A DNA stretch of 64,000 nucleotides. It comes from Candidatus Omnitrophota bacterium. GTDB taxonomy: Bacteria; Omnitrophota; Gorgyraeia; DTHP01. Both the position numbers and the translations under genes were made by a program. A model generated the notes under the pieces. That model did not search any database, was not told the origin of the DNA, and saw only the letters and a program-made list of their open reading frames with translations. The stretch is from positions 2,400 to 66,399 of the forward strand of contig JAMWCW010000001.1 in assembly GCA_023819145.1 (NCBI GenBank), written 5' to 3'. This document shows positions 1-64,000 of this stretch, one piece after another. Numbering within the stretch: the stretch's first letter is position 1; the number at the start of each line of letters is the position of its first letter.

Positions 1-63
1 ATCAAGGCTTTTTAGAGGAAATTACTCCGGAAGATTCTTGTAGCCAACATAGATGTCATTAAC

Positions 64-774
64 GTGCAGATAAAAGCAATAGCTTTAGGTTCAACAAGAT
101 GGCAGCGGTTCATTCGCAGATGGGGTGTTTCGTTTTTAATTGATGAAGATATCCTCTTTGATACATTAGGCAAGCCAAAAGTATCCTTAAACAATCTAAA
201 GAAGTTTAAAGTAAATCTTCCCAACATTAAACACATCATTATTTCCCACGATGATTGGGACCACATTTCAGGGTTGTGGTATCTGCTACCGAACCAAAAA
301 GATGTTACAGTTTATATTTGTTTCGGTTTTAAACAAGAAATAAAACAGAGAATCATTTCTTTTGGGGTAAAACTTATTGAAGTAAAAGATATGCTCCAGA
401 TTAAGGAAAAGGTTTATTCTACAGGTGAACTATATGCTGAGTCAGAAGGTAGAAAAATATACGAACAATCCCTTGTGATAGACACAGGTAAGGGGTTAGG
501 GCTGATATGCGGATGTGCGCACATGGGAATAGTAAATATAGTCAAATATGTCAGGAAACATTTTCAAAAAAATATTTACTGGCTTATCGGAGGTTTTCAT
601 TTAAAAAATAATACAGATGAAGAAAATAGCATTGTTATAAAACAGTTAAAAGAACTAGGCGTTTCTAAAATCGTTCCTACACACTGTACAGGAAAAAGAG
701 CAATTAGACAGATGTGCAAAATATTTGACTCTGATGTTATTCAAATAAAAGAAGGAGATATTATAGAATTGTGA
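64..774 (+). CDS. MBL-fold metallo-hydrolase (metallo-beta-lactamase superfamily)
   Basis: Begins with GTG. N-terminal '...FLIDEDILFDTLGK' followed by the metal-binding motif 'ISHDDWDH' (HxHxDH), characteristic of the MBL fold. A stop at 13-15 in the same frame shows the ORF does not continue from upstream. Confidence 0.6.
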   Translation: MQIKAIALGSTRWQRFIRRWGVSFLIDEDILFDTLGKPKVSLNNLKKFKVNLPNIKHIIISHDDWDHISGLWYLLPNQKDVTVYICFGFKQEIKQRIISFGVKLIEVKDMLQIKEKVYSTGELYAESEGRKIYEQSLVIDTGKGLGLICGCAHMGIVNIVKYVRKHFQKNIYWLIGGFHLKNNTDEENSIVIKQLKELGVSKIVPTHCTGKRAIRQMCKIFDSDVIQIKEGDIIEL

Positions 775-1113
775 AGATTAAAAATAAGTATAAAAGAATA
801 AAAAAATTTTTCTATTATGACAATCTTTGGAGGTCCATCTCAAAATTGTTGGAGTTATAGATGATTTTTATTCCTCATAAGAAGCCGTCTCTTCAATTTA
901 AGATAAGAAAGTTTTTTAATCAAACCCACAAAAATGACGAATTAAGTGAAATTGACGAACTTAACCTATTTAATTACTATAGACAACCTACCAAGTTAAG
1001 AGATATAATTACACCAATATTTACAGGATTAACCAGCCATAAGAAGTTAAAATTTATCTAAAGTGTACCCAACGGCGATAAATCCTGTTTTTACACTTAA
1101 TTATTAAGTTACG

Positions 1114-2281
1114 ATGAAAATAAAAGTAAAGCCAGAAGATTTTATTGTAGATGAGGAAGCAAAAATTGAATTTAAGAGAAACGGCAAGTTTAAAGTTTAT
1201 CTTTTGACTAAGAAAGGATTTAACACTATTGATGTGTTTATTAATTTGTCAAAAAAATTTAATATTCCCTTTAAGAAATTCGCCTACGGCGGAAGAAAGG
1301 ATAGATATGGGTTGACTACGCAGTACATTACTGTCGAAGGCATTAGATTAAAAGATGTAATAGAGAAATCATTTAAATTAAGTTATCTTGGAGACACAGA
1401 TAGGCCGATGGGGCCGGATTTAATTCTGGCAAATGAATTTAAAATAACCATACGTGACCTGCAAGAAGAAGAAATAGAGCATGCTCTACGACAATTAGAA
1501 TTTGTCAAAGAATACGGCTATCCTAATTACTTTGATGACCAGAGATTTGGTAATTATTCTCGGCAACAGGGTTTTTTTGCGGAGAGATTAGTAAAAGGCG
1601 AATTTAACGGGTCTTTAAAAGTTTATCTTACCGCTGTTCATCCCCAAGACAAAAAAGCAGAGAAATGGCGAAAGCAACTATTCTTCAATAACTGGAGGGA
1701 TTGGCATAAATGTTTGAATCTAGCAAAGACGAGTTTTGAGAAAGAAGTTTTTTTCGTTCTTTTGAAAGGGGGAAATAAATCTTTCTTAAGTGCTCTAAAT
1801 CTAATTCCTAAGGATGAATTGAGTATACTCATATCTTCTTATCAGGCTTATCTCTGGAATCAGTTGGTAGAAAGAGTGGTTAGGTTTTATAACAAGGATT
1901 TATTAGAATGCCGGGGAAATTACTGGAGTTATTTTTTTACAACTCTAATGAGAAATTTGACCATCTAAAGAATCTCGTTATTCCTCTGGCTTCACAAAAG
2001 TCAGAGATGCCCGATATCTTAACCGATAGGATATACAAAGAAATTCAATTCTTAAAGAGCGTGGATTAAAACCCGCCTCTTTCAATTTGAGAAAATTCAG
2101 AAAAGTGTATTTTAAACCTACAAAAAGAGAAAGCGTGGTTATCCCCCAGATAAAAAATGTTCTTGTTTCCAGTGATGAAATCTATGAAGGGAGAAAAACT
2201 TTATATCTTCATTTCAGACTACCGCGGGGAAGTTATGGTACAATGCTAATTAAACGTCTAATGGCCAAGGAGTGTCTATGA
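1114..2281 (+). pseudogene. truD: tRNA pseudouridine synthase TruD (Pus7 family), interrupted: fragments 1114-1968 and 2087-2281
   Basis: Fragment 1 carries TruD hallmarks: N-terminal 'KPEDFIVDE', 'GGRKDRYGLTTQYITVEG' and 'YPNYFDDQRFG'. Fragment 2 ('...LHFRLPRGSYGTMLIKRLM') resembles the TruD C-terminus. The two pieces are separated by ~118 nt containing stop codon(s), and by the ORF track's coordinates they are in different frames. Confidence 0.55.
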
Positions 2282-3393
2282 GATATAAAGCCATTACCTT
2301 ATTGGGCATTATTCTCATCTTCGTTTTGGCTCTTGTTCATTTACCATCTCTCCTTACTTATTTAGTAAAAAGAGAGATTCAGCGCAATTTTAAGGGTAGC
2401 GAGGTCAATTTAGAAAAATGTATCCTGAAGCCAAAAGAATTTCGTTTGGTTAATTTTGAGATTAAACAAGGAGATATTTTTAGTTTTAAGACAGAAGAGT
2501 TAAATATAGAATTTACCCCTCTTTCTCTTTTACAGAGAGAAATTAAAAAATGTGTTGCTAAAAAGGGGTTCTTTTTTCTAAATTTTGAGAGCTTCGGGAA
2601 GGGTTTTTCTGGGGGAGCACTTCCTTTTAAGATAAAAGCGTTAGAATTTAAGGATATAAATCTTAGTTTAAAAGCAAAAGATTTTGATTTAAAAGCTTAC
2701 TTATTTTATGCGGAATTAAATCCGAATGAAGAATTAGTCAATTTTCTTAATTTAGGGGTTAATTATTTTTCTTTCCATGGTCTTGAGTTGAAAGACGCTT
2801 TATTAAAGATAAACCGTGGAGCGCAAGGAAGTTTAGAGATTAAATTCATTTCTTATGGCAATTTAAAGGTAGAGGACGTTAGAGGGGTTATTCAGTATCA
2901 TCATAAAGATAAGTTAGCGCTAAAACCTTTATCAGCAAGGTTCTTAAAGGGCTATATCGACGGCGAAATAAATTTAGAACTGGGTCGTGAGTTAAAATAC
3001 AATAGCAATCTGCTTTTTTATCAGCTTGATATGAAAGGGATTGAAGAGGCGTTTAAACTGGATAATAAACTACAGTTAAGTGGATTGCTGGGAGGCAGGT
3101 TTGTTATAGAAGGCAGGGGTTATAATTTAGAGGTTATAAAAGGAGAATTTTCTTCTCTTGGGCATGGAGGGACTTTGATTATTAAGGACAAAAATTTGGT
3201 AAGAAATTTGGCGGAGAAATCAGGACAATCTTTTGATATAATATGGGAGAGTTTTAAGGATTACCATTTTGACGAGGGAGACATAAAGATATTTTCGGAG
3301 AATCGTGATTTAATTCTAAAGATTATTTTGGAAGGAAAGCGAGGGAAACGCGGTTTAGAAATAAGATTACATGAATTTGAATGGAGGAGGTGA
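2272..3393 (+). CDS. membrane-anchored protein, possibly YdbH-like (AsmA-family) short form
   Basis: GTG start overlapping the truD end. One N-terminal TM helix ('AITLLGIILIFVLALVHLP') then a ~340-aa soluble domain. It sits immediately upstream of a YnbE/YdbL-like lipoprotein gene, mirroring the E. coli ydbH-ynbE-ydbL order. No direct motif match recognised; the assignment rests on synteny. Confidence 0.3.
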   Translation: MSMRYKAITLLGIILIFVLALVHLPSLLTYLVKREIQRNFKGSEVNLEKCILKPKEFRLVNFEIKQGDIFSFKTEELNIEFTPLSLLQREIKKCVAKKGFFFLNFESFGKGFSGGALPFKIKALEFKDINLSLKAKDFDLKAYLFYAELNPNEELVNFLNLGVNYFSFHGLELKDALLKINRGAQGSLEIKFISYGNLKVEDVRGVIQYHHKDKLALKPLSARFLKGYIDGEINLELGRELKYNSNLLFYQLDMKGIEEAFKLDNKLQLSGLLGGRFVIEGRGYNLEVIKGEFSSLGHGGTLIIKDKNLVRNLAEKSGQSFDIIWESFKDYHFDEGDIKIFSENRDLILKIILEGKRGKRGLEIRLHEFEWRR

Positions 3394-3397
3394 TTAT

Positions 3398-3976
3398 ATG
3401 AAAAAGATGTTTTTGTTTCTATGCGTTATTTTTATCTTTGGCTGTGCCAGCGTTGCCGTAAAAGCACCGAAGGAGCCAATCAAAATAGATATTACCATGC
3501 GTCTGGACATATATCAACATGTACAGAAGGATATCAATATGATTGAGGATATGATTTCTGGAGGGAGCAGCAAGACTGATAAAATTAAAAATGAGACGAA
3601 ATCAAGCTTTTTCTTGGGAGTTGCTTTTGCCGAAGAGGAGTTCTTGACCCCTGAGGTAGCGGAGGCGGTTTCCCGAAGGCGTAGCAGGACAGAACAGTTG
3701 AATATCTTGAAGAGAGAAGGCATAATTGGTGAGAATCGTTTAGGGTTGTTGGATATAAGGGAGACAGGAAAAGCCGATAATAATTTAGGCAATTTAATCA
3801 AGGAAGAAAATAATGACCGGATGATTATCTATAAAGCGATTGCCAATAAAAACAATATTTCTATAGAAGAAGTGCAAAAATTGTATAGTGGGCGTCTGCA
3901 AAAAGATTCTCCTTCGGGCACACCCATTGAAATTTTTAATGCCTCAAAAGGTAGTTATGAATGGAGCATTAAGTAA
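3398..3976 (+). CDS. lipoprotein: YnbE-like N-terminal segment fused to a YdbL (DUF1318)-like domain
   Basis: Strong RBS (GGAGGAGGTGA) then ATG at 3398. Lipobox 'FIFGC|ASV'. 'KAPKEPIKIDITMRLDIY' resembles the E. coli YnbE core ('AAPKEPITINMNVKIEHEI', recalled from memory). 'LNILKREGIIGENRLGLL' matches the conserved YdbL/DUF1318 '...GxIGExxxGLL' motif as I recall it. Confidence 0.55.
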   Translation: MKKMFLFLCVIFIFGCASVAVKAPKEPIKIDITMRLDIYQHVQKDINMIEDMISGGSSKTDKIKNETKSSFFLGVAFAEEEFLTPEVAEAVSRRRSRTEQLNILKREGIIGENRLGLLDIRETGKADNNLGNLIKEENNDRMIIYKAIANKNNISIEEVQKLYSGRLQKDSPSGTPIEIFNASKGSYEWSIK

Positions 3977-3977
3977 T

Positions 3978-4006
3978 TTGCATTTTTCAGAATTTTAGGA
4001 TAAAAT
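3978..4006 (+). promoter_or_regulatory. sigma70-like promoter for tRNA-Leu (TTGCAT, 17 nt, TAAAAT)
   Basis: -35 TTGCAT (3978-3983), 17-nt spacer, -10 TAAAAT (4001-4006), 12 nt upstream of the tRNA 5' end. Confidence 0.4.
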
Positions 4007-4018
4007 AATTTTTCCTTT

Positions 4019-4101
4019 GCGAGGGTGGTGGAACTGGCATACACACAGGCCTAAGGAGCCTGGCTCTTTGGAGCGTGAGGGTTCAAATCCCTCCCCTCGC
4101 A
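4019..4101 (+). tRNA. tRNA-Leu (class II, long variable arm); anticodon read as AAG; no encoded CCA
   Basis: Acceptor GCGAGGG/CCCTCGC plus discriminator A. 3-bp D-stem (GTG/CAC). Anticodon stem CAGGC/GCCTG with loop CTAAGGA. Variable arm GCTC-TTTG-GAGC. T-arm GAGGG-TTCAAAT-CCCTC. Overall close to the E. coli tRNA-Leu architecture. Confidence 0.7.
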
Positions 4102-4142
4102 TTCGTTATTTGAGTTTCGAATTTTGAATAAAAGGAGTAGAA

Positions 4143-4238
4143 ATGGGGAAAGTTTTATTAGTGGTTTTGATTGTGGTCGTGTTTACGCTTCTTTCTAAAC
4201 GCTGTGTTTGTGGCAAGAAAAAGGAAGAGAAGAAGTAA
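4143..4238 (+). CDS. small hydrophobic peptide (31 aa, MGKVLLVVLIVVVFTLLSKRCVCGKKKEEKK)
   Basis: RBS AAAAGGAG 7 nt upstream of ATG. One predicted TM helix followed by a Lys/Glu-rich tail. Below the ORF-track size cut-off. Lies between tRNA-Leu and the convergent response-regulator gene. Confidence 0.35.
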   Translation: MGKVLLVVLIVVVFTLLSKRCVCGKKKEEKK

Positions 4239-4244
4239 TTTCAG

Positions 4245-5177
4245 TTATGTTCCTCTTCTTTCCTTTACATAGTTTGACCCTTCCAGAGATTTGGCATATT
4301 CTTTTAATTCTGCACCGATCTGGGCAATTTCTGCCACATGGGAGAGTTTGCGTTTTTCATTGGTTACTACCGCAATGGAAATCGTCATAAGGGGAGTTTG
4401 CAGAGGATTACCTTTTCTGTCTTTTCCTAAAATGTATCCCTTTGAGCGGTCTTCCTCATCATATAGTTCAGGGACCATCTTATCAAATTCCTTGATGATG
4501 TAAGGGCAAAGGGTATCAACTTTATCGGGAGTAGTAATGATTATAAAGTCATCTCCTCCAATATGCCCGATGAAATCTTCTTTATTTCCTCTGGCTTCTG
4601 TTCCTTTAATTAAGACTCTTGCAGTCTCCTGAATTGCCCTGTCTCCACGTTCAAAACCATAGCGGTCATTGAATACTTTGAATTTATCAAGGTCTATATA
4701 GCAAACCGCAAAATTTTTATTCTCTCTGATGCGATTTTCAAGCTCATTTTGTATTGAGACATTCCCCGGTAGATGAGTCAGAGGATTGGCATCTAAATCT
4801 ATCTCTGTCCTGCGCATAACCATCTTTACACGGGCTACCAATTCCATAGGTTCAAAGGGTTTGACAATATAATCATCCGCTCCTGAATCTATTCCTTTTA
4901 TTTTATCGGCTGTTTCTCCTCGTCCGGTAAGCATAATGATAGGGATATGTCTTAAGAGGATATCTTTTTTTATGGCACGGCAGACTTCCGGTCCGTTAAG
5001 TTTAGGCATCATGAAATCAATGATGATTAAATCCGGAGGTCTTTTCGATACCTTATCCAAACCCTCTTCGCCGTCACCTGCTTCGGTAACTTCATAACCT
5101 TCTGCTTCCAGCACTATTCTCAATACATCCCTGATATCTGGTTCGTCGTCAACAATAAGAATTCTTTTTTTAGCCAT
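4245..5177 (-). CDS. response regulator: REC receiver + GGDEF-like domain (GGDDF variant)
   Basis: 'RILIVDDEPDIRDVL...DLIIIDFMMPKLNG...KPF' is a receiver domain. C-terminal 'DLDKFKVFNDRYGFERGDRAI...IGHIGGDDFIIIT' is a GGDEF-type fold whose signature reads GGDDF. Confidence 0.75.
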   Translation of the reverse strand: MAKKRILIVDDEPDIRDVLRIVLEAEGYEVTEAGDGEEGLDKVSKRPPDLIIIDFMMPKLNGPEVCRAIKKDILLRHIPIIMLTGRGETADKIKGIDSGADDYIVKPFEPMELVARVKMVMRRTEIDLDANPLTHLPGNVSIQNELENRIRENKNFAVCYIDLDKFKVFNDRYGFERGDRAIQETARVLIKGTEARGNKEDFIGHIGGDDFIIITTPDKVDTLCPYIIKEFDKMVPELYDEEDRSKGYILGKDRKGNPLQTPLMTISIAVVTNEKRKLSHVAEIAQIGAELKEYAKSLEGSNYVKERRGT

Positions 5178-5179
5178 GT

Positions 5180-6763
5180 TTATTTAACCAAATTTGGTCT
5201 TTGTTTTTCGGGTATAGTAAAACTGAAGGTGGTTCCTTTTCCTAAAGTGGAATCTGCCCATATTTTTCCTTTATGCGCCTCAATGATTTTTTTACAAAGT
5301 GAAAGTCCCAATCCTGTTCCTTTCTTCTCCCGATTTATGGGATTATCTGCACGGAAGAATTCCGTAAACAGTTTTGGAAGGTCCTCAGGAGAGATTCCAA
5401 TTCCCGTATCGGAAATATCCGTTCTTATAAAGCCGTCTTCTCGCTTTATATTTATATATATCTTACCTTTAAGAGGCGTAAACTTTATTGCATTGCCCAG
5501 AATATTTATAAATACTCTTCTTAGATGGTCATAATCGGCGAAGATAGTATTGATGTTATCCTGAACTTCTAACTTTAATTCAATGTTTTTCTCTTCGATT
5601 TGAGGATTAATTAGTTCCAAAACATTGTTCAAAAGTTCTTTTAAGGGAATTTCTTTAATGTCCATCCCCACTTTACCTGCTTCAATGCGGGATATATCCA
5701 ATAGGTCATTGATTAACTTTGCCAGTTCCGAAGATTGTCGGTCAATTCTTTCCAGGCGTTCCTTCTGGACGGGAGCAATTTCACCTAACTTTCCTGTAGC
5801 AAGTATCGAGGCGTATCCTTTGATAGAGGTAAGGGGTGTGCGCAATTCATGGGCGACTGCTGCTACAAACTCCGATTTTATTTGGTTAAGTTTTTTTAGT
5901 TCCTCGTTTGCTTTTGCCAGTTCTTTTGTCCTTTCTTTTACCCGTACTTCCAATTCCTGATAAGAATGCCAGAGTTGTTCATAGAGGCGGGAGTTTTCTA
6001 TACCCTGTGCAATCTGGTTTGCTAAGATAGAGATAAGTTCTACATCTCCTTCTGTTACTCGGGAATAAAGCGATTCATTGCCCATGACTACTATACCGAT
6101 TACAATTTCTTTTAGATATATGGGCACAATGATTAAGGAACGAATTTTTAAGAGTTCTATCAATTCTTTTTCTTCAGAATTGGCAAGTTCCGGTCTTTCT
6201 ACGAGAATAGATTTACCTTCTCGGATAATATTTTTGAATTGGGAATGGTCTTCTATCTTTTTCTTAAATTGGGAAATGTCTTCTTCCACAAAGCCTATCC
6301 AATGTCTGCATTTTAACTTCTTTGTTTCTTCGTCTAATGTAATGATGAGGAATTTCTCAAAACCGAGTTTATGAATGAAATTTTCTTTAATAGAATTAAA
6401 AACCTCCTCTATATCAAAGGTCATATTTATGCTTCTTCCCAGCTCATGTAGCGTGTAGAGTCCGTTTATTTTCTTATCCAGTTCCTGTTGTATCTTGTTT
6501 AGCTGTAGGTCTGTTCTTACGATCAGTTTTGCCTGTTCATCCAATTCGTTATATGCCTGGCGCAACTTCTCAAAAGCGACTTCACTTACTTTTCTTTTTC
6601 TTTCCTCCGCTTCAATCATCCATAAGGCGGTAAGGAAAAATGCTACAAGGATTAAGATACGCATTATCTCTCCGGCATAGGGGCCAAAGATTTGATTGAG
6701 GAAAATACTGGCGATGATGCTGAGTACTGCGGTGATAAACAAAATGCTTGTCTTTACACCCAT
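5180..6763 (-). CDS. sensor histidine kinase (two N-terminal TM helices, HisKA + HATPase_c)
   Basis: H-box 'AAVAHELRTPLTSIKGY'. ATP-binding region 'DTGIGISPEDLPKLFTEFFR...GTGLGLSLCKKIIEAHKGKIWADS...GTTFSFTIP'. N-terminal hydrophobic helices. Confidence 0.8.
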   Translation of the reverse strand: MGVKTSILFITAVLSIIASIFLNQIFGPYAGEIMRILILVAFFLTALWMIEAEERKRKVSEVAFEKLRQAYNELDEQAKLIVRTDLQLNKIQQELDKKINGLYTLHELGRSINMTFDIEEVFNSIKENFIHKLGFEKFLIITLDEETKKLKCRHWIGFVEEDISQFKKKIEDHSQFKNIIREGKSILVERPELANSEEKELIELLKIRSLIIVPIYLKEIVIGIVVMGNESLYSRVTEGDVELISILANQIAQGIENSRLYEQLWHSYQELEVRVKERTKELAKANEELKKLNQIKSEFVAAVAHELRTPLTSIKGYASILATGKLGEIAPVQKERLERIDRQSSELAKLINDLLDISRIEAGKVGMDIKEIPLKELLNNVLELINPQIEEKNIELKLEVQDNINTIFADYDHLRRVFINILGNAIKFTPLKGKIYINIKREDGFIRTDISDTGIGISPEDLPKLFTEFFRADNPINREKKGTGLGLSLCKKIIEAHKGKIWADSTLGKGTTFSFTIPEKQRPNLVK

Positions 6764-7969
6764 TTATTCTCCTATGGCTAAAACAGTAAAGGAAGCGTTT
6801 TGAAAATAAGTCTGTCCGATATTTATCTCCGAAGTAAGAGGAGCCTGTTCACCGTATGTATAGAATCCGGCAAGCGGGGTATTTTTGCCAAAAACTTCTC
6901 CCACTACTTCTATCTCATTATACTTATATCTCCCTAAGAGTTTTTCACGGGATATGGAACTGAAGGCAATTACTATTTTAGGTTTAGCACCATGGAGGTT
7001 TTTAAGGGAAGTGAGCGCAGCGTGAGAAGCAGCCTCAAGGACTGAATCCTTATTCCCAATCATCAAACGAATTTCCTCTCCCTGAGGAACTTCCGCTCCA
7101 CAGACAAGGGCACCTTCTTCGGTAACCGTGTAGGGATTCCTTAATAAATACTCTTCCTCTCCGGCTATAGCCATACCCAAAGGATAGAGAATAGCTAAGC
7201 TCGCGAGCGGTTCGGTTTTTAATTCCATAACCTCTGTGCCGAAATATTCCTCATATATTTTTACTGCGGGTTGATTATCTATTTCATAGATGATATTAGC
7301 TATTGCTTTTGTTACCTTGTGGGGTTTTCCTAATGGCTTCCAACCATGGCGGGAACCTATGCCAAAACTTAAATCTCCCCCCATCAGTACCCCTACAACG
7401 CTTTCCGAGAGCACCAAACGGTGGCAATATTGATAGGTTTTTCTAAAAAGGAAGTCATCTCCCGAAGACCCGCCGACAATGGGAAAACTTCTTCCCAAGA
7501 TTTCTTGGATTCCTTTTAAAACATCTGCACAATTTCCTGTTAAGCCATCGGGAAAAATCACAAATAGCTTTCTTCTCAGTTCTCCTTGGGCACCGCTTTC
7601 AAGAAATTTACGATTGGCGCTTAAAGCAGACTTACGCCCAGCATCATGCGAGTTTCGGTTTATTCCTTCTCCCCAACCGAGAGCGAACTGGAGTTCATCA
7701 GATTTTAGCAGCACCACCGTTACCGAATGTCTTGCTACTCCCAAAGAGGTAAACTCTCCCGCCGTGCTTGAACCAACCAGAGGAGTTTCTTCTAAAATTG
7801 ATTTTATTCCCTCTATAGTTTTTTCCTGCTCATGCACTGCAGAGATAAAGGCAAAAGCCAAATGAGGATAATCTTCTTTTAAGTCTCTTAAAGCAATTTT
7901 TGCTGCTTCTTTACCTGCAGAAAAACCTGCGGGATTTTTACTTTGTCCTATGCCTACTTTTAAAGCCAT
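6764..7969 (-). CDS. FIST-domain sensory protein (FIST_N/FIST_C)
   Basis: N-terminus 'MALKVGIGQSKNPAGFSAGKEAAKIALRDL...AFAFISAVHE' and overall ~400-aa size and composition fit the FIST N/C architecture. Translationally coupled to the kinase: its stop abuts the start at 6763/6764. Confidence 0.55.
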   Translation of the reverse strand: MALKVGIGQSKNPAGFSAGKEAAKIALRDLKEDYPHLAFAFISAVHEQEKTIEGIKSILEETPLVGSSTAGEFTSLGVARHSVTVVLLKSDELQFALGWGEGINRNSHDAGRKSALSANRKFLESGAQGELRRKLFVIFPDGLTGNCADVLKGIQEILGRSFPIVGGSSGDDFLFRKTYQYCHRLVLSESVVGVLMGGDLSFGIGSRHGWKPLGKPHKVTKAIANIIYEIDNQPAVKIYEEYFGTEVMELKTEPLASLAILYPLGMAIAGEEEYLLRNPYTVTEEGALVCGAEVPQGEEIRLMIGNKDSVLEAASHAALTSLKNLHGAKPKIVIAFSSISREKLLGRYKYNEIEVVGEVFGKNTPLAGFYTYGEQAPLTSEINIGQTYFQNASFTVLAIGE

Positions 7970-8016
7970 AATTTACTAAATCATAGAATAATCGTTTGCA
8001 TATGTCAATAAATTTC

Positions 8017-8045
8017 TTGACATTAATACCTTAGCCTAATAAAAT
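8017..8045 (+). promoter_or_regulatory. sigma70-like promoter for tRNA-Glu (TTGACA, 17 nt, TAAAAT)
   Basis: -35 TTGACA 8017-8022, 17-nt spacer, -10 TAAAAT 8040-8045, ~45 nt upstream of the tRNA. Same -10 hexamer as the tRNA-Leu promoter. Confidence 0.35.
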
Positions 8046-8091
8046 AAAATACCTAATTTTACATTTTGATTTTCACACTTTTGGACTTTTT

Positions 8092-8166
8092 GGCCCCATC
8101 GTCTAGCCCGGTCTAGGACGGGAGATTCTCAGTCTTCAAACACCGGTTCAAATCCGGTTGGGGCTA
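8092..8166 (+). tRNA. tRNA-Glu, anticodon CUC
   Basis: Acceptor GGCCCCA/TGGGGCT (G1.U72) plus A73. 'TCGTCTAG' D-arm typical of tRNA-Glu. Anticodon stem GGAGA/TCTTC with loop TTCTCAG. 4-nt variable loop. T-arm ACCGG-TTCAAAT-CCGGT. Confidence 0.7.
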
Positions 8167-8179
8167 TTAGGAGGAACAA

Positions 8180-10633
8180 ATGTCAAAAATTGAGGGAGGA
8201 AACAAAATGAATGAGGTATTGGTAAAAGGAAAGAGGAAGGCTAAGTCAATGAAGGAAGAGGAGATGAGTTTAAAGACAGATTACGGATATTTTACAAATG
8301 ATGGTAAAGAATATGTAATTATTAACCCCCAGACTCCTATGCCTTGGATTAATGTGATTTCCAATGGAGATTACGGTTTTGTTCTTTCCCAGACGGGCTC
8401 AGGTTTCTCTTGGTACAAAAATGCAAATTTAAGCAGAATCAACCGCTGGGACCAGGACTTAATTACCGATACCTGGGGTAAATATATTTATATTCGTGAT
8501 GAAAAAACAAAAAAGTTTTGGTCGGTGTCTTGGAAACCTACATGTCCCTCCTTTAAAAATTATAGAGTAACCCATGGGATTGGCTATACGAAGATTTATT
8601 CTTTATACGAAAACATTGAACAAGAACTTCTGCTTTTTGTTCCGCTCGAAGAACCTTTGGAGATTTGGTGTCTTAAATTGAAAAATCTTTCCCGCCAGGC
8701 ACGCAAGTTGAATATTTTTTCTTATTTAGAGCTTCTTCTGGGAAATGCTATGGACCCCCACCGTGAATTTCAGAAGACATTTATTGAAACCGATTTTGAT
8801 AATAAAACAAAAATATTCTGGGGAAGAAAAAGAAAGATTCCTGTCCCTGACCATATCTCTACTGGACTTTCCGAATACCCCATTTCTTGCTTCCACAGTG
8901 TGAATATTGAACCCATTGCCTATGAAGGAGAAAAGCGTAATTTTATTGGGATGTATAGAAATCCTGCTTATCCGCTTGCCTTAGAAAGAAAGAAACTTAC
9001 CAATACAACGGGGAGATGGTTTGATTCCGTCGCCAGTTTACAGGTAGAGCTTAAACTTGCTTCTCAGGAAGAAAAGACTGTTGTCTTTATTTTAGGCTCT
9101 TGCGAAGATGAGAATTATGTTAAAGAATTGGTCAAAAAATACAGGAATGTAGAAAAAGTAGAAATGGCTTTTCAGAAAACAAAAGATTTTTGGGAGGGTT
9201 TACTTTCGGGAATAAAGGTAGAAACTCCTGACCCTGCCTTTAACTTTATGACCAATTACTGGTTAAAGTATCAGGCAATTTCCGGAAGGCTTTGGGCAAG
9301 AACCGCCTATTACCAGTCTTCAGGTGGCTTTGGTTTTCGTGACCAGTTACAGGATTCCTTAGCTTGTCTTCCTTTAGCACCCGAGCTTACCAAGAAACAG
9401 ATTATGCTCCATGCCGAGCATCAGTTTACGGATGGCACAGTTTATCATTGGTGGCATAACCTTTTGGAACGCGGTGCCCATACCAATATGTCCGATAATC
9501 TCTTATGGTTAGTCTATATTACTCTTCATTACCTGAATGAGACAGCGGATTTCTCTATCTTAGATGAAAAGGTGAAATACGTTGATGGAGAATCTGAGCC
9601 AATATATAATCATTGTATTAAAGCAGTGGATAAAGTTCTTTCTCGTTTTTCTCCACGCGGACTTCCTTTGATTGGAGCGGGAGATTGGAACGATGGACTT
9701 TCCAGTGTGGGTTTAGAGTGGAAAGGCGAAAGCATCTGGTTAGGACATTTTCTCTATGGGATATTGCAGCAATTCGCTCCCATTTGCGAAAAAAGAAACG
9801 ATTTTGAAAGAGCGGGTAATTATCGGAAACGCGCTGAGGAATTAAGGGAAAATATCAACAAATACGCTTGGGATGGTGCTTGGTATATAAGAGCAACCAA
9901 AGACAATGGAGAAGTTTTAGGTTCTTCATCCTCGAAAGAAGGAAAGATTTTCCTCAATGCTCAAACCTGGGCAGTGATTCATGGAACCGCTACGCCGGAA
10001 AGGGCCAAAGAATGTATGGACTCGGTAGAGAAACATCTTTTGCGTGAATACGGACCTTTACTGTTTTATCCAGGATACACTCAACCCGATAAAGAAATCG
10101 GTTATCTTTCTCGTTATGGTGAGGGCTTAAGGGAAAATGGGGGAGTCTATACCCATGCAGCCACCTGGACGATTATTGCGGAAGTGATTTTGAAGCGACC
10201 AGAGAAAGCTTATGAGGTTTATTCCAAGATTTGCCCCGCAAAAAGAGGGTTAAAACCAGAGATTTATATGGCAGAACCTTATGTTACACCGGGTAATATT
10301 GATGGCCCGCAATCTGCCTATTTTGGAAGAGGGGGCTGGACTTGGTATAGCGGTTCGGGTGCTTGGTTATTCAAGGTGTCCTGTGAGTGGATTTTAGGTA
10401 TCCGCCCCACATTAGAAGGTTTATTAATTGACCCCTGCATTCCCAAAGATTGGGCAGGTTTTAAGGTAGTCAAGAGATTCCGTGGGGCAACTTACGAGAT
10501 AGAGATAGAAAATCCCCAAAAGGTAAGTTTCGGAGTAAAAGAAATACTTCTTGATGAACGAAGGTTGGAACACTCCCTTATTCCTGCGCTTTCTGATGGC
10601 AAAACCCATCAGGTGAGAGTGGTTTTAGGATAG
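8180..10633 (+). CDS. GH94-family glycoside phosphorylase (cellobiose / beta-glucan phosphorylase-like)
   Basis: RBS AGGAGG. No signal peptide. N-terminus 'KEYVIINPQTPMPWINVISNGDYGFVLSQTGSGFSWYKNANLSRINRW' closely resembles the conserved N-terminus of cellobiose phosphorylases ('EYVIT.P.TP.PWINY...GGGYSFY.DA.L.RITR', recalled from memory). ~817 aa is the typical GH94 size. 'GDWNDGL' region is consistent with the (alpha/alpha)6 catalytic domain. Confidence 0.65.
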   Translation: MSKIEGGNKMNEVLVKGKRKAKSMKEEEMSLKTDYGYFTNDGKEYVIINPQTPMPWINVISNGDYGFVLSQTGSGFSWYKNANLSRINRWDQDLITDTWGKYIYIRDEKTKKFWSVSWKPTCPSFKNYRVTHGIGYTKIYSLYENIEQELLLFVPLEEPLEIWCLKLKNLSRQARKLNIFSYLELLLGNAMDPHREFQKTFIETDFDNKTKIFWGRKRKIPVPDHISTGLSEYPISCFHSVNIEPIAYEGEKRNFIGMYRNPAYPLALERKKLTNTTGRWFDSVASLQVELKLASQEEKTVVFILGSCEDENYVKELVKKYRNVEKVEMAFQKTKDFWEGLLSGIKVETPDPAFNFMTNYWLKYQAISGRLWARTAYYQSSGGFGFRDQLQDSLACLPLAPELTKKQIMLHAEHQFTDGTVYHWWHNLLERGAHTNMSDNLLWLVYITLHYLNETADFSILDEKVKYVDGESEPIYNHCIKAVDKVLSRFSPRGLPLIGAGDWNDGLSSVGLEWKGESIWLGHFLYGILQQFAPICEKRNDFERAGNYRKRAEELRENINKYAWDGAWYIRATKDNGEVLGSSSSKEGKIFLNAQTWAVIHGTATPERAKECMDSVEKHLLREYGPLLFYPGYTQPDKEIGYLSRYGEGLRENGGVYTHAATWTIIAEVILKRPEKAYEVYSKICPAKRGLKPEIYMAEPYVTPGNIDGPQSAYFGRGGWTWYSGSGAWLFKVSCEWILGIRPTLEGLLIDPCIPKDWAGFKVVKRFRGATYEIEIENPQKVSFGVKEILLDERRLEHSLIPALSDGKTHQVRVVLG

Positions 10634-10646
10634 ATATTTTTATCCC

Positions 10647-10675
10647 TTGACAAAATTCAAAAAGCGTGTTATACC
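10647..10675 (+). promoter_or_regulatory. extended -10 promoter (TTGACA, 17 nt, TGtTATACC)
   Basis: cccTTGACAaaattcaaaaagcgTGtTATACC. The motif is shared with promoters at 31908 and 54988. Confidence 0.45.
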
Positions 10676-10758
10676 TTTTAAAGAAAGTTTCTTACTTTAT
10701 AAAACGAAAAATAATTAACTTAAACAAAATCAGAGATTAGAAAAGGAGGTGAAAAACA

Positions 10759-11337
10759 ATGAGTAAAGTTTTAGGAGGTTTGTTTTTAGCAGTGCTGCTG
10801 TTGGTGACCTCTTCTGCTTCTGCCCAAGAGAAGCTGGTGATTGCCGATTTTGACAGCGGAGTAAAACCCAACAACATCGGTGGCGACTTTGGGGCTTGGG
10901 ATAAAGACCCTGCGGATTTTACCCAGATGTGTGTGGAGAGTTTTAATGTTACGGAAAGATATGGCGAATCTGGTTTTTGCATGGCCATTGATTATGATGT
11001 TGACTCTCCTAATCCTGCCTACAATGGTTTCTGGATGAAATTAAACGGCGCAGATTTTTCCAAGTATAAGAAACTATTGCTTAAGGTAAAAGGAGATGTC
11101 ACCAAAGGTTACACCAAAGTAGTTAAAATAGAATTGAAGAATAATAAAGGAGAAGTAGGGAAATACTATATTACGGAAGTAGCCGATAATTGGAAAACTT
11201 TAGAAATACCCTTCTTAAAATTCGCTGGAATTACCGACTTCTCTAATATGACTGAATTTGTTATTGTTTTTGAAGATTGGCGTTCGACTAAAAAAGAGGG
11301 AAGAATCTATATTGATGATTTGATGGTAAGCGAATAA
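10759..11337 (+). CDS. small secreted protein consisting of one beta-sandwich CBM/CIA30-like module
   Basis: RBS AAAGGAGGTGA. Signal peptide 'LFLAVLLLVTSSASA'. Motifs 'DFDSGVKPNNIGGDFGAWDKDP', 'NPAYNGFWMKLNG', 'KGEVGKYYITEV', 'EFVIVFED...KEGRIYIDDL' are shared with the 13424 paralog and with module copies in other proteins of the locus. Confidence 0.5.
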   Translation: MSKVLGGLFLAVLLLVTSSASAQEKLVIADFDSGVKPNNIGGDFGAWDKDPADFTQMCVESFNVTERYGESGFCMAIDYDVDSPNPAYNGFWMKLNGADFSKYKKLLLKVKGDVTKGYTKVVKIELKNNKGEVGKYYITEVADNWKTLEIPFLKFAGITDFSNMTEFVIVFEDWRSTKKEGRIYIDDLMVSE

Positions 11338-11355
11338 TCCTAAAAGTTAGGGAAA

Positions 11356-11387
11356 TTGGGCGCAGCAAATTTGCTGTGCCCAATTTT
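11356..11387 (+). terminator. intrinsic terminator-like hairpin + T-run
   Basis: ttgggcgcagcaaa/tttgctgtgcccaa near-palindrome (one G.U) followed by tttt. Confidence 0.45.
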
Positions 11388-11395
11388 AACCGCCA

Positions 11396-13324
11396 ATGAA
11401 AAAAGTTTTTATATTTTTTATAATTTTTTTATTATCAGTAGATTATGCTTTCCCCCAGGCAAAGAAATTGTCCCTTGTCCCCGAGAAACTTTTTACCACT
11501 AAATATATCGATGATTTTAATGATGGAGCTCTACCTAATCTTTTGGGAGGGGGGATGAAGGTTGAAGTAGAATCTCCTTCTGAACTTTCTTTTTCCCACG
11601 ATAGAGCACAAGCCTTGGAGAGTAAAGGATACAGTCTTAAATTAAAGTATCGTCTTTATCCTCAGAAAAAAGCAAACCTGATTATTGATTTAAATGAGAT
11701 TGATATCAGCCAGGCATATGGAATTTCTTTTTGGATAAAGTATTTAAAAAGGCCAAAACTGGAAATTTTCTTGGAGGATGGCAAGGGTAATCGGACAGGC
11801 GCGGCTTTAGAGAAATATCTTATTCCCCAAGAGAACTGGCAGAAGATTTCGCTAATGCGGGGAGATTTTCCTGATATTGATTTCAACTGTTTGAAAAACC
11901 TTACACTTACCATCTACGCTTCTGAGGTGGAGACGGGAGAATTTTTTCTGGATGAATTTTTATTTTTTGGTCCTTCCTATCTATTTTTTGAATCTATAAA
12001 GGATAATCTCTATGGCTTTCCTGTAAAAAAGAATTTAGACTCTAAATATTTACTAAATAAACCCGATGAATTTTTATTAAAAACCATTGCCCACGATACC
12101 TGGCTTTATTTTAAAAACTCGGTAGATAGAAAGACGCATTTACCAGTTGACTGGATTGATTTGGATGAAACTAAGGAATACCGCATTGGAGACTATACTT
12201 CGCCGACAAATATTGGGCTATATTTTCTTTGTTTAGTAGGTGCCTATGATTTAGGTTTAATTACTAAAGAAGAAGCAGTAGAGCGTATTGGGAATACCCT
12301 TGAGACTTTAAAAAAACTTTCCCGCTGGAAAGGTCTATATTACAATTGGTATTCCACGACGAACTTGCAGATTACCCGCAGATATATTTCGTCAGTAGAT
12401 AATGGTTGGTTAGCTGCCGGACTTATTGTTGTCAGACAGACATTCCCCGAACTATATATTCCCTGCAGTGCGCTTTTAAAAGAGATGGATTTCTCTATCC
12501 TTTATGACCCAGTAGAGGGAAAGTTATACTTAGGCTACGAGTTAAACCGTGAACCACCCGTGCCCACTCCCTATCATTATGGTCAAATTGCTACGGAGCC
12601 ACGGGTTACCTCTTTGGTGGCTATTGGGAAAGGTGATGTCCCTCCTGACCACTGGTTTAGAATCTTTCGGACTTTACCTATTTCTTGGAATTGGCAGAGG
12701 CAGAAACCACAAGGAAGATATCGGGAGTATTTAGAAATAGATGTTTTTGAGGGCTATTATGAATATAAAGGGTTTAAAATTGTTCCTTCTTGGGGTGGAA
12801 GCTTGTTTGAATTCCTGATGCCTTTGTTGGTTCTGAAAGAGAAAGAGCTTGCTCCTAGAGGTCTGGGATTAAATAATTTAAACGCCATAAAAGCACACAT
12901 CGATTATGCCTTAAATGAGCAAAAGTATCCTGTCTGGGGACTTTCTCCTTGCGCTACTCCCGAGGGAAGATATGGAGGGTATCATGAATACGGAGTAAAA
13001 GATTTGGGAGCTAAAGGATATTCCGATGAGGGTGTAATTACTCCCCATGCATCAATATTAGCCATTGATTATCTTCCTGAGGAGGTGGTGAAGAATATTC
13101 GCCAGTTGCTTAAAAATTTTGATTTATACGGTGAGTATGGAATGTATGATTCTGTGGATATTCATACCCAGAAAGTTGCTTCACGTTATCTTTGTCTTGA
13201 CCAGGGAATGATTTTTGTTTCTTTGGCAAATTACCTGACAAAAGGGAAAATTCGTGAGCGCTTTCACCAAGACCCGATAATTAACAGCGTGGAGTATTTG
13301 TTAGAAATAGAAGAATTTTTCTAA
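11396..13324 (+). CDS. secreted protein: N-terminal CBM-like module + (alpha/alpha)6 glycoside-hydrolase-like domain (glucoamylase/GH144-like, tentative)
   Basis: Signal peptide. N-terminal module ('...NWQKISLMRGDF...TGEFFLDEFLFFG') resembles the CBM-like modules elsewhere in the locus. The remainder ('GDYTSPTNIGLYFLCLVGAYDLG', 'WKGLYYNWYSTTN', 'SSVDNGWLAAGLIVV') has the feel of glucoamylase-like (alpha/alpha)6 barrels. Paralogs at 14479-15916 and in the 36259 ORF. Confidence 0.4.
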   Translation: MKKVFIFFIIFLLSVDYAFPQAKKLSLVPEKLFTTKYIDDFNDGALPNLLGGGMKVEVESPSELSFSHDRAQALESKGYSLKLKYRLYPQKKANLIIDLNEIDISQAYGISFWIKYLKRPKLEIFLEDGKGNRTGAALEKYLIPQENWQKISLMRGDFPDIDFNCLKNLTLTIYASEVETGEFFLDEFLFFGPSYLFFESIKDNLYGFPVKKNLDSKYLLNKPDEFLLKTIAHDTWLYFKNSVDRKTHLPVDWIDLDETKEYRIGDYTSPTNIGLYFLCLVGAYDLGLITKEEAVERIGNTLETLKKLSRWKGLYYNWYSTTNLQITRRYISSVDNGWLAAGLIVVRQTFPELYIPCSALLKEMDFSILYDPVEGKLYLGYELNREPPVPTPYHYGQIATEPRVTSLVAIGKGDVPPDHWFRIFRTLPISWNWQRQKPQGRYREYLEIDVFEGYYEYKGFKIVPSWGGSLFEFLMPLLVLKEKELAPRGLGLNNLNAIKAHIDYALNEQKYPVWGLSPCATPEGRYGGYHEYGVKDLGAKGYSDEGVITPHASILAIDYLPEEVVKNIRQLLKNFDLYGEYGMYDSVDIHTQKVASRYLCLDQGMIFVSLANYLTKGKIRERFHQDPIINSVEYLLEIEEFF

Positions 13325-13423
13325 TAAACTCTTAAACGCAAAACCCTAAACTCTAATTTAAGTTATTTTAGAGTTTGAAAATTTCGCGTCTTGGATTTTT
13401 AAATGAAAAGGAGGTGAGTTTTT

Positions 13424-14155
13424 ATGTTTAAAAGGTTTTTTTGGTCTTTGTTGGTTATTTTTCTCCTTCTGGGCATAAGTCTCTCCTTATATAGTTGCGC
13501 TCCCAAGAAGGAAGCAAGTAAACCCGAGGAGAAAAAAGAGGAGGCAAAAGGGGTAATTACTGAATCTGCTAAAGTAGAGGAGCCGGTACAGGAGATTGAG
13601 GTAACCGGTGAACTTGCTAAGCCCAAGCTTAAACTCACCCGCGAAGGTGCCTTAATCGCTGCTGACTTTGACACCTGCAAAAAACCTAATAATCTGGGAG
13701 GAGACTTTGGCGCCTGGAACAAAGACCCTAATGATTTTTCTCAAGGATGTTTTGACAGTTTTGTTTCTACTATTAAACGTGGAGACGATGGTTGTTCGAT
13801 GCAAATAATGTATGATGTGGATTCTGTGAATCCTGCCTACAATGGATTCTGGATGAGATTGGAAGGTGTTGACCTTTCTGCCTACAAGGCAATTTCTTTC
13901 TGGTTAAAGGGCGATGAGATGCGTGGATTTACAAAGGTATTTAAGGTAGAGTTGAAAAACACCAAGGGGCATTTAGGAAAATATTATGTAACCGAAGTGA
14001 CTAAAGACTGGAAAGAGATTGTTATCCCTCTGGATAAATTTGCCGGGTTAGAAGACAGGACTTCCATGCATGAATTTGTGATTGTTTTTGAGGACAGGGT
14101 CGCCACTAAAAAAGAGGGAGCAATCTATATTGACGATATTACATTCTTAAAATAG
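13424..14155 (+). CDS. secreted CBM/CIA30-like module protein (paralog of 10759 ORF) with Lys/Glu-rich N-terminal linker
   Basis: RBS AAAAGGAGGTGA. 'ADFDTCKKPNNLGGDFGAWNKDPNDFSQGC', 'NPAYNGFWMRLEG', 'KGHLGKYYVTEV', 'EFVIVFED...KEGAIYIDDI' align motif-for-motif with the 10759 ORF. Confidence 0.5.
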   Translation: MFKRFFWSLLVIFLLLGISLSLYSCAPKKEASKPEEKKEEAKGVITESAKVEEPVQEIEVTGELAKPKLKLTREGALIAADFDTCKKPNNLGGDFGAWNKDPNDFSQGCFDSFVSTIKRGDDGCSMQIMYDVDSVNPAYNGFWMRLEGVDLSAYKAISFWLKGDEMRGFTKVFKVELKNTKGHLGKYYVTEVTKDWKEIVIPLDKFAGLEDRTSMHEFVIVFEDRVATKKEGAIYIDDITFLK

Positions 14156-14211
14156 GAAAATAAGGCAAGCATTGCTTAAAATTCTGCCTTAAATTAAATT
14201 TCTGGTCCACC

Positions 14212-14240
14212 TTGACGATTCAGATTTTTCATGCTATACT
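14212..14240 (+). promoter_or_regulatory. extended -10 promoter (TTGACG, 17 nt, TGcTATACT)
   Basis: ccaccTTGACGattcagatttttcaTGcTATACT. 'cttgacgatt' also occurs in the promoter-like site at 20388. Confidence 0.4.
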
Positions 14241-14281
14241 TTTTGTAGATAAGGCACAATGCTGCGGGCGGTAAATAGGAA

Positions 14282-14312
14282 GGCGGAGTTAAAATTTTAG
14301 CTCCGCCTTTTT
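14282..14312 (+). terminator. rho-independent terminator (GGCGGAG...CTCCGCC + TTTTT)
   Basis: 7-bp GC-rich stem, 12-nt loop, then a U-run. Lies ~40 nt downstream of the 14212 promoter's predicted start site. Confidence 0.5.
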
Positions 14313-14478
14313 ATGTTTCTCTATTTGTATTTGTGGTTTTATACCGATTTCTTTCCTTCAAGAGATGGTTGTAAATTCGTGGCAGAGGGTTTAATTCTTG
14401 AAGTGCCTCTTGACACTGTCCTATTTATAAGCTACATTTTTAAAGAGAGTTTTTTATTTATAAAAGAGAGGGTTTAAA

Positions 14479-15916
14479 ATGTCATTAAAGCAAAAATTTA
14501 ATTATGTGTTTCTCTTTGTCTCGATATTGTTTTTTACTTTTTTTTCTACAAATTCAATAAGCGCATTTTTTTATTCCCAGAGTCTACCTCTTTTTAATCC
14601 CGATTTAAACACACCCCTTTTACAATCTTCCGAACAGCGGTCACAATTAAACATCCAGACCATTCAGCGCGAGCAGAGCAATTATTTTTTTATATAACAT
14701 TGGTATAGACCCTGATACTAACCTTCCGCATAACTATGTTTTTGTCAAAAGTGATGGTGAATTGGAAATAGGATTCTACAATACCCCCACGGATATTGGG
14801 TACTACCTAGCATGTCTGGTGGGAATAGCAAAGGGAGATATAAGAAATGATACCGTCAGTCAAACAGATGCCATCAACAGACTAATTCATGCCTTGGAGG
14901 TTCTTAAATCCGCTCCCAAAAAAGATGGTTTACTTTATTGGTATGATATTTTTTATCCTGAGATAAAAATCTCTCCTACAAATAGTTATGTCTCAGCAAT
15001 AGATAATGCATTTTATTCTGCAGCATTGGGTTTGATTATAGGGGCTTTTATTGACGACCAAAGCCAGTCGGCGCAGAGACTTGTAAATTTGGCTTTTGAA
15101 CTACTTGCTGAACAGAAAGAAGGTTGGTCTCAACTTTATGACCCAGAGAGAAAACTTTTGCTTGGAGGTTATTCAACAACTGGCGAAGACCCTTTGTACT
15201 ATATAGACCGGGCATACAACGAAGGACGTTTGGCAACGCTGATGGCAATAATTTTGGGAGATGTTCCGCGGGATGCTTGGGAGAATTTAGAAGAATTTTA
15301 TTTAGATTATACCTTATCTCATGGCAAAAAGATGAAAATTCTTGCCCCTTGGGAAAGCGCTTTCCAGGCATGGATGCCGTTGGTCTTTGTGCCCGAGATG
15401 GAATGGTCTCCTCAAGGATTTAAGATTGCCCACCAGAGATATTTAGAAGTACAGATTGACTGGGCTCAACGGGAAAATATGCCTGCTCTTTACGCCGAAT
15501 GTTCCGACCCTTTTACGAAAGATAAATATCAATATATTACAGGTATAGCCATACCTGGTGCCTCCGAGTCTTCTGCGTGGGGTGTGCCCATTCGCTCCGA
15601 TATAGGTTCAGTATATGCAATTGGACTTGCTTATATGGTAGATGAAAAAGTTGGAGAAGATTTTTTTGCCAAATTAATTACGAGGTTTCCTGAAATAAGT
15701 TCTACGCTAGGTTGGTTTGATTCAGTGGGAAGGAAAGGAACAGAACCAGAGGTTTTTTGGGCTACGAGTAGGGCTTATGTGGCCAAGAACCAATTTGTAT
15801 TACTTTCTGCCCTGAATTACCAAAATAACCATCGCTATTTTACACGATTTTTAGAGGTTATAGGAAAATTAGAGTATATAAGAAGTCTTTATAATAACAA
15901 ATCATTTAATTTTTAA
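14479..15916 (+). pseudogene. (alpha/alpha)6 GH-like paralog of 11396 ORF lacking the CBM module; reading frame broken at a T7 homopolymer (ORFs 14479-14697 and ~14651/14762-15916)
   Basis: Signal-peptide ORF 14479-14697 ends '...SNYFFI*' inside 'tattttttta'. The downstream frame reads 'IIFLYNIGIDPDTNLPHNYVFVKSDGELEIGFYNTPTDIGYYLACLVG', homologous to 'WLYFKNSVDRKTHLPVDWIDLDETKEYRIGDYTSPTNIGLYFLCLVG' of the 11396 ORF. Removing one T from the 7-T run fuses the two frames. Confidence 0.5.
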
Positions 15917-15920
15917 TATA

Positions 15921-18503
15921 ATGGATTATTTTTCTATAAAAAAAAGTAGTTTCTGGCTATGTTTAGTCTTCTTACTTTTGTCTCTAAAGGAATTAAGTGC
16001 CTTTATCGGCGTTGGTGATGATAATCTTTATAATATTTCTGCTACAAGTGGTGATTATTACCAAGTTGTAAGTCCTGCAGTTACTTCTTTGTTTCAACGG
16101 GCAAAAACAGAAATCTTTCCCCCTGTATTTAGTGATACTTTAGCTGCTTCCATTGGTATTATAACACAATACAGTTGGAAGAGTTTTCCCGATAATCCCA
16201 ATCAGAGTATTTCCGCAGTATACGACTATGACCCCTATTTTGGTGCGCTTCCTATTTTGCGTATTGATTATGATGTTTCTTCTTACTCCGCAGGAGTATT
16301 TAACGGTTATGCCTTAAAAATTAATACACAGGATTTTTCGCAAGATTTTTATAACCCTATTGTTTTCTATATTCGCGGTGACCCGACATTAGGGTTTACC
16401 CGGAGGTTGAAGATAGAATTTAAAAATAGCCGTGGCAAAGTAGGTTCATATATCATTGAGGGAATTAGTGAAAACTGGCAGAAGATTACTATTGATAAAA
16501 CCCGCGTAGGCAGAGATTTTTCCTTTAGAAGCGATTGGCAGGATATAGAAGAGATAGTTCTGGTATTTGAAGAATGGGGAGTTACTGCGCAGGAGGGAAG
16601 AATATATTTAGCAGGATTTACTTATCCTGAATCCTGGCAGGTTGCTTCTGCAGTAGAAAATATTTACGCAGAATTGAGCCTTCTTTCTCCTGATGAACAA
16701 CAAAGAGTGCTTTCGCAGATTGTTGGTCCGGGGGTAGCCTATAGTTTCAAACCTTTAGATATCGCATCCATAAAAAATTGGATTTTATCTTCTCAAGAGC
16801 ACATTGCTAACGATAGCGGAATTTACTCCTTGAACCAGATGCTTAGAAGTTTAGGTTCTCATACTCCTTCTTTTTCTGATTTAAGAATTGCGGGGGTAGT
16901 CTCTTCCCTGCTGGCAGGGAAAGAGGGAAGAGGAGGGTATAATTCTTCTTTATATGACTTATACCGTTCTGCACAGCTAAACGGTCATCCGATTTATGCA
17001 TTTAGACTTCCTAATTTTTCCGCCTTGGAAGATTTCTTTAACAAAACAGGTAAAATTCCCCTTGTTGCCGAGTTAAAGACTGGAGAGTTTGTCCTCTTAA
17101 ATGGATTTGAGAGAGGCGGGTTTCTCTGGCTAACCAAATTTGTCAAATTTGATTGCTTGGGTGAAGAGGTAACGATGAGCGAACAAGAGTTTACTCAACT
17201 CTGGACAGGTAACATTCTTAGTTTAAGAACTGCCTCTTCCTATCAGCCGTTAGCCAATGAAGAGGTTTTTCAAGGAACAAGTATAACTTCCTATATTGTA
17301 GAAGAAATGTTAGAGAGAGCAAAAGAACTTTCTAATACAGCATATCACCCTCCAGAGATAAAGCCCGTGAGTGTGCTTGACCCTCCTCTTTATGGTCGTC
17401 CTGAGGCAGAGGGTTTAGTTTATCAGGAATATCTGGCTATCGGAGGAGACAAATTTTATGATGATGGTTTGTGGTGGTTTCAAGCAAGACCGCGGGGAAG
17501 TCAAAATAAACTTCCGCTTAAGGTATTCTTGTATGACCCGAAAAGTCTTCGTTATAGTGAAGTTCCTTATGATTTTAATCGCTATAATTATTCTCGTGCT
17601 ACACCGCCAATTACCTATGTTCCTCCAGAAGGGAGGTATATTACTGCTTTAGATATTGGACACATTCTGGTATCAGGAAGTTTTCCCCAGTTTTTTACCA
17701 TTGGTGGGGATGGTTACATGCGTTTTGTGCCTTTGACAGAAGGTAGGGAAATGGGAGCATCTTTCCGAGTAGCTGGGCAAAACATTACCCACTCCCGGCA
17801 GGGAGGGGATCCTTACGATGAGAGTTTTCCTATTGTCAGGGAATTGTATGTGAAAAAGGTTTCGGAGAGCGTTATCAATCTCGTTGCCCTCGTGGATGCT
17901 GAGGGTTTTACCGGGGTTTTAGATATGTATCTCTATCCTCAGGAAATAACCCGTATGGAGGTAGATGCTCGGTTTTTTATGCGACGCGATATGCTAATTT
18001 CCCAGGAGCCAGATACAGGTTTTGCGGGGTTTAGCAGTATGTTTTTCTTGGGCGATGAAAAAAATGACGCAATGATTGGAGAAGTACGTCATACTCCTTG
18101 GAATCCTTATGATGAAGCCCATGATTCCGATTATTTAGTGGTGCATTTTGCGGATGGGAGTAGGGTTGAGCAACTAATTAATAGACCCTTCGAAGCAGGA
18201 AGGGTAGATAGATACGACTTTTCTAAGCCCGATACAGAAATTGTGGGGTTTTCTTTGCAACAGAGAGATAGAAATCCCAGCCACTACCGTGCTTTTCCTA
18301 CCTCTGATTATACTAATCGTCCATCTTTTGATTTAAGAGTGCCTTCCTCCAACATTCCTCTTAGTGTAAAACTCTATGAGATATCTACCGATAACGAGTA
18401 TGTAGATAATATAGTCGCTTTTTTGACCATGGGGAGGAGTTTATACCGTGGAGAAGAAGTACATATAAGATATGAGGTAACCGCTTATGATTACCCGGGA
18501 TAA
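15921..18503 (+). CDS. secreted 860-aa protein: N-terminal CBM/CIA30-like module + possible C39-like (papain-fold) domain
   Basis: Signal peptide 'FWLCLVFLLLSLKELSA'. Module 'FNGYALKINTQDF...KVGSYIIEGISENWQKITI...EEIVLVFEEW...QEGRIYLAGF'. Mid-region 'GEFVLLNGFERGGFLWLTKF...EVTMSEQEFTQLWTGNILSL' resembles the C39-like pattern seen in the ORFs at 60918 and 62579. Confidence 0.4.
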   Translation: MDYFSIKKSSFWLCLVFLLLSLKELSAFIGVGDDNLYNISATSGDYYQVVSPAVTSLFQRAKTEIFPPVFSDTLAASIGIITQYSWKSFPDNPNQSISAVYDYDPYFGALPILRIDYDVSSYSAGVFNGYALKINTQDFSQDFYNPIVFYIRGDPTLGFTRRLKIEFKNSRGKVGSYIIEGISENWQKITIDKTRVGRDFSFRSDWQDIEEIVLVFEEWGVTAQEGRIYLAGFTYPESWQVASAVENIYAELSLLSPDEQQRVLSQIVGPGVAYSFKPLDIASIKNWILSSQEHIANDSGIYSLNQMLRSLGSHTPSFSDLRIAGVVSSLLAGKEGRGGYNSSLYDLYRSAQLNGHPIYAFRLPNFSALEDFFNKTGKIPLVAELKTGEFVLLNGFERGGFLWLTKFVKFDCLGEEVTMSEQEFTQLWTGNILSLRTASSYQPLANEEVFQGTSITSYIVEEMLERAKELSNTAYHPPEIKPVSVLDPPLYGRPEAEGLVYQEYLAIGGDKFYDDGLWWFQARPRGSQNKLPLKVFLYDPKSLRYSEVPYDFNRYNYSRATPPITYVPPEGRYITALDIGHILVSGSFPQFFTIGGDGYMRFVPLTEGREMGASFRVAGQNITHSRQGGDPYDESFPIVRELYVKKVSESVINLVALVDAEGFTGVLDMYLYPQEITRMEVDARFFMRRDMLISQEPDTGFAGFSSMFFLGDEKNDAMIGEVRHTPWNPYDEAHDSDYLVVHFADGSRVEQLINRPFEAGRVDRYDFSKPDTEIVGFSLQQRDRNPSHYRAFPTSDYTNRPSFDLRVPSSNIPLSVKLYEISTDNEYVDNIVAFLTMGRSLYRGEEVHIRYEVTAYDYPG

Positions 18504-20355
18504 ATTGGGGATTGTGGTCTTAATTTTTGGTCTGTTAGTCGGAGAGGGTGAGGCTTTTTATCTGGGAAAGAGTAATGATTATAATCTTCCTCCCGCAGGG
18601 GAGACTACGACTTTTATGCAGGCTAAGAGTGAAATACCGGCGATAACAAATGCCGCCTTACCTGATGTCTTAACCGATACAGATGGTTCCTTGGGGATTG
18701 ATGCTCCTTACTGCAAATATATTTTAATTTATAACCTTACTCCTTTTTACATTGCGTTGGACGATAATTTAAGCCGAATAATTGATAGTGCTTTAACGAA
18801 TTTTGGCATTGAGGACATAAGGTCCTATCTTTCTGCTTATAACTTAGAAATAATAGATTTAAGGTCAGCAATATTCCTCCTTTTAAAATCTCCATACTAC
18901 GTTAACGGTAACCTTGCCCTTCCCGATGAGGCACTTTCTGGTTTAGATTCAAGAACAAGTGCACTCTTTTTGCTTGCCCAAGAATTATCACAAATGATTC
19001 CTTATGCGGATAAAGAATATATTCGTAATTTTAATGTTTCTATTGTTGAACCTGATATAAAATTAGGGCTATCTTATGAGAAGATAAAAAGCGTATTTCT
19101 TCAAGTCCGTCAACAGAAGATATTAGAGGGAAAAGTTGATTATGGTGTGTTTTATAAATATAAAGATGAGATAGAGCGAGCAGTAGTTTCCGCAATTGCC
19201 GGTTTTAATTATTCATCAGATCGTTTTCATCTCCTCTCTGAAGAGATTACGCCTCAGGCAAAAAATGATTTTTATAATCGGATTAGATTCTGGTTAAAGA
19301 CGCAGGAATACATTCCACCTGAGATATTTTCTCTTGTTGAGGATAAGGCAAAGGAATTATTTGATTCTCTTCGAATTAAGAAAGGGCTATTTCCTACAAG
19401 CCCCTGGCAGGGAGAGATTGCCCAGATCTATCGCCTTTTTGGAGGCGAGATTCCCAATCAACTTGAGCGGGGGAAACTCTCTCCTTTTGCTGACTGGGGT
19501 GAGGATATTTATAAGCGTCTCTGGGATATTTCCAGTAATATTGAAAAAGCGTATTCTTCCTTTGGCGTTTTGCTTAAAGGTCCAGATATGACTTTGGAGC
19601 AGTTAAAGACAAAAATAGATTCTCTTGGTCCTGCAATTGTCGGTATAAATAGGGAAGGTAGAAAAGATTTTGTCAAGGTTTTAGAAATTTTCTCGCCGGA
19701 TAAAGGGGAAGGCACAGTAACTTGTCAAGATGCAAATGGAAATGTTTTTGCTCTATTGCTTGGTGAATTTTTTACTTATTGGGACAGGTTTGTTTACATT
19801 CCTGAAGAAAAAAGTATTTCGGCTTCGGTAATTTCTGATTTTGATTTTTCAAATGATAGATTTGGTTTAATTAAAGGTTATGGCCAGTGGACGATTAATG
19901 AATTTGATGATTTAAAGGCAAAAATTGGTATAAACACAAATATTCCTTTATCATCCACTTTACCTTATTTTTATACCCAATATCAGATTGGGGGAGAGAA
20001 AACTTACAAATATGCTGGCTATTTCCAGACTGGCATATGGCTTACTTTTAAAGAAGACATAAAGTCGCTATTATTACGGGGCAGTGCCTTAAGTTTTGAT
20101 GCTTATGTTTCCGCTTATCCAGGAATTAAGTATGTAAGGATAGAACTGAAAGAAGATGAAACAGGAAGAATAATTAGTGAATTCATCATCCCCCGCGAAC
20201 GCCTCAATTTAGCAAACTGGAATACTTTTAAGATTCCCATTCACTATTATCCTGCGGGAACATTAGTGCTTACTTTGGGGGTAATCGGAACCTATCCCGG
20301 TCTTTACGCCCCCCAGAACCATTTTCTGGCGATTGACCGCCTTTATATTGAATAG
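18487..20355 (+). CDS. secreted 622-aa protein with C-terminal CBM/CIA30-like module
   Basis: Start overlaps the previous stop by 17 nt. Signal peptide 'LGIVVLIFGLLVGEGEA'. C-terminal module '...YVRIELKEDETGRIISEFIIP...NWNTFKIPI...LVLTLGV...HFLAIDRLYIE'. Confidence 0.4.
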   Translation: MITRDKLGIVVLIFGLLVGEGEAFYLGKSNDYNLPPAGETTTFMQAKSEIPAITNAALPDVLTDTDGSLGIDAPYCKYILIYNLTPFYIALDDNLSRIIDSALTNFGIEDIRSYLSAYNLEIIDLRSAIFLLLKSPYYVNGNLALPDEALSGLDSRTSALFLLAQELSQMIPYADKEYIRNFNVSIVEPDIKLGLSYEKIKSVFLQVRQQKILEGKVDYGVFYKYKDEIERAVVSAIAGFNYSSDRFHLLSEEITPQAKNDFYNRIRFWLKTQEYIPPEIFSLVEDKAKELFDSLRIKKGLFPTSPWQGEIAQIYRLFGGEIPNQLERGKLSPFADWGEDIYKRLWDISSNIEKAYSSFGVLLKGPDMTLEQLKTKIDSLGPAIVGINREGRKDFVKVLEIFSPDKGEGTVTCQDANGNVFALLLGEFFTYWDRFVYIPEEKSISASVISDFDFSNDRFGLIKGYGQWTINEFDDLKAKIGINTNIPLSSTLPYFYTQYQIGGEKTYKYAGYFQTGIWLTFKEDIKSLLLRGSALSFDAYVSAYPGIKYVRIELKEDETGRIISEFIIPRERLNLANWNTFKIPIHYYPAGTLVLTLGVIGTYPGLYAPQNHFLAIDRLYIE

Positions 20356-20387
20356 AAAAACAAAAGCGAAAAAAAATCTTCCCTCCC

Positions 20388-20416
20388 TTGACGATTGGCA
20401 AAAAATATGCTACATC
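20388..20416 (+). promoter_or_regulatory. possible promoter upstream of giant gene (TTGACG, 17 nt, TGcTACATC)
   Basis: Good -35, weak -10. Confidence 0.3.
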
Positions 20417-20557
20417 TTATATGGAAAATAAAAAATTAAAAACATACATAATTATTACCTTATGGCTAAAAGGTAGAAAATGAAATATTTATTTTATATA
20501 AAAATTGCACTAGACAATTCCCTAGCGTATTTAAGGGAGGAAAGGGAGGAAAAACGG

Positions 20558-23500
20558 ATGAAAAATTTGGCAAAGAAAATAATTAGCTTACTACTCGTGG
20601 AATTATTCTTATTTTCTCAGACAAATTTTGGACTTACAACTCTTTTATCACCTCCACCACAACATTTATCAGTAAATAATAATCAAGATAATCAAACTCT
20701 CTTATTACCACCACCTCTTTGTGTTGATCAACAGTCATCTTTTCCCTCTTCTGTGGTGAATATACCTGAGGAGAGGATTAGAGCAGAACTTAAACCTTTG
20801 ATTGAAAAATATCTTGAAGATACCAATAGATCGTTGAATGATTTGAATACTGTAGTTAATAATTTCAGCTATTTAGTAATAGGAGGAGATGATGGTTTAG
20901 ACCTTTTCGCCTTAGAGGAAGTAAAAGCCATATTAGAAGACTCTCTTACACGACAACTAGAAACCCCTTTAGCTCAGTTTTTAGGAAAAGCTGTGCTTGA
21001 TTTAAGCCAGCGCGAAGCGGTAGTTAAACTTTCTGCCTGGAGTGGTTTATATAAAGCGGTAGGAGGATTTTTAAACAGGGACTTAAAATTAGAAGATATA
21101 AAAGACCAAAAAGCGCTCAATGATTTTGCTTTGCTGATAGCAGAAAAAGGCTATGCTTTGGGGGGTATAAAAAGGGTTTTGGGAGATGAGAAGGTAAAAG
21201 CACTTTATAGTTTAGAGGAAATATGCAATCTGCTTTCCCAGTTGCGCGGAGGCGAAACAACCTTGACCTTATTACAGGCGTTAAACGGAAATTTGCCCTC
21301 AATAAACAATTTTACTCCTTTTTCAGCAATCCCAACTGGTTATGAAGGAGGATTCAGTTTATCAGGTAGCCGGCGTAGTCCAGCTGATGCGGAGATTGGA
21401 TTTATTGTGCCTTCCCTGGAGTTAACAAATATTGCCTTCAAGATAAAGATAGATTTAGAAGAAGGTAGTGTTATGCCCGCAGTTAAATTAGAACTGGTTG
21501 ATGCCCAGGGTAATAAAGCGACTACTACCTTAGATGAGGTTACAGATTCGGGTAAGGAATATACAATAAGTAGAGACAGAGATGATTTTAAAATAGATCT
21601 AATAACTACAGCATTTGACTGGAGTAAGATAGAACGAGTTAGCTTATTTTTAGTTACCGGTGGAAGTTCTCAAGGAAAAATAACCTTGAGTGGATTGGAC
21701 GCTTTTTTACTTAGAGAAAAAAAAGAAGAGGTGTTATCAGCCGAGAAAATAAACTTTTTACTTAATTATGGGCTTTTGGGACTTAAGAAATGGGAGTTAC
21801 CTCTGGATATAGAGTTTATCAAATACATCGGTCAACTTTTAGACCATGAAACTACACGGAAAATGGTGGCTAACTGGATGGCGGTTCTACCTTATGCTCC
21901 TCAGCTCATTTGGCGTGATTTGTTTATGGAGGGTTGGAATATTAAGGATGAAGGCATCTTGGGCTATCTTACACTTACTGCCTTAGAGAGGACCGGGAAG
22001 AATAAACTCAGTCCCGCAGAGATATTGGCGACCATTCAATCCCTCGTAAGTGAATTTGAAAAGGGTGATTTTGGGATAAGCGAGGATAGGGTCTTGGTGC
22101 AATTAATGGAGAATGCTTTGGGAAGAAAACTTGATTTTAAATCTTATATGGATGTTATGGCATACCGCTACTGGAGTAAATTAAGAGATTTATTGGGTCA
22201 GGAATTTGTTAGCGAAAAATTAAACAGCCGTAGTTTGGCTAAGAGCTTTCCAAAACTTGGAGATAAAATCGAACTCATAAGAAGATTAGCTTCGGCAATA
22301 GGATTTGATATAAAACTTATGACATCTAATCCTGATACTTGGGATTGGTTCTGGAAAGAAATGGCAATAGGCACCTCCCCAGATATGATTGTGGATATAA
22401 TTTGGGGAGGTTTTGTCTTTAAAGAATTACTCGAAGGAACTCTCTGGATAGGCGAAATAGATGTGCACCATCATATCGAACAGCCTTTCTGGAGATATTT
22501 TGTGGAATATCTTCCTTATTCCGGAGCTTCCAAAGAGCAGGTAGTGAAATTTATTTTAGAAAAATACCGAAATTTACCTTATGATTCGGTAGCAGTGGGT
22601 TTCCCGGAAGTAGCTTCCTACGGAATTACTACTGCAGGTAGAACTTCCTATAATGTAGAGGCGCAAGGTCATCCTTTTACCGCGGATGAAACTAAGAGAA
22701 TGCTTTTGCTTTATCCAGCGATAAACCAGTTACTTTCCCAATTAATCGGTCTTCCTCAGCAAACCGCGCCTGTTTTGAGCATTAGAAGTTTCTTCACCGA
22801 TGAGCTTGATAGGTTGTTAAATTATTTTCTGGAAGCGCGGGATTTCTCCAGCGGAGCGATGGCTGATGCCTTGAGTGGAGTAGATAATTCTACGGCTGCC
22901 GGAGGATTTTTAGTGATGGCGGCAATCATTGCTGCAGAAGTGGGGAAGATATCAAAAGATGAGGCTAATAAGATTATTGGTAATTTCGTAAAATTTATCT
23001 CCGTGACCCAGAAGATGCATGGTTTGCTTTCCCATTATACACGGGGAGGAACAGCAGAGCGTGCAGGAAATTCAGAGTTTTCACTTATTGATACTTATTT
23101 AGCAGTTTCCGCACTCATTGCTTACCGAAATTGGCAAGGTGCAGAACCTGAAGTAGTAAAAGCAATTAACGCTTTTTTAGGTGCGGTTCAACTGGAAGCA
23201 TTGCAGGTACAGGCTAGAACGACAGGACTAATGGCCCGGGGTGGTATTTTGAACTTTGGGGTTACACCCGAAAGGGGTTTTACCGGAGGAATAGTAGATT
23301 TTTATAACGAATATATTCTCTGCTATCTTATTGCCATTGGTCAGACAGATAATCCAAATTTTGCCAGAGATATGGCTTTTTGGTTCTATAAAGGCATCAC
23401 CCGTAAACAGGGAAGCGGTGTTTCGGAAGAAGCATTTACTTATCCCTTTGAGAACTCGCTGTTTCAGTTTCAATATCCTTTGGTTTTTCTGCCGATGATG

Positions 23501-26500
23501 TTTTTAAGCGACATTGGTAGTGAATTCGGCACAACTGACTTGAATCATTTTCGTAACGCCGTAAGCGCCTTTTTAAATACCCATGCCACTGCGGTTAAGG
23601 AAGGAGATAAATTTCGCTCTTTTAACTATCATTCTTGGGCGATGAATGCTTCCGCTGCTTTAGCGAGTTATTATTCAATGGTTATAGGGATGCCTCCCCG
23701 GGATAAAGATGGAGGGAAGAGTTATTATGATGGTACTATTTCTCCCAATGCTACCTTTGGCGGTTTGCCGTTTATGCCTTATCTTTCTTACCAATCTCTG
23801 CGCTATTTGACACTTGCTTTTCCCCAGGCACAGGGTAGATATGGGTTTGTGGATTCGCTAAATCCCGAAAGAAACTGGTTTTCTCCCACCTATTTCAGTT
23901 TAGGTCAGGGGCTTGCTTTAATGGGTATCTGGGATACGCTTAATTACGGAAGATTAGACCGGGAATCTGCCTGGAGCCTAAATTTAAGAGATAAATTCTA
24001 CCTAAAATCTTTGTTTGAATTAGGATTTAGAGAAGATTTAAGCCCGCAGTTTAGTGCAGTATATCAAGAGCTAATAAACGGTGCTTTAGGGATAGAGGAA
24101 GCAGTCAAGGCGATAGTTACGGAAAAGGATTATGCTGTTCTTCGGGAATATCTTACCAGTAAAGGATTAGATACTACTGTTTTGCTTCAGAAATGGCAGG
24201 AAATTGGTCCTTGGGGTTCAAGTTTAGAAAGAGGGGCAGTTATTTCCTTTATTCGGTCTAAAATCGCCGATGGCAGATTGGATAATGCCGAGATTCAGGA
24301 AATTCTGAGGCAAGCAAGGAGTATTGCTGATTACAACCTCATTGCCGAAGTGCTTTTGGGTGACCCTCAAAAAAACAATGGTTTAATGCAATGGGCATAT
24401 GATAAAGAGAGGAATATCTATAAATTAAAATCCGATGAAGGTAGCCCTAACTATCTTCTGTTTCCGCTTCTAATGCAGTTGAGAATAGAACAGACCAAAT
24501 TGACTTTGAGTAATGTTTTCTCCGAACCGGAGATAGTTGGCAAACAAGGCCTTGACCTTGCTCAAGCCTATCTGGATAAGGTAGAAGAAATTGCTCGCGC
24601 TGCCCAATTACCTGATGAACGGGCAATTTTTGCTTTTCAACATTTTACAGAGAAGGCAGAAGGATATTATGCAAAAGCGATTGAGATATTGCAGGGTTTA
24701 ATTGATGGTAAGATTGATTCTTTAGAGGAAGTTAGAGCCCAAGCACTATTATTTACCGCTTACAAGAAAAACTGGCAATATGACCAGCAGAAAGAAGCAT
24801 TTAAACTCTTAGCCCAGGCAGTAGAGGGTAATGTTACTTTTAGGACAGAGGCAATAGATATTATCGCCTCTTATTTTGGTAGAGAAATTCTTGCTGATTA
24901 TTACCAAGCATGGGTCCATCCCCAAAAAGCTCTTACTTCAGAACAGGAGACAAAAGTAAAGGAGGCGATAGCCACTGCTCTGCAATATCCTGACCCCGAT
25001 AATCCTCCTGCTGGGAAAAGTTATGTAGATGTTTTGCTTAATAATAAGATTTCCCTTATCTTTTTTAGGGAAAAATACTTAAGGCAGCCGGTAGTTATCA
25101 ATCCTTATGATGCTACGCAGGCCGGGCAGATAGGCTATTTTGTAACTCAATTGTTCACCAAAGGGGCAAGCGAAGAGCAAATAGTGGGAATGTTGACCGA
25201 GATGCTCAGGTATAAACCTTTGGTAGAATCTGTTTTGGGAAGGGAATTAGACCTTCAGAATAACCGCAATGATTTATATTTGCTTTCCTTAGCGGTTGCA
25301 CTTTCTCTACAAAATCTTCCTGAAGCGCGCATTGCAGAAATTATCGGAGGGACTATAGTTTCTCCAGAGAATTTAGAAACGGCAATTGCAGCGGTTCAGA
25401 ATTTTATGCTTGCCCGAGATTTAAGGGCTTTTGTGGATAAAACCTTACAGCTTTCTCGCTATCTGAGAAATAAAGAAAATGTTCAGATTGCTTTTGATCC
25501 TCTATTAGGAAAGTTTTTGGGACAGGATTTGCCCACAGAAAAATGGACCGATTTTCTTATAGATATCTTGACTGTAGATAATATAGAGGAATATTTGACT
25601 TACAAGGTCATTGGGGAATTAAATAAGATTGAAAAGATAAATATTGAAAAAAACGCTTTTTATGAAAGGAGGACAACCCGCTATCGCTATAAAGATGCCT
25701 ATTTTGGTGACAATACCAATCTGGATTTGGAAAATGAAAGGGTAAGAGAAATACTTGATAAGGCTTTTATTATTAAAGCGGAATTAGAGGCTATCTATCA
25801 AACTATAATAAATGTAGAAGAATCATCTCTTGACCATCTTTTACTTACTTCTTTGGTACGGCTATCTTTAGATTCAAAAGTGAATATAGAGGAGTTATTA
25901 GGCTCATTTACTGCTACATTGAGAAGTAAAGGTATGGTTGAGGAAAAAGCGCAGAAAATCTTTCTTACCTTTATTTTACCCAATATGCCTTTGAGTTTAA
26001 TAAGCAGAGAAGGTTTTGAACAGTATGTAGCAGATGTTGTTCAATTGGCAGGAGAACTGCGTCTTTCTCTTTCAACTGCAAAAGATTTAGCCGTGGTTTC
26101 AAGTATAGTTAATCTTAAATATGCGGGGATAGAGAGTATTCCTCAAGATATAAAAGAATTATCAGTCCACTACCAAGCCCTTTTGCGGAGTCCGAAATTA
26201 GCCGATTTAAGAACTGCCCTTGGCCCTTGGGCAGGAGTAGTTTTGCCCGAGTTAGAGCGGATATTGGGCATAGATTTAACCCTTGCTACTGGAGAACAAA
26301 TTTCCCAAGCAAAGCAGTGGCTTAATGTTTTAACCCTGCCTGAATTTTCTCAAGTAGCTTCTGCGGATATAGATTTTCTTAAGGTCTGGGCGAATATTGC
26401 GAAAGAAGCAAAAATTATTGCCCAACTAAGAAAAGAATTAGAAGGATTTAAAGATTCTGCCATTAGGTTCTTGGAACAATATGTTCTCGGTGAAACCTTC

Positions 26501-29500
26501 AATTCTTCTAATCCACAACATCAGGAGAAATATTGGGAATGGATAGGATATAGAATGCCTTATGTAATGGAATGCATGCATAAGTTTATGAAATTAGATA
26601 CTGTTGAAGAGCAGAAGAAGATGTTTGTTCTGGGAAGTTCAGTTGATGCCACCATATTCAAACTTTCTACTCCTCAAACGCTTACTGTTTTGAGGCGTAG
26701 AGAGATTAGCCCTGTGGTTCAGGCATTGTATGGTGAAGGGGATATAAGAGAAGCCTACCGTTTTGGGGATAGCCCGATTACTGAGGACAATTATGCCTAT
26801 CGAGCACTGTTAAGCTATTATGCGGAATTGACTGACAAAGAAGGCAATTACCTTCCCTTATCTTTACTGGCGACTACTCTTCTTTTAGAAAAGGAACTGG
26901 TGCGTGATGCAGGATTAGAAGCGCTTTATCAGGCACATTTTAATCTTGTTACCGGGCTTCCCACAAGAGAGGGAGTTCCGCTTACCGGAGCGATAGATGT
27001 TTCGGGAATTAGCGGTTTCTATGTGAGCCAGATGGAACAATGGGCGGGTTTAGGTGCATTAGATTATCTTTTGGCATATTTAATGAAAACAGTTTCTCTT
27101 AGCGAGGCGGAGAGGTTTGTGAATATGGGAGTTGCTTCGGCTATTGATGTATTTTTAACTACCGGTCAATTACCACCAATCCAAGGATTACCTTCAGGAA
27201 TTATGGAGATATTCGCACCAGCGTTTGGAGACTGGCTGTTGTGGATTAAGGAAAATTATGCTAAGGCACTGCTCGGATTTTCAGAAGAAGATGTAAGGAG
27301 GATAATTAAAAATGATACTTTTGGCTTTATTACCAAAGCGCTTAACCAGGCATATGCCTTAAAAGAGAGCCTTGCCAGCGGAGATTCGGCAAACATAGAA
27401 TCTGTTTTAGTAAAATTATTTAATTTAGATGGCAATCCTGCGTTAATGGAACATTTAAGAAAATTGTTGGAAGAAGATTATAATCCAGAAGACTCAGTAA
27501 AGGGATTTGATTCCTTGCGCTTACTTGCTCAGATTGCCCAGATTTCTACAATAGTACGACCCTCTGAGGACGGGAAGTTCCAGAATACAAGTATAGGAAG
27601 AGTGGGGTTGAGAAAGGAACTGGAGATTTTAAGCGCCGTAAGGGGAATTGTAGAAAAAGAATTCGGCACACTTGATTTATTAAGGAGAATAGATGCAGTT
27701 TGGGTTATTTCTGGTTTTGCCACTCCGGTTATCTATGGAGAGAAGACCATTGGTCAAATAGAAACCGAGATTAAAAAGATAGCCACTGCTTACCGTATGC
27801 TGAGAACGGTTTTACCTCAGGAGGTTTTTGCAAGTACTGACCCCTTGAGTTTACTCTCCAGTCCCTTTATGTCAGGGGTGCTTTCTTTTATTAGCCAGAG
27901 ATTGCCAAGTCCTGCATTTAACATTACTTTTGATGTGGACTTAGAATACATTGTTGCTTACTTAACCGATGCTCAAGAAAAGCAGAGAATCGATAGGTTA
28001 TATAAGGCAATAGTTGATGATAAAGAAGGAGTTTTAAAGTCTTTCTTGATAAATCCTGTAAATACCAAGGATGTAAACCAGGCAGGCTTTGTCAGCGCTC
28101 TGGTAAATCGTGCTTGGAGACTGATAAAGGATAAAGGTTTAACTGAAGAACAGGCAATTGGAGAAGTAAACAAATGGCTTGAAGGAATTAGAGAATTTTT
28201 GGTATCCGCAGGGCTTCATACCGCGGATTATGTGGCAGAAATCATTGCTGATTATCGTAAGATGGGGCTCTGGTCGTATTACTTGTCGTTCATTAATCCC
28301 GTGGCTGAACAGGAATTAGCCCATGCACAATTTTCACCCACTTTTCCTGATTTTGTTTCCCGTTACAATTATTCCTTAGATGCTTATCTTCAGACGCTTC
28401 CTAATTACTCAAGGATACCTGAGGCACAGCGCACAGAATTAAAAAGTTTATGGGATAAGGTGTTAAGTAATCCTACAAATAGTGGGGCTCTGGAACGCTT
28501 TAGAGATGTCCATGAGAGGATTACGGGTTATTCTGCGCGTGTTTTTGTGGAAAATTTTGTAATTGACCAAGTTTTAAAAGGGAAAGATGTAAGTAGTTTA
28601 ATTGCTGTGGCTAATGGACTCTGGAGTGATTTTAGAATTAAAGATTCACGAGATTTAGAGAAAATTATCTGGCAATTGGGTTATAAACCTGATTGGTCGG
28701 ATAGTGATTGGCAGAAATTTAAGGCGCTTTATGAAAGATACTTAGAAACCACACTTTTTACCTCACAAGCTTATGTTTTGCCCACAGGAGAAGAAGCGCA
28801 AGCCTTAGAACTCTTCCTTAGTTATTATCTCTCTTCTCGTTTAGGAGAAAACCGCATGAGTTCTTTAGAGGCAATGCGTTTCCATCAATGGGCGGTTTTG
28901 GTAAATACTTTCGGGAAAGGAACTACTATTGAAGAAAAATGGGAAAACTTCTTTAAAGAAGTTGTTTTGCCCATGCGTCAGGAAATTGAAGCTTTAATGC
29001 CTGATTATTTTGGACGTGACCCAGTAACTGGAAAAACCTATTTTGATAAATACAATCCCGTGCATGGAGGGGTAGTAGCTTACTTTATTGAGCAGGCACT
29101 GTTTAAGATGTTTATGAATAGAGAACAGGTGAACAAACAATGGAGTCAAATGCCTGCACAAAGAGGATGGCTGGTAGGCCCACGTTTTGACCAAAAAGGG
29201 AATAGAATCGCTCAGAAGGTTTCTAATCCATATAACAATCCTCAAGAATTCTTAAGACTTGTTTTGGATGAGGTTTTAGCAGACTTAAAAGTGGCGGTTG
29301 AACTTAAACCCTATGTAGAAAAAGCAAGGATGGCCTTTATTGATGTTACTGACCCAAGAATGGCAGGAATCTTATGGTTCCATGTAAATACGCTTAAAGA
29401 CCCGCCACGCGACTGGACGCAGTTTAGTTCCTTGGGCACTTTGAAATCTCACTTAGAAAAAGAAGCGCGCATCATGCTTACGCTTGCCCAGCAAGGGCGA

Positions 29501-31891
29501 TACTTGGATATCTTTAGTCCCGAAGATATGGGAGAGCTATCCTATTATGCTCAAGAAGGAGGAATGCCTTTAGGAAAATCTCTACGTTTAGAAAAGTTGA
29601 CTCCGGAAAATGCCTTTGTCTATTTTGCCTATCCACAATGGTCCAAACTTCTTTTAGGGCAAACAGATAGTGCCTACGCCAGGATAAATGAACTTGCCCC
29701 AACCATTAAGAGATTAATCGCTTCTAATCCCTACTGGAGAGATGGGCTAACACACTGGGTTACTGATGGTTATGGTTTTGACTATGCGTTTCTTCTTCAG
29801 ATTAAAGAAGAATTAGGTATTGCTTATTTATTGCAAGCTGAGGTAGCAAAGTTCTTTGGGGTGGAAAAACTTGATTTCAATAACCAAGAACATTTGGCAA
29901 TGCTCTGGGAATATACGCAGCGCACCTACTTGAAAGCAAAAGGAAAACTAGAGGAAGAAATCCGTGCCGGAAGAGTAGCCAATGTGGATTCCGAACGAGG
30001 CTGGTCAATGCTTGTAGGTGATACAGGGAAGAATGTTTCTAAGATTGTTTTAGAAAAATATGGTCTGGACTTAACCTCCCCTGGCTGGGATAAGTATTCT
30101 CCTCTTCGGTTCTGGATTTTAGAGATGGCAAGCGCAGTCATACCTGAAGTTAGTTATGAACTTCGGGTTTTAAAGGCGGTAAGACCTATTGTAGAGACTA
30201 TTGAAAAAAGAGCCCTTAAGTTAAACGATAGCTTAGATATGCGACTTTTAGAGAATTATAAAGAGATTGCGCTTGCTTTGGGAAGAGAAATTGTGTTGAA
30301 TGCACATCGTGAAGAAATAGAAAATTTAGGTAAAGAGGCAATTTTAAGAACTTATGAGAAGGTAGTGCGTGGATTAATCCAGAAGGGAGATACCAAGGAA
30401 AAAGCAGAGGCCAGAGTACTTTTTGCTTATCGTGACCAAAGAGAAGCATTAGGAAAAACTGTCCTGTTTGCTAAATATCGAGAAGAAGCAGTTAATTTAG
30501 GAGTTCAAGAATTGGCAAGAAGGGCAGGTTTAATTACTCAACAGGCACCACCTACTCAACAAGCACCTGTAGAAGTAAAGCCTATTGAGCCTCCTAAACC
30601 ACCGGAAGTTCCCCAACCACCTGAGACCCCCAGACCACCGGAAGTTCCCCAACCACTAATTCCTCCTGAGCCTGAGCCTGAGCCTGAGCCGTTTGCACCG
30701 CAAACTCTTCCTACCGTACCAACGGTAACCATTACTCAGACGCCTTCTATCACTTTAGCTTTTGAAATCAGCAACGGCTTAAGCCTGACCTGGTCAAGGA
30801 TAAAAGATTCACAAAACAGAGAAGTTTCTAATTATCAGTGGGAAATTTTGGACGCAAAAGGAAATGTTGTGCGTAGTGGAGAAACATCAGCTTTAAGCAC
30901 TTGGATAAAATATGAGGGACTACTCAGTGGAAATTATCTTTTCCGTGTAAGAGGAGTAATAAGAGAAAAAGGCATATTTATTGAAGGCGAATGGAGTGAA
31001 CACAGTTTTAGTGTAGAAGGAGCACGAGAGCAAACTACTGAAACACCAGCTGCGGAAGGCAAGTTAAGTCCTGTGGTATTGGCTCCTTTTGTTTTTAAAG
31101 GAACAATTAGTGGAGGAGGAAATCTCAACGTTGGAGAGGAGAGTATCTTTAATCTTTGGGGGAATTATAATGAATTAGATAGTGGGTATATAATAATAAG
31201 AGAGAAAAATACAGGGAGAGAAATAGAAAGAATTGTCGTAAATAGCGGAGACAATCGTTATCGTTATTCCTGGACTAATGCCGGACAATATGTGATTCAG
31301 TTGGTAGGTACGAAAGCAGGTGCAACTTATAATTCTAATGAAATAGAGGTTTGGGTAAAACAACCAACTAGTGCAACGAGTGTAACCAGCGCAACGACTA
31401 CTTCTCGTGTACCCGTAGCAGTTAATTGGTCAGCTTATCAATCACCCGAAATAAATCCCCGTGTAAGTGATTCTGAGAATGTCCGCCAGCGAGTTAGCCA
31501 TTATCAAGGAACTACTTCCAAGGATTCCACAGCCCGTTTCTGGAGCGAAAAAGTTTTTGCGTCTATTTTGGCTACCGTAAGAGATAGACAAAAAGCATTT
31601 GTTTTAACCGATATGACAATGTTTGCTTTCACATCTGTTTTTGGAACTTTGCCCAATATGACTGAAAAAGGAGCAGGAATCTGGCACAATGAGATAATTA
31701 GAGCACCAACACAACAACAGTATATCAGTGCAGGTGTTTTTGCTCAGAATTTAGTTATTGATTGGACAACTAAAGCTACAAATTATTTCCGCATGAATTA
31801 TTACTCTGGTTGCAACGCGGATAATTTAATTAAAAAGGCAATTGAAGAGGCAAACCGCTTTGTCTGGGAACGTCAGCATTTATATTTCTAA
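20558..31891 (+). CDS. giant secreted protein (~3777 aa), largely alpha-helical, with a beta-sandwich cassette near the N-terminus, a Pro/Glu-rich linker and an Fn3-like C-terminal region
   Basis: Uninterrupted 11.3-kb ORF. Strong RBS GGGAGGAAAGGGAGG before the ATG at 20558 (the track ORF begins at an upstream in-frame ATG at 20480). Signal peptide 'LLLVELFLFSQTNFG'. No catalytic motif recognised. Confidence 0.7.
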   Translation: MKNLAKKIISLLLVELFLFSQTNFGLTTLLSPPPQHLSVNNNQDNQTLLLPPPLCVDQQSSFPSSVVNIPEERIRAELKPLIEKYLEDTNRSLNDLNTVVNNFSYLVIGGDDGLDLFALEEVKAILEDSLTRQLETPLAQFLGKAVLDLSQREAVVKLSAWSGLYKAVGGFLNRDLKLEDIKDQKALNDFALLIAEKGYALGGIKRVLGDEKVKALYSLEEICNLLSQLRGGETTLTLLQALNGNLPSINNFTPFSAIPTGYEGGFSLSGSRRSPADAEIGFIVPSLELTNIAFKIKIDLEEGSVMPAVKLELVDAQGNKATTTLDEVTDSGKEYTISRDRDDFKIDLITTAFDWSKIERVSLFLVTGGSSQGKITLSGLDAFLLREKKEEVLSAEKINFLLNYGLLGLKKWELPLDIEFIKYIGQLLDHETTRKMVANWMAVLPYAPQLIWRDLFMEGWNIKDEGILGYLTLTALERTGKNKLSPAEILATIQSLVSEFEKGDFGISEDRVLVQLMENALGRKLDFKSYMDVMAYRYWSKLRDLLGQEFVSEKLNSRSLAKSFPKLGDKIELIRRLASAIGFDIKLMTSNPDTWDWFWKEMAIGTSPDMIVDIIWGGFVFKELLEGTLWIGEIDVHHHIEQPFWRYFVEYLPYSGASKEQVVKFILEKYRNLPYDSVAVGFPEVASYGITTAGRTSYNVEAQGHPFTADETKRMLLLYPAINQLLSQLIGLPQQTAPVLSIRSFFTDELDRLLNYFLEARDFSSGAMADALSGVDNSTAAGGFLVMAAIIAAEVGKISKDEANKIIGNFVKFISVTQKMHGLLSHYTRGGTAERAGNSEFSLIDTYLAVSALIAYRNWQGAEPEVVKAINAFLGAVQLEALQVQARTTGLMARGGILNFGVTPERGFTGGIVDFYNEYILCYLIAIGQTDNPNFARDMAFWFYKGITRKQGSGVSEEAFTYPFENSLFQFQYPLVFLPMMFLSDIGSEFGTTDLNHFRNAVSAFLNTHATAVKEGDKFRSFNYHSWAMNASAALASYYSMVIGMPPRDKDGGKSYYDGTISPNATFGGLPFMPYLSYQSLRYLTLAFPQAQGRYGFVDSLNPERNWFSPTYFSLGQGLALMGIWDTLNYGRLDRESAWSLNLRDKFYLKSLFELGFREDLSPQFSAVYQELINGALGIEEAVKAIVTEKDYAVLREYLTSKGLDTTVLLQKWQEIGPWGSSLERGAVISFIRSKIADGRLDNAEIQEILRQARSIADYNLIAEVLLGDPQKNNGLMQWAYDKERNIYKLKSDEGSPNYLLFPLLMQLRIEQTKLTLSNVFSEPEIVGKQGLDLAQAYLDKVEEIARAAQLPDERAIFAFQHFTEKAEGYYAKAIEILQGLIDGKIDSLEEVRAQALLFTAYKKNWQYDQQKEAFKLLAQAVEGNVTFRTEAIDIIASYFGREILADYYQAWVHPQKALTSEQETKVKEAIATALQYPDPDNPPAGKSYVDVLLNNKISLIFFREKYLRQPVVINPYDATQAGQIGYFVTQLFTKGASEEQIVGMLTEMLRYKPLVESVLGRELDLQNNRNDLYLLSLAVALSLQNLPEARIAEIIGGTIVSPENLETAIAAVQNFMLARDLRAFVDKTLQLSRYLRNKENVQIAFDPLLGKFLGQDLPTEKWTDFLIDILTVDNIEEYLTYKVIGELNKIEKINIEKNAFYERRTTRYRYKDAYFGDNTNLDLENERVREILDKAFIIKAELEAIYQTIINVEESSLDHLLLTSLVRLSLDSKVNIEELLGSFTATLRSKGMVEEKAQKIFLTFILPNMPLSLISREGFEQYVADVVQLAGELRLSLSTAKDLAVVSSIVNLKYAGIESIPQDIKELSVHYQALLRSPKLADLRTALGPWAGVVLPELERILGIDLTLATGEQISQAKQWLNVLTLPEFSQVASADIDFLKVWANIAKEAKIIAQLRKELEGFKDSAIRFLEQYVLGETFNSSNPQHQEKYWEWIGYRMPYVMECMHKFMKLDTVEEQKKMFVLGSSVDATIFKLSTPQTLTVLRRREISPVVQALYGEGDIREAYRFGDSPITEDNYAYRALLSYYAELTDKEGNYLPLSLLATTLLLEKELVRDAGLEALYQAHFNLVTGLPTREGVPLTGAIDVSGISGFYVSQMEQWAGLGALDYLLAYLMKTVSLSEAERFVNMGVASAIDVFLTTGQLPPIQGLPSGIMEIFAPAFGDWLLWIKENYAKALLGFSEEDVRRIIKNDTFGFITKALNQAYALKESLASGDSANIESVLVKLFNLDGNPALMEHLRKLLEEDYNPEDSVKGFDSLRLLAQIAQISTIVRPSEDGKFQNTSIGRVGLRKELEILSAVRGIVEKEFGTLDLLRRIDAVWVISGFATPVIYGEKTIGQIETEIKKIATAYRMLRTVLPQEVFASTDPLSLLSSPFMSGVLSFISQRLPSPAFNITFDVDLEYIVAYLTDAQEKQRIDRLYKAIVDDKEGVLKSFLINPVNTKDVNQAGFVSALVNRAWRLIKDKGLTEEQAIGEVNKWLEGIREFLVSAGLHTADYVAEIIADYRKMGLWSYYLSFINPVAEQELAHAQFSPTFPDFVSRYNYSLDAYLQTLPNYSRIPEAQRTELKSLWDKVLSNPTNSGALERFRDVHERITGYSARVFVENFVIDQVLKGKDVSSLIAVANGLWSDFRIKDSRDLEKIIWQLGYKPDWSDSDWQKFKALYERYLETTLFTSQAYVLPTGEEAQALELFLSYYLSSRLGENRMSSLEAMRFHQWAVLVNTFGKGTTIEEKWENFFKEVVLPMRQEIEALMPDYFGRDPVTGKTYFDKYNPVHGGVVAYFIEQALFKMFMNREQVNKQWSQMPAQRGWLVGPRFDQKGNRIAQKVSNPYNNPQEFLRLVLDEVLADLKVAVELKPYVEKARMAFIDVTDPRMAGILWFHVNTLKDPPRDWTQFSSLGTLKSHLEKEARIMLTLAQQGRYLDIFSPEDMGELSYYAQEGGMPLGKSLRLEKLTPENAFVYFAYPQWSKLLLGQTDSAYARINELAPTIKRLIASNPYWRDGLTHWVTDGYGFDYAFLLQIKEELGIAYLLQAEVAKFFGVEKLDFNNQEHLAMLWEYTQRTYLKAKGKLEEEIRAGRVANVDSERGWSMLVGDTGKNVSKIVLEKYGLDLTSPGWDKYSPLRFWILEMASAVIPEVSYELRVLKAVRPIVETIEKRALKLNDSLDMRLLENYKEIALALGREIVLNAHREEIENLGKEAILRTYEKVVRGLIQKGDTKEKAEARVLFAYRDQREALGKTVLFAKYREEAVNLGVQELARRAGLITQQAPPTQQAPVEVKPIEPPKPPEVPQPPETPRPPEVPQPLIPPEPEPEPEPFAPQTLPTVPTVTITQTPSITLAFEISNGLSLTWSRIKDSQNREVSNYQWEILDAKGNVVRSGETSALSTWIKYEGLLSGNYLFRVRGVIREKGIFIEGEWSEHSFSVEGAREQTTETPAAEGKLSPVVLAPFVFKGTISGGGNLNVGEESIFNLWGNYNELDSGYIIIREKNTGREIERIVVNSGDNRYRYSWTNAGQYVIQLVGTKAGATYNSNEIEVWVKQPTSATSVTSATTTSRVPVAVNWSAYQSPEINPRVSDSENVRQRVSHYQGTTSKDSTARFWSEKVFASILATVRDRQKAFVLTDMTMFAFTSVFGTLPNMTEKGAGIWHNEIIRAPTQQQYISAGVFAQNLVIDWTTKATNYFRMNYYSGCNADNLIKKAIEEANRFVWERQHLYF
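30599..30688 (+). repeat. in-frame tandem repeats in the Pro-rich linker of the giant protein: 22-nt direct repeat x2 and (CCTGAG)x4 encoding (PE)4
   Basis: 'ccaccggaagttccccaaccac' at 30599-30620 and 30635-30656. 'cctgag' x4 at 30665-30688. Protein reads 'KPPEVPQPPETPRPPEVPQPLIPPEPEPEPEPF'. Confidence 0.6.
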
Positions 31892-31907
31892 AATTTGGGA
31901 TGGGGGA

Positions 31908-31936
31908 TTGACAAAAGGTGAAAAGCATGTTATATT
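31908..31936 (+). promoter_or_regulatory. extended -10 promoter (TTGACA, 17 nt, TGtTATATT)
   Basis: gattgacaaaaggtgaaaagcaTGtTATATTttat. Shares 'TTGACAAAA...AAAAGCATGTTATAT' with the 54988 promoter. Confidence 0.45.
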
Positions 31937-32123
31937 TTATTAGGGAATAAGCAGCGAAGCGGATTAATGCTTGAGAGAAGGTATAAGAGAAAATTAACGG
32001 GTAGCAACAAAAAGAAATGGATTATATATATTAATATTAAGTTTCACCTTTATTGTGTGCATGAGAGTGTTTACATAAATTTAACTTTTAACCATTAAAC
32101 CGAGGAAAGAAAGGAGGGATAAG

Positions 32124-34355
32124 ATGATGTACAAGAAGATTTTGATGGTAATAGCAGTAGCGGTGATGTTAGTTTCCATCTGTGGCATTAGAGAAATAGA
32201 AGCATGCGGTAGAGGGCCAACGCAATCTCCGATTATGATTGCTTTAAAATATCTTGTAGAGATTTGTGAGGCTAATAAAATAGACGCTTCTATAGGCAAT
32301 ATTTTATCGGCTGATGAAACTATTAGATATCTTGATGCTATTATTCCTTCTATAAGAGATGATTTTACTGCTATTGCCAAAGACGTAGATTTATATTTTA
32401 GATTAGTACGAGGATCTTGGGTTCCTGAACAGGTAATAAGCGTTGTAGAAGCATATTTGAGGCATAGAGGATACGGCGGTATGCTGGATAATGCTTTGAG
32501 TTATTTTGCAGAGGACTGGAGTTTTTTACCTGAAGAAGGCATAGATTTAACTGCCCTATTTGGTGGTCTTGAGAATTTAGAGAAAAAATCCACAATGGAG
32601 ACTTTGACTGTTACTACTAACATAAATCCTTCAGGGGTTATTAGTCTTACCACAACGAGACAAATGACCGAGAAGAGTCTTATTGATTGGCTTCGTGATT
32701 GGTTTATTTTTAACCGAAAGATGGGAATTGGGTATAATTCTTTTGTTGATATGTTTAAAAACCATCTTCCCATCATAGTTAATTCCCCCGATTTAGACAA
32801 TTTTTTCAGGGCAGCAGGCTATACTGGCGGGTTTGATAAAGGAAATTGGTTCCATGTTTCTGAGGCATTGTACTGGGCAGGTACCCTACAGATTTTATCA
32901 TCGAACACTCCTGATACTTACCAGCGCGAAGGCTTAAATTTATTAAAAGAACAGGCAGAGGCTATTCTTGGCAAAACACTGGGTAAGGGTTCCCGATTTA
33001 GTACGCAAGAGGCAATAGAGGTGACCAGTAAGATGATTCGGGCAGGAACAGAATTAATTTCTTACGTAGAGAAATATATCGGGAGAAAAATTGATTTAGC
33101 CCAGAGTTACGACAAAGGATTGCTTTCTTCATATGTGGATGGGATTTTTGGCAGGATAAGGAATTTATACTATAATCCCGCCACGAAAACTTGGAAACCA
33201 GTAGATTACAACAGCGTCTTTACCAAGGCGATAAATGATATGAAAAAGGTAATAGATATTGGAGTGAATAAGATTGGGAATAGCGTTTATCTTGCCTTCT
33301 TTAAAGACAAAGGCGGTTCTGATTATATGGCGAAGATGAGGGCTTACAATGTGGTTATGGGATCGCAATGGGATGAAGCCCAGCACGTGAGGGCAATTCT
33401 AAATTCCTGGTCGTATCATGTTATAAATATAGAAGACTATACCGGAAATCCTACAGGAGCGCTTAACCTTGTAAAAACACTACTTGAATATGATAAAGGC
33501 GAAGGCAAAGTGTTTAAGGATAAAGTTGATACCTTTTTGGGGATTAAACTCAATCTGCTTAGAGAATTCAGGCATCAACAGGCATATAGTAATATGGTCT
33601 CTTTAATTGGCGAGGTGCTTTCGCGAGCAGATTATTTTAAGATTAGCCAAGGTAATATAGACCAAGCATATAACGCAGTTAAGGAGATGCTCGATTTAGC
33701 CCAAGGAAAAGACACCGGAGGAAAGACGTTGTTAGATAAAATAGCTGGATATCTATTTCCAAGTATTTCAGGTGCGCGTAGAGATAGTTTAGAGATGACT
33801 TCAACTCTCTACGGAGGCACAATCTCGGGTATAGCCACCTTCTGGACGCAGGTGCTTTACGCCCGGACAAAACAACTGGGAGATTTTAACAAGGCCATGG
33901 CTTATGTTGATGCCCAACTATCCGCAAGAAAAGAAATAAGGCAAGCGTTAGAGAAGAAATTCGGTATACCTTTAATGATAAATCCTGCGGAAATTAAATA
34001 CGAAGATTTAAGACTACTCAATTTGTTTGAATCTGTTTTGGATGGAGATTTGGCTAATTTGGAGAATACTAAAAGGTGGGTAATAGATTATATTAATTCG
34101 GATAAAGTGAGATTTGCGAATTTTATCTTGCAGAACGCTCAACAAGTAGAGCTTGACCTCGAGGCTTATAAGAAGGCAAATGTAAGACAGCCACTTTATC
34201 CGGAATATCCTACCGCGCCTATCTTGACCGCGGATGTAGGCTTAAGTGGTTATGCCTTTGAGCTTCCGTTGCCTGTTTTAGAAGATAACAATGACAATAG
34301 TGGTTTGGCTACTGCACCACCGTATTTAGGGGATTTTTCATCAATTTTTAATTAA
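32124..34355 (+). CDS. secreted protein, 743 aa, unknown function
   Basis: RBS AGGAGGG. Signal peptide 'ILMVIAVAVMLVSICG'. No recognisable domain. Confidence 0.5.
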   Translation: MMYKKILMVIAVAVMLVSICGIREIEACGRGPTQSPIMIALKYLVEICEANKIDASIGNILSADETIRYLDAIIPSIRDDFTAIAKDVDLYFRLVRGSWVPEQVISVVEAYLRHRGYGGMLDNALSYFAEDWSFLPEEGIDLTALFGGLENLEKKSTMETLTVTTNINPSGVISLTTTRQMTEKSLIDWLRDWFIFNRKMGIGYNSFVDMFKNHLPIIVNSPDLDNFFRAAGYTGGFDKGNWFHVSEALYWAGTLQILSSNTPDTYQREGLNLLKEQAEAILGKTLGKGSRFSTQEAIEVTSKMIRAGTELISYVEKYIGRKIDLAQSYDKGLLSSYVDGIFGRIRNLYYNPATKTWKPVDYNSVFTKAINDMKKVIDIGVNKIGNSVYLAFFKDKGGSDYMAKMRAYNVVMGSQWDEAQHVRAILNSWSYHVINIEDYTGNPTGALNLVKTLLEYDKGEGKVFKDKVDTFLGIKLNLLREFRHQQAYSNMVSLIGEVLSRADYFKISQGNIDQAYNAVKEMLDLAQGKDTGGKTLLDKIAGYLFPSISGARRDSLEMTSTLYGGTISGIATFWTQVLYARTKQLGDFNKAMAYVDAQLSARKEIRQALEKKFGIPLMINPAEIKYEDLRLLNLFESVLDGDLANLENTKRWVIDYINSDKVRFANFILQNAQQVELDLEAYKKANVRQPLYPEYPTAPILTADVGLSGYAFELPLPVLEDNNDNSGLATAPPYLGDFSSIFN

Positions 34356-34431
34356 TATCAGCATATTTACTTCCCTCTTCAAGAGGGAAGTAAATTGAGG
34401 GCTTATTAATAATTTTTTAAAAGGGGGTATA

Positions 34432-36243
34432 ATGAAAAGAGGGGGATTAAATATTCTTTGTGCAGTGCTTTTTTTCCTTCCGGCAGGATATTGGGGAGAT
34501 AATTTGAAAATTTCTGTTCTTTCTTCACAACAGACTCAAGATGCCCAGAAAGTGGCTGCGATAGCTTCTCCATCATTAAGCGAAATGGTTTCAGGACGTC
34601 CCACTGTTGAGACACCTTTTTTGGCTGGACCAGAGTATTATCTACCTTTTATTACTTTGCGCAAAAATTTGGATAAAAAGCACATTTGTTCTTGGGTTCC
34701 TCGGCAGTCCTTTTGGACGGGATGGCTCGAACCTAACAATTACTGGACAAGAATTGGTGACTTTATCAATCTCGATTATTTGTTGGAAGAGTCGGAAATA
34801 AATAGCGGAAAATTCATTCTTTATAATTTAGAAATCATTGATAGACTTTTACAAATGGACGTTAAACAAATCGCCGGCAAAAGGGTAAAGAAGATTGAAG
34901 AAATTTCTCCACTTAAAACTATTGGGATTGGCAGTCGCTTTCCCGAGGACAAAGATAAAATTTACCTTGACCAATTACCGGGGATAAAGGGAGTAAAATT
35001 TATTTTAGAAGATAATTCCGAGATTGTAGTCTTACCATCTTTTTACCAACAGCCCACTTTGGCAATCTTAACTTACGGCGGTAATAATAGAGACAAGAAT
35101 GTTTCGGTTGCCATAACCCAGAAATTGGAAGAGAGCTTTCTGGATACGGTGCTTAACCAGGTAATAATCTCAGCTAAGGAGGAGATTAGAACCCAGACCT
35201 TGGAAGATGTGGTGAAGAAATATCTCTTTGGGGAGATACCTGCACAACTTAATTATGTCCAGTGGAAACGCTTGGTAGAGGAGATGGAGAGAGTAGAAAC
35301 TGAATTAAAGGAAGTGACGGTTACTACCTCTTTAAGAGAGCTTTTAGGAAATGTTTTGCCCTCAATAAACAATTTTACTTCTTTTTCAGCAATCCCAACT
35401 GGTTATGAAGGAGGATTCAGGTTATCAGGTAGCCGGCGTAGTCCAGCTAATGCGGAGATTGGATTTATTGTGCCTTCCCTGGAGTTAACAAATATTGCCT
35501 TCAAGATAAAGATAGATTTAGAAGAAGGTAGTGTTATGCCCGCAGTTAAATTAGAACTGGTTGATGCCCAGGGTAATAAAGCGACTACTACCTTAGATGA
35601 GGTTACAGATTCGGGTAAGGAGTATACAATAAGTAGAGACAGAGATGATTTTAAAATAGATCTAATAACTGGAACGGCATTTGACTGGAGGAAGATAGAA
35701 CGAGTTAAATTATCTTTAGTTACCGGTGGGAGTTCTCAAGGAAAAATAACCTTAGAGGATATCGATTTAAAAAAGGAATCTCCTGCTTCTGTTTCTTTAG
35801 GGACGATGATGGCAGAATATAAGTTACGGGCATACCTTAAACCTTATGTTGCCAAATTCTTTGACCTGCCTGTTTATTCTCCCTATTTTGACACCAAACC
35901 CATCGTTAAAAAATGGTTTGATTGCTTTGCCAATGCTACCTCTGCTGGCGTAGTCAAAGGAGATTTTTCTGTAGCGGAGGTACTTGGGTCTATAGGTTAC
36001 TGGGGTATGCTTAAAGCATTTCTTACCTCTCTTCGTCAGATTATAACCTTGCCTTCTAATCCTGTAGAGGAAAAAATACTTTTAGATTTTGGTGGAGATA
36101 TTTATTCTTTTGTGCAGGGACTTGACTTGTCTTCGGCAGTTCCCGAGGGAGTGGAGATAGAGTCATTGACTTTTGAAACAAAATTGCTATTATTACCCGA
36201 GGATATTTTGCTTTTTATAATGCGGGAGGCTTATGAAATATAA
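34432..36243 (+). CDS. secreted protein, 603 aa, carrying the same ~130-aa beta-sandwich cassette as the giant protein
   Basis: RBS AAGGGGG. Signal peptide 'LNILCAVLFFLPAGYWG'. Residues ~310-440 ('LPSINNFTSFSAIPTGYEGGF...GSSQGKITL') are near-identical to giant-protein residues ~245-375. Confidence 0.5.
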   Translation: MKRGGLNILCAVLFFLPAGYWGDNLKISVLSSQQTQDAQKVAAIASPSLSEMVSGRPTVETPFLAGPEYYLPFITLRKNLDKKHICSWVPRQSFWTGWLEPNNYWTRIGDFINLDYLLEESEINSGKFILYNLEIIDRLLQMDVKQIAGKRVKKIEEISPLKTIGIGSRFPEDKDKIYLDQLPGIKGVKFILEDNSEIVVLPSFYQQPTLAILTYGGNNRDKNVSVAITQKLEESFLDTVLNQVIISAKEEIRTQTLEDVVKKYLFGEIPAQLNYVQWKRLVEEMERVETELKEVTVTTSLRELLGNVLPSINNFTSFSAIPTGYEGGFRLSGSRRSPANAEIGFIVPSLELTNIAFKIKIDLEEGSVMPAVKLELVDAQGNKATTTLDEVTDSGKEYTISRDRDDFKIDLITGTAFDWRKIERVKLSLVTGGSSQGKITLEDIDLKKESPASVSLGTMMAEYKLRAYLKPYVAKFFDLPVYSPYFDTKPIVKKWFDCFANATSAGVVKGDFSVAEVLGSIGYWGMLKAFLTSLRQIITLPSNPVEEKILLDFGGDIYSFVQGLDLSSAVPEGVEIESLTFETKLLLLPEDILLFIMREAYEI

Positions 36244-36258
36244 TAAAAGGAGGGACTT

Positions 36259-39200
36259 ATGTCGAAGAAATTGTTAATTATATGTTTTTTAATTATTTTC
36301 ACTAAAGTTACTTCTGCGCTGGATTTAAGTTTGGGAGAATTTTCCTTAGGGCTTTCTGGTAACCAACTTTCTCCGCAAGGGGGAATTATTACTCCTTCAC
36401 GGCAAACTGTTCTTCCAGAACCAGCGATAAGGGATAGGGATATATCGTATATTGAAGCATTATTGCCTTATATTGCTGCGTATTTAGGGGTGGACGAAAT
36501 ACCAAAAGATTCAGAAGGCAGTTATTTTTATAATACCCTTTATTGGCTTACCTTGCCGTTAGTGGATAGATTTAGTTTTGATGCCCGGGAAGTAGGGAAA
36601 GAGGTAGAGCGCAGAATAGAAAACTGGAAACGTCAGGGAATTGAAGTTTCTTCCTCCTGGAAGGAGATAATTCGAGGCGATGTCAGGCGAGATTTTGCTG
36701 CCAGGCAGATTATTCAGGAGATGTTAGATAATGGTTTAGTACCCACTATTAGTTCGGTGATTAGCTGGATGTCTGATCCGCAACGAGCACAGACCTACCT
36801 TTCACCAGCGGATATAAGCTTCCTTATAGAAGAACTCCAGATGCGTATCTTCCTAAAGGAGAAATATCCTGATGTTTTGGGTGAACCCGGCTTAACCTAT
36901 CAACGCGAGAATTTAAGTGAAAAAGAGTTTTTATTAAGGATTATGAAAGATAAATTCAAGTTTGTTTTAGATATGTACACAGAATATAGCCGAGATGGTA
37001 AAACATATGGATTTATTTTAGATTCCAATGGGGGTATGGATACAAACATCGCAGCAATGGGCATGGGTTTAGTGGCTTTGACGCTTTTAGAACAGAAGAT
37101 AAAAGAGGGGGTATGGAGTTATGATGATTTCGGTATAAAGAGCGGTACCATAGAAAGAATGATAGGTAACTGTCTTAATACGATGGAAGAAATCTTAAAC
37201 AGACAGCCACAGGGTGAATGGGTGGAATATCTGCTAAAGAGATTTCCTTATCCTATAGTGAAGGCATTGGCGGCAAAAACGAAAGAGGAACTTGTTAGTG
37301 TTAATCTTCTGGATATATATACAGAATTACTGGCACGAGGTGATTTAAAAGATGAACAAGGAGTAATTGGAAATGATTTGAAGGACAAGGTTTTAACAGA
37401 AGAGGATATAGAAAACATTCTTAAAATTGCTGATACCCCCGAGATAAGAATTAGGGAGCTTGAGAAAATAGAGAAATATGGTTGGGGAGGATTGTGGTAC
37501 CACTTTATCAGCCCTGATCCTAAAAAAGACCTTGCTCGTAGTAAGAAAGATGTAGAGATTTCTACTATGGATAGTGCTCTTCTTCTTCTCTATGCCAAGT
37601 ATGCGGGGGTATACTTTGGAGGTTCAATAAAGGACACTATAGAGAGCATGCTAAAGAGATTTCCTGTTTCCGATAACTCTCCTTTTTATATTTCCCGAGA
37701 ACGTGGTTATTGCCATGGTTGGAGAGTGGTCCCCGTGCAGGGTGATACCCCCACGGGATTCCTACCTTATGACTACCATGGAGATGAGCGTTTAATTTTA
37801 GACATTCTGAGACTCTCTCTGCTTTCGGAAGGGGAGATTACGTCAGAGGATTGCAAAATATACGTAAATCGCGTTATGGTCCGCAAAACACGGGAAGGTG
37901 ATTCAGTTCCACCTGCAGTTGGTTTCTGGGGAAGTTACCAAGGAGCAAGCTGGACCTCGGAATACTTTAAAAATTTAGTGGATGTGAGTTCAAAGGAAGA
38001 GGTTTGGTTAAGTACGAACTGGTTTGGCAACGCTGTCAAAGCGCTTATGGCTAACAGGCATTATGCCTTGCAGAGAGGATATAATCCTTATGGGGCAGTT
38101 ATTGGTTCTCAGGAGCTTCCTAAATATGGGTATAAAATGGACAGAGGTTCTGTACCTTCTATAATCTATGAAAAAACAGGGAAACCCCCCGATGATGGGG
38201 AAAGAAACTTTGCTCCTTCCCAAGTAGGAGTCTCTTATTTACCCTTTGAATCTACAGAGTCGCTTTGGGTGCAGTATATCTCCAATCCTAAATTGGCAAG
38301 AGGTCTATATGGGTTTCGAGAATCCTATACTCCGGGGACGGAGTTTGTGTCTCCCAGTAATTACACTTTGAACGAAGTAGGGTTGTTGTTAAAAATTGAA
38401 AATGCCCTTACCGGCCTTGTCTGGAAAACAATGATGGAAGATGAAGGAACGCAGTTAGCGCTACGGAGAGCAGGATTTAATAGAACTGATTACAATCACA
38501 TTAATCGTTCAGGGAACTTAGAGAATACTTTAAGAGAGGTTATGGGGAATGGTAGAACTCTAGAAGATGCGGAGAAATTAGTCCAAGCAGTGACAGATGA
38601 GGTAAGAAATATGGTTTTATCTCAAGATGAGTCCAAATTAAGTTATTTCCGAGAGTATGTAGAATATAATGACCAGTTATATGAAAAGGCATTAAATATT
38701 CTCCAAGGTCTTTCTATAACCAGCGCCCCACAGTTGGCAGTAAAGGTTGCTGCTTTGAAATTTGTCATCTATAAGAATCAGAAGTTTGCCGATGAAATGC
38801 TCGAAGCAGCAAAAGATTTAATTAAAGCAATTAAGTATTATGGATGTATAGAAGAAGCCACTTCTATTATTAGTAGTTACGATTATGAGGCGGTAGCAAT
38901 GTGGAAAGATTGGCGAAAAGATAAGGAATATATTTATATATTGGATGAAAATTCTGATGGAAATGTTTGGGATGATGTAAGTCAGAAATTAAGCAAAGCA
39001 GTGGCTACGGATAATCATTTTCTTCTCGTGCATTCCCAGTTGGAAGAGTATCTGACTACAACACAGAAATTATATACTATCCTTCCCTCAGATTCCGGAG
39101 TAATTTCTGCCCTTCTTAATGGTGCGGACTACCCCGGTGGCCATGTGAAGGGACTGCGAGAATTAAGAAATCAGTATGGGCTTTATAAAGCAATGGAGAT

Positions 39201-40494
39201 AATGGCGGAGGAATTTAAGATTCAAGCATCCCTCAGGCCTTATGCAGAGAGATTGCTGGGTCGTAAACTTGACCTTACCAACCCTGACGGAAAAGATGCA
39301 GGATTCTTATCTGCGTTAGCACATGAGGTTAAAGGAGGGTTAGAAAATCCTAAAGCGGGAGAATTGACCATTGAACAAATGATTTGGAAGATGGAATTTA
39401 CGCAGCAGTTAATGAATTTATTCCAGAGAGGTTCGGGGCATAAATTCTTAGATCTTATGGAAGAAGATAGTCAGGATGCAAGGTGGTATTATTATTGGCA
39501 GAGTAATTTATGGCATGACATTGCGCGTAGCGCAGGTTTACCCGGTTTTCATCCTCCCGGAACATATCATCCGCGCTACTATATATGGAATATCCAGCGG
39601 ACCAGTGGTGTAGGTTATCCTGCAAATTATTTGGTTTCTCCAGCTCAATTACCTCTTTCGGGAGAGGAAAGCATTGAAGTTAGAGGAGAATTAAGAATAC
39701 CGCTTTTGTATGGAGATTTAACTGCTATTGATAGAATTAATTTACAATTAAAAGCCGGTAGCGGGCAATTTGACGAGATAGAAATTAGAGATAGAAGTGG
39801 CAGAAGGGTTGTTTTTAAAATGGGAGGACTGTCGATGGAGAAATGGTATAATATAACCTTGCCCGTATATGGTATTTATTATGGCAGTGCAGATGACCCT
39901 ACAAAACCCACATGGCTACAAGATTCAACCTGGGCGAGGTGGTTGACGCTTAATAAATCTAACGATGCCAATGAAAAAGAAGGTTTCTTCTGGAGACTTA
40001 GGCAAGATGGATATTTAGGTCTAAAAGAAGAGTTTTCTGCAGGTGGTGATATTTATGTGGCATTAGATGAACATGTTGATTGGGGTAACATTAGTGAAAT
40101 TGTTTTTAGAACCTTTGGAACAATGTATGTAAAAGGGATTTATCAGTATACCGATGAGAGAATAGATATTTCTAACTTTACGAACTTAGTAGGGCATTTG
40201 GGAAAAGGAGGAGCGATATTATTTCGTATGAAGCCAGGAGTAACGATAAGCGTTCCCGGAACCGATAATCCCGGTTATAGTCATGCCTATAGACCAGGAT
40301 TAAACCTTGTTACAGAAGGAGGGGATGCCTTAATCATAGATATGAAAGGAAACAAGGTGAGATTTGTAATCCCTGCGATTGGCCCCAATATTTTTGAAAT
40401 AGATTACTATAAGTTTATAAATGAAATAATGGCTGGTTCTGTAGGATATAAACTCCTGCTTTGGGGACCAAAGGAGTGTAGAAAAAATATATAA
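36259..40494 (+). CDS. secreted 1411-aa protein with an N-terminal glucoamylase-like (alpha/alpha)6 region (tentative)
   Basis: RBS AAGGAGGG. Signal peptide 'LLIICFLIIFTKVTSA'. 'MDTNIAAMGMGLVALTLLEQ', 'GWGGLWYHFISPD', 'TMDSALLLLYAKYAG' parallel 'SPTNIGLYFLCLVGAYDLG', 'WKGLYYNWYSTTN', 'SSVDNGWLAAGLIVV' of the 11396 ORF. Confidence 0.4.
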   Translation: MSKKLLIICFLIIFTKVTSALDLSLGEFSLGLSGNQLSPQGGIITPSRQTVLPEPAIRDRDISYIEALLPYIAAYLGVDEIPKDSEGSYFYNTLYWLTLPLVDRFSFDAREVGKEVERRIENWKRQGIEVSSSWKEIIRGDVRRDFAARQIIQEMLDNGLVPTISSVISWMSDPQRAQTYLSPADISFLIEELQMRIFLKEKYPDVLGEPGLTYQRENLSEKEFLLRIMKDKFKFVLDMYTEYSRDGKTYGFILDSNGGMDTNIAAMGMGLVALTLLEQKIKEGVWSYDDFGIKSGTIERMIGNCLNTMEEILNRQPQGEWVEYLLKRFPYPIVKALAAKTKEELVSVNLLDIYTELLARGDLKDEQGVIGNDLKDKVLTEEDIENILKIADTPEIRIRELEKIEKYGWGGLWYHFISPDPKKDLARSKKDVEISTMDSALLLLYAKYAGVYFGGSIKDTIESMLKRFPVSDNSPFYISRERGYCHGWRVVPVQGDTPTGFLPYDYHGDERLILDILRLSLLSEGEITSEDCKIYVNRVMVRKTREGDSVPPAVGFWGSYQGASWTSEYFKNLVDVSSKEEVWLSTNWFGNAVKALMANRHYALQRGYNPYGAVIGSQELPKYGYKMDRGSVPSIIYEKTGKPPDDGERNFAPSQVGVSYLPFESTESLWVQYISNPKLARGLYGFRESYTPGTEFVSPSNYTLNEVGLLLKIENALTGLVWKTMMEDEGTQLALRRAGFNRTDYNHINRSGNLENTLREVMGNGRTLEDAEKLVQAVTDEVRNMVLSQDESKLSYFREYVEYNDQLYEKALNILQGLSITSAPQLAVKVAALKFVIYKNQKFADEMLEAAKDLIKAIKYYGCIEEATSIISSYDYEAVAMWKDWRKDKEYIYILDENSDGNVWDDVSQKLSKAVATDNHFLLVHSQLEEYLTTTQKLYTILPSDSGVISALLNGADYPGGHVKGLRELRNQYGLYKAMEIMAEEFKIQASLRPYAERLLGRKLDLTNPDGKDAGFLSALAHEVKGGLENPKAGELTIEQMIWKMEFTQQLMNLFQRGSGHKFLDLMEEDSQDARWYYYWQSNLWHDIARSAGLPGFHPPGTYHPRYYIWNIQRTSGVGYPANYLVSPAQLPLSGEESIEVRGELRIPLLYGDLTAIDRINLQLKAGSGQFDEIEIRDRSGRRVVFKMGGLSMEKWYNITLPVYGIYYGSADDPTKPTWLQDSTWARWLTLNKSNDANEKEGFFWRLRQDGYLGLKEEFSAGGDIYVALDEHVDWGNISEIVFRTFGTMYVKGIYQYTDERIDISNFTNLVGHLGKGGAILFRMKPGVTISVPGTDNPGYSHAYRPGLNLVTEGGDALIIDMKGNKVRFVIPAIGPNIFEIDYYKFINEIMAGSVGYKLLLWGPKECRKNI

Positions 40495-40529
40495 ATTATG
40501 TGTTTATAATAAGAAAGGAGTGGTTAAAA

Positions 40530-43500
40530 ATGTTTAAGAAAAACACTCCCCGAGGAAAAATCTATAAGTATATTTGTGTGGTTGTGATTGAAATATTTAT
40601 TTTTACATCCATTGTTTCTTCTTGCCCGTCTTTTCCTGCCTTTAATGATATTTTTTTGTTAAGAAGAATCAGAGGAGGAGTTTCTGTGCCGGGAGTGACA
40701 GGATTTAGTCCTGCAAGTGAAAGTGAATTGTTAGCATACCTTTCTTCTTTAGGCATTACTCAAGAAACGGTCCGCGGTTTAGGTGCCACCAGTATGGAGA
40801 TTAGTGTTATTGATGCAAATTCTGATGGAATTCCAGAGGTTATAAAAATTGGAGATTATGTGACGATAGAATCCTCAATAGAAGGTTGGAAAGTTACTAC
40901 TACCTTGAATTCTGGAGAAGAAGTTCCTTTTAGGTTTGTGGGAGATACCCTCCATATTAAAAATCCTAATGGTTCAACAGCATTGATAAACTCCCAGTAT
41001 GTTGAGCAGGTTGACGAAGATTCTGTATCTGGTATAACCTATGATTTCAATGCCTTGCCGGACTTCTTTAGTTCCACTGATTCTGGACAATCACTTCAGG
41101 GATATCTCCAGGCAGGCTTAGAAGAAGATGGGCCAACTTATGGACTTGACGCGATGAAAGATGTAGGTATTGCTACGCTTGTATACGATAAAAGTGGAAA
41201 TCCTACTACCGTAGTCGTTAGATATGACGAAAAAACTTCTACCATGCAGTCATTATTCTATAGAGGACGTCAAGTGCTTGAGTGGATTAGAAGTAGAATT
41301 AAATCTGGTAAGTCTGCTATTGAAGCGGTAGATGAAGCGGTAGATTCAGGTTATGGAAGGACAACAAAGGTCGGTGAAGGTGGAGAATTCGTAGATAAAA
41401 GTAAAAGGGGCTGGATTTTATTAGGACTGTCTTCAGCAATAGCCGCAGGGTTAGCGGTTTTATATACGTATGCCTTTATGAGTGTAGATGTCAGCTCTGT
41501 ACTCACCCAGGTTCTCAATTATGTGTGTGCTACCGTTACGGGAATGTTAACTTATTCTATGTTTAGGCCGGCGGTAGCTCGAACCCTTAAGGGACTGGCC
41601 CTTCCTTTTTTAAATGTTCAAGATTTGGTTCATGAAGTGAAAGAAGACCCGGAAGTTTTAGAAAAAGGACTGCAGAGAGATGCAATGTATGTAATTTCCC
41701 ATTATAGGAATTTCGATGTTTTAGAGAAGGCTTTAGAAGCCACAATTCAAAAGAACGCAGAAGATATATTTGTTAGGGGTCTTATGAATGGTAAATTTCA
41801 TGTTGCATTGATGGGTATGGACAGTCTTAATCCCGCAAGTGTTGTGCGGGAAATAGAACTAATCAGAGATTTTACAGAAAGGACTTTTGAATATCAAGGT
41901 AAGAGGTATAGATATGGTGATTTTATAACTTTCTCATATTTCTTACGTAATCCTGCACATTTTATGCCTGAACAGGCAAGTGCTAAAGGATGGAAATGGC
42001 TTACTTTTATGTATTTAATAGACCTTGTCCAGAACGGGAATAGACTTCCTACCGCATATACTGAGTCTGAATTTGGAAGATACCAGGTTCCTGGTGACCA
42101 GCCTTCGTTCGCCGGGAGTCATCAAATAGTAGATGCTTTACTTGCTAAGGGTATAATCGATAGGGCAAAAGCAGAGCAACTGCTTAAAGAAGGGTTTATT
42201 ACTTTTAATCAACCGGGCTATGTTGACTTGGCTAGTTTCTTAGGTATTCCTGAGGCCGGTGGTAAGGGTAAAGGGAGGATAAACGACTTTCTTATTGTTG
42301 ATGAAGGGAATATCGTGGAAGGTCCTCATGATGGCAATATACATGGTGACCTTTTACGCTGGGCGGCAAAGGTTGCTTGGTCAGAGGAACATCTTACAAG
42401 ACAAGACGGAAGTCCCTTTTACGATATGTATGTTCCTCGTTTAATAATTCCTGAATCGGGAGAATTAAAGGAGTATACAAGGACTTTATTAGAACAGTTG
42501 AATGCTCTTGATGATAAACAAAACTTAGGATACGTAATTGCTGAACAATGGTTTTATAATCTTTTTATGTCCTCTGGCAAGGCTTGGATTAAAGGGGATA
42601 GATTTATTGAGCACGTTTTCCATCCAATTCAACAAACCGCAGACCTTCCCCCCCTGAGACAATTTGCCCAGAGAGTTGCTGATTTGGGAAAAACCCATCC
42701 CGAAATAGCAAAGATTTTCAGACCCCTTGTATTTTTAGCAGAAAGATATGCTGCTACAGAATATCTTCCTGGCTTAGGAGCGATGGTTGGACCGAATATG
42801 ACCTCGCACGACCATTGGGAGTCTTTTGTTAGTGCTTGCATGAGGATGTTAGATATAATTGTTCTTGATGATAGGCCAGAAACTATTCCTAAATCGGTTG
42901 ACCAAAGTTCCAGATTTGTGTATGGAGATGCTACTAAATGGTACCAAAAAGATTTACCTGCTTCGCCTTTCGGAGATTTCTTAAGAAAAGTTTTAGGACT
43001 GGGTAAAGTCGATGTTACTCGTCCTTCCGCTCCAGAACATCATTTAGAGCACAAAGCAGCAGCTGTAGAATATGCTTTTGGAGATGCGAGATTCTTGGGA
43101 TTTATAGCCTGGCAAATGCTCATGGCATATTTACCGGGATATATGGATTTACAGAATTTACCACTGGCTCTCGGAGTCGGTGCTTTTACCGCCCTCTTTG
43201 CGCATTCCATTATGCCTAAGTTGATTGTTCCTTTGATTACCGATTGGAAAACACAAATTAGCCCTCGTCTTGAGACAGCTTTTGCTAGTGGTGAAGCAGG
43301 AGAAATTTTAAAGGCAATAGGGAGTGGATTTTGGGCTTTAGGCAAGGATACGGCTTTGGATTTTCCCTTGAGTTTATTGGGAGACTGGTTTGTTTATATG
43401 CCGATGGTTTTGATTAAACCTTATCTGTTGGCAAAGAATATAATATACAATAAAGTATGGAAAGAATTTATAGGTGGAGAAAGAACTTGGTGGATTAAAC

Positions 43501-43754
43501 CTGTGCATATTGCTTTAGAAGGTGCTGCAAAGGAATGGAAGAAGATGCATCTTGACACTGATAGGATTTTTAGTAATGTAGTTGTGCCTTTAATGGGTTA
43601 TGGGCTCTTCCATTTATTGAGTGAACTCTTAGGCCCTGATTGGAGATGGATGGGAGCACCTCTGTTTGTTTCTTGGATGGCATGGCCAATGGTTTCTAAT
43701 GCCGAATGGGGGGTAAGAAAAATTACGCAATTAATAGAAGCGTTCTTTAGGTAA
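40530..43754 (+). CDS. polytopic integral membrane protein (~1074 aa) with large soluble loops
   Basis: RBS AAAGGAG before the ATG at 40530 (the track ORF starts 30 nt upstream). Signal-anchor 'YICVVVIEIFIFTSIVSS'. At least 7 further hydrophobic helices, e.g. 'GWILLGLSSAIAAGLAVLYTYAF', 'LALGVGAFTALFAHSIMPKLIVPLI', 'PLFVSWMAWPMV'. Confidence 0.45.
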   Translation: MFKKNTPRGKIYKYICVVVIEIFIFTSIVSSCPSFPAFNDIFLLRRIRGGVSVPGVTGFSPASESELLAYLSSLGITQETVRGLGATSMEISVIDANSDGIPEVIKIGDYVTIESSIEGWKVTTTLNSGEEVPFRFVGDTLHIKNPNGSTALINSQYVEQVDEDSVSGITYDFNALPDFFSSTDSGQSLQGYLQAGLEEDGPTYGLDAMKDVGIATLVYDKSGNPTTVVVRYDEKTSTMQSLFYRGRQVLEWIRSRIKSGKSAIEAVDEAVDSGYGRTTKVGEGGEFVDKSKRGWILLGLSSAIAAGLAVLYTYAFMSVDVSSVLTQVLNYVCATVTGMLTYSMFRPAVARTLKGLALPFLNVQDLVHEVKEDPEVLEKGLQRDAMYVISHYRNFDVLEKALEATIQKNAEDIFVRGLMNGKFHVALMGMDSLNPASVVREIELIRDFTERTFEYQGKRYRYGDFITFSYFLRNPAHFMPEQASAKGWKWLTFMYLIDLVQNGNRLPTAYTESEFGRYQVPGDQPSFAGSHQIVDALLAKGIIDRAKAEQLLKEGFITFNQPGYVDLASFLGIPEAGGKGKGRINDFLIVDEGNIVEGPHDGNIHGDLLRWAAKVAWSEEHLTRQDGSPFYDMYVPRLIIPESGELKEYTRTLLEQLNALDDKQNLGYVIAEQWFYNLFMSSGKAWIKGDRFIEHVFHPIQQTADLPPLRQFAQRVADLGKTHPEIAKIFRPLVFLAERYAATEYLPGLGAMVGPNMTSHDHWESFVSACMRMLDIIVLDDRPETIPKSVDQSSRFVYGDATKWYQKDLPASPFGDFLRKVLGLGKVDVTRPSAPEHHLEHKAAAVEYAFGDARFLGFIAWQMLMAYLPGYMDLQNLPLALGVGAFTALFAHSIMPKLIVPLITDWKTQISPRLETAFASGEAGEILKAIGSGFWALGKDTALDFPLSLLGDWFVYMPMVLIKPYLLAKNIIYNKVWKEFIGGERTWWIKPVHIALEGAAKEWKKMHLDTDRIFSNVVVPLMGYGLFHLLSELLGPDWRWMGAPLFVSWMAWPMVSNAEWGVRKITQLIEAFFR

Positions 43755-43766
43755 AAAGGAGCAATA

Positions 43767-46397
43767 ATGAGAACTGTTCGTATGAAAAAATTGAAAATTT
43801 GGATAACAATTTTCTTGCTTTTATCTTTCACAGAACACAGTTTATTTAATGTTTCTCTACCAAATAGCGCAGAAGGATATTTATTAAGAAGGATTAAAGG
43901 TGAGAGTTTCTCACCGACGGTCGTACTGAAAGGTTTAGGTTTTAAGGACGCACTTGAATTAAGAGTTGTAAAAAGCATTGATTCCTTAGCGAGTTTTAAA
44001 GATGGTGTTATTGAAATCTCCGAATCTTTACTTAATTCGGATTATCTCCTTCTTTTGGAAACAGAAAGAGTAGTAAATGAAAGAAAATATGCCCAAGAAT
44101 TTAGGAGCAGTTTAAACTTAACTGAACAAGAGATAAGAGCTTTAGCAAGGGCAAGAGAAGTTGGTCGTTTTCTCAGTTTATCTCCTCAACAACAGGAGCA
44201 TACTTTAGAAGCCCTAAGAGACATAGGAACTTCCGAAGCGCAACAGCTTCTGGTTTTATTTTCTAGAGCAAAAGAAAATGGTTTAGGGAGTGTTTTTGGT
44301 GAGATTTTTGCAGGGATGGGCTCAGTGCGAAACCGAGAAGTTTTTCTAAAGACTAATCCCAATTACAGATTTTTTATAGAGCGGTATGGACAAGGAGATG
44401 AACAAAGATGTCGAGAAGAATTAGAGAAGATTCTGGGAAGAAATATAACGGAGGATGAGTTTTTTAGAATTGTATTGGGAACTGTAGGTAGAGATGCTTT
44501 ATTAAGGCCATCTCAAATAGCACTTATCAGACATTCTGCCCGTGCACCTCCTTCAGAAAAACCAGATATTACGGTTATCGGAGGAAGCACGTGGCCTAAT
44601 TTATTAGCAGATAAATTGCGGGATGAAATACAACAAAACAACGGAGAAGTAACCAGAACAATAACCGTTGTTGTCTCTACCACCGATGATGGCGGTAGTT
44701 CTCGTATTATACAGAATATGTTAAGAGCTACCGATGCTTATCGGGTTTACATATTTTCTCCCGGAGATGCCATTAATGATTGGAAAGGATTTTCCGAACC
44801 AGCAATTCAAGCATTGATGGAGATACGTTTTAAGGGAGGTCGATATAAAAGTATGAGTTTTGAAGAAGCAGTTAAAGAAGCAATTGACCAGGTAGAGTCG
44901 GCATATCGAGGAGGATTTAAAGTAAATGTCAACGGCGAAGAAAAAATACTTTATTTACCCAAAAATTGGCTTGAATTTGTTTCGGATTTATTAAATGTCG
45001 CCCGGCATGTTGACGAAAGGTTTATTGCCACAGGCATTTTGTCTTTGGAGGGTCAGAGTTTAAGAAATCTCTTCTATATTGGCCTTTTAGATTATGCTGG
45101 TTATTTAGATGCAGGAGTAGTAAAAGGTGGAATGGAGAGAGGAAAACTTATAAGAGGAGCGAGCCTTTTAGCTCAAGCCCGTATAAACAAAGGATTTATT
45201 GATCAGGCTAATAAATTAGTGGCTAACATCCTAGGTGTAGGAGATATGGGATGGGTTGTTCCCAGTACCCATGATGAAGGAGTTGTTGTTGCCCGTCTCA
45301 GAAACGGAAATGTTGTGACCGAACAAACAGACATTTCTCGGCCTGCTCCTCGAAATGGAAGAGAACCATCGCGGGTTATAGGGGTCGATGGCAATCCAGT
45401 TTATAATCACGATGCTTTCACTAATCCTTCCCCTATTGACCATATGGAAATATGGTCTCCTGTTCGTAATCCAGATGGTAGAGAAACTTTATTAGATGAA
45501 TATAATGAAGATGGAAGTCGAAAAAGAAAATATCAACAGGTAGCCGGTTATTTCTTACAAGCGGTAGCAGAAACGATAGAAGCTATTAGAAATGCTCAAG
45601 GTGCTATTTTTATAACCTGTGGAAGTATTTTAACCAGTGTGGGAGCGAATTTGGTAGTCAAAGGGATTGTGGAAGCGTTGAGGATAAAGAAAGCAGAGGG
45701 AAAAGTTCCTATTATTTTATCTTTAAAACCACTTACTTCTAATGAGGATTGGGGTATGGAAGAAGATGGTTCTCATATTATAGGCGTGCTCTCTGCGCTT
45801 GAAAAATCCATTCAAATAGCCTTAGGTGATCCAAGTATAAAATTGAGTGATTTTATAACTCACGTCGTTCTCTTTGATACTCAAGATGGAAGCGCTATTA
45901 CTCCTACGATGGCAACTCAGATTAAATCAGGAATGTTACAATTTCCCGATGGTTCATTTGTCTTAGGTGAATATTCACATTTGGATCGAAGACCAAGAGG
46001 AGTGATGGGGGTAGCAGATAATCCCGATTGTTTACCTCAACGCCTTGGACAAATTGGCACAGAGGTAATAAAACATTTAGAAGAACTTACAAGTTCTAAA
46101 GATCCCCAAAAACCTCCACAAGTGATTCCTGGGTTATGGTATACGCACCTGAGCGCAATAAAGAAAGCGTGTGAAGTAAGAAGCCTCAGAGATTTGGGAG
46201 TGGAAAGCAAGAGCGAGGTGGAAGCAAGAATTAGAGCGCGATGGGGAAATTTGGGAATTGTTTATTGTTCCGAGATAGAAGAAGTCATAGAAGATTGGCG
46301 TTGGTATTTGCCCCCGACTTTACATGCCAAAGATTTGGAATATACCTATCGGTTTAGCTTAGAGGCTATATGGAGATTAATAACCGGAGGTATATAA
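43767..46397 (+). CDS. signal-peptide protein (876 aa) containing a YvcK/CofD-family (UPF0052, gluconeogenesis factor / 2-phospho-L-lactate transferase-like) domain
   Basis: RBS AAAAGGAG. Signal peptide 'KKLKIWITIFLLLSFTEHS'. 'PDITVIGGSTWPNLL...TVVVSTTDDGGSSRIIQNML...SPGDA' matches the YvcK 'VVIGGGTGL...AIVTVADDGGSSGRLR...PPGD' motifs. Later 'IFITCGSILTSVGANLVV' matches 'IIGPGSLYTSVLPNLLV' (B. subtilis YvcK recalled from memory). Confidence 0.6.
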   Translation: MRTVRMKKLKIWITIFLLLSFTEHSLFNVSLPNSAEGYLLRRIKGESFSPTVVLKGLGFKDALELRVVKSIDSLASFKDGVIEISESLLNSDYLLLLETERVVNERKYAQEFRSSLNLTEQEIRALARAREVGRFLSLSPQQQEHTLEALRDIGTSEAQQLLVLFSRAKENGLGSVFGEIFAGMGSVRNREVFLKTNPNYRFFIERYGQGDEQRCREELEKILGRNITEDEFFRIVLGTVGRDALLRPSQIALIRHSARAPPSEKPDITVIGGSTWPNLLADKLRDEIQQNNGEVTRTITVVVSTTDDGGSSRIIQNMLRATDAYRVYIFSPGDAINDWKGFSEPAIQALMEIRFKGGRYKSMSFEEAVKEAIDQVESAYRGGFKVNVNGEEKILYLPKNWLEFVSDLLNVARHVDERFIATGILSLEGQSLRNLFYIGLLDYAGYLDAGVVKGGMERGKLIRGASLLAQARINKGFIDQANKLVANILGVGDMGWVVPSTHDEGVVVARLRNGNVVTEQTDISRPAPRNGREPSRVIGVDGNPVYNHDAFTNPSPIDHMEIWSPVRNPDGRETLLDEYNEDGSRKRKYQQVAGYFLQAVAETIEAIRNAQGAIFITCGSILTSVGANLVVKGIVEALRIKKAEGKVPIILSLKPLTSNEDWGMEEDGSHIIGVLSALEKSIQIALGDPSIKLSDFITHVVLFDTQDGSAITPTMATQIKSGMLQFPDGSFVLGEYSHLDRRPRGVMGVADNPDCLPQRLGQIGTEVIKHLEELTSSKDPQKPPQVIPGLWYTHLSAIKKACEVRSLRDLGVESKSEVEARIRARWGNLGIVYCSEIEEVIEDWRWYLPPTLHAKDLEYTYRFSLEAIWRLITGGI

Positions 46398-46415
46398 AAA
46401 TAATGAGGGATTTTT

Positions 46416-48245
46416 ATGGTGAAAGAAGTTTCTAACAAATATGTAGAGATAAAACGTGGACTTTCTCGATTGGAAAAGTCTAAATTAGGACTTTTCTTTC
46501 TTTCATTGTCCTTTGTTTACTCATTATTTATCTTCACCATTAATTTTGACTTTGATAAAGTTAATATTACCCGAAGGATAAAGAGTCCTCTTCTAGATTT
46601 AGCTTCCTTGCGTGATGGAACAGATTTTTTCCCTTTTATGCTCTGGGAGGGGAAATTTACTGAGATTGTTTCTCGTAAAGAAGTTGCCAAGGAAAGAGTG
46701 GCTATTTATATTTGTAGAGGAGAGGGGAGGGTTTTAAAATTTTTAGTGGAGGTTCCCCAGGTTGAGGCATTGTCTAAGGATGACTTTGAAACAGTCTCTA
46801 ACTATGTTGCCCTTAAGATTTATCACGCCCTTACTTTATTTGGTGGAGAAAGTTTAGTTATTAATGGAAGCCCTAAGCTTTATGAGTCGGTCAAAGATAG
46901 GATTTTAAACTCTCTTTCCAAACAGGGAATGGATATAGGAAGTTTCTTAAAAATGGTCAGGGAAATTGACTCTTTTGATATTAACAGATATGCAAATTTA
47001 GAGGATACAGAAAAAACTCAATTAGAAAGACTTGCCAAGCCCATCGAATCACTTTTTGATTGTGAAGAAGATAGCCGTATTGCAATTATTCCTCGTTCAG
47101 AAATGCAGGGGACGGTGATTGGTTTAGATTTTGGTGGATCAGATATTAAAATTTCTGTTTTAATAAATGGAGATTCTAAATTTGAGAAGAAATTAAAATG
47201 GGATTCAAGTCATTTTTCATCTCTTGAAGAGCATAAAAGATATGCCAAAGCTCTTTTAAATTTCGCTCGATATTATGTTTCTTTAGAAGCTGTTAAATCA
47301 AAATATTCTGAATTATTTAAAGAATTTAGAGAAGCGAAGGAAAGATACGAAATTAGCCCTGCAGAGTTAGAAGATTTAGTTGAACTAGCTAAATCTTTGG
47401 GTATTAAGCCGTTGGAAGTAAAAGGGTTGGGTATTAGTATTGCTTGTGCGGTGCATAATGGCAGAATTACTGGGCCCGCACCAATGGTGGGAGGCCTGAA
47501 TATAAATGACCCAACGATAAAAGAGGAGGTGGCAGAATTCGGTTTTTGGATAGGTGAAAAATTATTGGGTTTACAACGTGAAAGAATAAAGATAATTAAT
47601 GATGGTGATGCGGGAGCAGTATATTCTTCAGCCAATCTTGGTTTAAGAAATGTTTTAACTTGGAGTTTAGGAACCGGATTGGCTACAGGATACGTGGATA
47701 GAAATGGGAGGATTGCTACAGATTTACTTACCGAAGGAGGAAATATTGTGCTGGATATGTCTCAGTTTTATAGAGACGATCCCATTGGTCATTCCGTTAC
47801 TGGGGTTCCTGGAGCCCTTCAGCAGTATCTCTCGCAACGCCCAGTGGTGAGAATGGTGATAGAGAAAGGAATTATTGACATTACTAATCCAGAATTCCGC
47901 AACCAGAGAGGAGATATAGACCAGAGAAAGATTCTTATCAGGATTCAAGAGATGTATAGCGATCCTGCAGTAGATAATATAGTAAAAAATCAGATAAAAG
48001 AAATATTTGAGACTATTGGTGTCTATCTTGCCCATGCTGTTGCTCAGGTTCAACCTTTATTAGGGATAGAAAATCTAATTATTTTTGGACAAGTGGTAGT
48101 GGGTGAGTTTGGAAGAATTGTCAAAGAAAAGGCAGAAGAGGTTTTAAGAGAACAATATCCGCAATTGAAAATAACAATTCATTCCGTAGAAAATCCTGAT
48201 TTTGCTCAGGCAATTGGAGCTGGTTATCTTGGATATTCTCCATAA
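46416..48245 (+). CDS. membrane-anchored ASKHA-superfamily sugar kinase (ROK/glucokinase-like) with ~220-aa N-terminal extension
   Basis: RBS GAGGGA. TM 'LGLFFLSLSFVYSLFIFTINF'. Phosphate-1 motif 'VIGLDFGGSDIKISV'. 'IINDGDAGAVYSS' resembles the ROK/glucokinase 'ENDANAAALGE' region. C-terminal 'LIIFGQVVVGEFG'. Confidence 0.5.
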   Translation: MVKEVSNKYVEIKRGLSRLEKSKLGLFFLSLSFVYSLFIFTINFDFDKVNITRRIKSPLLDLASLRDGTDFFPFMLWEGKFTEIVSRKEVAKERVAIYICRGEGRVLKFLVEVPQVEALSKDDFETVSNYVALKIYHALTLFGGESLVINGSPKLYESVKDRILNSLSKQGMDIGSFLKMVREIDSFDINRYANLEDTEKTQLERLAKPIESLFDCEEDSRIAIIPRSEMQGTVIGLDFGGSDIKISVLINGDSKFEKKLKWDSSHFSSLEEHKRYAKALLNFARYYVSLEAVKSKYSELFKEFREAKERYEISPAELEDLVELAKSLGIKPLEVKGLGISIACAVHNGRITGPAPMVGGLNINDPTIKEEVAEFGFWIGEKLLGLQRERIKIINDGDAGAVYSSANLGLRNVLTWSLGTGLATGYVDRNGRIATDLLTEGGNIVLDMSQFYRDDPIGHSVTGVPGALQQYLSQRPVVRMVIEKGIIDITNPEFRNQRGDIDQRKILIRIQEMYSDPAVDNIVKNQIKEIFETIGVYLAHAVAQVQPLLGIENLIIFGQVVVGEFGRIVKEKAEEVLREQYPQLKITIHSVENPDFAQAIGAGYLGYSP

Positions 48246-48501
48246 AAACAAAAGATAAAATAAATTTAATCACTAAATTCAAACTCTAAATATCAAAATG
48301 CGTAGCACAAAATAGGTTTCTAAGACAAATCGTAAAGACAAATGTTCGTAACTCAATAGAAAATGTTTTAATATAGAGGATATTGCTCATACGAAGTAAT
48401 TTTATAGAGAATGTCCTTAGTGGGAAAGATTGGCAATCTGAAGTTAATAAGAGATGAATGTAGTATTTTAAAAAATTTTTTAATTTATGATTCAGCTACT
48501 C

Positions 48502-48529
48502 TTGACACTTTTATAAATTATGCTATCCT
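48502..48529 (+). promoter_or_regulatory. possible promoter upstream of pgi (TTGACA, 16 nt, TGcTATCCT)
   Basis: ctcTTGACActtttataaattaTGcTATCCT; weaker -10. Confidence 0.3.
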
Positions 48530-48594
48530 TTTTAAGGATGCATTAATTTTTTTAACTTTATTAAAATAAAAATAATTAACTTAAGGGGGGAAAG

Positions 48595-50445
48595 ATGAAA
48601 AAGAATTTTGAAGGAATAGTTCTTTTTAGTTTTGTATTTTTGGGCATTTTTGTTATACTATTGAAAATGGACCTTAGCAGTGATTCTATCTTCAGAAGAT
48701 TAAAAATCCCATTTCAATCTACACAAACCAATATGTCCGTGCGTGAGGAACGGTTCCCTTTAGACCCCAATAAAGGAGCTTGGCGAGAAAATCCTACGCA
48801 GGATACCCACTGGCTTACTTTACCTCTTGATTGTCAGGGTATGCTTGAGAAAATCGTTGATTTTGCCCAGAGGCATAAAGGAGAATACACCCATATTGTG
48901 GTTATTGGTATGGGTGGTTCATCTCGTCCGGCAGATGTAATTCGAGGAGTTTTGGGGACAGAAGAAGGTTGGGCAGAAATCCATGTAATGGAAAACCTTG
49001 ACGAAGCAGATATTCAGAAAATTAAAGGAGAAATTGACCCTACGCGCACTTTGTTTATCTCTATTTCTAAATCAGGGACAACTGCGGAAACCAATGCCTT
49101 AACCAGAATTGCTTATGATTGGATTATTCAGGCAGGACTTGACCCCTCAAAACACTTTATTGCCATCACCACTACTTCCCGAGATAGTTTCTTGATGAAA
49201 TTTTTGAAAGATAATAATGTTCCTTTAGAAAATATTTTTGAACATCCTGACCAGGTAGGAGGAAGATACACAATTTTTTCGGTTATTGGGATGCTCCCTG
49301 CAGCCCTTGCTGGTCATGATATAAACACCATTCTTTCCTTCGCGCGGCAAGCAATGGAATCTCAGGTTAAGTATGATTTAGGTGAGTTTTTAGCAAAGAT
49401 GGAGTCAGAAGGAAGAATCTATATGCGCGTAGTTCTACCTGAGGAACTGGCTTCATTAGGCCCTTGGATTGAACAGCTGGTAGCAGAAAGTTTGGGTAAA
49501 ATAGACGTGGTGGGAAGGAATAGAGGCATTGTCCCTGTGTTGGAACGCGATTATGATGAAGGGATTTATAATGAGGGTACCTTTTGTTTAAGAATAAAGT
49601 TGGGCAGTTCTGATGCTCGGGATGGTTTTACTGAGAGAGTAAAGGCAAAAGGAGTACCTGTTTGGGAGATTCAGGTAAATAGTCCTGAAGAGGCAATTGG
49701 TGGGCTCTATTTATTAGAATTTGCTACCGGTATGGCAGGAGTTCTTATGGGAATAGACCCCTTTGATCAGCCCGGAGTAGAAGAAGGGAAGAAAGCTACT
49801 AACAGGATGAAAGAAGAGATCCTTGCCCAGATTAATCAGGGCAAAACTTTAGAAGAGGCCTATGGTGATTTTCTTGAAAGCCAAAGGAGTATTTATCGTG
49901 TGGAGATTGCTCCAGGTGTAACCTTGGATTTTGGAGCCTTAATGCAAGTGGCACGGGATGAGTTTTTTGAATTTATCTGGGAAAAGAAAAAAGATTTAGA
50001 TAATTTAACTGCCCAAGAGATTTATGCACTCGTTCTAGAATTTGCTAAAAGTAAGGGTAAAACTTATGGCGCAATCTTACCCTATGCACAGGAAACAACC
50101 GAAAGAGCAGTTACCTGGAGTCAGGCACGGGGAGTTTTAAGAAGGTTTGGATTGCAAGATATCTATGGAATTGGTCCAGTATATGAGCATTCATTAAGAC
50201 AATATTTACAACAGGGACCTGATAAAGGAATTCCTACTTTTATTGTGGTTAATGACATTGGTACACAGGTGATTCCCGGGGAAAAGATTCCTGGTTTTAC
50301 CACCGGAATGCAGAATGTCTTACAGGCATTAGGTACACAGCAGGCTCTAACTAATGCCGGTAGATATACCATAAGAATAGAAATTGAAGGACCACTTACC
50401 CTCGATAAACTGCGTGTTTTAGAATCATTTTTCAGCGGCATCTAA
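48595..50445 (+). CDS. pgi: glucose-6-phosphate isomerase with N-terminal TM/signal extension
   Basis: RBS AAGGGGGG. PGI signatures 'HIVVIGMGGSSRPADVIRGVLG', 'FISISKSGTTAETNALT', 'DQVGGRYTIFSVIGMLPAALAG' (GGRYS motif). N-terminal hydrophobic helix 'IVLFSFVFLGIFVILL', which canonical PGIs lack. Confidence 0.8.
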   Translation: MKKNFEGIVLFSFVFLGIFVILLKMDLSSDSIFRRLKIPFQSTQTNMSVREERFPLDPNKGAWRENPTQDTHWLTLPLDCQGMLEKIVDFAQRHKGEYTHIVVIGMGGSSRPADVIRGVLGTEEGWAEIHVMENLDEADIQKIKGEIDPTRTLFISISKSGTTAETNALTRIAYDWIIQAGLDPSKHFIAITTTSRDSFLMKFLKDNNVPLENIFEHPDQVGGRYTIFSVIGMLPAALAGHDINTILSFARQAMESQVKYDLGEFLAKMESEGRIYMRVVLPEELASLGPWIEQLVAESLGKIDVVGRNRGIVPVLERDYDEGIYNEGTFCLRIKLGSSDARDGFTERVKAKGVPVWEIQVNSPEEAIGGLYLLEFATGMAGVLMGIDPFDQPGVEEGKKATNRMKEEILAQINQGKTLEEAYGDFLESQRSIYRVEIAPGVTLDFGALMQVARDEFFEFIWEKKKDLDNLTAQEIYALVLEFAKSKGKTYGAILPYAQETTERAVTWSQARGVLRRFGLQDIYGIGPVYEHSLRQYLQQGPDKGIPTFIVVNDIGTQVIPGEKIPGFTTGMQNVLQALGTQQALTNAGRYTIRIEIEGPLTLDKLRVLESFFSGI

Positions 50446-50458
50446 CCGCTAACCTCAT

Positions 50459-50504
50459 CCACCTCGTAGGTGGCCCCCTTGCCCACCTACGAGGTGGGCA
50501 AGGG
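50459..50504. other. GC-rich palindromic element with two mutually exclusive stem-loops, between pgi and the nagB-like gene
   Basis: ccacctcgtaggtgg (50459-50473) is the reverse complement of ccacctacgaggtgg (50483-50497). A perfect 13-bp hairpin cccttgcccacct-acg-aggtgggcaaggg spans 50476-50504. No U-tract follows. ~70% GC in a ~38% GC context. Confidence 0.6.
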
Positions 50505-50515
50505 TCTAAACGAAG

Positions 50516-51370
50516 ATGTTTTCTAAAAATATAGTTCTAAAGACAATTCTAACTTTTATCTTTTTCTCTGCAAATTTTCTCTCTTCTCTAAATCACAATT
50601 TAGCTTTCCGTAGACAAAAAACTTATGCTTATAGTGAACTTTATATTGGAAAAAATAGAGTAATAGTTTCTGCTGATTATGAAGAAATGTCGCAGACTGC
50701 CTGCCGGATGCTCATGGCAAGAGTTCATCAGTTGGCTAAAGAAAAGGAAGAAATAGTTATTGGACTTCCTACGGGAAATACTCCCAAAAGACTTTATGAA
50801 ATCTTAAGGACAGAGTATAAAGATGACCCTGTTTGGAAGAAGGTTATTTTAATACAGCTTGATGAGTATGTGGGAATAGGACCAGATTCATCTTTGAGTT
50901 TTCGCCAAGAATTAGAAGAACAACTTTTAAAATATCTTCCCTTTAAGCGATTCGTAGGTATTGTTGGCGGAGCTTCGGATATAGAAGAAGAAAGAGTGCG
51001 TTACGCAAGAGAAATAGAAGCTTTAGGAGAGATAGATATTTTGGTTTTAGGAATTGGACAAAATGGCCATTTGGCTTTCAATGAGCCAGGTTTTATTACG
51101 GGAAACTCAGTGGGAGTAGTGGAATTAACTCCCCAGACAAAAGAGGTAAACGATGTAGATTTTACCCATGCTTATACCTTAAGTCTTAAAACCATCCTTA
51201 GCGCAAAAGAAGTTATCCTTCTTGCTTCCGGAGAGAAAAAGAAAGAGATTATAGAAAAAACGATTTTCGGGATAGTTACTCCTTTTGTTCCTGCTTCTTT
51301 TCTTCAGAATCATCCTCAAACTACCTTTATACTTGACCGCTCTGCAACATCTGATAAGATATTGAAGTAA
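50516..51370 (+). CDS. nagB: glucosamine-6-phosphate deaminase/isomerase (NagB family) with ~45-aa N-terminal hydrophobic extension
   Basis: 'EIVIGLPTGNTPKRLYEIL' matches NagB 'FVLGLPTGGTP'. 'ILVLGIGQNGHLAFNEPG' matches NagB 'GVGNDGHIAFNEP'. N-terminus 'IVLKTILTFIFFSANFLSS' is signal-peptide-like. No internal start candidate near the canonical NagB N-terminus. Confidence 0.7.
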   Translation: MFSKNIVLKTILTFIFFSANFLSSLNHNLAFRRQKTYAYSELYIGKNRVIVSADYEEMSQTACRMLMARVHQLAKEKEEIVIGLPTGNTPKRLYEILRTEYKDDPVWKKVILIQLDEYVGIGPDSSLSFRQELEEQLLKYLPFKRFVGIVGGASDIEEERVRYAREIEALGEIDILVLGIGQNGHLAFNEPGFITGNSVGVVELTPQTKEVNDVDFTHAYTLSLKTILSAKEVILLASGEKKKEIIEKTIFGIVTPFVPASFLQNHPQTTFILDRSATSDKILK

Positions 51371-51373
51371 AAA

Positions 51374-52933
51374 ATGTTAAAGAAATTTATTATCTTACTG
51401 ATTTTTATTCCTCTGCTTTCACAAAATTCTTTTTTAAAGCGTGATTTCTCTTATAGAAGAATCCTCGCTCCCAGAGCTTCTTTCTATTTGGCTACAAGTG
51501 ATGGCCGACCAATTAGTTTAGAATATGGGCAATTCCCTGATAAAGAACTCTACTTGCGTTTTCTTAACCCCCAAGAAATAAAAGAGGCTGCAATTAATTT
51601 CGCTGCTCGTATTGGTTCCGCAGATGACTTTTTAAAAATTCTTCTTACCTTAGGGGCCTTAAGGCAGTACCAAGCGAGAGAAATTACTCTTATCCTTGAA
51701 GACTGGACTCCGTTTTCTGAAGAAGACTACTTGTTGATTTCTATCTTCAGGATATTTGCGGATAAAGTTTGTCTTGCCTATACCCAAACCAAAGAGACTT
51801 ATTTTTTGCCGATAAAGCCGATCACTCTCCAAGAAAAAGTAACCGGTCCAATACATATTGACTATGTTACATATCTTACACCACGCTTTAAACCGACCGT
51901 AGAGGAGGCAGTTTCCCGTTTGCAAGATGCAGAAAGCGCATTTATTAAAGTAAGCCAAGATTTTAGCGGGCACTGGGAAGTTTCTTTACCTTTTAATTTA
52001 GTAGGGAAAAATGTCGTCATTATTCACTCTACAGAAAACTCAGAAAATATTTTGTCTTTAATTTTAACCAGCGCTTTAATGAGATTAAAAGGGGTAAAGA
52101 CAGTTTCTCTGATTAATACCTATCAGGGCTATAGTCGTCAGGATAAAGAGTTTAAAGAGGGAGAGTGTATCTCGAGCTACATTTTACTTAAAGTATTAAA
52201 TTCCCTTTTAGACCATAACTTTACGGTAAATGTTCACTATGGAAAAAAGAGCGGTTTAATTGATCTTTCTCCAGAGGTCTGGATAACTGATGATGAGGCT
52301 AATCGCCAAACCCTAAACGTCCTCACCCCCCAGGCGGTTTACAACCTCAATGGTTTTGTGCAGTTGGCAGAAGGCTTATTAGGCATCATTAAGAAGGAAC
52401 AGGGTATAACTGATTTGAGAAGTTTGCCCCTTCTTCTTATTTCTCCCGATGACGGAAGTTTCTTTTATGTAAAGGAAGCAGTTAGTGTACTTAGAGACCG
52501 TTATGGAATAGAAGCAATTTCTGGATATTTAAACAAAGAAAGGCTTGGTTCTAGCGAAGTAGTAATTACGGGAGAAATTCTGGAAAATGATGGAAGACCA
52601 CTTACTTTTCCTTATAGTTTAAAAGATTATTATATCTTTATCCTTGATGATGAAACCTCAACTGGTTCTACCATAAAATCTGCAGTTTATCATTTGGTAG
52701 AAAAATTGGGAATAGACTATAATAAGATTTATGCGGGAGTAGTCCATGGAAAATTTTCTTTAGGGACAGAGGAGTTTTATAAACTAAAAGATAAAGAAAT
52801 GCTTCCTCAAGTTTTAGTCACTTTAGACACTTTAGAAGTCCCTGAGGGAATAAAAACAATTTCTTCTTCAGCACTCATCGCGTATTGCATCAAGCGCATT
52901 TTGGGATTAACTGAGCCTATTCGTAGTCCGTAA
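51374..52933 (+). CDS. ribose-phosphate pyrophosphokinase (PRPP synthetase)-like protein with ~160-aa N-terminal extension including a signal-peptide-like segment
   Basis: 'VVIIHSTENSENILSLILTSALMRLKGVKTVSLINTYQGYSRQDK' matches Prs '[45 protein letters not shown]'. PRTase motif 'IFILDDETSTGSTIKSA' matches 'VLVDDMIDTGGT'. Start 3 nt after the nagB-like stop. Confidence 0.55.
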   Translation: MLKKFIILLIFIPLLSQNSFLKRDFSYRRILAPRASFYLATSDGRPISLEYGQFPDKELYLRFLNPQEIKEAAINFAARIGSADDFLKILLTLGALRQYQAREITLILEDWTPFSEEDYLLISIFRIFADKVCLAYTQTKETYFLPIKPITLQEKVTGPIHIDYVTYLTPRFKPTVEEAVSRLQDAESAFIKVSQDFSGHWEVSLPFNLVGKNVVIIHSTENSENILSLILTSALMRLKGVKTVSLINTYQGYSRQDKEFKEGECISSYILLKVLNSLLDHNFTVNVHYGKKSGLIDLSPEVWITDDEANRQTLNVLTPQAVYNLNGFVQLAEGLLGIIKKEQGITDLRSLPLLLISPDDGSFFYVKEAVSVLRDRYGIEAISGYLNKERLGSSEVVITGEILENDGRPLTFPYSLKDYYIFILDDETSTGSTIKSAVYHLVEKLGIDYNKIYAGVVHGKFSLGTEEFYKLKDKEMLPQVLVTLDTLEVPEGIKTISSSALIAYCIKRILGLTEPIRSP

Positions 52934-52969
52934 TCCGTAATTGGTAATCGGTAATTCGTAATTGATAAT
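52921..52969 (+). repeat. degenerate heptamer tandem array (NNGTAAT x7) overlapping the 3' end of the prs-like gene
   Basis: tcgtagt ccgtaat ccgtaat tggtaat cggtaat tcgtaat tgataat. Confidence 0.6.
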
Positions 52970-52996
52970 CAAATGAAATTATGATATAAGAAAAAT

Positions 52997-53488
52997 ATGC
53001 TTGATTACTTAGGGATATTTAGAGAACTTAATAAAGAAAAGATTAACTATATCTTAGTTGGTGGTTTGGCAGTCAACTTTTGGGGTATTCCCCGCATGAC
53101 CTACGATATTGATTTACTCCTTTATTTAGAGGATAAAAACTTAAAAAGATTTTTCCAATTGGTAAAAAAATGGGGGTTTAAACCAAAAGCGCCTGTAGAA
53201 TTAGAAGATTTCTTAGATAAGAAAAAAAGAGATTTCTGGATTAGAGATAAAAATATGAAAGCCTTTACCTTGGTTAATTCCCGATGGGCAATTTCTGAGA
53301 TTGATATAATCATTAATACTCCACTGGATTACAAGAAAGCAATTAAGAAAGTAAAAAAATTTGTTCTAAAAACAATACCCATACCTGTCATTTCTCTTGA
53401 GGATTTAATCAAGATGAAAGAGGGCTCAACGCGGCTTCAGGATAAAAATGATGTAAAGAATCTCAAAAAAATTTTAAGTAAAAGATGA
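52997..53488 (+). CDS. nucleotidyltransferase-fold protein (minimal Pol-beta-like NTase; possible toxin/antitoxin component)
   Basis: 'ILVGGLAVNFWGIPRMTYDIDLLL' fits the hG[GS]x9-13Dh[DE]h NTase signature. Basic, 163 aa. Confidence 0.45.
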   Translation: MLDYLGIFRELNKEKINYILVGGLAVNFWGIPRMTYDIDLLLYLEDKNLKRFFQLVKKWGFKPKAPVELEDFLDKKKRDFWIRDKNMKAFTLVNSRWAISEIDIIINTPLDYKKAIKKVKKFVLKTIPIPVISLEDLIKMKEGSTRLQDKNDVKNLKKILSKR

Positions 53489-53658
53489 AAATTGTAGGTT
53501 TTGGTTATCACTTAAGTCACAGAAAAATAAAAGAATACCAAAAAATGCCTTTAGAAAAAAGACTCCTCTGGCTTTACCAGGGAAATCTCTTGCGTAGGGC
53601 ATATCCTAAGCGTATTATTAAGATGCAGGATAAATTTCGCAAAGGAGAGATTTCGTAA
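53485..53658 (+). CDS. small basic protein (57 aa) overlapping the NTase gene by ATGA
   Basis: The ATG overlaps the TGA of the upstream gene (aagATGAaa). 'MKIVGFGYHLSHRKIKEYQKMPLEKRLLWLYQGNLLRRAYPKRIIKMQDKFRKGEIS'. Below the track size cut-off; no homology recognised. Confidence 0.25.
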   Translation: MKIVGFGYHLSHRKIKEYQKMPLEKRLLWLYQGNLLRRAYPKRIIKMQDKFRKGEIS

Positions 53659-53830
53659 TTTGTAACTCGTAATCCGCAATCGGTAATTAAGAAGCACAAA
53701 ACGAAATTAACAAGCTAAACGAAAATAACGAACATAACGAGTAAAACGGGATTTCGTAATTCGTAATTCGGCTGATTCGATATTTGTAAATTCGGGAAGT
53801 TCGTTAGTTCCGTAATCTGTCCCTAATGCA
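53651..53830. repeat. heptamer tandem arrays in alternating orientation (TTCGTAA-type, then AACGAA-type, then TTCGTAA-type)
   Basis: ttcgtaa tttgtaa ctcgtaa tccgcaa tcggtaa; then cgaaattaacaagctaaacgaaaataacgaacataacgag; then ttcgtaattcgtaattcggctgattcga...ccgtaat. Confidence 0.55.
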
Positions 53831-53908
53831 GTAACTACTTCTGTAGAACATCGGGATCCCGAAGCGATTATTAAATAAGCGAATTCATTTTGGATAAACT
53901 GTAATTTC

Positions 53909-53939
53909 TTGATAGTCGCATAATTTTGTGGTATATAAT
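53909..53939 (+). promoter_or_regulatory. promoter of the MNT/HEPN operon (TTGATA, 17 nt, TATATAAT)
   Basis: ttcTTGATAgtcgcataattttgtggTATATAATaataag. RBS AAGGAGG precedes the MNT start. Confidence 0.45.
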
Positions 53940-53968
53940 AATAAGCCAACCCAAGGAGGCTTTTAAGA

Positions 53969-54238
53969 ATGATATCCGATAAAGACAAAAACATAATTTT
54001 ACAAAATGCCAAGAAATATAAAGTTTCTCAGGTTATCTTATTTGGCTCATCTATTGCGGAGGGTATTGATGCTAATGATATAGATGTTGCTATAAAAGGT
54101 ATTGAGCGCCGCAAATTTTTCAAATTTTATGCCGAATTATTCAAAGCGCTATCAAAACCCGTAGACCTGATAGATTTATCAGAAAAATCCCTGTTTAACA
54201 AAATCATAGAAGAAACGGGAGTCAAGATTTATGGCTAA
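53969..54238 (+). CDS. MNT-type minimal nucleotidyltransferase (MntA-like antitoxin)
   Basis: 'VILFGSSIAEGIDANDIDVAIKG' is the GSx9-11DxD NTase motif. 89 aa. Overlaps the downstream HEPN gene by 8 nt. Confidence 0.7.
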   Translation: MISDKDKNIILQNAKKYKVSQVILFGSSIAEGIDANDIDVAIKGIERRKFFKFYAELFKALSKPVDLIDLSEKSLFNKIIEETGVKIYG

Positions 54239-54656
54239 TCTACCGAGACAGATTATCGCCGAGAAAGAGAATGTAGAGGAAGTGCTCAAGAATCTTAAGA
54301 TTGTTTTGTCAAGAAAGGATAAATCCATAGTTGAATTGGCTGCTCTTGCTACGTTTCTGCATAATATTTATAATGGCATAGAGAACATCTTAAAACAGAC
54401 CCTAAAGACAAAAGGTATTGATATTTCTAAATCGGAAACATGGCATAAAGAATTACTGAATATCTCGGTAAAATCTAAAATCATTACTCAAGCGCTTGCC
54501 GATAAATTGTTCGAGTACCTTACTTTTAGGCACTTCTTCATCCATTCCTATAGTTTGATGCTTGAGGAGGAAAAATTGGCAGATTTGACCAGTAATATGT
54601 CTTCTGTCTGGTTGGAGTTTATGCAGGAGATAGAGCAGTTTTTCCCTCTTCCTTAA
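54231..54656 (+). CDS. HEPN-domain protein (HepT-like toxin) with Rx4-6H motif
   Basis: 'LTFRHFFIHSY' contains R-x4-H. 141 aa, helical. Immediately follows and overlaps the MNT gene, the usual HepT/MntA arrangement. Confidence 0.6.
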   Translation: MANLPRQIIAEKENVEEVLKNLKIVLSRKDKSIVELAALATFLHNIYNGIENILKQTLKTKGIDISKSETWHKELLNISVKSKIITQALADKLFEYLTFRHFFIHSYSLMLEEEKLADLTSNMSSVWLEFMQEIEQFFPLP

Positions 54657-54960
54657 TTCGACTAATTCGTTGGTTGTAAATTTGAGAAATTCGTTAATTC
54701 CGTAATCGGTAAACTGTAATCGGTAATCCGTAATCAAAAAAGTGTAAAGTTTAAAGTGCAAAGCGTAAAACAAGCTCAACAAAATTAACTAACCAAACGA
54801 AAATAACGAAATTAACGAACCAACGAACCCAACGAAATTAACGAACCTAACGAGCCCAACGAACACAACGTCACCACCCCTTGAATATTTAAGGGAATCG
54901 TGTTATATTTAATATAGGGATTGAGAATTTGGAATTGGTAATTCGTAAAACTGACGATTG
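54654..54960. repeat. ~300-bp low-complexity region of heptamer tandem arrays: TTCGTAA/CGGTAAT-type (54654-54736), inverted TAACGAA-type (54795-54870), then TTCGTAA-type (54931-54960)
   Basis: aattcgactaattcgttggttgtaaatttgagaaattcgttaattccgtaatcggtaaactgtaatcggtaatccgtaatc; then aaacgaaaataacgaaattaacgaaccaacgaacccaacgaaattaacgaacctaacgagcccaacgaacacaacg. Confidence 0.55.
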
Positions 54961-54987
54961 ATAACTAAAAAAATAATTTTTGAGCCC

Positions 54988-55016
54988 TTGACAAAACTTA
55001 AAAAGCATGTTATATT
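54988..55016 (+). promoter_or_regulatory. extended -10 promoter (TTGACA, 17 nt, TGtTATATT)
   Basis: gagcccTTGACAaaacttaaaaagcaTGtTATATTtaat. Near-identical to the core of the 31908 promoter. Confidence 0.45.
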
Positions 55017-55195
55017 TAATTATAGAGAGGGAAATAAGCGTTCTTTGAAAAAGAGTTTATAAGGGGGTGAGAAAAAAATAAAAATTAAATATCAAAGATT
55101 TTAAATTCCATACTCGTGCATCGGCTGTTCCGACGCATTAAAATAAATTCTTAAAAATCGTTACCATTCGTGAATAAAAAAGAAGGAGGGAGAAG

Positions 55196-55660
55196 ATGAA
55201 AAAGATAATAGGAGGAGTGATCGTTGCAACAATAATATTAATTCCCCTGAATGTTTTAGCAGTTGAGGTAAGCAATACACAGTTTGGCGCGATGGTACAA
55301 GATAGCATTACAGAAACTACGATTCAAGGAATGCGAATAAGCGGTCCTCAATTAAGGGATCTGATTGTTCAGCCGCCAGCTTTTCTGCAGGCCGAAATTA
55401 ATGCTATCGTTGGAATATTTAATGCGATTGATATAGAGGGGCTTGCAAGCTCCGGTAAAACGGTCTCGGAGATAGTTAGTGAAAATCAGGCAGCATTAGA
55501 AGCAATAGTTAGACGATTACTAATAGCTCATGTCTTAAAGACAAAAGGTATCGCAAACCAAGCTGCTAAGCAAGAGGCAGAATTGGTTGTTAATGGGATT
55601 CTTCGAAGTGAAGCTGGCAGAGCTTTTCTCAATCAAACAATAACGAATTTAGTGGATTAG
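55196..55660 (+). CDS. small secreted alpha-helical protein (154 aa)
   Basis: RBS GAAGGAGGGAG. Signal peptide 'IIGGVIVATIILIPLNVLAVEV'. Confidence 0.45.
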   Translation: MKKIIGGVIVATIILIPLNVLAVEVSNTQFGAMVQDSITETTIQGMRISGPQLRDLIVQPPAFLQAEINAIVGIFNAIDIEGLASSGKTVSEIVSENQAALEAIVRRLLIAHVLKTKGIANQAAKQEAELVVNGILRSEAGRAFLNQTITNLVD

Positions 55661-55680
55661 ATTAGTTAATAAGAAGGGGG

Positions 55681-58600
55681 ATGTTTCCCTGTAAGAGGAT
55701 ATATCCCCTTTGCGTATGGACGATATTAATAAAATTTAAAAAGTTATTAATATTAATTAAGATGAAAACAATAGCTGTAAAAAGAAAACTGGTAGCCTTA
55801 GTCATTCTAGAAATTCTTCTATATAATCAGTTTGCTTTTGCATATGACCCAATAAAAGGATTTGTCCCATTTGAGCCGGTTATATCGGAAGGGAGAATTA
55901 ATGCAGGTGGTATAGATTATATAACGCAACCCTTTCTTCTTACTTTTCCTTACGTTCCAGCACCTGCTCAAGGTCCAAGCTACACAATAGGGGGAACTTT
56001 CGTCCTCCCATCTGTCGAACAACCTTATTCAATGATAGAGTTTGCAAAAATCATTGAACCGTCTTTTATCCCAGATTTATCATTTCTAAATTCATTAGGA
56101 AATAATCCAGATGTCTGGAAAGATGTTTTTAATTATGATGGCGGTCAATACCTCAATATGATTAATACTGCCCGAAGGTTATTTACAATGGATAAAGATT
56201 ATATTCCGATATTCCTATTTGAAGATTCTAGAAGAGTGAAAAACGTTTCCGAGTGGAAAAGTATGGTTTCGCGAGATGAGGCCTATTTACCCCACGAATT
56301 TTTTGGAGGCATTGTGGATTATGATGGTTTTTCGGCTGGATGGGAAAGAACCATAGAGATGGATAATGGTATGGTTCTCCAACAGCGAAAAACATTATTT
56401 CAGAAAGACAAGAAAAAATGGGATATATACGGATTTACCGATTTAGGAAATGGAGAAGAATTCTTTCTTATAATAGAACAAAATAATTTTGAATCATCTA
56501 TAACTTCTTATATTGCGGCCAGAACTCCCGGGAATGGGCTTACGCCAATATATGAATTCTGCAGGAAGAATTTCCAATTGAATAAACGCACATCCGGATA
56601 TGTAAATAGCTATGATACAGAGATCTTTATCAGGCCTCGCGGAGGAGGAAGACAAAATATTGGCTTGAAGGTTACCGTAGAAGGAAATGTTAATAAGAGG
56701 AGAACAGACGGTTCTATTTCCGAGTTTGATTACAGATTATTGACTGAAGGTAGCATATCTATTGATGGTAATAAAATCCCAATTAATAGCGTGGTAGAAT
56801 ACAGAGACGTATGTTTGGACGAGAGATTTTCCGTGCCATTTTCTTATAGGCAGTCCGGTTATTCAGAAGGGAATATGGGTTTAGATTTTGCGACCTATTT
56901 CAAAAGAATAAGTCTCAGCGAGGAATTATTTGTTGATTTTAAGATAGATGGTATAGTTGCTTCTGATCAAAGCCAGAAATCTATTACTTATGTTAGACAC
57001 TTTTCTGATTGGGATTTAATATTGGATATTTCCAACGTAGATCTTGATATGAAAACTATTTACAGTCTATCGCGCCAAGATTTACATGATATTTTTAATT
57101 CAAGTGCAAAAACCAATCTGAACCTGCGGAGTTCTTCAGGCGATAAGGCATATTCCCTTAGTTGGTACGGAACGTCATCTAGCATAAGCATGACGGGACA
57201 AAGTACCAAGATGATTGATCTAGGTTACAAAGCCACTTTGTCCAACTATACCATTTCTGTTGCCCAAAGAGCATCATTGTCTCTGGGTAATTTATTTAAT
57301 GAGGATTTTATGATAGATAGCTTTATAGCTAATTTAGAAAAAAATGTGCCTAATTTTAGCACAAATACACACACTGAGGTCATAAGCCAGACATTTAAGT
57401 CGGGGAATAAAGTAATTAGTATTAAAACGGCCTATCTAATTGATTTTAAAAATGGCCTTACGACAGTTCAGACTACAACAACAGAGATAGAAGCAAATGA
57501 TGAAGCTGAATATTTGAATAACCTGCTATCAGGCAATGGTGTAGTTAAAAGGATTTTATTGAAGAAATATTCCCAGTTGCCGACTAAGGTAGCGAATGGC
57601 ACATATCAGTACAATCAACTATCATCCAATAACGTAGTTTTATATGCTAACTATGTTGATAATGATGGAATTATTGACGGGGTATTACTTGATTATAATA
57701 AACAAACAGCGGAAATTCTCAGTTCTAAAGGCGAGGGTAACATTGGTTTTAGGCAATATAGTCGTTTACCTTTGAAATCCATATTGGGCGACAGCCTTTA
57801 TGAATTAAAACAATTAAAACAGTTTATAGAATCCTCCCCCGCGGGGATGGAGAAAGCGGGAATTTATAAATATGACCAGGATAACTACGCATTCCAGAAA
57901 CTGTGGGAAATAACCAAAGGAGAGGATGGCAGTTATACTTACTCTGTCCTGCCGGTACTTAATTTTCAGGAAGAAACCCCGTATTTGTATAATCTTCTAA
58001 AATATACGGGACAACTGGAAAAGTTTCTGAACGGTGAAGAAGTTACAATAGACCTCGTAAAAGAATTAAATGATAGAGCAAAAGAAATTGGAGCAGGCAG
58101 AGATAAGGCAAACGGATTTATTCATAGTCTCATCGAATTCTGGGGTAACTATAGGAGAGTTTTATTCAACGAAATGAGTCTTTTGGGAGCCAGCGTTGTT
58201 AATGGTTACAACGGATCTGATTCCCGGGATTTTGTTCTTAAGATAAAATTAGGAGATGTAAGTACTTTAAGTAGCTTAAGGGAGAAGAAAAGGATAACCG
58301 TCATGCCACTATTCGAGGAGGTGAGCGGAATAACTATTATTGAACAGGGGACGGAGATGGGTTCGGTATTAAAGAGAATAGTCCTCAAATCCTCAATGCC
58401 ACCCCAACCTAAAGATTACTTTGACTTCCTATATAATTATTACTTAACCCATACCGTGGAACGGGAAAGGTGGCAAGAAGGTTACGTTATAAATAACGGG
58501 ATTGAGGAAGTTTATGATTCCCAAAACAGACTGAGGATTCGTCTGCGAATACAAGATGGAAGGGTTGTTGATATAGAATATCCAAATCCAAATATAGAAT

Positions 58601-60909
58601 CATCCCCAGTTTTGAAGTTTATCAATGGTGATATCGTGCAGCCGGGATGGAATTCAATCTATGCTTTGTTAGGGAAAGAATATATAATGGGTGCTTTGAG
58701 GCATTTAGATGAAGAAATAGGAAAATTTACAGGAAAATATAGAGGCGTAGAAGGCTTAAAATTAGCCGAGGAAGAAGGCGTAATTTCGGATTACATAGTT
58801 CCGTTATTTGGCCCTGCGGGGAAAATTATGAAGATTAGTCCGGAAACCCTGTTAATAATTTTAGGGAACGCAATAATCATTAATAGGATAGGAAAGATGA
58901 TAGCATTTGAACTTGTTGAAGAGGATGGTAAATATAGAGTAAATATTACATTGAGAGATTCTAACAGAATTATAGAGGCAAAAAGCGGTTTATTACCACC
59001 CGCTATGCTAGACCCCGAAGCTTGGGGCCCCTCGGTTTATAGATTTATGGGTTGTACCCGTGGTTTTGTAGATATGCTCAGCAAAGGATCCGATGTATAC
59101 TTAAGCAACATAAAAGATATGTTAGTTTTTCTGCAAAGTTTTGTTACCGAAGGTGGTCCGGGAGGAGACAACCCATTTTCTTCATGCAATATGTTAGAAT
59201 ACCCCAATGATGATTATTTCAGGTTTCAGGAATATGGTTTAAACGAGAGCACGATGGCATTGGGGATTTCGGAGCAGTTTTTTAATAAAATAAGTGAATT
59301 CAACTATTATTGCAATATTTCAAAAGTTGCAGACCAAATAAAGGATAAGAGGAATGAGTGGATTACCCTTCCTTCCGCTGGTAGCCTTTCGGATATATTA
59401 GGAAGTTATTCCTTAGAAGGTTTTAGGATATTAAATGATTGTATTTCCGGTTTAGTATTGGGGGGTAAAGGAACTGGTTCTGCCGCTTTTAGAGTGGGCG
59501 CTTCAAAAATTTATATGGTTGATTCTGCAATAGCATACGATGAAAACGGCATCGGAGATTTGACTTACATAAATCCATATACAACAGAATTTGAATTCGG
59601 TGATGATAAACCACATCCTCCAGACATGTATCGTCCCGCAAACAAAGATGGTTTCATACAGTGGGTTAACTCAATACTTTCAAAAGAGCTTCAACGGGAG
59701 GACGAGGTCACGAGAAGCAGGATTTTTGATGCTTTATGGGAAGTTTATCAGTTTGCCAAAAGAGAACATAATATGGGTATATTTTATTATTATTTGAGGG
59801 GGGCAGGCAATAGTGGATATGAAAGCGGAACAGAGATGTCCAGGTTGATGGTTGCGGCCGATGCCGAAGGCCAAGAAGGGCCTTTGCACGATGTTGCAAC
59901 TATTATGACTATCAGGGATGGCAGACATACCAGCAAGCCAAATATTGCAAAATATTTTGGCATCTGGAGAGATTATTTTAAATATCTAGTGTTTCCAGAA
60001 ATGGGAGATAGCTGGGAACCTGCAAGCGGACAGCTTGTTCTTAAATCTAATGAAATAAAGGTGAGCTGGGATTTAATTGGGGCAGTTGCTGCTACGGTGG
60101 CAGTGTACATTTTGGATAGAACAGGAGTATTGGATCACACAATTCTTCCATGGATTAGTGCAAAGCTAGCATCAGCCGGCTTGGGCGGGGTTGCCAAAGT
60201 AATTGGATGGGGTGTTAAAGCAGGCGTGGGTGGCATAAGAGGCAGTAGCATATTTACTTTTTTCTGGGGTTTACCCCTTATGTTTGGCCAGTCAGGAAGC
60301 GTAAATTTTACAACTTGGTTTAATTCACTAGGCGCTCAATTCTGGACTGGTTTTATGTATTCAGTGCTGTTCGGTTTGTTTTTTACGCCTGCGCAGTTGG
60401 GCATTGGAGACATGGCTCCACTTATAAGCTGGGTGGGAAGGCCTTTTTCATGGGCATTAGAACGCATAGGAGGTAGCATATCACCATATAGCTCTGCGTT
60501 AGGCAGTATGTTTAATTTTGGGGCTAAGAGTATCAGGGCTCTGCTCAGCTACGGAAACGCTTTACAAGGCCTTATTCAAGGACCCAGAGGCGCTAGTTTA
60601 ACTAACTGGAGGTATATATTATACTATCATCCCACTGAACTAATGGAAGAAACACTAATACCTGCCGCTATTAAAACCATGTTTAGAGATGGCTCACAAA
60701 ATCTATTGTTTGCCTCCTCGCCCATGGTTAGAACAATTAGAAATCTCGCTATCGCGAACTTGATTAATACCGAGACATTTGGTGGCATGGCCGAGATGCT
60801 CGATTTTTTTGAGAATCCCTTGGGCTTAGTTCTACTTCCTGGAATAATGAAGATTTTTAGAAATTATGGATGGTCAGGAGTTGTGGGTCTTCGAGTTCCA
60901 ACTGATTAG
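55681..60909 (+). CDS. very large protein (1742 aa; alternative start ~55762 gives 1715 aa) with C-terminal Gly-rich hydrophobic/TM segments
   Basis: Uninterrupted 5.2-kb ORF. Signal/TM-like 'LVALVILEILLYNQFAFA' after the internal Met at 55762. C-terminal 'LASAGLGGVAKVIGWGVKAGVGGIRGSSIFTFFWGLPLMFG...' suggests membrane insertion. Confidence 0.55.
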   Translation: MFPCKRIYPLCVWTILIKFKKLLILIKMKTIAVKRKLVALVILEILLYNQFAFAYDPIKGFVPFEPVISEGRINAGGIDYITQPFLLTFPYVPAPAQGPSYTIGGTFVLPSVEQPYSMIEFAKIIEPSFIPDLSFLNSLGNNPDVWKDVFNYDGGQYLNMINTARRLFTMDKDYIPIFLFEDSRRVKNVSEWKSMVSRDEAYLPHEFFGGIVDYDGFSAGWERTIEMDNGMVLQQRKTLFQKDKKKWDIYGFTDLGNGEEFFLIIEQNNFESSITSYIAARTPGNGLTPIYEFCRKNFQLNKRTSGYVNSYDTEIFIRPRGGGRQNIGLKVTVEGNVNKRRTDGSISEFDYRLLTEGSISIDGNKIPINSVVEYRDVCLDERFSVPFSYRQSGYSEGNMGLDFATYFKRISLSEELFVDFKIDGIVASDQSQKSITYVRHFSDWDLILDISNVDLDMKTIYSLSRQDLHDIFNSSAKTNLNLRSSSGDKAYSLSWYGTSSSISMTGQSTKMIDLGYKATLSNYTISVAQRASLSLGNLFNEDFMIDSFIANLEKNVPNFSTNTHTEVISQTFKSGNKVISIKTAYLIDFKNGLTTVQTTTTEIEANDEAEYLNNLLSGNGVVKRILLKKYSQLPTKVANGTYQYNQLSSNNVVLYANYVDNDGIIDGVLLDYNKQTAEILSSKGEGNIGFRQYSRLPLKSILGDSLYELKQLKQFIESSPAGMEKAGIYKYDQDNYAFQKLWEITKGEDGSYTYSVLPVLNFQEETPYLYNLLKYTGQLEKFLNGEEVTIDLVKELNDRAKEIGAGRDKANGFIHSLIEFWGNYRRVLFNEMSLLGASVVNGYNGSDSRDFVLKIKLGDVSTLSSLREKKRITVMPLFEEVSGITIIEQGTEMGSVLKRIVLKSSMPPQPKDYFDFLYNYYLTHTVERERWQEGYVINNGIEEVYDSQNRLRIRLRIQDGRVVDIEYPNPNIESSPVLKFINGDIVQPGWNSIYALLGKEYIMGALRHLDEEIGKFTGKYRGVEGLKLAEEEGVISDYIVPLFGPAGKIMKISPETLLIILGNAIIINRIGKMIAFELVEEDGKYRVNITLRDSNRIIEAKSGLLPPAMLDPEAWGPSVYRFMGCTRGFVDMLSKGSDVYLSNIKDMLVFLQSFVTEGGPGGDNPFSSCNMLEYPNDDYFRFQEYGLNESTMALGISEQFFNKISEFNYYCNISKVADQIKDKRNEWITLPSAGSLSDILGSYSLEGFRILNDCISGLVLGGKGTGSAAFRVGASKIYMVDSAIAYDENGIGDLTYINPYTTEFEFGDDKPHPPDMYRPANKDGFIQWVNSILSKELQREDEVTRSRIFDALWEVYQFAKREHNMGIFYYYLRGAGNSGYESGTEMSRLMVAADAEGQEGPLHDVATIMTIRDGRHTSKPNIAKYFGIWRDYFKYLVFPEMGDSWEPASGQLVLKSNEIKVSWDLIGAVAATVAVYILDRTGVLDHTILPWISAKLASAGLGGVAKVIGWGVKAGVGGIRGSSIFTFFWGLPLMFGQSGSVNFTTWFNSLGAQFWTGFMYSVLFGLFFTPAQLGIGDMAPLISWVGRPFSWALERIGGSISPYSSALGSMFNFGAKSIRALLSYGNALQGLIQGPRGASLTNWRYILYYHPTELMEETLIPAAIKTMFRDGSQNLLFASSPMVRTIRNLAIANLINTETFGGMAEMLDFFENPLGLVLLPGIMKIFRNYGWSGVVGLRVPTD

Positions 60910-60917
60910 GTAAACCT

Positions 60918-62393
60918 ATGAAAATAAAGCTTCTTATTCCAGCCTTATCTTTAATATTATTATTTATTACCAGCAGTCCTTCTTCTGCGGAGACGGAACG
61001 GGTGGCACATGAAGATGCGGACTTATTAAACAAATACATTCATATAATGCAAGAAAAATCTCTTTATTTAAAGGGAATTCCTTCCTCTGATATCAACATA
61101 AAATTACCCGTTGATGTAAATTGTGAATATTTAAATTCTTTCTTAGGTGAAATTAGGAGAAAAGGATTACCAATAGGAGCATATAAATTGGATAAAACAA
61201 ATGATATTGAGAAATTGCCTCCTCCTTTTTTAACGTATTTAAATGGTTCTGGCTGGGTTATTGTAGTAGATAAATCGTTATCCGGCTATATCATCAAAGA
61301 TAATAAAACAGGCGTAAGTCGAGAGATTTCACAGAGTAAATTTATAAGCAGTTGGGTTAATATTATTTTATCTCCCTTGTTGTGTGGTACATGGTTGTGG
61401 CAGTACTGCCAAACAGAAAAAGAGGCAAACGATTTTTATATTATTTATTCCTATCATGATGAAGATTTTGATAGTATTAGGAAAGCCTTAGATGAGATTA
61501 TGGACTTAGCAACAAAGAAAGGCAGAAGGTTAGTATATATAGACGAATTGGGTTTGATTCCGCTTGATACAGTAAATAACTATATAAAAATTTATGGCTT
61601 ATCCGAAAAGGAAGCATTTGATAAGATAAAAATCGCCATATCAGAAGAGAATAAGAATATAGAGAAAGGTATCCCGCTCTATGATTCTTTAGATACTTAC
61701 AGTAAAATTTATAACTATTTAGCGGAACATAAAATAAAAGTAATTACAGAAGATTTAGAATATATTAATTGGCGTAAGATAGTTTTGCTAGATTATTTAA
61801 ATAATCTGCAGTTTGCGGTTCGTTCATTCTTTTGCGGGAACATAGACCTTTATCTAGATTTTATTAAAGACTACAATTATGGTTACTGGGAGTATAACAT
61901 AAAAGAGAGAGACAACAATTTTATCCAACAAATAGAGGCTGTTATAAAAGATAATCCTGAGGACTTATTTTTTACTATTAGAGGAATTGGACATTCTGGT
62001 TTAGAAGAGATGTTGACCAAAAGAGGGTTTCAAGTCAAGTTTATTGTCCTTGGAGAAGGATTTACAATCAATAATCTTACATATAAACATTTTATTCAAT
62101 TGTGCAATAATATAAATGTATATCTTGGCGATGATAAACAGCTATATATCTTTAGCCTTGTTCAAGAATATTTACGGAACTATTTCTTCATATTTAGGAA
62201 ATTGAATTCTAGAATTGCAGTAATAGAGGCCAATAAGCTAATTGAGAAAATAAATGTAGATGATATCTTAGCTTTAAGCAAAGCTATTTATGAAAGCATT
62301 AAAGATTCCGGATTGTTACAGGATGAGCAGAAAGTTTCCAAATATATATATGATTGGGTTGTTTCAAAGATCGGAATTATAAATAAAGAATGA
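60918..62393 (+). CDS. secreted protein (491 aa), paralog A of a tandem pair; C39-like papain-fold domain apparently lacking catalytic Cys/His (tentative)
   Basis: Signal peptide 'LLIPALSLILLFITSSPSSA'. Shares 'YIDELGLIP', 'EKEAFDKI', 'INWRKIV', 'GYWEYNIKERDNNF', 'RGIGHSGLEE' with the next ORF. Confidence 0.45.
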   Translation: MKIKLLIPALSLILLFITSSPSSAETERVAHEDADLLNKYIHIMQEKSLYLKGIPSSDINIKLPVDVNCEYLNSFLGEIRRKGLPIGAYKLDKTNDIEKLPPPFLTYLNGSGWVIVVDKSLSGYIIKDNKTGVSREISQSKFISSWVNIILSPLLCGTWLWQYCQTEKEANDFYIIYSYHDEDFDSIRKALDEIMDLATKKGRRLVYIDELGLIPLDTVNNYIKIYGLSEKEAFDKIKIAISEENKNIEKGIPLYDSLDTYSKIYNYLAEHKIKVITEDLEYINWRKIVLLDYLNNLQFAVRSFFCGNIDLYLDFIKDYNYGYWEYNIKERDNNFIQQIEAVIKDNPEDLFFTIRGIGHSGLEEMLTKRGFQVKFIVLGEGFTINNLTYKHFIQLCNNINVYLGDDKQLYIFSLVQEYLRNYFFIFRKLNSRIAVIEANKLIEKINVDDILALSKAIYESIKDSGLLQDEQKVSKYIYDWVVSKIGIINKE

Positions 62394-62578
62394 GAATAGA
62401 GGAATAAATACTATTGATTGGTTAATTAACAAAGAAAGAGTAGTATTTCTACCTCGTAGGTGGACACGATGGTCACTTGCGAAGTGGCGAGGTTTATCTT
62501 CCCCGAAGATTCAAAACAACTTTCTTTATAAAAACCAAGTTTATGGTATAATAAAAAATTAAAAATAAAAAATAAAAA

Positions 62579-64000
62579 ATGAGACGGTTTTACTTAACTT
62601 TTATTTTTTTAATCAGTGTTCTATTTAATTTTAATTCTTTAGCTCTTTCTGCAATTTCTCCTTCCGAGGAAGTAAGAGAGATTTCTTTTCAGAAAAATCT
62701 CTCTTTTCTTTTCTCAGAGTTTAGCAAGTCTCTGGGCAAAGAAATAGAATCTCTCTATTTTGAAAGTCAGTTAGGTTCACTTCCTAACAGCGTTATTTAT
62801 GAGCCGTATATTAAGCATATACTTGAAGTTTTTAGAAAGAAAGGGATATTCTTACATGCTTTTAAAATTACTCCAGAAGAAGAAAATATCTCGGTTCTTA
62901 AAAAAAATGGTTCGCCGTTTATTGCCTATTTAAAAGATAAGGGATATGTTTTAGTAAGAGAGATTTCTGCTGAAGGAATTGTTTTATGGATTGAGGGTGA
63001 AAAGCTGCTTATTCCTGAGAAGGAATTCTTAGAATCTTGGTCAGGTTATATTTTATCTTTACCTTTAGTAAATATAATGGCCGAAAGGGTAAGGGATGAG
63101 CGGGTTAGAGGTGGTCGGTTTATTATTGCCTATGCATACCATAAGGAAAACTTTGAGAAATTAAGGCCAATTTTAGATAAGTTGCGCCAAGAGGCAGATT
63201 TTTCCGGCAAGAAACTTATCTACATTGATGAATTGGGGCTTATTCCCAAAGAGTCAATAAGAAAGACCCAAAAGACTTATAAAATAGAAGAGAAAGAAGC
63301 ATTTGAACGTGCAAGCAAAGCTTTGGCCGAAGAAGTAGAGCGTTTTTCTCGGGGGGTTTCTACCTATGACGAAAATCCTTTCTATCAGGCACAATATTCA
63401 TATTTAGCAAAGTATAAAATTATCTCCTATATGGAAGAACTTGATTATGCTAATTGGCGCCATATTGTGCGTTTTGACGAGTTAAATATCCATAATAAGG
63501 CAATAAATGCCTTTTGTCGGGGAGACCCTAGAGGGTATGTTAAGAAACTTAAAGAATACAATCAGGGTTTTTGGCTCTATAATGTTAAGGAGCGTGATGA
63601 AAATTTCCGCCGGCAAATTAAAAGAATTGCTCAGGGAAACCCTCAAAGTATTATCTTTACCTTGAGGGGAATAGGTCATTACGGCCTGGAAGAAAAACTT
63701 GATTTAGAGGATTTTACCATTGAGACTTATGTAATTAGTGAACGGGGTTTTGAAGAAAGTTTTATTTCTGACCAATTGTGCCAAGTTCTTGATAACAATG
63801 GGGTAGAAATTTCTCCTGAGGAAGAAAGAATCTTAATTTTAAGGAGTTTTCCTGAAGAAGCCTTGCGCACCTATTTAAATAAAGAGGTGGAAGATTTGAC
63901 TGTTACTACTTCTCTTGCCAAAAAAATCGTAGGGAGATTAAAGGAAAAGGAGATTAAGATTCTCTCCCGCGATATCTCTTATGCTTTTGCCAAAGAAAAG
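62579..64000 (+). CDS. secreted protein, paralog B (3'-truncated by window end)
   Basis: ATG at 62579; I translated the frame as open to the window end (>=474 codons). Signal peptide 'FYLTFIFLISVLFNFNSLALSA'. Motifs 'LIYIDELGLIP', 'EKEAFERA', 'ANWRHIV', 'GFWLYNVKERDENF', 'RGIGHYGLEE' parallel paralog A. Not in the ORF track because no stop falls within the window. Confidence 0.5.
   Translation, partial: MRRFYLTFIFLISVLFNFNSLALSAISPSEEVREISFQKNLSFLFSEFSKSLGKEIESLYFESQLGSLPNSVIYEPYIKHILEVFRKKGIFLHAFKITPEEENISVLKKNGSPFIAYLKDKGYVLVREISAEGIVLWIEGEKLLIPEKEFLESWSGYILSLPLVNIMAERVRDERVRGGRFIIAYAYHKENFEKLRPILDKLRQEADFSGKKLIYIDELGLIPKESIRKTQKTYKIEEKEAFERASKALAEEVERFSRGVSTYDENPFYQAQYSYLAKYKIISYMEELDYANWRHIVRFDELNIHNKAINAFCRGDPRGYVKKLKEYNQGFWLYNVKERDENFRRQIKRIAQGNPQSIIFTLRGIGHYGLEEKLDLEDFTIETYVISERGFEESFISDQLCQVLDNNGVEISPEEERILILRSFPEEALRTYLNKEVEDLTVTTSLAKKIVGRLKEKEIKILSRDISYAFAKEK

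Follow-up and report, generated by a model that had tools for sequence, protein, structure and literature searches.

The giant gene at positions 20558–31891 of the window (the whole stretch of 64,000 nucleotides that was analyzed) encodes a 3,777-residue protein that carries a predicted GH144-like β-1,2-glucanase barrel with intact catalytic residues. Judged from sequence, the gene sits in a conserved β-1,2-glucan-related cluster, the order of which recurs in distant Omnitrophota contigs. The product appears to be an exported multi-module carbohydrate-active enzyme that is seemingly specific for Omnitrophota. We consider it fairly likely, with a probability of roughly 60%, that this enzyme cleaves β-1,2-glucan as part of a glucan-harvesting locus.

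Gene, export, and domain layout

The reading frame of the giant gene is open without a break up to the stop codon at 31891. The start codon, ATG at 20558, is preceded by a strong Shine–Dalgarno-like sequence, GGGAGGAAAGGGAGG, and yields the length of 3,777 aa, whereas the mechanical call, from an alternative ATG upstream at 20480, yields 3,803 aa. The reading frame is not a chance product because it is so long in DNA of 38 to 41% GC; collinear homologues also exist. The protein is identical to NCBI entry MCM8783172.1 (locus NC818_00110), which comes from a Candidatus Omnitrophota MAG and is named “hypothetical protein.” This match confirms the gene of 11.3 kb for a protein of about 3,777 aa that was put forward in the original prediction, and also its guess of an Omnitrophota-like lineage. 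A scan for promoters and terminators gave scores no better than those of shuffled sequences. The gene and the regions of its product are as follows.

20558..31891, + strand: giant gene; 3,777 codons plus stop; 11.3 kb
20558..20647, + strand: signal-peptide-like N terminus (aa 1–30), from sequence reading and a hydropathy scan
21350..21712, + strand: β-sandwich cassette (aa ~265–385), probably a CBM11-like carbohydrate-binding module, from blastp, hhalign, and a DNA repeat
22025..22789, + strand: helical extension N-terminal to the barrel (aa 490–744), kept in homologues P0004, P0005, P0007, and P0008; low pLDDT
22790..23932, + strand: predicted SGL-clan (GH144-like) (α/α)6-barrel catalytic domain (aa ~745–1125), from Pfam, phmmer against the PDB, profile searches, AlphaFold, and Foldseek
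24290..26038, + strand: helical module M3 (aa 1245–1827), always C-terminal to the barrel in homologues
26345..27757, + strand: helical module M4 (aa 1930–2400), a stand-alone 727-aa ORF in L002
27827..28378, + strand: helical module M5 (aa 2424–2607)
28646..30307, + strand: helical module M6 (aa 2697–3250), with 66 to 76% identity in L001 and 45% in L002
30539..30703, + strand: Pro/Glu/Gln-rich linker (aa 3328–3382), QQAPPTQQAP...PPEVPQPPETPRPPEVPQP...PEPEPEPEP
30722..31363, + strand: two putative Ig-like β-sandwich domains (aa 3389–3602), from sub-threshold Pfam and NCBIfam matches; P0008 and L001 are similar in part
31409..31888, + strand: C-terminal domain (aa 3618–3777), in common only with L001 (47% identity)

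The N terminus, MKNLAKKIISLLLVELFLFSQTNFG, is signal-peptide-like by reading and by a hydropathy scan, as had been predicted: KK is followed by a hydrophobic stretch, IISLLLVELFLF, and then by SQTNFG. This pattern is maintained in homologues P0004, P0007, and P0008, and a motif, LxxxE-x-F-L-F-S/T-Q, is common to the N termini of the giant protein and its homologues. Homologue P0004 also has two LysM domains, in keeping with export. Beyond the N terminus, the hydropathy scan of the giant protein gave a single weak hydrophobic segment, located within the barrel, and otherwise no transmembrane segments. Two candidate sorting signals were rejected: the N terminus lacks the G-F cleavage motif of a prepilin-type signal, and the C terminus, which looks helical by eye, does not suit an outer-membrane β-signal.

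The whole-length family comprises 11 matches among 1.84 billion representative proteins, and all the named ones are from Omnitrophota. Word-index searches with tiles of the giant protein returned one homologue per tile or none, and scans of JGI metagenomes found nothing.

The SGL-clan barrel

The statement in the original prediction that the protein has no recognizable catalytic domain did not survive a Pfam search, which detected PF10091 (the GH144-type “putative glucoamylase” family) at aa 914–1124 (E = 5e-24; 85.5 bits against a cutoff of 27) as the sole Pfam domain in the giant protein. Searches of PDB sequences with phmmer matched GH144 structures (5GZH with E = 4.4e-11; also 4GL3, 4QT9, 3EU8, 5Z06, and 8XUL), and a family profile placed XcSGL (8XUL) first, with E = 7.4e-57, followed by other GH144, GH189/Cgs, GH192, and GH194 structures. 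The (α/α)6-barrel catalytic fold, which is a trait of the SGL clan (CAZy clan GH-S plus GH189), is present in the predicted structure of aa 490–1170; this AlphaFold tile reached a pLDDT of 80 to 95 over the first half of the barrel and one of 30 to 60 over the second. When the tile was compared with the PDB by Foldseek, all 20 matches at E ≤ 0.001 were β-1,2-glucan enzymes, with GH144 on top. Target-normalized TM-scores were 0.68 to 0.73 for single-domain GH144 chains (E about 1e-10) and 0.42 to 0.43 for the 698-residue 5Z06. GH144 structures match the barrel best in sequence as well as in fold, ahead of GH189.

The key residues of the barrel are D845 (nt 23090–23092), which lies in the motif SLIDTY, E918 (nt 23309–23311), in the motif FYNEY, F969, and Y1038/1039; these align to E142, E211, F268, and Y330 of CpSGL, respectively. 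According to the residue roles described for the SGL clan (PMC12102758), CpSGL E211 (XcSGL E239, TfSGL E262) is the general acid, F268 (XcSGL F286) is the clan-defining Phe, with Y330 (XcSGL Y367) as the corresponding Tyr, and the position of E142 is that of the candidate general base and the one at which GH189, a retaining transglycosylase, has its nucleophile. In the alignment with 8XUL, the column of E918 meets the mutated Q of the crystal (E239Q, as read from the title of the entry). D845, E918, and F969 are invariant in all homologues aligned there (P0004, P0005, P0007, P0008, and the ORFs of L002), D845 and E918 are still so when the window’s own paralogues are added, and the Tyr at 1039 is invariant in an eight-sequence alignment. 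Mutation of either D135 or D139 abolishes the activity of CpSGL, and both positions vary across the clan (PMC12102758); in the giant protein, D135 has an acidic counterpart, E840, and D139 and D400 are replaced by S and G.

Identity between the barrel and characterized GH144 enzymes is 16 to 19%, and hence its predicted specificity for β-1,2-glucan is only extrapolated from the behavior of the clan as a whole, within which between-family identity is <20% (PMC12102758). Like the GH144 endo-β-1,2-glucanases (CpSGL/Cpin_6279, PDB 5GZH and 5GZK; XcSGL/XCC2207, PDB 8XUL) and the SGL clan at large (GH-S: GH144, GH162, and GH192–194), the giant protein has PF10091 and the (α/α)6-barrel, and it keeps the general-acid Glu, an acidic candidate base, and the Phe and Tyr of the clan. 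The known enzymes, however, have about 430 to 720 aa and one or two domains, whereas the barrel makes up ~10% of the giant protein and has the conserved helical module M3 fused to its C-terminal side. PgSGL4 (SGL-clan “Group 4”; 1,142 aa, with a β-propeller, the barrel, and two putative CBMs; PMC12102758) is also multi-domain and signal-bearing and combines the barrel with putative CBMs, but the accessory domains differ, and Group 4, for which no substrate is known (PMC12102758), lacks an acidic residue at the position of CpSGL E142, where the giant protein keeps D845. The characterized SGL-clan proteins in PMC12102758 have 438 to 1,142 aa, and the giant protein, if the assignment is true, would exceed all other SGL-clan proteins compared here by a wide margin.

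Cgs, which was matched in both the fold and the profile searches, is likewise a very large β-1,2-glucan enzyme with an SGL-like barrel between helical regions. Unlike Cgs, the giant protein has no GT84 domain, no GH94 domain (a separate gene here), and no transmembrane helices past the N-terminal signal-like segment, and its barrel is nearer to GH144 than to GH189.

Helical and β-rich modules around the barrel

The description of the protein as mostly helical holds for the two regions modeled, in that the AlphaFold tiles of aa 490–1170 and aa 2690–3290 are nearly all helix, albeit at moderate confidence (pLDDT ~59). About 2,150 putatively all-α residues (aa ~1170–3320) resemble nothing known, and about 60% of the giant protein has no function assigned by sequence or fold searches. 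The first ~250 aa of M3 recur in the 1411-aa paralogue (ORF 36259), behind its barrel. M6 is predicted to be all-α (tile of aa 2690–3290, pLDDT 59); Foldseek with this tile returned nothing at E ≤ 0.001 (best E = 0.17), and a profile search of aa 2399–3337 against PDB sequences gave no match at E ≤ 10. These data define a phylum-restricted protein family with >2,000 residues of helical folds that lack known matches. The 1742-, 1084-, 743-, and 622-aa ORFs of the window have no module in common with the giant protein (hhalign, at least 70%).

A tile-against-tile hhalign comparison for internal repeats yielded a single weak pair (aa ~633–757 and aa ~1513–1636; 52 to 60% probability), and an HMM built from the best-conserved M3 motif found no extra copies within the giant protein. 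A motif that had been picked by eye as a repeat, D/N..G.[ILV].[FYW][FYW]...G.s.EE[IV], was therefore discarded as statistically unsupported. A conventional RTX-type adhesin or polymorphic toxin, the architecture that the original prediction had set against its own account, has in its favor only the size, the export signal, and the repeat-like linker, and is scarcely credible here: scans of the whole protein with Pfam and NCBIfam (E ≤ 1) gave no RTX, hemagglutinin, Rhs/YD, toxin, or immunity-associated domains, the profile self-comparison did not bring out internal repeats, and a word-index protein search with the C-terminal 178 aa found no relatives.

The β-sandwich cassette that had been noticed near the N terminus resembles the window’s PF03425-positive CBM11-like proteins (hhalign 80%, E = 1.4e-5, 85 columns), but it has no direct Pfam match, including CBM11 (PF03425), even at E ≤ 10. 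The region has a blastp match with 75% identity over 186 aa, and nt 21292–21591 in the giant gene are 99% identical to 35355–35654, which lie within ORF 34432–36243. The Pro/Glu-rich repeat linker was found where the list places it. As for the supposedly Fn3-like C-terminal region, the putative Ig-like pair can be split into an Fn3-like part (aa 3389–3488) and a PKD-like part (aa 3502–3602), but all the matches are sub-threshold (Pfam Por_Secre_tail 0.0054 and PKD 0.021; NCBIfam Por_Secre_tail 0.073).

The presence of Ig-like and CBM-like modules together with a Pro-rich linker is characteristic of surface proteins, over half of the protein is helical without catalytic signatures, and adhesion has been proposed for large Omnitrophota ORFs (PMC10066038). 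These features would suit a mainly structural protein (an adhesin, envelope scaffold, or spacer) in which the barrel is a non-hydrolytic, lectin-like glycan-binding module. We regard such a role as improbable: the acid, base, and clan-defining residues are strictly kept across proteins that are 26 to 38% identical, a pattern that a purely binding module is not expected to keep, and the gene is surrounded, in conserved order, by the enzymes of one pathway.

Gene neighborhood and proposed function

The genes around the giant gene that are considered here are the following.

8180..10633, + strand: GH94 phosphorylase without a signal peptide
10759–11337, + strand: CBM11-like secreted protein
11396–13324, + strand: SGL-clan/GH144-like enzyme (PF10091 plus DUF3131)
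13424–14155, + strand: second CBM11-like protein
14762–15916, + strand: SGL-clan paralogue
15921–18503, + strand: 860-aa protein, CBM11-like in its N-terminal part and OpgG/OpgD-like (MdoG, GH186) in its C-terminal part
32124..40494, + strand: downstream partners, namely 743-aa and 603-aa proteins and the 1411-aa SGL-clan paralogue (PF10091)

The window contains three more SGL-clan paralogues of the giant protein, in an operon-like cluster. The best solved relative of the GH94 protein is the phosphorylase domain of Cgs (E = 2.3e-166), the score for which, 559 bits, is nearly matched by cellobiose phosphorylases at 484 bits. The OpgG/OpgD-like domain of ORF 15921 is supported by Pfam MdoG (8e-32) and by PDB entry 1TXK (4e-11). 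NCBIfam scans gave no credible family for the 1742-, 1084-, and 743-aa ORFs and only sub-threshold metallo-β-lactamase matches for the 622-aa ORF. Downstream are PGI-like, 6PGL-like, ROK-like, and Prs-like genes; the sugar-phosphate enzymes among their products have in common a hydrophobic segment at the N terminus and the motif RR[IL]K, which six proteins carry.

By ORF length, some 40.8 kb of the window, or 64%, is taken up by 12 ORFs that have signal-like N termini and reach 600 aa or more; the other large ORFs that had been listed (1742, 1411, 1084, and 860 aa, the third being 1074 aa when counted from the next ATG) are present. The impression of a window dense with giant envelope proteins was correct insofar as large exported proteins are abundant, but these are not a random set and belong to a conserved β-1,2-glucan-related cluster. 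In L003, the order of the window is repeated (FIST on the minus strand, GH94, CBM11, PF10091 enzyme, second CBM11-like region, giant, two unknowns, and PF10091 paralogue), although the giant proteins are only 26 to 32% identical. In L004, the giant homologue adjoins a PF26157 SGL_GH162 protein, and homologues of ORFs 32124, 34432, and 36259 come after it; both loci have partners of the 743-aa, 603-aa, and 1411-aa types in the same order 3′ of the giant gene. In L003, an ECF sigma/FecR-like pair immediately precedes the giant gene, and such pairs are typical of substrate-sensing utilization loci.

In the harvesting pathway that we favor, the barrel would cleave β-1,2-glucosidic bonds of linear or cyclic β-1,2-glucan outside the cytoplasm, with the β-sandwich modules assisting in holding the glycan and the helical bulk perhaps acting as a spacer or scaffold, the least certain step of the scheme. 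The sopho-oligosaccharides released would be cut further by the SGL-like paralogues and by OpgG/D-like enzymes, taken up, and phosphorolysed by the cytoplasmic GH94 to glucose-1-phosphate, which could then enter the sugar-phosphate enzymes encoded downstream. The main natural β-1,2-glucans are osmoregulated periplasmic glucans (OPGs) and cyclic glucans, and the most speculative step is the source assumed for the glucan, namely Gram-negative cells, host or prey, whose periplasm or envelope would supply it. Predation or parasitism has been proposed for Omnitrophota (PMC10066038; 10.1101/2023.11.21.568195), and a literature search for periplasmic glucans linked to bacterial predation found nothing.

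Clusters for β-1,2-glucan catabolism built on SGL and SOGP (Chitinophaga, Listeria, Bacteroidota; PMC12102758, PMC11842490) likewise combine an extracytoplasmic endo-β-1,2-glucanase with a cytoplasmic GH94. In contrast to these, the 64-kb window has no ABC transporter or GH3 β-glucosidase (no transporter, β-glucosidase, or type II secretion genes were found in it), its GH94 is Cgs-like or cellobiose-phosphorylase-like and not a recognized 1,2-β-oligoglucan phosphorylase, and the locus adds the OpgG/D-like protein, the CBM11-like proteins, and several large uncharacterized proteins.

OpgG-like and Cgs-like proteins are classically tied to glucan biosynthesis, and these neighbors suit a role in the organism’s own envelope just as well as harvesting. 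The giant protein might, then, remodel an OPG-like β-1,2-glucan in the periplasm of the producer, trimming, transferring, or cyclizing it together with the OpgG/D-like protein, while GH94 controls or recycles chain length as in Cgs. Such self-directed remodeling is a serious possibility, if on balance an unlikely one. It fits with the OpgG/OpgD-like domain of ORF 15921, of a family known from OPG biosynthesis (PMC10514313), with Cgs as the best solved relative of the GH94, and with the fact that a Sec signal by itself takes proteins no further than the periplasm of a diderm; the two LysM domains of homologue P0004 are consistent with peptidoglycan attachment, and the candidate-base column coincides with the GH189 nucleophile. 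Against it, the window lacks genes for a glucosyltransferase (OpgH/GT2 or GT84) or any polytopic membrane protein, the GH94 is a stand-alone cytoplasmic enzyme, as catabolic phosphorylases are, and four endo-glucanase-like paralogues plus secreted CBM-only proteins resemble a harvesting set. The ECF sigma/FecR-like pair of L003 and the ranking of GH144 above GH189 by sequence and fold also speak against remodeling.

An extended form of the harvesting hypothesis, in which an Omnitrophota-specific β-1,2-glucan harvest from the periplasm or envelope of Gram-negative hosts or prey is built around the giant protein, M3–M6 hold new glycan-handling or envelope-penetrating functions instead of serving as inert spacer, and the sugar-phosphate enzymes with RR[IL]K make up a module, membrane-tethered or exported, that is coupled to the harvest, is tentative and, taken whole, rather doubtful. 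The harvesting hypothesis as such makes it testable whether uncultivated, probably host-dependent Omnitrophota process β-1,2-glucans (periplasmic or cyclic, of Gram-negative bacteria), and the giant protein is useful for this, with its defined catalytic domain, a conserved neighborhood for a rare substrate class, and a size that can be expressed in pieces.

Among the papers searched, none pairs GH144 with Omnitrophota, and a term search showed that GH144 is not mentioned in 10.1101/2023.11.21.568195 or 10.64898/2026.06.07.730766. Large Omnitrophota proteins have been described as poorly conserved and mostly unannotated (PMC10066038). Compared with the giant proteins of this phylum (Archaeovorins, dockerin-type, and others; 10.1101/2023.11.21.568195, PMC10066038, 10.64898/2026.06.07.730766), the protein studied here falls short of the definitions in the literature (at least 10–30 kaa, or an ORF >20 kb), has no dockerin, TSP3, or lectin repeats, and has no type II secretion/pilus locus in the window. 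It resembles them in being large, exported, and poorly annotated, with sparse carbohydrate-active domains, and the action on envelope glycans of target cells that has been proposed for those proteins would apply here as well.

The catalytic barrel

The 3,777-residue product of the giant gene (20558–31891, + strand) was said in the original prediction to have no recognisable catalytic domain. This is wrong, as shown by a PF10091 match and by PDB, profile, and fold matches to β-1,2-glucan enzymes. One Pfam scan of the whole protein placed PF10091 ("putative glucoamylase", a GH144-type family) at residues 914–1124 (E = 5e-24). Real matches among all PDB sequences are confined to residues ~745–1125, here called the barrel, and comprise the GH144 endo-β-1,2-glucanase of Chitinophaga pinensis (CpSGL, 5GZH; E = 4.4e-11), related Bacteroides structures, the GH144 sophorohydrolase 5Z06, and XcSGL (8XUL). 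When a profile of the giant family and the paralogues in the window was compared with the PDB, 8XUL came first (7.4e-57), followed by other GH144, GH189/Cgs, GH192, and GH194 structures. The AlphaFold model of residues 490–1170 is of moderate overall confidence (pLDDT 58.6), with values of 80–95 in the first half of the barrel. All 20 Foldseek matches of this model at E ≤ 0.001 are β-1,2-glucan enzymes, with GH144 at the top and then GH192, Cgs/GH189, GH194, and GH162; the target-normalised TM-score against single-domain GH144 chains is 0.68–0.73.

Residue roles were taken from PMC12102758, and the equivalent positions in the giant protein were read from PDB-sequence and profile alignments.

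Equivalent residues in the giant protein
E918: CpSGL E211 / XcSGL E239, general acid
D845: CpSGL E142, candidate base
F969: CpSGL F268, clan-defining Phe
Y1038/1039: CpSGL Y330, clan-defining Tyr

D845, E918, and F969 are invariant across aligned homologues with an overall identity of only 26–38%, and a Tyr is kept at 1038/1039. CpSGL D139 and D400 show no conservation in the giant protein; D139 varies within the clan, and the D400 mutant retains activity (PMC12102758). At the level of these alignments, the predicted catalytic residues of the barrel are intact. Both the fold and all four conserved residues place the protein in the SGL clan; within it, the protein is a candidate member of GH144 proper, the family that gives its best matches, but at an identity of only 16–19%.

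Gene integrity, relatives, and other modules

The giant gene is real, its single unbroken reading frame running from an ATG at 20558, 9 nt downstream of GGGAGGAAAGGGAGG, to 31891 and encoding 3,777 residues. In public protein collections, the product has an exact full-length match in NCBI MCM8783172.1, annotated as "hypothetical protein NC818_00110" of a Candidatus Omnitrophica/Omnitrophota MAG (221-kb contig), and the GC content (0.37–0.41) and strand skew of the gene are like those of the adjoining genes. The predicted signal peptide is supported by an N terminus that begins with basic residues and passes through a hydrophobic core into a polar end, a pattern also found in full-length homologues; apart from this segment, a hydropathy scan of the protein revealed just one weak segment, within the barrel. 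The Pro/Glu-rich linker lies at residues 3328–3382, and the further large ORFs that had been named are all present in the window. By arithmetic on ORF lengths, the 12 ORFs that reach 600 aa or more and have a signal-like N terminus account for ~64% of the window.

A Glu within the hydrophobic core, which is atypical of Sec signal peptides, occurs in the giant protein (LVELFLFSQ) and in two of three full-length homologues (P0004 and P0008; VIECFLFSQ and LIEFFILTQ). It is also seen in the signal-like N termini of the 1084-aa ORF (VVIEIFIFTS) and the 1742-aa ORF (LVILEILLYNQ). The prepilin G-F motif is absent from these Glu-bearing N termini.

Signal-like N termini with a core Glu
20558–20650: giant protein
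40530–40640: 1084-aa ORF
55759–55850: 1742-aa ORF

A full HMMER scan with residues 1130–2329, run against 1.84 billion representative proteins, yielded 11 proteins including the query, seven of 1,932–4,467 aa and four of 495–1,177 aa, the latter being shorter proteins or contig-end fragments. All named homologues are from Omnitrophota, among them Candidatus Kaelpia imicola, and a scan of GTDB representative genomes gave one Omnitrophota contig (66% identity over residues 2399–3337). The homologues are collinear with the giant protein: the alignment of P0004 starts at the signal peptide, that of P0008 spans from the β cassette (residue ~309) to the Ig-like part, and both share the same signal-like N terminus. 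Accessory parts differ among homologues, with two LysM domains in P0004. On contig L002 (1–9591; GCA_026387065.1, JAPLMJ010000112.1), the homologue is spread over four ORFs (709+, 881, 727, and 895+ aa). A +1 frameshift, with its junction near 2065–2133, causes the first break; it falls in the part of the barrel that separates the Glu and Phe positions and reflects either a sequencing error or a pseudogene. The remaining breaks coincide with module boundaries.

The β cassette (residues ~265–385) shares 75% identity over 186 aa with a portion of the 603-aa ORF 34432–36243 and aligns by profile with the CBM11-like proteins of the window (hhalign 80%, E = 1.4e-5); it is probably a carbohydrate-binding module. 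The underlying DNA repeat (21292–21687 versus 35355–35753) is 99% identical over 300 nt and 93% over the adjoining 80 nt, reflecting either a very recent duplication or gene conversion in the locus, or possibly a MAG assembly artefact.

Residues ~1170–3320 have no match in Pfam, NCBIfam, or PDB sequences, and homologue alignments divide them into conserved modules M3 to M6 (residues 1245–1827, 1930–2400, 2424–2607, and 2697–3250). Since M3 comes after the barrel in every case, and its first ~250 residues recur behind the barrel in the 1411-aa paralogue (hhalign probability 96%), "barrel + M3" looks like one unit. An M6 tile was predicted, with low confidence, to be all-α, and a search with this model found no structural neighbour. 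No convincing internal repeats were seen in the protein, and "scaffold or spacer" for its helical ~60% is a placeholder, not a finding. Of the suggested Fn3-like C terminus, what stands is two Ig-type β-sandwich-like segments after the linker, yet these gave only sub-threshold matches. The last 160 residues are common only to the closest relative, on contig L001.

Gene neighbourhood and proposed function

The giant gene lies among genes for further predicted carbohydrate-active proteins.

Neighbourhood of the giant gene
4245–7969, − strand: FIST-domain protein, GAF histidine kinase, and response-regulator-GGDEF protein, divergent, upstream of the cluster
8091–8167: tRNA-Glu(CTC), just 5′ of the GH94 gene
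Upstream, same strand: GH94 phosphorylase (8180–10633) and two small secreted CBM11-like proteins
Upstream, same strand: PF10091 + DUF3131 enzyme and another paralogue of the same
Upstream, same strand: 860-aa protein with a CBM11-like part and an OpgG/OpgD-like (GH186) part
Downstream: two unknown proteins, then the 1411-aa PF10091 paralogue
Further downstream, past the 1411-aa paralogue: large unknowns and CofD-, ROK-, PGI-, 6PGL-, and Prs-like proteins

The 267-kb JGI contig L003 repeats the order FIST (−), GH94, CBM11, PF10091, second CBM11-like region, giant gene, two unknowns, and PF10091 paralogue, with the FIST gene at the same place, and its giant protein is only 26–32% identical to that of the window. 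On contig L004, a PF26157 SGL_GH162 protein adjoins the giant homologue, after which come counterparts of ORF 32124 and of ORFs 34432 (603 aa) and 36259 (1,411 aa). The counterparts of the latter two ORFs are fused into a single 2,121-aa gene (22487–28852), which supports a functional link between them. Gene order kept at such divergence argues for the cluster being a functional unit. According to published work, including PMC12102758, GH144-like, GH162-like, GH186, and Cgs-like GH94 are families characterised on β-1,2-glucan; the comparison of contigs shows the association of the giant gene with these predicted enzyme families to be conserved.

An ECF sigma factor and a zf-HC2/FecR-type anti-sigma protein (L003 7779–9778) stand immediately upstream of the giant gene in L003, in the position of window ORFs 14762–20355.

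We propose that the barrel would cut β-1,2-glucan outside the cytoplasm while the β-sandwich modules bind glycan; the paralogues would trim the products, and GH94 would phosphorolyse them in the cytoplasm. More speculatively, the glucan could come from host or prey envelopes, which would fit the proposals that Omnitrophota live as predators or parasites and that target-cell surface polysaccharides are attacked by their large proteins (PMC10066038; 10.1101/2023.11.21.568195). The main rival explanation, in which the organism remodels its own periplasmic glucan, draws on the OpgG-like and Cgs-like affinities of cluster proteins, but neither a glucosyltransferase nor a polytopic membrane protein is encoded within the 64-kb window.

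By whole-protein Pfam and NCBIfam scans (E ≤ 1), the giant protein is neither an RTX adhesin nor a polymorphic toxin. Nor is it a Cgs, and at 3,777 aa it falls outside the definitions of published Omnitrophota "giant" proteins. GH144 is unmentioned in the two Omnitrophota giant-protein preprints searched for the term, and our literature search found no paper pairing GH144 with Omnitrophota. Judged from sequence, the catalytic clan is a known one, set here in an architecture and locus that are confined to the phylum and of unprecedented size. Drawn by homology, these conclusions would open a puzzling class of proteins to clear biochemical tests.

Other features of the window

Six consecutive proteins at 40500–52933 (ORFs 40500, 43767, 46416, 48595, 50516, and 51374) open with a hydrophobic signal-like segment, followed 8–20 residues later by RR[ILQ][KRLI] (LLRRIR, LLRRIK, ITRRIK, IFRRLK, AFRRQK, and SYRRIL). 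They include the CofD-, ROK-, PGI-, 6-phosphogluconolactonase-, and Prs-like enzymes, which are cytoplasmic as a rule. Among the 28 window ORFs that are 150 aa or longer (19,164 residues in total), the motif turns up only nine times, six of them at this post-segment position. It could serve in sorting or tether the proteins to the membrane; no described equivalent is known to us.

A near-consensus sigma-70-type promoter-like site (31908–31936; TTGACA, 17-nt spacer, TATATT, TG extension; 11/12 matches) lies 17 nt past the giant stop codon and upstream of ORF 32124, in a region where such sites are no more numerous than in shuffled sequence. Between the sugar-phosphate genes and the 1742-aa gene (52997–54656) are two small toxin–antitoxin-like pairs, one consisting of a DUF6036/AbiEii-type nucleotidyltransferase and a 57-aa ORF, and the other of a small nucleotidyltransferase-like ORF and a 141-aa ORF judged HEPN-like by eye.

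What the first reader, a model, noticed from the sequence alone, without database searches (positions are those of the whole stretch)
43767..52933. Five consecutive sugar-phosphate/nucleotide enzymes, each with an N-terminal signal-peptide-like or TM extension
The YvcK/CofD-family protein, ASKHA sugar kinase, glucose-6-phosphate isomerase, NagB-type GlcN6P deaminase and PRPP-synthetase-like protein are all normally soluble cytoplasmic enzymes. Here every one begins with a hydrophobic helix preceded by basic residues; three look like classical Sec signal peptides. The run sits directly downstream of a 1074-aa polytopic membrane protein and a block of giant secreted proteins. Together the enzymes span a hexose/hexosamine-phosphate route: hexose to G6P to F6P to GlcN6P, plus a UDP-sugar-binding YvcK-like module. 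This suggests a membrane-tethered (or, less plausibly, exported) metabolon that feeds or senses synthesis of a surface glycan. I do not know of a described system with this architecture. The extensions cannot be dismissed as start-codon artefacts for the NagB-like gene: I found no in-frame start candidate near the canonical NagB N-terminus.
Basis: partly seen in the sequence, partly recalled or inferred. Interest (0 to 1): 0.85.

Follow-up and report, generated by a model that had tools for sequence, protein, structure and literature searches.

The report
Twin-arginine box on membrane-targeted enzyme array
In an uncultivated Omnitrophota bacterium, six neighbouring genes (five sugar-phosphate or nucleotide enzymes and a large membrane protein) all begin with the same signal-like hydrophobic helix followed by an invariant Arg-Arg motif, an apparently undescribed address label that may show where this phylum's odd multi-enzyme proteins work.

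Summary
The window comes from a Candidatus Omnitrophica MAG. All five enzyme genes (CofD-like, ROK-like, PGI-like, NagB-like, PRPP-synthetase-like) carry genuine N-terminal extensions, and so does the preceding 1074-aa membrane protein.

- a basic n-region;
- a hydrophobic helix;
- a roughly 10-residue polar or acidic linker;
- the motif Φ-x-Φ-R-R-[I/V]-[K/R].

None of the 19 other N-terminally hydrophobic ORFs in the window has it. Orthologues and neighbouring genes in ten other loci keep it (39 of 72 such ORFs), always in contiguous arrays. It is selected at the protein level.

These N-termini differ from ordinary signal peptides of the same loci. They have no Ala-x-Ala site and a net positive downstream flank. 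They are not Tat or lipoprotein signals.

The same enzyme modules occur fused in multi-kiloresidue relatives, some of them Omnitrophota, so the array is the unfused counterpart of the published giant multi-enzyme proteins.

My best reading (about 45%) is an uncleaved Sec-type anchor with the enzymes outside the cytoplasm and the RR box as a shared recognition element. A cytoplasmic-face tether (about 30%) is not excluded.

I rate it a new variant of a known kind, interest about 0.7.

The parts
40530..43754 (+). 1074-aa polytopic membrane protein, the first member of the RR-box array. It is an orphan family with no Pfam or NCBIfam match.
   Evidence: ORF. NCBI annotates the ATG start (P0391, 1074 aa). 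Only one other homologue was found (P0392, 71% identical), and it keeps AARRIKS. No family hits. Hydrophobic segments listed.
40530..40673 (+). N-terminal module of the 1074-aa protein: MFKKNTPRGK, then a hydrophobic helix, then NDIFLLRRIR.
43767..46397 (+). 876-aa CofD-superfamily protein. The module MRTVRMKKLK, helix and EGYLLRRIK is encoded at 43767-43898.
   Evidence: Pfam CofD E 6e-17. NCBIfam YvcK 45 bits, below its cutoff of 196. Motif. The same module is fused with the ROK-like module in P0356, P0254, P0251 and P0346.
46416..48245 (+). 609-aa ROK/ASKHA-like sugar-kinase homologue. The N-terminal module ends in KVNITRRIK (46416-46583).
   Evidence: Pfam ROK E 1e-3. Family profile A4 against PDB glucokinase 2qm1, E 9e-22. 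DxGxxxxK, the NDGD Asp and other ASKHA positions are invariant. Its relatives are largely multi-enzyme proteins.
48502..48529 (+). Promoter-like site (TTGACA-16-TATCCT, with TG upstream) in the 349-nt AT-rich gap before the PGI-like gene.
   Evidence: This is a consensus match only, and such sites are not enriched over shuffles. No ORF lies in the gap.
48595..50445 (+). 616-aa PGI-like isomerase of a distinct clade with Omnitrophota-named members. The module MKKNFEG, helix and SDSIFRRLK is encoded at 48595-48705.
   Evidence: Pfam PGI E 1e-25. The clade runs from 46 to 100% identity, then drops sharply to about 30% for ordinary PGIs. Catalytic-type Glu298, Lys399 and His532 are invariant in the clade. 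Most full-length clade members keep the signal plus RR.
50516..51370 (+). 284-aa NagB/6PGL-superfamily protein. The module MFSKNIVLK, helix and HNLAFRRQK is encoded at 50516-50620.
   Evidence: Pfam E 9e-24. AF2 model pLDDT 93, with a helix at 3-29, the RR box at 30-36 with pLDDT below 50, and the domain starting at residue 40. Foldseek match to NagB 2bkv/2ri0, TM 0.88. D116, H185 and E190 are kept. The segment aligned to the Arg/Lys-rich NagB stretch is shortened and lacks those basic residues.
51374..52933 (+). 519-aa archaeal-type PRPP-synthetase-like protein with an insertion of roughly 135 residues. The module MLKK, helix and RDFSYRRIL is encoded at 51374-51466.
   Evidence: Pfam Pribosyltran_N E 3e-12. 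NCBIfam scores are below their cutoffs. The Prs fold starts right after the RR box: residues 48-73 align to M. jannaschii Prs residues 26-51. YSRQDK and DDxxSTG are kept. The L004 orthologue is 65% identical.
55196..60909 (+). Conserved downstream partners of the arrays: a small secreted protein (154 aa, ordinary signal peptide) and a 1742-aa protein. Neither has an RR box.
   Evidence: The same pair follows the arrays in L002 and L004. The 1742-aa protein is 26% identical by tblastn to the L004 giant. Ordinary AxA-type signals.

Best explanation
The six genes at 40530-52933 form an 'RR-box array'. It is a set of enzyme homologues plus one polytopic membrane protein, and each carries the same lineage-specific N-terminal targeting module.

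The module has four parts:
- a basic n-region, net about +2.3;
- a hydrophobic helix, core median 15 residues;
- a polar or acidic linker, median about 10 residues;
- an exposed linear motif Φ-x-Φ-R-R-[I/V/T/A]-[K/R].

Shown:
- the module exists;
- it is translated and selected at the protein level;
- it is specific to contiguous arrays;
- it is conserved across diverged orthologues while the rest of the N-terminus drifts;
- it differs from ordinary cleavable signal peptides of the same loci;
- the enzyme cores keep the catalytic residues I checked;
- the same enzyme modules occur fused in long multi-enzyme proteins, some of them Omnitrophota, that have a single N-terminal signal.

Inferred mechanism:
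- SRP/Sec engages the helix, and it stays as an uncleaved signal-anchor (N-in, C-out).
- All members are therefore pinned side by side on the outer face of the cytoplasmic membrane.
- The juxtamembrane RR box is the handle for a common partner, which could be a scaffold, a sorting factor or a processing protease.
- The array would be the 'one gene per module' version of the giant multi-enzyme proteins of this phylum.
- It would handle phosphorylated sugars and nucleotides outside the cytoplasm, plausibly material from a host or prey.

The existence and shared-targeting role of the module I hold at about 0.75. The outside orientation I hold at about 0.45.
For: Motif and specificity.
- Window: 6 of 6 array genes against 0 of 19 other N-terminally hydrophobic ORFs. 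Across the window plus 10 loci, 39 of 72, all contiguous.
- Logo from 43 examples: RR 43/43, I/V at +2 in 29/43, K/R at +3 in 32/43, F/L/Y at -1 in 29/43.
- RR is otherwise rare in these proteins.

Conservation.
- NagB-like orthologues at 38-58% identity all keep the signal plus xRR[IV][KRQ]. Ordinary NagBs start directly at the domain.
- The PGI clade behaves the same way.
- Arrays in L002, L004, L086, L087, L088 and L090-L093 include Gmk-like, ChaN-like, PGM, PGI, PRK+methyltransferase, NagB, NUDIX, CofD, ROK, PPDK_N-like, PHP and HEAT proteins.

Protein-level selection.
- All six Arg codons are used, as in the background.

Linear motif.
- AF2 gives a helix at 3-29, then a disordered RR box, then the folded domain.

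Sec-like features.
- n-region net +2.3. The h-core runs from 7 to 23 residues, and several are too short to be classical TM anchors.

Export is supported by relatives.
- The ROK, CofD and PGI modules are fused in proteins of 2-6 thousand residues.
- Several of these start with textbook AxA signal peptides and have few other hydrophobic segments: P0252, P0254, P0257, P0259 and P0338.
- No internal RR boxes were found in them, so the box is an N-terminal signal and not a linker.

Context and literature.
- The array sits between genes for secreted giant proteins and glucan-active secreted proteins.
- Two preprints place such enzyme domains in signal-peptide or TM-bearing giant Omnitrophota proteins.
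- The Walker-A Lys is replaced by Gln in the Gmk-like and PRK-like array members, which fits an ATP-poor location.
Against: - No topology predictor could be run.
- The 20 residues after the helix are net +1.4, against -1.0 for ordinary signal peptides of the same loci (Mann-Whitney p about 1e-5). By established E. coli rules this hinders Sec export: the positive-inside rule, and inhibition by basic residues early in the mature region (my knowledge).
- No AxA sites.
- The enzymes need cytoplasmic substrates or cofactors (ATP, ribose-5-P, sugar phosphates). They keep catalytic residues in the PGI, NagB, ROK and Prs homologues.
- One PGI-clade member lacks the extension altogether (P0135; stop codons lie upstream).
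- In the 1074-aa protein, basic residues flank a TM hairpin on the side of the N-terminal domain.
- No partner for the RR box was identified.
Confidence: 0.45

Rival explanations
1. Cytoplasmic-face tether or metabolon. The hydrophobic helix associates with, or re-enters, the inner leaflet, and both basic flanks stay in the cytoplasm. This would be a 'frustrated' or monotopic anchor, as in PglC-type re-entrant helices. The RR-K/R cluster would be the topogenic export block and lipid or scaffold contact. The enzymes would work in the cell's own cytoplasm, pinned next to membrane machinery such as the 1074-aa protein.
For: - Both flanks are basic: N-flank +2.3 and C-flank +1.4, against -1.0 in exported proteins of the same loci.
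- No AxA sites.
- Catalytic residues are intact, and the substrates and cofactors are cytoplasmic.
- P0135 is a natural extension-less clade member.
- Published giant proteins of this kind also contain receiver, radical-SAM, GNAT and methyltransferase domains. One has about one predicted TM helix per 1000 residues, which is hard to thread alternately across a membrane.
- The histidine kinase in the window has a similar acidic-then-basic flank on its cytoplasmic side (sequence).
Against: - The n-region looks like a Sec n-region, which disfavours an N-out, C-in arrangement.
- The helices are uniformly hydrophobic and not amphipathic.
- AF2 shows a straight helix, not a hairpin.
- Invariant RR (never KK, KR or RK in 43 examples) together with conserved hydrophobic neighbours points to specific recognition and not to charge alone.
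- Fused relatives carrying the same modules have canonical cleavable signal peptides.
Confidence: 0.3
2. Host- or prey-directed effectors. The Sec signal plus RR box would be a two-step export label, working like PEXEL/TEXEL or RxLR motifs. It would route metabolic enzymes through the T2SS/Tad-like system of these bacteria onto or into a host cell, where ATP and sugar phosphates are available.
For: - The motif sits a short, variable distance after a signal-like helix, in a disordered linker.
- The enzymes need a cytoplasm-like chemical environment.
- Omnitrophota are described as host-dependent or predatory, and their giant genes lie next to T2SS/T4P-like systems.
Against: - No secretion system lies in this window.
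- There is no evidence of processing.
- One member is a polytopic membrane protein, which is an unlikely secreted effector.
- The resemblance to eukaryotic parasite motifs is an analogy from memory only.
Confidence: 0.07
3. Annotation or start-codon artefact, or chance. The true proteins would start downstream, and the hydrophobic stretches and RR would be untranslated or coincidental.
For: - Some database gene calls for relatives start after the motif: P0128-P0130 and the L004 Prs-like gene.
Against: - Shine-Dalgarno-like motifs sit at the long starts, and gene spacing is tight.
- The NagB-like gene has no alternative start before codon 58.
- The motif is conserved in divergent orthologues with varied Arg codons.
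- 6 of 6 against 0 of 19 in the window.
- In L004 the reading frame stays open upstream through a hydrophobic stretch.
Confidence: 0.02
4. Known signal types: Tat signal peptides or lipoprotein signals.
For: - An invariant twin arginine recalls the Tat motif.
- The 1074-aa protein has a VSSC lipobox-like tetrapeptide.
Against: - RR lies after the hydrophobic region, not before it, and no hydrophobic stretch follows it.
- No Tat or other signal model hits in Pfam or NCBIfam.
- There is no conserved Cys or lipobox across members.
Confidence: 0.02

Closest known systems
Giant multi-enzyme proteins of Omnitrophota ('Archaeovorins' and 'multi-enzyme metabolic clusters'; bioRxiv 10.1101/2023.11.21.568195 and 10.64898/2026.06.07.730766)
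   Same: - Same phylum.
- Same repertoire of cytoplasmic-type domains: PGI, PGM/PMM, ROK, NUDIX, HAD, PPDK_N, methyltransferase and HEAT.
- The domains are combined with signal peptides or TM helices.
- Same genomic neighbourhood features: secreted giants, pilZ downstream in L002, and a C39-like N-terminus at 62579.
- The window's ROK-, CofD- and PGI-like modules are found fused in relatives of 2-6 thousand residues.
   Different: - Here every module is a separate gene of 284-1074 aa with its own N-terminal signal.
- The conserved RR box is not mentioned in either preprint: a search of the 2026 preprint found 'motif' and 'sorting' nowhere, a search of the 2023 preprint found 'sorting' nowhere, and no such motif appears in the sections read.
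- The fused relatives I fetched have no internal RR boxes.
Sec (SPase I) signal peptides and type II signal-anchors
   Same: - A basic n-region followed by a hydrophobic h-region at the extreme N-terminus.
   Different: - No Ala-x-Ala site: 0/30 against 6/15 for ordinary signals in the same loci.
- Net positive downstream flank.
- Several h-cores are too short for an anchor.
- An invariant RR box sits downstream.
Twin-arginine (Tat) signal peptides
   Same: - An essentially invariant Arg-Arg pair with hydrophobic neighbours, next to a hydrophobic segment.
   Different: - The order is reversed, with RR after the helix.
- There is no h-region or AxA after RR.
- No TAT-signal model matches.
Post-signal sorting motifs: PEXEL/TEXEL (RxLxE, RRLxx) and oomycete RxLR in eukaryotic parasites, and the lipoprotein export signal of Bacteroidota (from my own knowledge)
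   Same: - A short linear motif lies a few to a few tens of residues after a signal sequence.
- It is shared by functionally unrelated cargo.
- It lies in a disordered region.
   Different: - Different organisms and machinery.
- No evidence here of cleavage or of host delivery.
- No lipidated Cys.
Re-entrant or monotopic N-terminal membrane helices, as in PglC-type phosphoglycosyl transferases (from my own knowledge)
   Same: - A hydrophobic N-terminal helix with basic residues on both sides, attached to a cytoplasmic-type enzyme.
   Different: - No conserved helix-break-helix (Ser-Pro) element.
- AF2 predicts a straight helix.
- The RR box lies about 10 residues beyond the helix, after an acidic linker.

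Membership tests
Sec/SPase I signal peptide | Positively charged n-region followed by a hydrophobic h-region of 7-15 residues | tested here: met
   n-region net about +2.3 to +2.5. h-core median 15, range 7-23.
Sec/SPase I signal peptide | c-region with small residues at -3/-1 (Ala-x-Ala) and a neutral or acidic early mature region | tested here: not met
   AxA in 0/30 RR-type N-termini against 6/15 ordinary ones. [AVS]xA in 5/30 against 9/15. C-flank net +1.4 against -1.0. SignalP could not be run.
Tat signal peptide | An S/T-R-R-x-F-L-K motif in the n-region, before the h-region, with an AxA site after it | tested here: not met
   RR follows the hydrophobic helix and no hydrophobic stretch comes after it. 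No Pfam or NCBIfam signal model hits.
Lipoprotein (SPase II) signal | A lipobox [LVI][ASTVI][GAS]C at the end of the h-region | tested here: not met
   Only the 1074-aa protein has a VSSC-like tetrapeptide. The other five, and the orthologues, have no lipobox.
Glucose-6-phosphate isomerase (PGI, PF00342) | Pfam score above the gathering threshold, plus the catalytic Glu, Lys and His and the SIS motifs | tested here: met
   90.8 bits against a cutoff of 22. Glu298, Lys399 and His532 are invariant in the clade and align to PGI motifs in PDB chains. All NCBIfam equivalog cutoffs are missed, so this is a divergent clade and its activity is untested.
Glucosamine-6-phosphate deaminase (NagB) | NagB fold, catalytic Asp/His/Glu, and substrate-phosphate-binding Arg/Lys | tested here: inconclusive
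   Fold and Pfam membership are met. D116, H185 and E190 are kept. The segment aligning to the basic stretch 'SRT...VPKKA' of B. subtilis NagB is shortened and lacks the Arg/Lys. That these residues bind the phosphate is from my own knowledge. The TIGR00502 score is 153.7 against a cutoff of 236.9.
ROK / ASKHA sugar kinase | ROK profile match and ASKHA phosphate-binding motifs with the catalytic Asp | tested here: met
   The single sequence falls below the Pfam cutoff, at 18.8 against 22.9 bits. The family profile hits ROK glucokinase 2qm1 at 9e-22 over the whole domain. D238, G240, K245 and D396 are invariant. Kinase activity and the phosphoryl donor are untested.
Ribose-phosphate diphosphokinase (Prs) | Both Prs domains with the RQD(K/R) and DDxxxTGxT motifs, and an NCBIfam score above the cutoff | tested here: inconclusive
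   Pribosyltran_N is above the Pfam cutoff. The motifs are present and the alignment to M. jannaschii Prs comes in three pieces. TIGR01251 scores 98 against a cutoff of 113, and there is an insertion of about 135 residues.
CofD / YvcK (GlmR) family | CofD Pfam domain. For YvcK specifically, the TIGR01826 cutoff. | tested here: inconclusive
   CofD scores 62.2 bits against a cutoff of 30 but covers only profile positions 1-209 of 290. YvcK scores 45 bits against a cutoff of 196. It is a superfamily member. UDP-GlcNAc binding is not established.
Omnitrophota giant multi-enzyme proteins | A single polypeptide of 10,000 aa or more tiling many enzyme domains with a signal peptide or TM helices | tested here: not met
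   The proteins here are 284-1074 aa and are encoded separately. Homologous modules are fused in relatives, which shows relatedness and not membership.

The most novel reading that the evidence does not exclude
The signal-like helix plus RR box is the address label of a previously unknown protein-sorting route in Omnitrophota. That route would deliver a whole set of active, cytoplasmic-type sugar-phosphate and nucleotide enzymes out of the cell, to the cell surface or into an attached host or prey cell. It would be a bacterial counterpart of the PEXEL/RxLR host-targeting signals, and it would also explain where the phylum's giant multi-enzyme proteins act.
Probability: 0.08. Interest if true: 0.95.

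Novelty: new variant of a known kind. Interest (0 to 1): 0.7.

Why it matters
Omnitrophota are widespread, mostly uncultivated, host-dependent nanobacteria. They are known for giant proteins that string together dozens of 'cytoplasmic' enzyme domains with signal peptides and TM helices. Where those domains work is explicitly left open in the two preprints that describe them.

The RR-box arrays give that question a small, tractable handle.
- They are ordinary-sized genes.
- The motif is crisp and invariant, so it can be mutated (RR to KK).
- The module can be fused to reporters.
- It can be used as a search key across genomes to list the full cargo set.
- It can be used to find the co-occurring partner by phylogenetic profiling.

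If the box marks a dedicated sorting, processing or assembly step, it would be a new bacterial targeting signal. If it only fixes topology, it still shows how a reduced-genome parasite organises sugar and nucleotide metabolism at its membrane.

Tried and rejected
Searches that gave little:
- The look-up of encoding contigs with the window's NagB-like protein found nothing. An identical NCBI protein does exist (P0001).
- The genome-contig scan with the full PGI-clade alignment was swamped by ordinary PGIs. Its patterns were WIEQL[VLI]AE and [IV]GMGGSSRP, and only L006 was a clade member.
- The metagenome scan with a clade-specific C-terminal alignment gave only 5 loci, so the clade is rare in that collection.
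- The 1074-aa protein has a single homologue, so no alignment or structure was attempted.
- phmmer of the ROK-like protein against the PDB found nothing. The family profile was needed.

Ideas tested and rejected:
- The RR box as a repeated internal module boundary in fused giants. No internal helix-plus-RR units were found.
- A nucleotide-level element. All six Arg codons are used.
- A Tat signal, a lipobox, or any curated N-terminal domain model.
- A start-codon artefact.
- A hidden gene in the 349-nt gap between the ROK-like and PGI-like genes. There is no ORF, only a promoter-like match.

Left unresolved:
- Positive-inside analysis of the 1074-aa protein was too ambiguous to settle sidedness.

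Full report
**Origin and anatomy**

The window belongs to a Candidatus Omnitrophica MAG. The NagB-like, PGI-like and 1074-aa proteins are 100% identical to NCBI proteins from a 221-kb contig, with locus tags NC818_00130 and NC818_00145.

Pfam confirms CofD (E 6e-17), PGI (1e-25), Glucosamine_iso (9e-24) and Pribosyltran_N (3e-12). ROK is only marginal for the single sequence (1e-3, below the gathering score). A profile of the ROK-like protein's relatives hits the ROK glucokinase 2qm1 at 9e-22 over the whole domain. All NCBIfam equivalog cutoffs are missed, so these are divergent members.

**The extensions are real**
- AGGAG-like or G-rich Shine-Dalgarno-type motifs precede the ATGs of the 1074-aa, CofD-like, ROK-like and PGI-like genes. 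The motif before the NagB-like ATG is weaker.
- The Prs-like ATG lies 3 nt after the NagB-like stop codon.
- The NagB-like gene has no in-frame start between codons 2 and 57. Its canonical domain begins near residue 47.

The 1074-aa membrane protein (ATG at 40530) and the five enzymes share one bipartite N-terminal module. It consists of a basic n-region, a hydrophobic helix, a short polar or acidic linker, and then a motif. The six motifs are FLLRRIRG, YLLRRIKG, NITRRIKS, SIFRRLKI, LAFRRQKT and FSYRRILA.
- RR is otherwise rare. In four of the six proteins it is the only RR in 284-1084 residues.
- None of the 19 other ORFs in the window with an N-terminal hydrophobic segment has RR within 45 residues. 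My Fisher arithmetic gives p about 6e-6.

**Conservation elsewhere**
- NagB-like orthologues at 38-58% identity all keep 'signal + xRR[IV][KRQ]': EFRRVKS, LFRRIKP, FSSRRIQC, YSLRRIRF, LYRRIRE and SYRRVKE. Ordinary NagBs begin directly at the domain.
- The PGI-like protein belongs to a sharply separated clade. Identity runs from 46 to 100% and then drops to about 30% for ordinary PGIs. Most full-length members carry the module.
- Contigs fetched around these orthologues show whole arrays of consecutive genes with the module.
  - L002 has eight: an unknown, Gmk-like, an unknown, ChaN-like, PGM, PGI, PRK+methyltransferase and NagB.
  - L004 has Gmk-like, an unknown, PPDK_N-like, ChaN, PGM, PGI, NagB and Prs.
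  - L086 has ROK, a small protein, PGI, an unknown and PRK-methyltransferase.
  - L087 has an unknown, CofD, NUDIX and an unknown. Its TAL and PGI carry a variant, NQTVR[VM]VRG.
  - L088 has HATPase_c_2, PHP, HEAT and a protein of about 1150-1170 aa.
  - The genes that follow the arrays (PilZ, LeuRS, ComEA-like and others) lack the module.
- A uniform ORF scan of the window and ten loci found 72 ORFs with an N-terminal hydrophobic segment. Of these, 39 have the RR box, always as contiguous blocks.

**Motif properties, from 43 examples**
- Consensus: [DENS]-[DNSE]-[LFY]-[SILV]-[FLYA]-R-R-[IVTA]-[KR].
- RR in 43/43, I/V at +2 in 29/43 and K/R at +3 in 32/43.
- h-core median 15 residues (range 7-23).
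- Gap from the h-core to RR median 10 residues (range 2-43).
- Linker net charge -0.7.

All six Arg codons are used at both positions, in background-like proportions. Selection therefore acts on the protein and not on an RNA or DNA element.

**Structure**

The AF2 model of the NagB-like protein has pLDDT 93. It shows a helix at 3-29, a low-confidence stretch exactly over AFRRQKT (residues 30-36, pLDDT below 50), and a NagB fold from residue 40. Foldseek gives TM 0.88 to 2bkv and 2ri0. The box is therefore an exposed linear motif in a linker and not part of the fold.

**How the module compares with known signals**
- It is not a Tat signal. RR follows the helix, nothing hydrophobic comes after it, and no Pfam or NCBIfam signal model matches.
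- It is not a lipoprotein signal, because there is no conserved lipobox.
- It is Sec-like in its n and h regions, with an n-region of about +2.3.
- It differs from the ordinary signal peptides of secreted proteins in the same loci in two ways.
  - Ala-x-Ala occurs in 0/30 against 6/15, and [AVS]xA in 5/30 against 9/15.
  - The 20 residues after the h-core are net +1.4 against -1.0 (Mann-Whitney p about 1e-5).

**Are the enzymes intact?**
- PGI-like: Glu298, Lys399 and His532 are invariant in the clade and align with PGI motifs in PDB chains.
- NagB-like: D116, H185 and E190 are retained. The segment aligned to the Arg/Lys-rich stretch of B. subtilis NagB is shortened and lacks those residues, so the substrate may differ.
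- Prs-like: the fold starts immediately after the RR box, there is an insertion of about 135 residues, and the YSRQDK and DDxxSTG motifs are kept.
- ROK-like: the ASKHA phosphate-binding motifs and the catalytic Asp are kept.
- In related arrays, the Gmk-like and PRK/uridine-kinase-like members have Gln in place of the Walker-A Lys. This is seen in L002 and, by inspection, in L004 and L086. They are probably not kinases.

**Relation to the giant proteins**

A HMMER search of 1.8 billion representatives with the ROK-like protein returned 113 hits at E of 1e-10 or better. Many are proteins of 2,000-6,300 aa in which the ROK-like module is internal.

BLASTP shows CofD-like and ROK-like modules in the same polypeptides and in the same order as the genes here (P0356, P0254, P0251). 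One protein has PGI, then ROK, then CofD (P0346). Others add aldose epimerase, PRK, HAD and PHP domains. Named members are Omnitrophota (P0320, P0352) and Desantisbacteria (P0268).

This matches two preprints. One describes 'Archaeovorins', containing PGI, PGM, FBA, TPI, PPDK_N, NUDIX and HAD domains 'predicted to be extracellular', with the authors cautioning that this could be wrong. The other describes 'multi-enzyme metabolic cluster' giants, 94% of which have a signal peptide or TM helices. Searches of the two preprints found 'sorting' in neither and 'motif' nowhere in the 2026 one, and the sections I read mention no such motif. The window's array is thus the unfused counterpart of these proteins.

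The fused relatives I fetched have no internal helix-plus-RR units. Several begin with textbook cleavable signal peptides (SYA/QS, AAA/QP, TYA/QS, VKA/FD, AFA/FQ) and have very few other hydrophobic segments. The partial P0268 N-terminus has a helix plus EIYRRVYG. The box is therefore an N-terminal signal, one per polypeptide.

**Mechanism**

Firm (about 0.75): the module is a shared, lineage-specific targeting or anchoring signal that brings all array members to one membrane-associated place.

Sidedness is inferred, not shown.

For an outside orientation (N-in, C-out, uncleaved anchor, or processing by a dedicated enzyme near the box):
- Sec-like n and h regions;
- h-cores too short for classical anchors in about a quarter of cases;
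- homologous modules in relatives with canonical signal peptides;
- the logic that unfused modules each need their own signal, whereas one suffices for a fusion;
- a neighbourhood of secreted giants and glucan-active secreted proteins, namely GH144-like, MdoG and CBM11;
- the Walker-A losses.

For a cytoplasmic-face tether:
- the basic downstream flank and the missing AxA site;
- intact catalytic residues, with cytoplasmic substrates and cofactors;
- a natural clade member without the extension (P0135);
- the published domain repertoire of the giants, which includes receiver, radical SAM and GNAT domains.

I put these at about 0.45 and about 0.30. Delivery to a host or prey cell is a minority variant at about 0.07.

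The strict invariance of RR, with no KK, KR or RK among the 43 collected examples, together with the conserved hydrophobic neighbours, argues for recognition by a specific partner and not for a mere charge effect. No partner was identified in this window.

**Verdict**

It is less unprecedented than claimed, because exported or anchored cytoplasmic-type enzyme domains are already a noted oddity of Omnitrophota. I class it as a new variant of a known kind, with interest about 0.7.

Noticed in passing
P0320, P0352, P0353, P0311 (relatives fetched): Several fused multi-enzyme relatives carry a different short motif repeated at apparent module boundaries: 'RSELR' x9 in P0320, 'LQTSSTRK' x8 in P0352, and 'KSFPAGE' x7 in P0353, with variants in P0311. 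They look like recurrent linkers or possible processing sites of polyprotein-like giants.
   Followed up: partly
L002:384-1856 and 7755-9944; L004:587-2101; L086:5836-8034: The guanylate-kinase-like and PRK/uridine-kinase-like members of RR-box arrays have Gln in place of the Walker-A lysine (SGTGQGT, GRTGAGQTT, GYTGAGQSI). This suggests loss of phosphotransfer, i.e. pseudo-kinases or binding modules.
   Followed up: partly
window 8180-40494: A block upstream of the array encodes glucan-related proteins. These are a GH94 phosphorylase without a signal peptide (8180-10633), two CBM11 proteins, three 'Glycoamylase'/DUF3131 (GH144-like) proteins including the 3803-aa and 1411-aa giants, and an MdoG-like protein (15921-18503). 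Most have ordinary signal peptides or lipoboxes and none has an RR box.
   Followed up: partly
window 52997-54656: Between the Prs-like gene and the downstream secreted pair lie an AbiEii/DUF6036-like nucleotidyltransferase (52997-53488) and a Polbeta-NTase/HepT-like pair (53969-54238 and 54231-54656). That pair is a MNT-HEPN-type toxin-antitoxin module. The region has lower GC, 0.34-0.35.
   Followed up: partly
window 62579-64000: An ORF running off the window's end starts with a hydrophobic segment and has a weak Peptidase_C39 match (E 5e-4, below the cutoff). This resembles the C39-bearing N-termini reported for giant Omnitrophota genes, so it may be the start of one.
   Followed up: no
L004:10890-11080: The 5' region of the Prs-like orthologue contains two copies of a roughly 55-nt element encoding 'PNPVHLRG.PDCHLRGG', each with an internal palindrome (CCACCTACGAGGTGG). 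It lies between the hydrophobic stretch and the LRRV box, and the frame stays open. It looks like a small repeat element inserted into the signal-coding region.
   Followed up: no
L087:8372-9844 and 10001-12079; L006; P0242; P0142: A subclade uses a variant box with the two arginines spaced apart: NQTVR[VM]VRG, QSVRVVRG and TVHRIVRSG. It occupies the same position after the helix.
   Followed up: no
window 44550-44570 (CofD-like residues ~262-268); P0251, P0254, P0356, P0346: The tetrapeptide RAPP immediately precedes the start of the CofD-like domain, both in the window's protein (ARAPPSEKPDITVIGGS) and in the fused relatives. It is a conserved domain-boundary feature of this CofD subfamily.
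   Followed up: no
window 4245-7969 (- strand): An operon on the opposite strand encodes a FIST-domain protein, a GAF histidine kinase with two TM helices, and a receiver-GGDEF response regulator. Cyclic-di-GMP signalling genes and PilZ proteins are reported next to giant genes in this phylum, and L002 has a PilZ gene right after its array.
   Followed up: no

Follow-up and report, generated by a model that had tools for sequence, protein, structure and literature searches.

The gene at positions 43767..46397 (+ strand) of the window, as we call the whole 64,000-nucleotide stretch of Candidatus Omnitrophota DNA analysed here, encodes an 876-aa protein that is a real, much enlarged, free-standing relative of YvcK/GlmR and not a canonical YvcK. 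Its leader is one copy of a bipartite tag common to sugar- and nucleotide-phosphate enzymes and probably not an ordinary cleavable signal peptide. The best explanation, to which we assign a probability of roughly 55%, is that the protein serves as the YvcK-like member of a membrane-targeted hexose/hexosamine-phosphate module, in a nucleotide-sugar binding or transfer step. Canonical YvcK/GlmR is a soluble cytoplasmic protein of ~320 aa, usually encoded in a yvcJ(rapZ)–yvcK–whiA context, and its known role is to direct carbon towards the precursors of the cell wall. In the window, the YvcK fold is enlarged, carries a putative membrane tag and is tied to a sugar kinase and to sugar-phosphate enzymes by gene order or, in relatives, by fusion.

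The YvcK/UPF0052-like core occupies aa 266 to ~805 (44562..46181, + strand), as delimited by profile, alignments, structural model and motifs. The PF01933 (CofD) domain proposed in the initial annotation is recovered as a significant HMM match (E = 6.1e-17; 62.2 bits against a gathering score of 30), which spans aa 268–644 and covers only profile positions 1–209 of 290. The hallmark motifs named there are likewise all in place, with GGSTW at aa 272, DDGGSS at 307 and CGSILTS at 618, accompanied by SPGD at 331 and GANL at 626; further core motifs lie at aa 400 (NWLEF), 432 (LRNL), 519 (EQTDIS), 679 (EKSIQ) and 790 (LWYTH). An AlphaFold model of aa 196–725 (pLDDT 75.5, pTM 0.79) gave significant Foldseek matches only to the UPF0052/YvcK crystal structures 2ppv, 2hzb, 2o2z and 2q7x (E values of 2e-12 to 4e-8, target-normalised TM-scores of 0.57–0.70), in the fold comparison that had been suggested; the full-length model was poor (pLDDT 57.8). 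The protein thus shares the Rossmann-like fold of YvcK/GlmR (B. subtilis and Listeria GlmR; structures 2o2z, 2hzb, 2q7x, 2p0y, 2ppv), together with the common motif set GGxxG-like, DDGGSS, PGD and G.GS..TS..N, and the module is of the YvcK/GlmR type, not CofD proper. The identical protein at NCBI is named ‘YvcK family protein [Candidatus Omnitrophica bacterium]’, and the curated YvcK subfamily model of NCBIfam, TIGR01826, scores 45.4 bits, far below its cutoff of 196.

Relative to canonical YvcK/GlmR, the 876-aa protein has an additional leader with an Arg-Arg (RR) tag, a 150-aa N-terminal domain, a 70-aa pre-domain, an insertion of ~57 residues common to the clade and two long loops of its own. 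An N-terminal extension had been put at ~250 aa; it is present and measures 265 aa. The N-terminal domain within it (aa 46–195; 43902..44351, + strand) is modelled as three short strands and a helical bundle, with pLDDT values of ~70–88 over aa 63–195, and has neither a Pfam match nor a PDB fold match. It is matched only by an orthologue fragment, P0002 (E = 6e-22), and for this reason we rejected its reading as a degenerate form of the HExxH-like segment ‘YHELVSHI’ that precedes the YvcK-like modules of two relatives (P0007 and P0012). The helical pre-domain (aa 196–265; 44352..44561, + strand), defined in alignment A2 by NPNYxFF..YG ... T.RSF.EIV.G, is found in most of the clade, and the query ranges of homologue matches begin near aa 196. 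The proposed insertion in the core has two components: a clade-wide stretch of ~57 consensus positions at aa ~340–425, where profile positions 149–222 correspond to just 17 residues of 2hzb, and loops specific to the 876-aa protein at aa ~445–480 and 543–598. Of a supposed ~150-aa C-terminal extension, only ~70 aa form a true tail (aa 806–876; 46182..46394, + strand), which is helical, has low pLDDT and no detectable relatives; the rest belongs to the family alignment (A2/A4), which runs through the motifs ERS..ALG...HV and RG.xV...Y(N/T) to aa ~805. From these motifs and alignments and a low-confidence model, the core probably ends near aa 805. Pfam searches at E ≤ 10 returned nothing useful for the N-terminal 268 aa, the C-terminal 151 aa or the 1084-aa product of the upstream gene.

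Uridyltransferase activity of Listeria GlmR requires D40, D41 and N198 (PMC10128056). By motif alignment, in which DDGGSS (aa 307–312) and GANL (aa 626–629) pair with DDGGSS and PNL of 2hzb/2o2z, the counterparts D307/D308 and N628 are present in the 876-aa protein. The C-terminal third of canonical YvcK, which holds the UDP-GlcNAc-binding residues Y265 and R301 of B. subtilis GlmR, could not be aligned with either clade profile, and the model is of low confidence in this region.

The surrounding genes point to sugar-phosphate metabolism. Immediately upstream lies a gene for a 1084-aa polytopic membrane protein of no recognised family (40500..43754, + strand; tag FLLRRIRG), an order conserved at locus L001. 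Downstream on the same strand follow a 609-aa ROK-like kinase (46416..48245; tag NITRRIKS), which rests on a weak ROK match and has no phmmer match in the PDB; a 616-aa glucose-6-phosphate isomerase-like protein (PGI; 48595..50445; tag SIFRRLKI); a 284-aa NagB-like glucosamine-6-phosphate deaminase (50516..51370; tag LAFRRQKT); and a 519-aa ribose-phosphate pyrophosphokinase-like protein (Prs; 51374..52933; tag FSYRRILA). The last three look, from their sequences, like working enzymes: the PGI-like protein retains the catalytic motifs SKSGTTAET, ESLGK and DQPGVEEGK, the NagB-like protein LDEY and NGHLAFNEPG, and the Prs-like protein FPD.E.Y, YSRQDK and DDETSTGST. Neither rapZ/yvcJ nor whiA was seen among the window's annotated ORFs of at least 150 aa. 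A scan for promoters and terminators found sites no commoner than in shuffled sequence and no clear operon boundary.

The same partners recur, fused, among the relatives of the 876-aa protein. Its clade is small and very divergent: phmmer, run exhaustively against 1.84 billion representative proteins, gave just 35 matches at E ≤ 1e-3, of which, besides the query itself, one reached E = 9.6e-52 and all others were weaker than 1e-12. Homologue searches by word index came back almost empty, whether run with the protein or with the clade profile, and scans of genome and metagenome contigs with the orthologue alignment A3 found nothing. The named members are all from Omnitrophota/Omnitrophica metagenome-assembled genomes (6/6, comprising five among ten looked up and one from a separate search). 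Their YvcK cores share the ~57-residue insertion and, in most, the pre-domain. In most relatives, the module sits inside multi-enzyme proteins of 1,300–3,900 aa, beside ROK-, hexokinase-, PGI- and PMM-like and HAD modules, whereas in the window such partners (ROK-like, PGI, NagB-like and Prs-like) are separate genes. In three of these giants, the region that comes directly after the YvcK-like module is homologous to the ROK-like neighbour (P0020, E = 4.5e-39; P0031, 3.6e-35; P0028, 3e-18). Because the giants join the same modules in the same order, YvcK-like and then ROK-like, we read the window cluster as an unfused ‘sugar-metabolism module’. Other loci extend the pattern: HAD proteins adjoining the YvcK-like gene of L002 match modules of P0027 and P0033, and a PMM-like gene comes after the YvcK-like gene of L005.

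Giant Omnitrophota proteins with signal peptides or membrane anchors and sugar-metabolism domains are described in two preprints (10.1101/2023.11.21.568195 and 10.64898/2026.06.07.730766), as the ‘Archaeovorins’ of West-Roberts et al. 2023 and, in the complete-genome preprint of 2026, as ‘Module 2 sugar metabolism’. The giants of this phylum combine the same YvcK-like module with ROK-, hexokinase-, PGI-, PMM-, HAD- and PEP-utilising ones, and have an N-terminal leader of the same kind; in the window cluster, by contrast, every module is a gene by itself and bears a tag of its own. In L006, the tagged cluster is followed by a PilZ gene, as has been reported for giant genes. The main text of the two preprints makes no mention of YvcK or CofD, and their passages retrieved by term search make none of the RR tag. 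The 876-aa protein offers a small, tractable entry to giant multi-enzyme proteins that are themselves too large to express.

The leader (aa 1–22; 43767..43832, + strand) consists of a basic segment, MRTVRMKKLK, and a 12-residue hydrophobic stretch, IWITIFLLLSFT, with a helix modelled over aa 2–26. It had been taken for a cleavable Sec-type signal. The basic and hydrophobic parts agree with this; cleavability finds no support, as no AXA-like site lies within 3–7 residues of the hydrophobic stretch and most proteins with the same tag also have no plausible AXA site. A stable transmembrane helix would need more than these 12 residues, and even anchoring in the membrane is inferred. Eighteen residues past the stretch, in a disordered linker (pLDDT 28–36), sits the tag motif LLRRIKG (aa 39–45, RR at 41–42; 43881..43901, + strand), which is kept as SFRRVKG in the orthologue P0002 while the flanking linker differs.

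This arrangement recurs across many proteins. Its layout is a basic N-terminus, a hydrophobic stretch of 10–20 residues, a polar spacer of 7–18 residues and then [LFYA]-R-R-[IV]-[KR], a consensus drawn from 29 sequences with L/F/Y/A at position −1 in 26, I/V at +2 in 20 and K/R at +3 in 24. Many tagged leaders have a Pro, Gly or Asn break. By chance, RR[IVLTAQ] would be expected ~0.08 times per sequence; we found the tag in 6/6 consecutive genes between 40500 and 52933 and in 0/17 other leader-bearing ORFs of the window. A further 23 enzyme-type proteins on other contigs share it, those with names being Omnitrophota. In six non-redundant loci, it is present in 24 of the 47 leader-bearing ORFs, all within gene runs that hold enzyme-type proteins, and the classical secreted proteins of the same loci are without it. 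NagB-like relatives down to 38–43% identity still carry the tag; a genome scan with a NagB alignment, flooded by canonical NagB, yielded only two Omnitrophota loci, of which L011 bears the tag and L020 encodes a plain NagB that has no leader.

The tag resembles known export signals without clearly belonging to any of them. Like Sec signals it has a basic N-terminus and a hydrophobic stretch, but a consistent AXA site is absent. Its invariant Arg-Arg, with a hydrophobic residue and then Lys/Arg behind it, recalls the S/T-R-R-x-F-L-K of Tat signals; its RR, however, comes 7–18 residues after the hydrophobic stretch and not before it, and no hydrophobic stretch follows, so that we rejected a Tat assignment. 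From the RR position and the lack of a consistent AXA site, the tag fits neither the Tat nor the Sec signal/anchor class. We also discarded a re-entrant helix-break-helix of the PglC type, in which the RR would cap the returning arm, as the segment before the RR is polar, often acidic and thus unlikely to lie in the membrane. The tag is apparently an undescribed N-terminal signal that would target proteins to the membrane.

Under our preferred explanation, the YvcK-like protein would bind or transfer a nucleotide-activated sugar, acting as a GlmR-like UDP-sugar binder or uridyltransferase; the neighbouring ROK-like kinase and PGI, NagB-like and Prs-like enzymes would carry out the remaining steps of the hexose/hexosamine-phosphate module, with PMM/PGM and HAD phosphatases supplying others in related Omnitrophota, and the shared tag would bring the module to the cytoplasmic membrane by a Sec/SRP route. 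The initial annotation had proposed a repurposed UDP-sugar-binding or phosphotransferase module acting at the envelope. This idea is partly supported: the YvcK/GlmR-type module does lie in a much larger protein with a hydrophobic leader of the Sec type, and D307, D308 and N628 are retained. The gene context of ROK, PGI, NagB, Prs, PMM and HAD proteins argues for hexose/hexosamine-phosphate interconversion and not for a step in making an envelope polymer. Envelope action is a plausible hypothesis. As to the side of the membrane that the catalytic part faces, an outside location, which follows from standard topology rules and the classical signal peptides of fused relatives, has about an even chance, and the cytoplasmic face, favoured by the ATP, UTP and sugar-phosphate chemistry, is somewhat less probable. 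A periplasmic site is disfavoured by the requirement of these enzymes for ATP and for substrates that are phosphorylated, and the absence of an obvious energy or substrate supply outside the cytoplasm for ATP-, UTP- and PRPP-dependent chemistry counts against our preferred explanation. The same explanation is weakened by the low TIGR01826 score, the C-terminal third that does not align, the variation at DDGG and ‘PNL’ within the clade, the short hydrophobic stretch with no evident signal-peptidase site and the poor full-length model. Because the RR tag divides ‘metabolic’ from ‘classical secreted’ proteins within the same genomes, the location of nucleotide and sugar-phosphate chemistry, outside the cytoplasm or on the inner membrane face, is directly testable.

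The strongest alternative, which we regard as a tentative possibility, is that the hydrophobic stretch does no more than tether the enzymes to the inner leaflet of the cytoplasmic membrane, or to a partner in the membrane such as the 1084-aa protein, while the RR, as a signal for retention or topology, prevents the catalytic domains from leaving the cytoplasm; in a very small cell, the enzymes would thus form a metabolic assembly bound to the membrane. All tagged proteins of recognisable families except the ChaN-like ones use ATP, UTP, PRPP or phosphorylated sugars, and their catalytic motifs are intact. The hydrophobic stretch is flanked by basic residues on both sides, several C-side flanks being as basic as the N-side, and the lack of a consistent AXA site and the strict split between RR-bearing enzymes and classical secreted proteins in the same loci fit such a tether as well. 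In the 2026 preprint, 46% of the long proteins of Omnitrophota are interpreted as anchored in the membrane with their domains in the cytoplasm. Against this, N-terminal flanks of net +2 to +5 (+5 in the 876-aa protein) make an N-out orientation unfavourable, the hydrophobic stretches are hydrophobic throughout and not amphipathic, and a re-entrant hairpin is unlikely as the spacers are polar and acidic. An invariant RR with fixed neighbours would moreover be needless for a generic ‘positive-inside’ role, and several giant relatives end their leaders in classical AXA-like sites of cleavable type, leaders being present in 16 of 28 Met-starting phmmer matches (query counted).

A more doubtful proposal is that the leader and [LFYA]RR[IV][KR] form an undescribed sorting signal of some Omnitrophota that sends a complete set of ATP-dependent enzymes for nucleotide and sugar phosphates out of the cytoplasm. 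This set would comprise YvcK-like, ROK, PGI, NagB, Prs, PGM/PMM, HAD and guanylate-kinase-, uridine-kinase- and PPDK-like proteins, bound for the periplasm, the surface of the cell or a prey cell attached to it, and the RR would be a second site for sorting or processing, perhaps recognised by a ChaN/Tiki-superfamily protein from the same clusters. If true, an ultra-small and probably predatory bacterium would run a metabolic pathway beyond its cytoplasm.

It is unlikely that the module has lost activity and serves as a sugar-nucleotide or sugar-phosphate sensor that regulates its neighbours, as B. subtilis GlmR regulates GlmS. B. subtilis GlmR works by binding UDP-GlcNAc and partner proteins (PMC7525490, PMC6171935), and the PGI and NagB neighbours act at the GlmR-controlled fructose-6-P/glucosamine-6-P node. 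In alignment A2, neither the second Asp of DDGG nor the ‘PNL’ Asn is constant across the clade, so some members may be non-catalytic. The 876-aa protein itself, however, keeps the Asp-Asp-Asn set; the first Asp and GG of DDGG, the GD of PGD and both Ser of GS..TS are invariant or nearly so in the clade; and none of the window's ORFs of at least 150 aa was recognised as GlmS.

A CofD/FbiA-type 2-phospho-L-lactate transferase of coenzyme F420 biosynthesis, suggested by the name of the shared Pfam family, in which chemistry is transfer from a nucleotide-diphospho donor, is very improbable: of the NCBIfam models, that of the YvcK subfamily was returned and none for CofD, the structures matched by the clade profile were five of YvcK (E ~1e-26) and none of CofD, the structural model agrees, and no F420-related genes were seen among the window's annotated ORFs.

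Equally improbable, and already refuted, is an ordinary cytoplasmic YvcK whose extensions stem from a wrong start, a frameshift or an assembly chimera, a reading that has in its favour solely the ~320-aa, leaderless form of canonical YvcK and that the initial annotation had itself raised as a possible fusion artefact. The ORF is single, uninterrupted and complete (876 aa plus stop codon). Its first ATG lies 12 nt past the stop of the upstream gene and 6 nt downstream of a strong ribosome-binding site, AAGGAG (43755..43760, + strand), there is no Met between residue 6 and ~185, and base composition is even along the gene. On an independent contig, P0002 has the same leader, tag, N-terminal domain, core start and upstream gene, at 45–49% identity over leader, N-terminal domain and start of the core, and P0009 and P0035 show the same layout with the parts in the same order.

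The gene at 43767-46397 (+) is an uninterrupted 876-aa open reading frame, the second of six closely packed same-strand genes. Its first ATG is preceded, at a distance of 6 nt, by a strong ribosome-binding site (AAGGAG), only 12 nt separate the reading frame from the stop of the upstream gene, and base composition is even throughout the region. The identical protein at NCBI is named 'YvcK family protein [Candidatus Omnitrophica bacterium]' and is encoded on a 221-kb contig. The initial annotation had placed a YvcK/CofD (UPF0052) domain inside this protein, and database searches bear this out: the protein scores 62.2 bits against Pfam PF01933 (CofD; cutoff 30, E=6.1e-17), the hit extending over aa 268-644 and, of the 290 profile positions, over 1-209 only. 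The motifs quoted there are all present (GGSTW at aa 272, DDGGSS at 307 and CGSILTS at 618), along with SPGD at 331 and GANL at 626. A frameshift or gene-fusion artefact, the refuting possibility raised at that stage, is excluded because an orthologue on an independent contig (locus L001) has the same leader, tag, N-terminal domain and core start, and its upstream gene (1,079 aa) matches the one upstream here.

Sequence scores set the protein very far apart from canonical YvcK: it reaches 45 bits with the curated YvcK subfamily model, whose cutoff is 196, and a single-sequence search of the PDB gave an E-value of only ~0.007 to B. halodurans YvcK. Run exhaustively against 1.84 billion representative proteins, phmmer retrieved only 35 at E<=1e-3, the query included. 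Most are multi-domain proteins of 1,300-3,900 aa; a few are of 590-920 aa (P0006, P0008, P0009 and P0035), and one, P0002, is an orthologue fragment with 49% identity. All six named relatives, five among ten looked up and one from a separate homologue search, are proteins of Omnitrophota/Omnitrophica metagenome-assembled genomes (MAGs). When the homologous module of 12 relatives was aligned with aa 196-725, the resulting profile matched five YvcK/UPF0052 crystal structures in the PDB at E ~1e-26 and no CofD structure. An AlphaFold model from this alignment (pLDDT 75.5, pTM 0.79) matched the same structures only (Foldseek E 2e-12 to 4e-8, target-normalised TM-scores 0.57-0.70), so that the structure prediction proposed earlier agrees with the domain call. 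Profile and model together identify the core as a YvcK fold that lies nearer YvcK than CofD. In its architecture the protein is a new variant within the YvcK/GlmR family, and the clade it belongs to is small, with every named member from Omnitrophota.

The variant begins with a leader (aa 1-22) made up of the basic segment MRTVRMKKLK and 12 hydrophobic residues. The earlier description of this leader as cleavable-looking is not supported, for the hydrophobic stretch is not followed by an AXA-like site. In the structure model, a disordered linker containing LLRRIKG (aa 27-48) leads into a strand-plus-helical-bundle domain (aa 46-195), which is common to this protein and P0002 only and has no match in Pfam and no fold match in the PDB. 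A helical pre-domain common to most of the clade (aa 196-265), the YvcK-like core (aa 266 to ~805) and a C-terminal helical tail without relatives (aa 806-876) complete the chain. The ~150-aa C-terminal extension reported initially shrinks to ~70 aa that are truly extra; since the family motifs ERS..ALG...HV and RG.xV...Y(N/T) continue past the recognised domain, the remainder is probably, for the most part, the unrecognised last third of the fold, as assigned from the alignment and a poor full-length model (pLDDT 57.8). Relative to 2hzb, the clade has ~57 extra consensus positions between the PGD and S..N(L) motifs, profile positions 149-222 corresponding to 17 residues. Two further long loops (~aa 445-480 and 543-598), both of low pLDDT, are specific to this protein.

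Listeria GlmR (YvcK) requires D40, D41 and N198 for its uridyltransferase activity, which converts GlcNAc-1-P and UTP to UDP-GlcNAc, and in B. subtilis GlmR Y265 and R301 bind UDP-GlcNAc (PMC10128056). The suggested check of UDP-sugar residues succeeded in part: motif alignment places D307, D308 and N628 at the three Listeria positions, but the region corresponding to Y265 and R301 is not alignable with the clade profiles. Over the whole clade there is little or no variation in the first Asp and the two Gly of DDGG, in the Gly-Asp of PGD or in both Ser of GS..TS; the second Asp of DDGG and the Asn do vary.

The six-gene cluster opens with a polytopic membrane protein of no recognised family (40500-43754, 1,084 aa). 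After the YvcK-like gene come ROK-like (46416-48245, 609 aa), phosphoglucose isomerase (PGI)-like (48595-50445, 616 aa), NagB-like (50516-51370, 284 aa) and Prs-like (51374-52933, 519 aa) genes. Because all family assignments fall under NCBI equivalog cutoffs, the enzymes are taken to be divergent paralogues. Catalytic motifs are kept in the PGI-like (SKSGTTAET, ESLGK, DQPGVEEGK), NagB-like (LDEY, NGHLAFNEPG) and Prs-like (FPD.E.Y, YSRQDK, DDETSTGST) proteins. PGI, NagB and GlmR share a site of action, the fructose-6-P/glucosamine-6-P branch point, and this makes it coherent, though not proven, that the YvcK-like protein has a nucleotide-sugar role. The only sizeable gap inside the cluster (48246-48594, 349 nt) holds a promoter-like TTGACA-16-TATCCT with an upstream TG at 48502-48529, which suggests a second transcription start ahead of the PGI-like gene; overall, the promoter scan found sites no more frequently than in shuffled sequence. 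Directly 3′ of the cluster, an AbiEii/DUF6036-type nucleotidyltransferase (52997-53488), probably a toxin-antitoxin component, breaks the synteny found in locus L009, on an Omnitrophota MAG contig.

In three fused relatives, what directly follows the YvcK-like module is a homologue of the ROK-like neighbour (P0020, E=4.5e-39; P0031, 3.6e-35; P0028, 3e-18), so that the domains of the fusions stand in the same order as the genes of the window. Inspection by eye shows hexokinase-like, PEP-utilising, PGI-like and PMM-like regions in further fused relatives. At two other loci, two HAD phosphatase-like genes (L002) or a PMM-like gene (L005) come after the YvcK-like gene. As gene order here and fusion in relatives indicate, the protein is functionally tied to the ROK-like kinase and other sugar-phosphate enzymes; its substrate and catalytic activity are inferred. 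Two preprints (10.1101/2023.11.21.568195; 10.64898/2026.06.07.730766) describe sugar-metabolism domains, listed as PGI, PMM/PGM, ROK, hexokinase and HAD, in giant Omnitrophota proteins that bear signal peptides or membrane anchors. Both leave undecided where these domains reside, and their main texts name neither YvcK nor CofD. The best reading of the window's cluster is as this sugar-metabolism module in unfused form. A PilZ gene directly after the tagged enzyme run of locus L006 (10903-11286) fits this reading, as West-Roberts et al. likewise report PilZ downstream of giant Omnitrophota genes (10.1101/2023.11.21.568195).

Two other conserved segments occur in giant relatives. An HExxH-like segment, YHE[LY][VI]SHI, is found in P0007 (aa 46, 1017 and 2218) and P0012 (aa 2076), in P0007 ~70-150 aa ahead of both YvcK-like modules; it could represent a metalloprotease-like module or a linker and has no detectable relation to the N-terminal domain at aa 46-195. 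A different N-terminal region, ILNLPxPG...P(L/F)xFDF(I/V), follows classical signal peptides in P0031 and the gene after it (L004 10001-18018), P0005 and P0015.

The most interesting feature of the locus is its shared N-terminal tag. In all six cluster proteins a basic start leads into 10-20 hydrophobic residues and a polar spacer 7-18 residues long, after which comes [LFYA]-R-R-[IV]-[KR]; none of the window's 17 other leader-bearing ORFs has the motif. Besides the six-gene cluster (40500-52933), tags occur in L001, L002, L005, L006-L010 and L011. The carriers are L001's orthologous pair, the full set of three genes in L002, the two genes of L005, where the motif is an R-K variant, and eight consecutive genes each in L006 and L009; among NagB-like relatives the tag persists down to 38-43% identity. 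The runs in L006 and L009 encode guanylate-kinase-like, ChaN/Tiki-superfamily (PF04187), PGM/PMM, PGI, uridine-kinase-like and NagB proteins and some without a recognised family, with PPDK_N-like and Prs proteins in addition in L009; the flanking PilZ and LeuRS genes are leaderless. Of the 47 leader-bearing ORFs in six non-redundant loci, 24 are tagged, all inside such runs; leaders without the tag are those of classical secreted proteins (GH144, CBM11, OpgG-like and giant proteins), often with AXA-like sites. Tagged genes mostly encode normally cytoplasmic nucleotide- or sugar-phosphate enzymes, and housekeeping genes in the same loci are untagged. Among 29 tags, position -1 is L/F/Y/A in 26, +2 is I/V in 20 and +3 is K/R in 24; RR[IVLTAQ] is expected by chance ~0.08 times per sequence, given each sequence's own composition. 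A Tat signal is rejected, since RR follows the hydrophobic stretch and no other stretch lies beyond it. No NCBIfam sorting-signal model matched, and the literature searched contained no description of the tag. The protein's 'signal peptide' is one copy of this conserved N-terminal tag, which apparently has not been described before. It is confined to some lineages inside the phylum: NagB of Omnitrophica CG07 is plain and leaderless, and another MAG has the variant FRIIR. The ChaN/Tiki-superfamily proteins (Cofac_haem_bdg; L006 2879-3754, L009 4744-5667) are themselves RR-tagged and lie inside the tagged clusters. Because Tiki trims the Wnt N-terminus, they are speculative candidates for processing the tag; the window's large ORFs include no such homologue.

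On which side of the membrane the protein acts we infer from the tag and its context, giving export, or anchoring with the bulk of the protein outside, a probability of about 0.5. In favour of this, N-terminal flanks are net positive (+5 here), this protein is neutral or acidic over the first 15 residues past its hydrophobic stretch, classical signal peptides that end in AXA-like sites occur on many fused relatives, and the cluster comes after same-strand secreted glycoside hydrolases with tiny gaps. Somewhat less probable is a catalytic part at the cytoplasmic face: at least five tagged enzyme families require ATP, UTP or PRPP, all use phosphorylated substrates, the leaders share no consistent cleavage site, basic residues flank the hydrophobic stretch at both sides, and RR occurs on exactly those proteins that 'should' stay inside. 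Any other location is unlikely.

Upstream of the cluster, with a 5-nt gap, a long same-strand array (8180-40494) resembles a beta-1,2-glucan utilisation locus. It comprises a leaderless GH94 phosphorylase (8180-10633), an MdoG/OpgG-like protein (15921-18503), two CBM11 proteins and three 'Glycoamylase'/GH144-type domain proteins, including those at 20480-31891 (3,803 aa) and 36259-40494 (1,411 aa). Further upstream lies a three-gene signalling unit (4245-7969, minus strand) of a FIST-domain protein, a GAF histidine kinase and a GGDEF response regulator. Downstream of the tagged cluster, a small leader-bearing protein (154-177 aa) is paired with a ~1,700-aa protein without Pfam domains, and the pair is kept in three distant loci (window 55196-55660/55681-60909; L009 12823-18464; L006 15883-20864).
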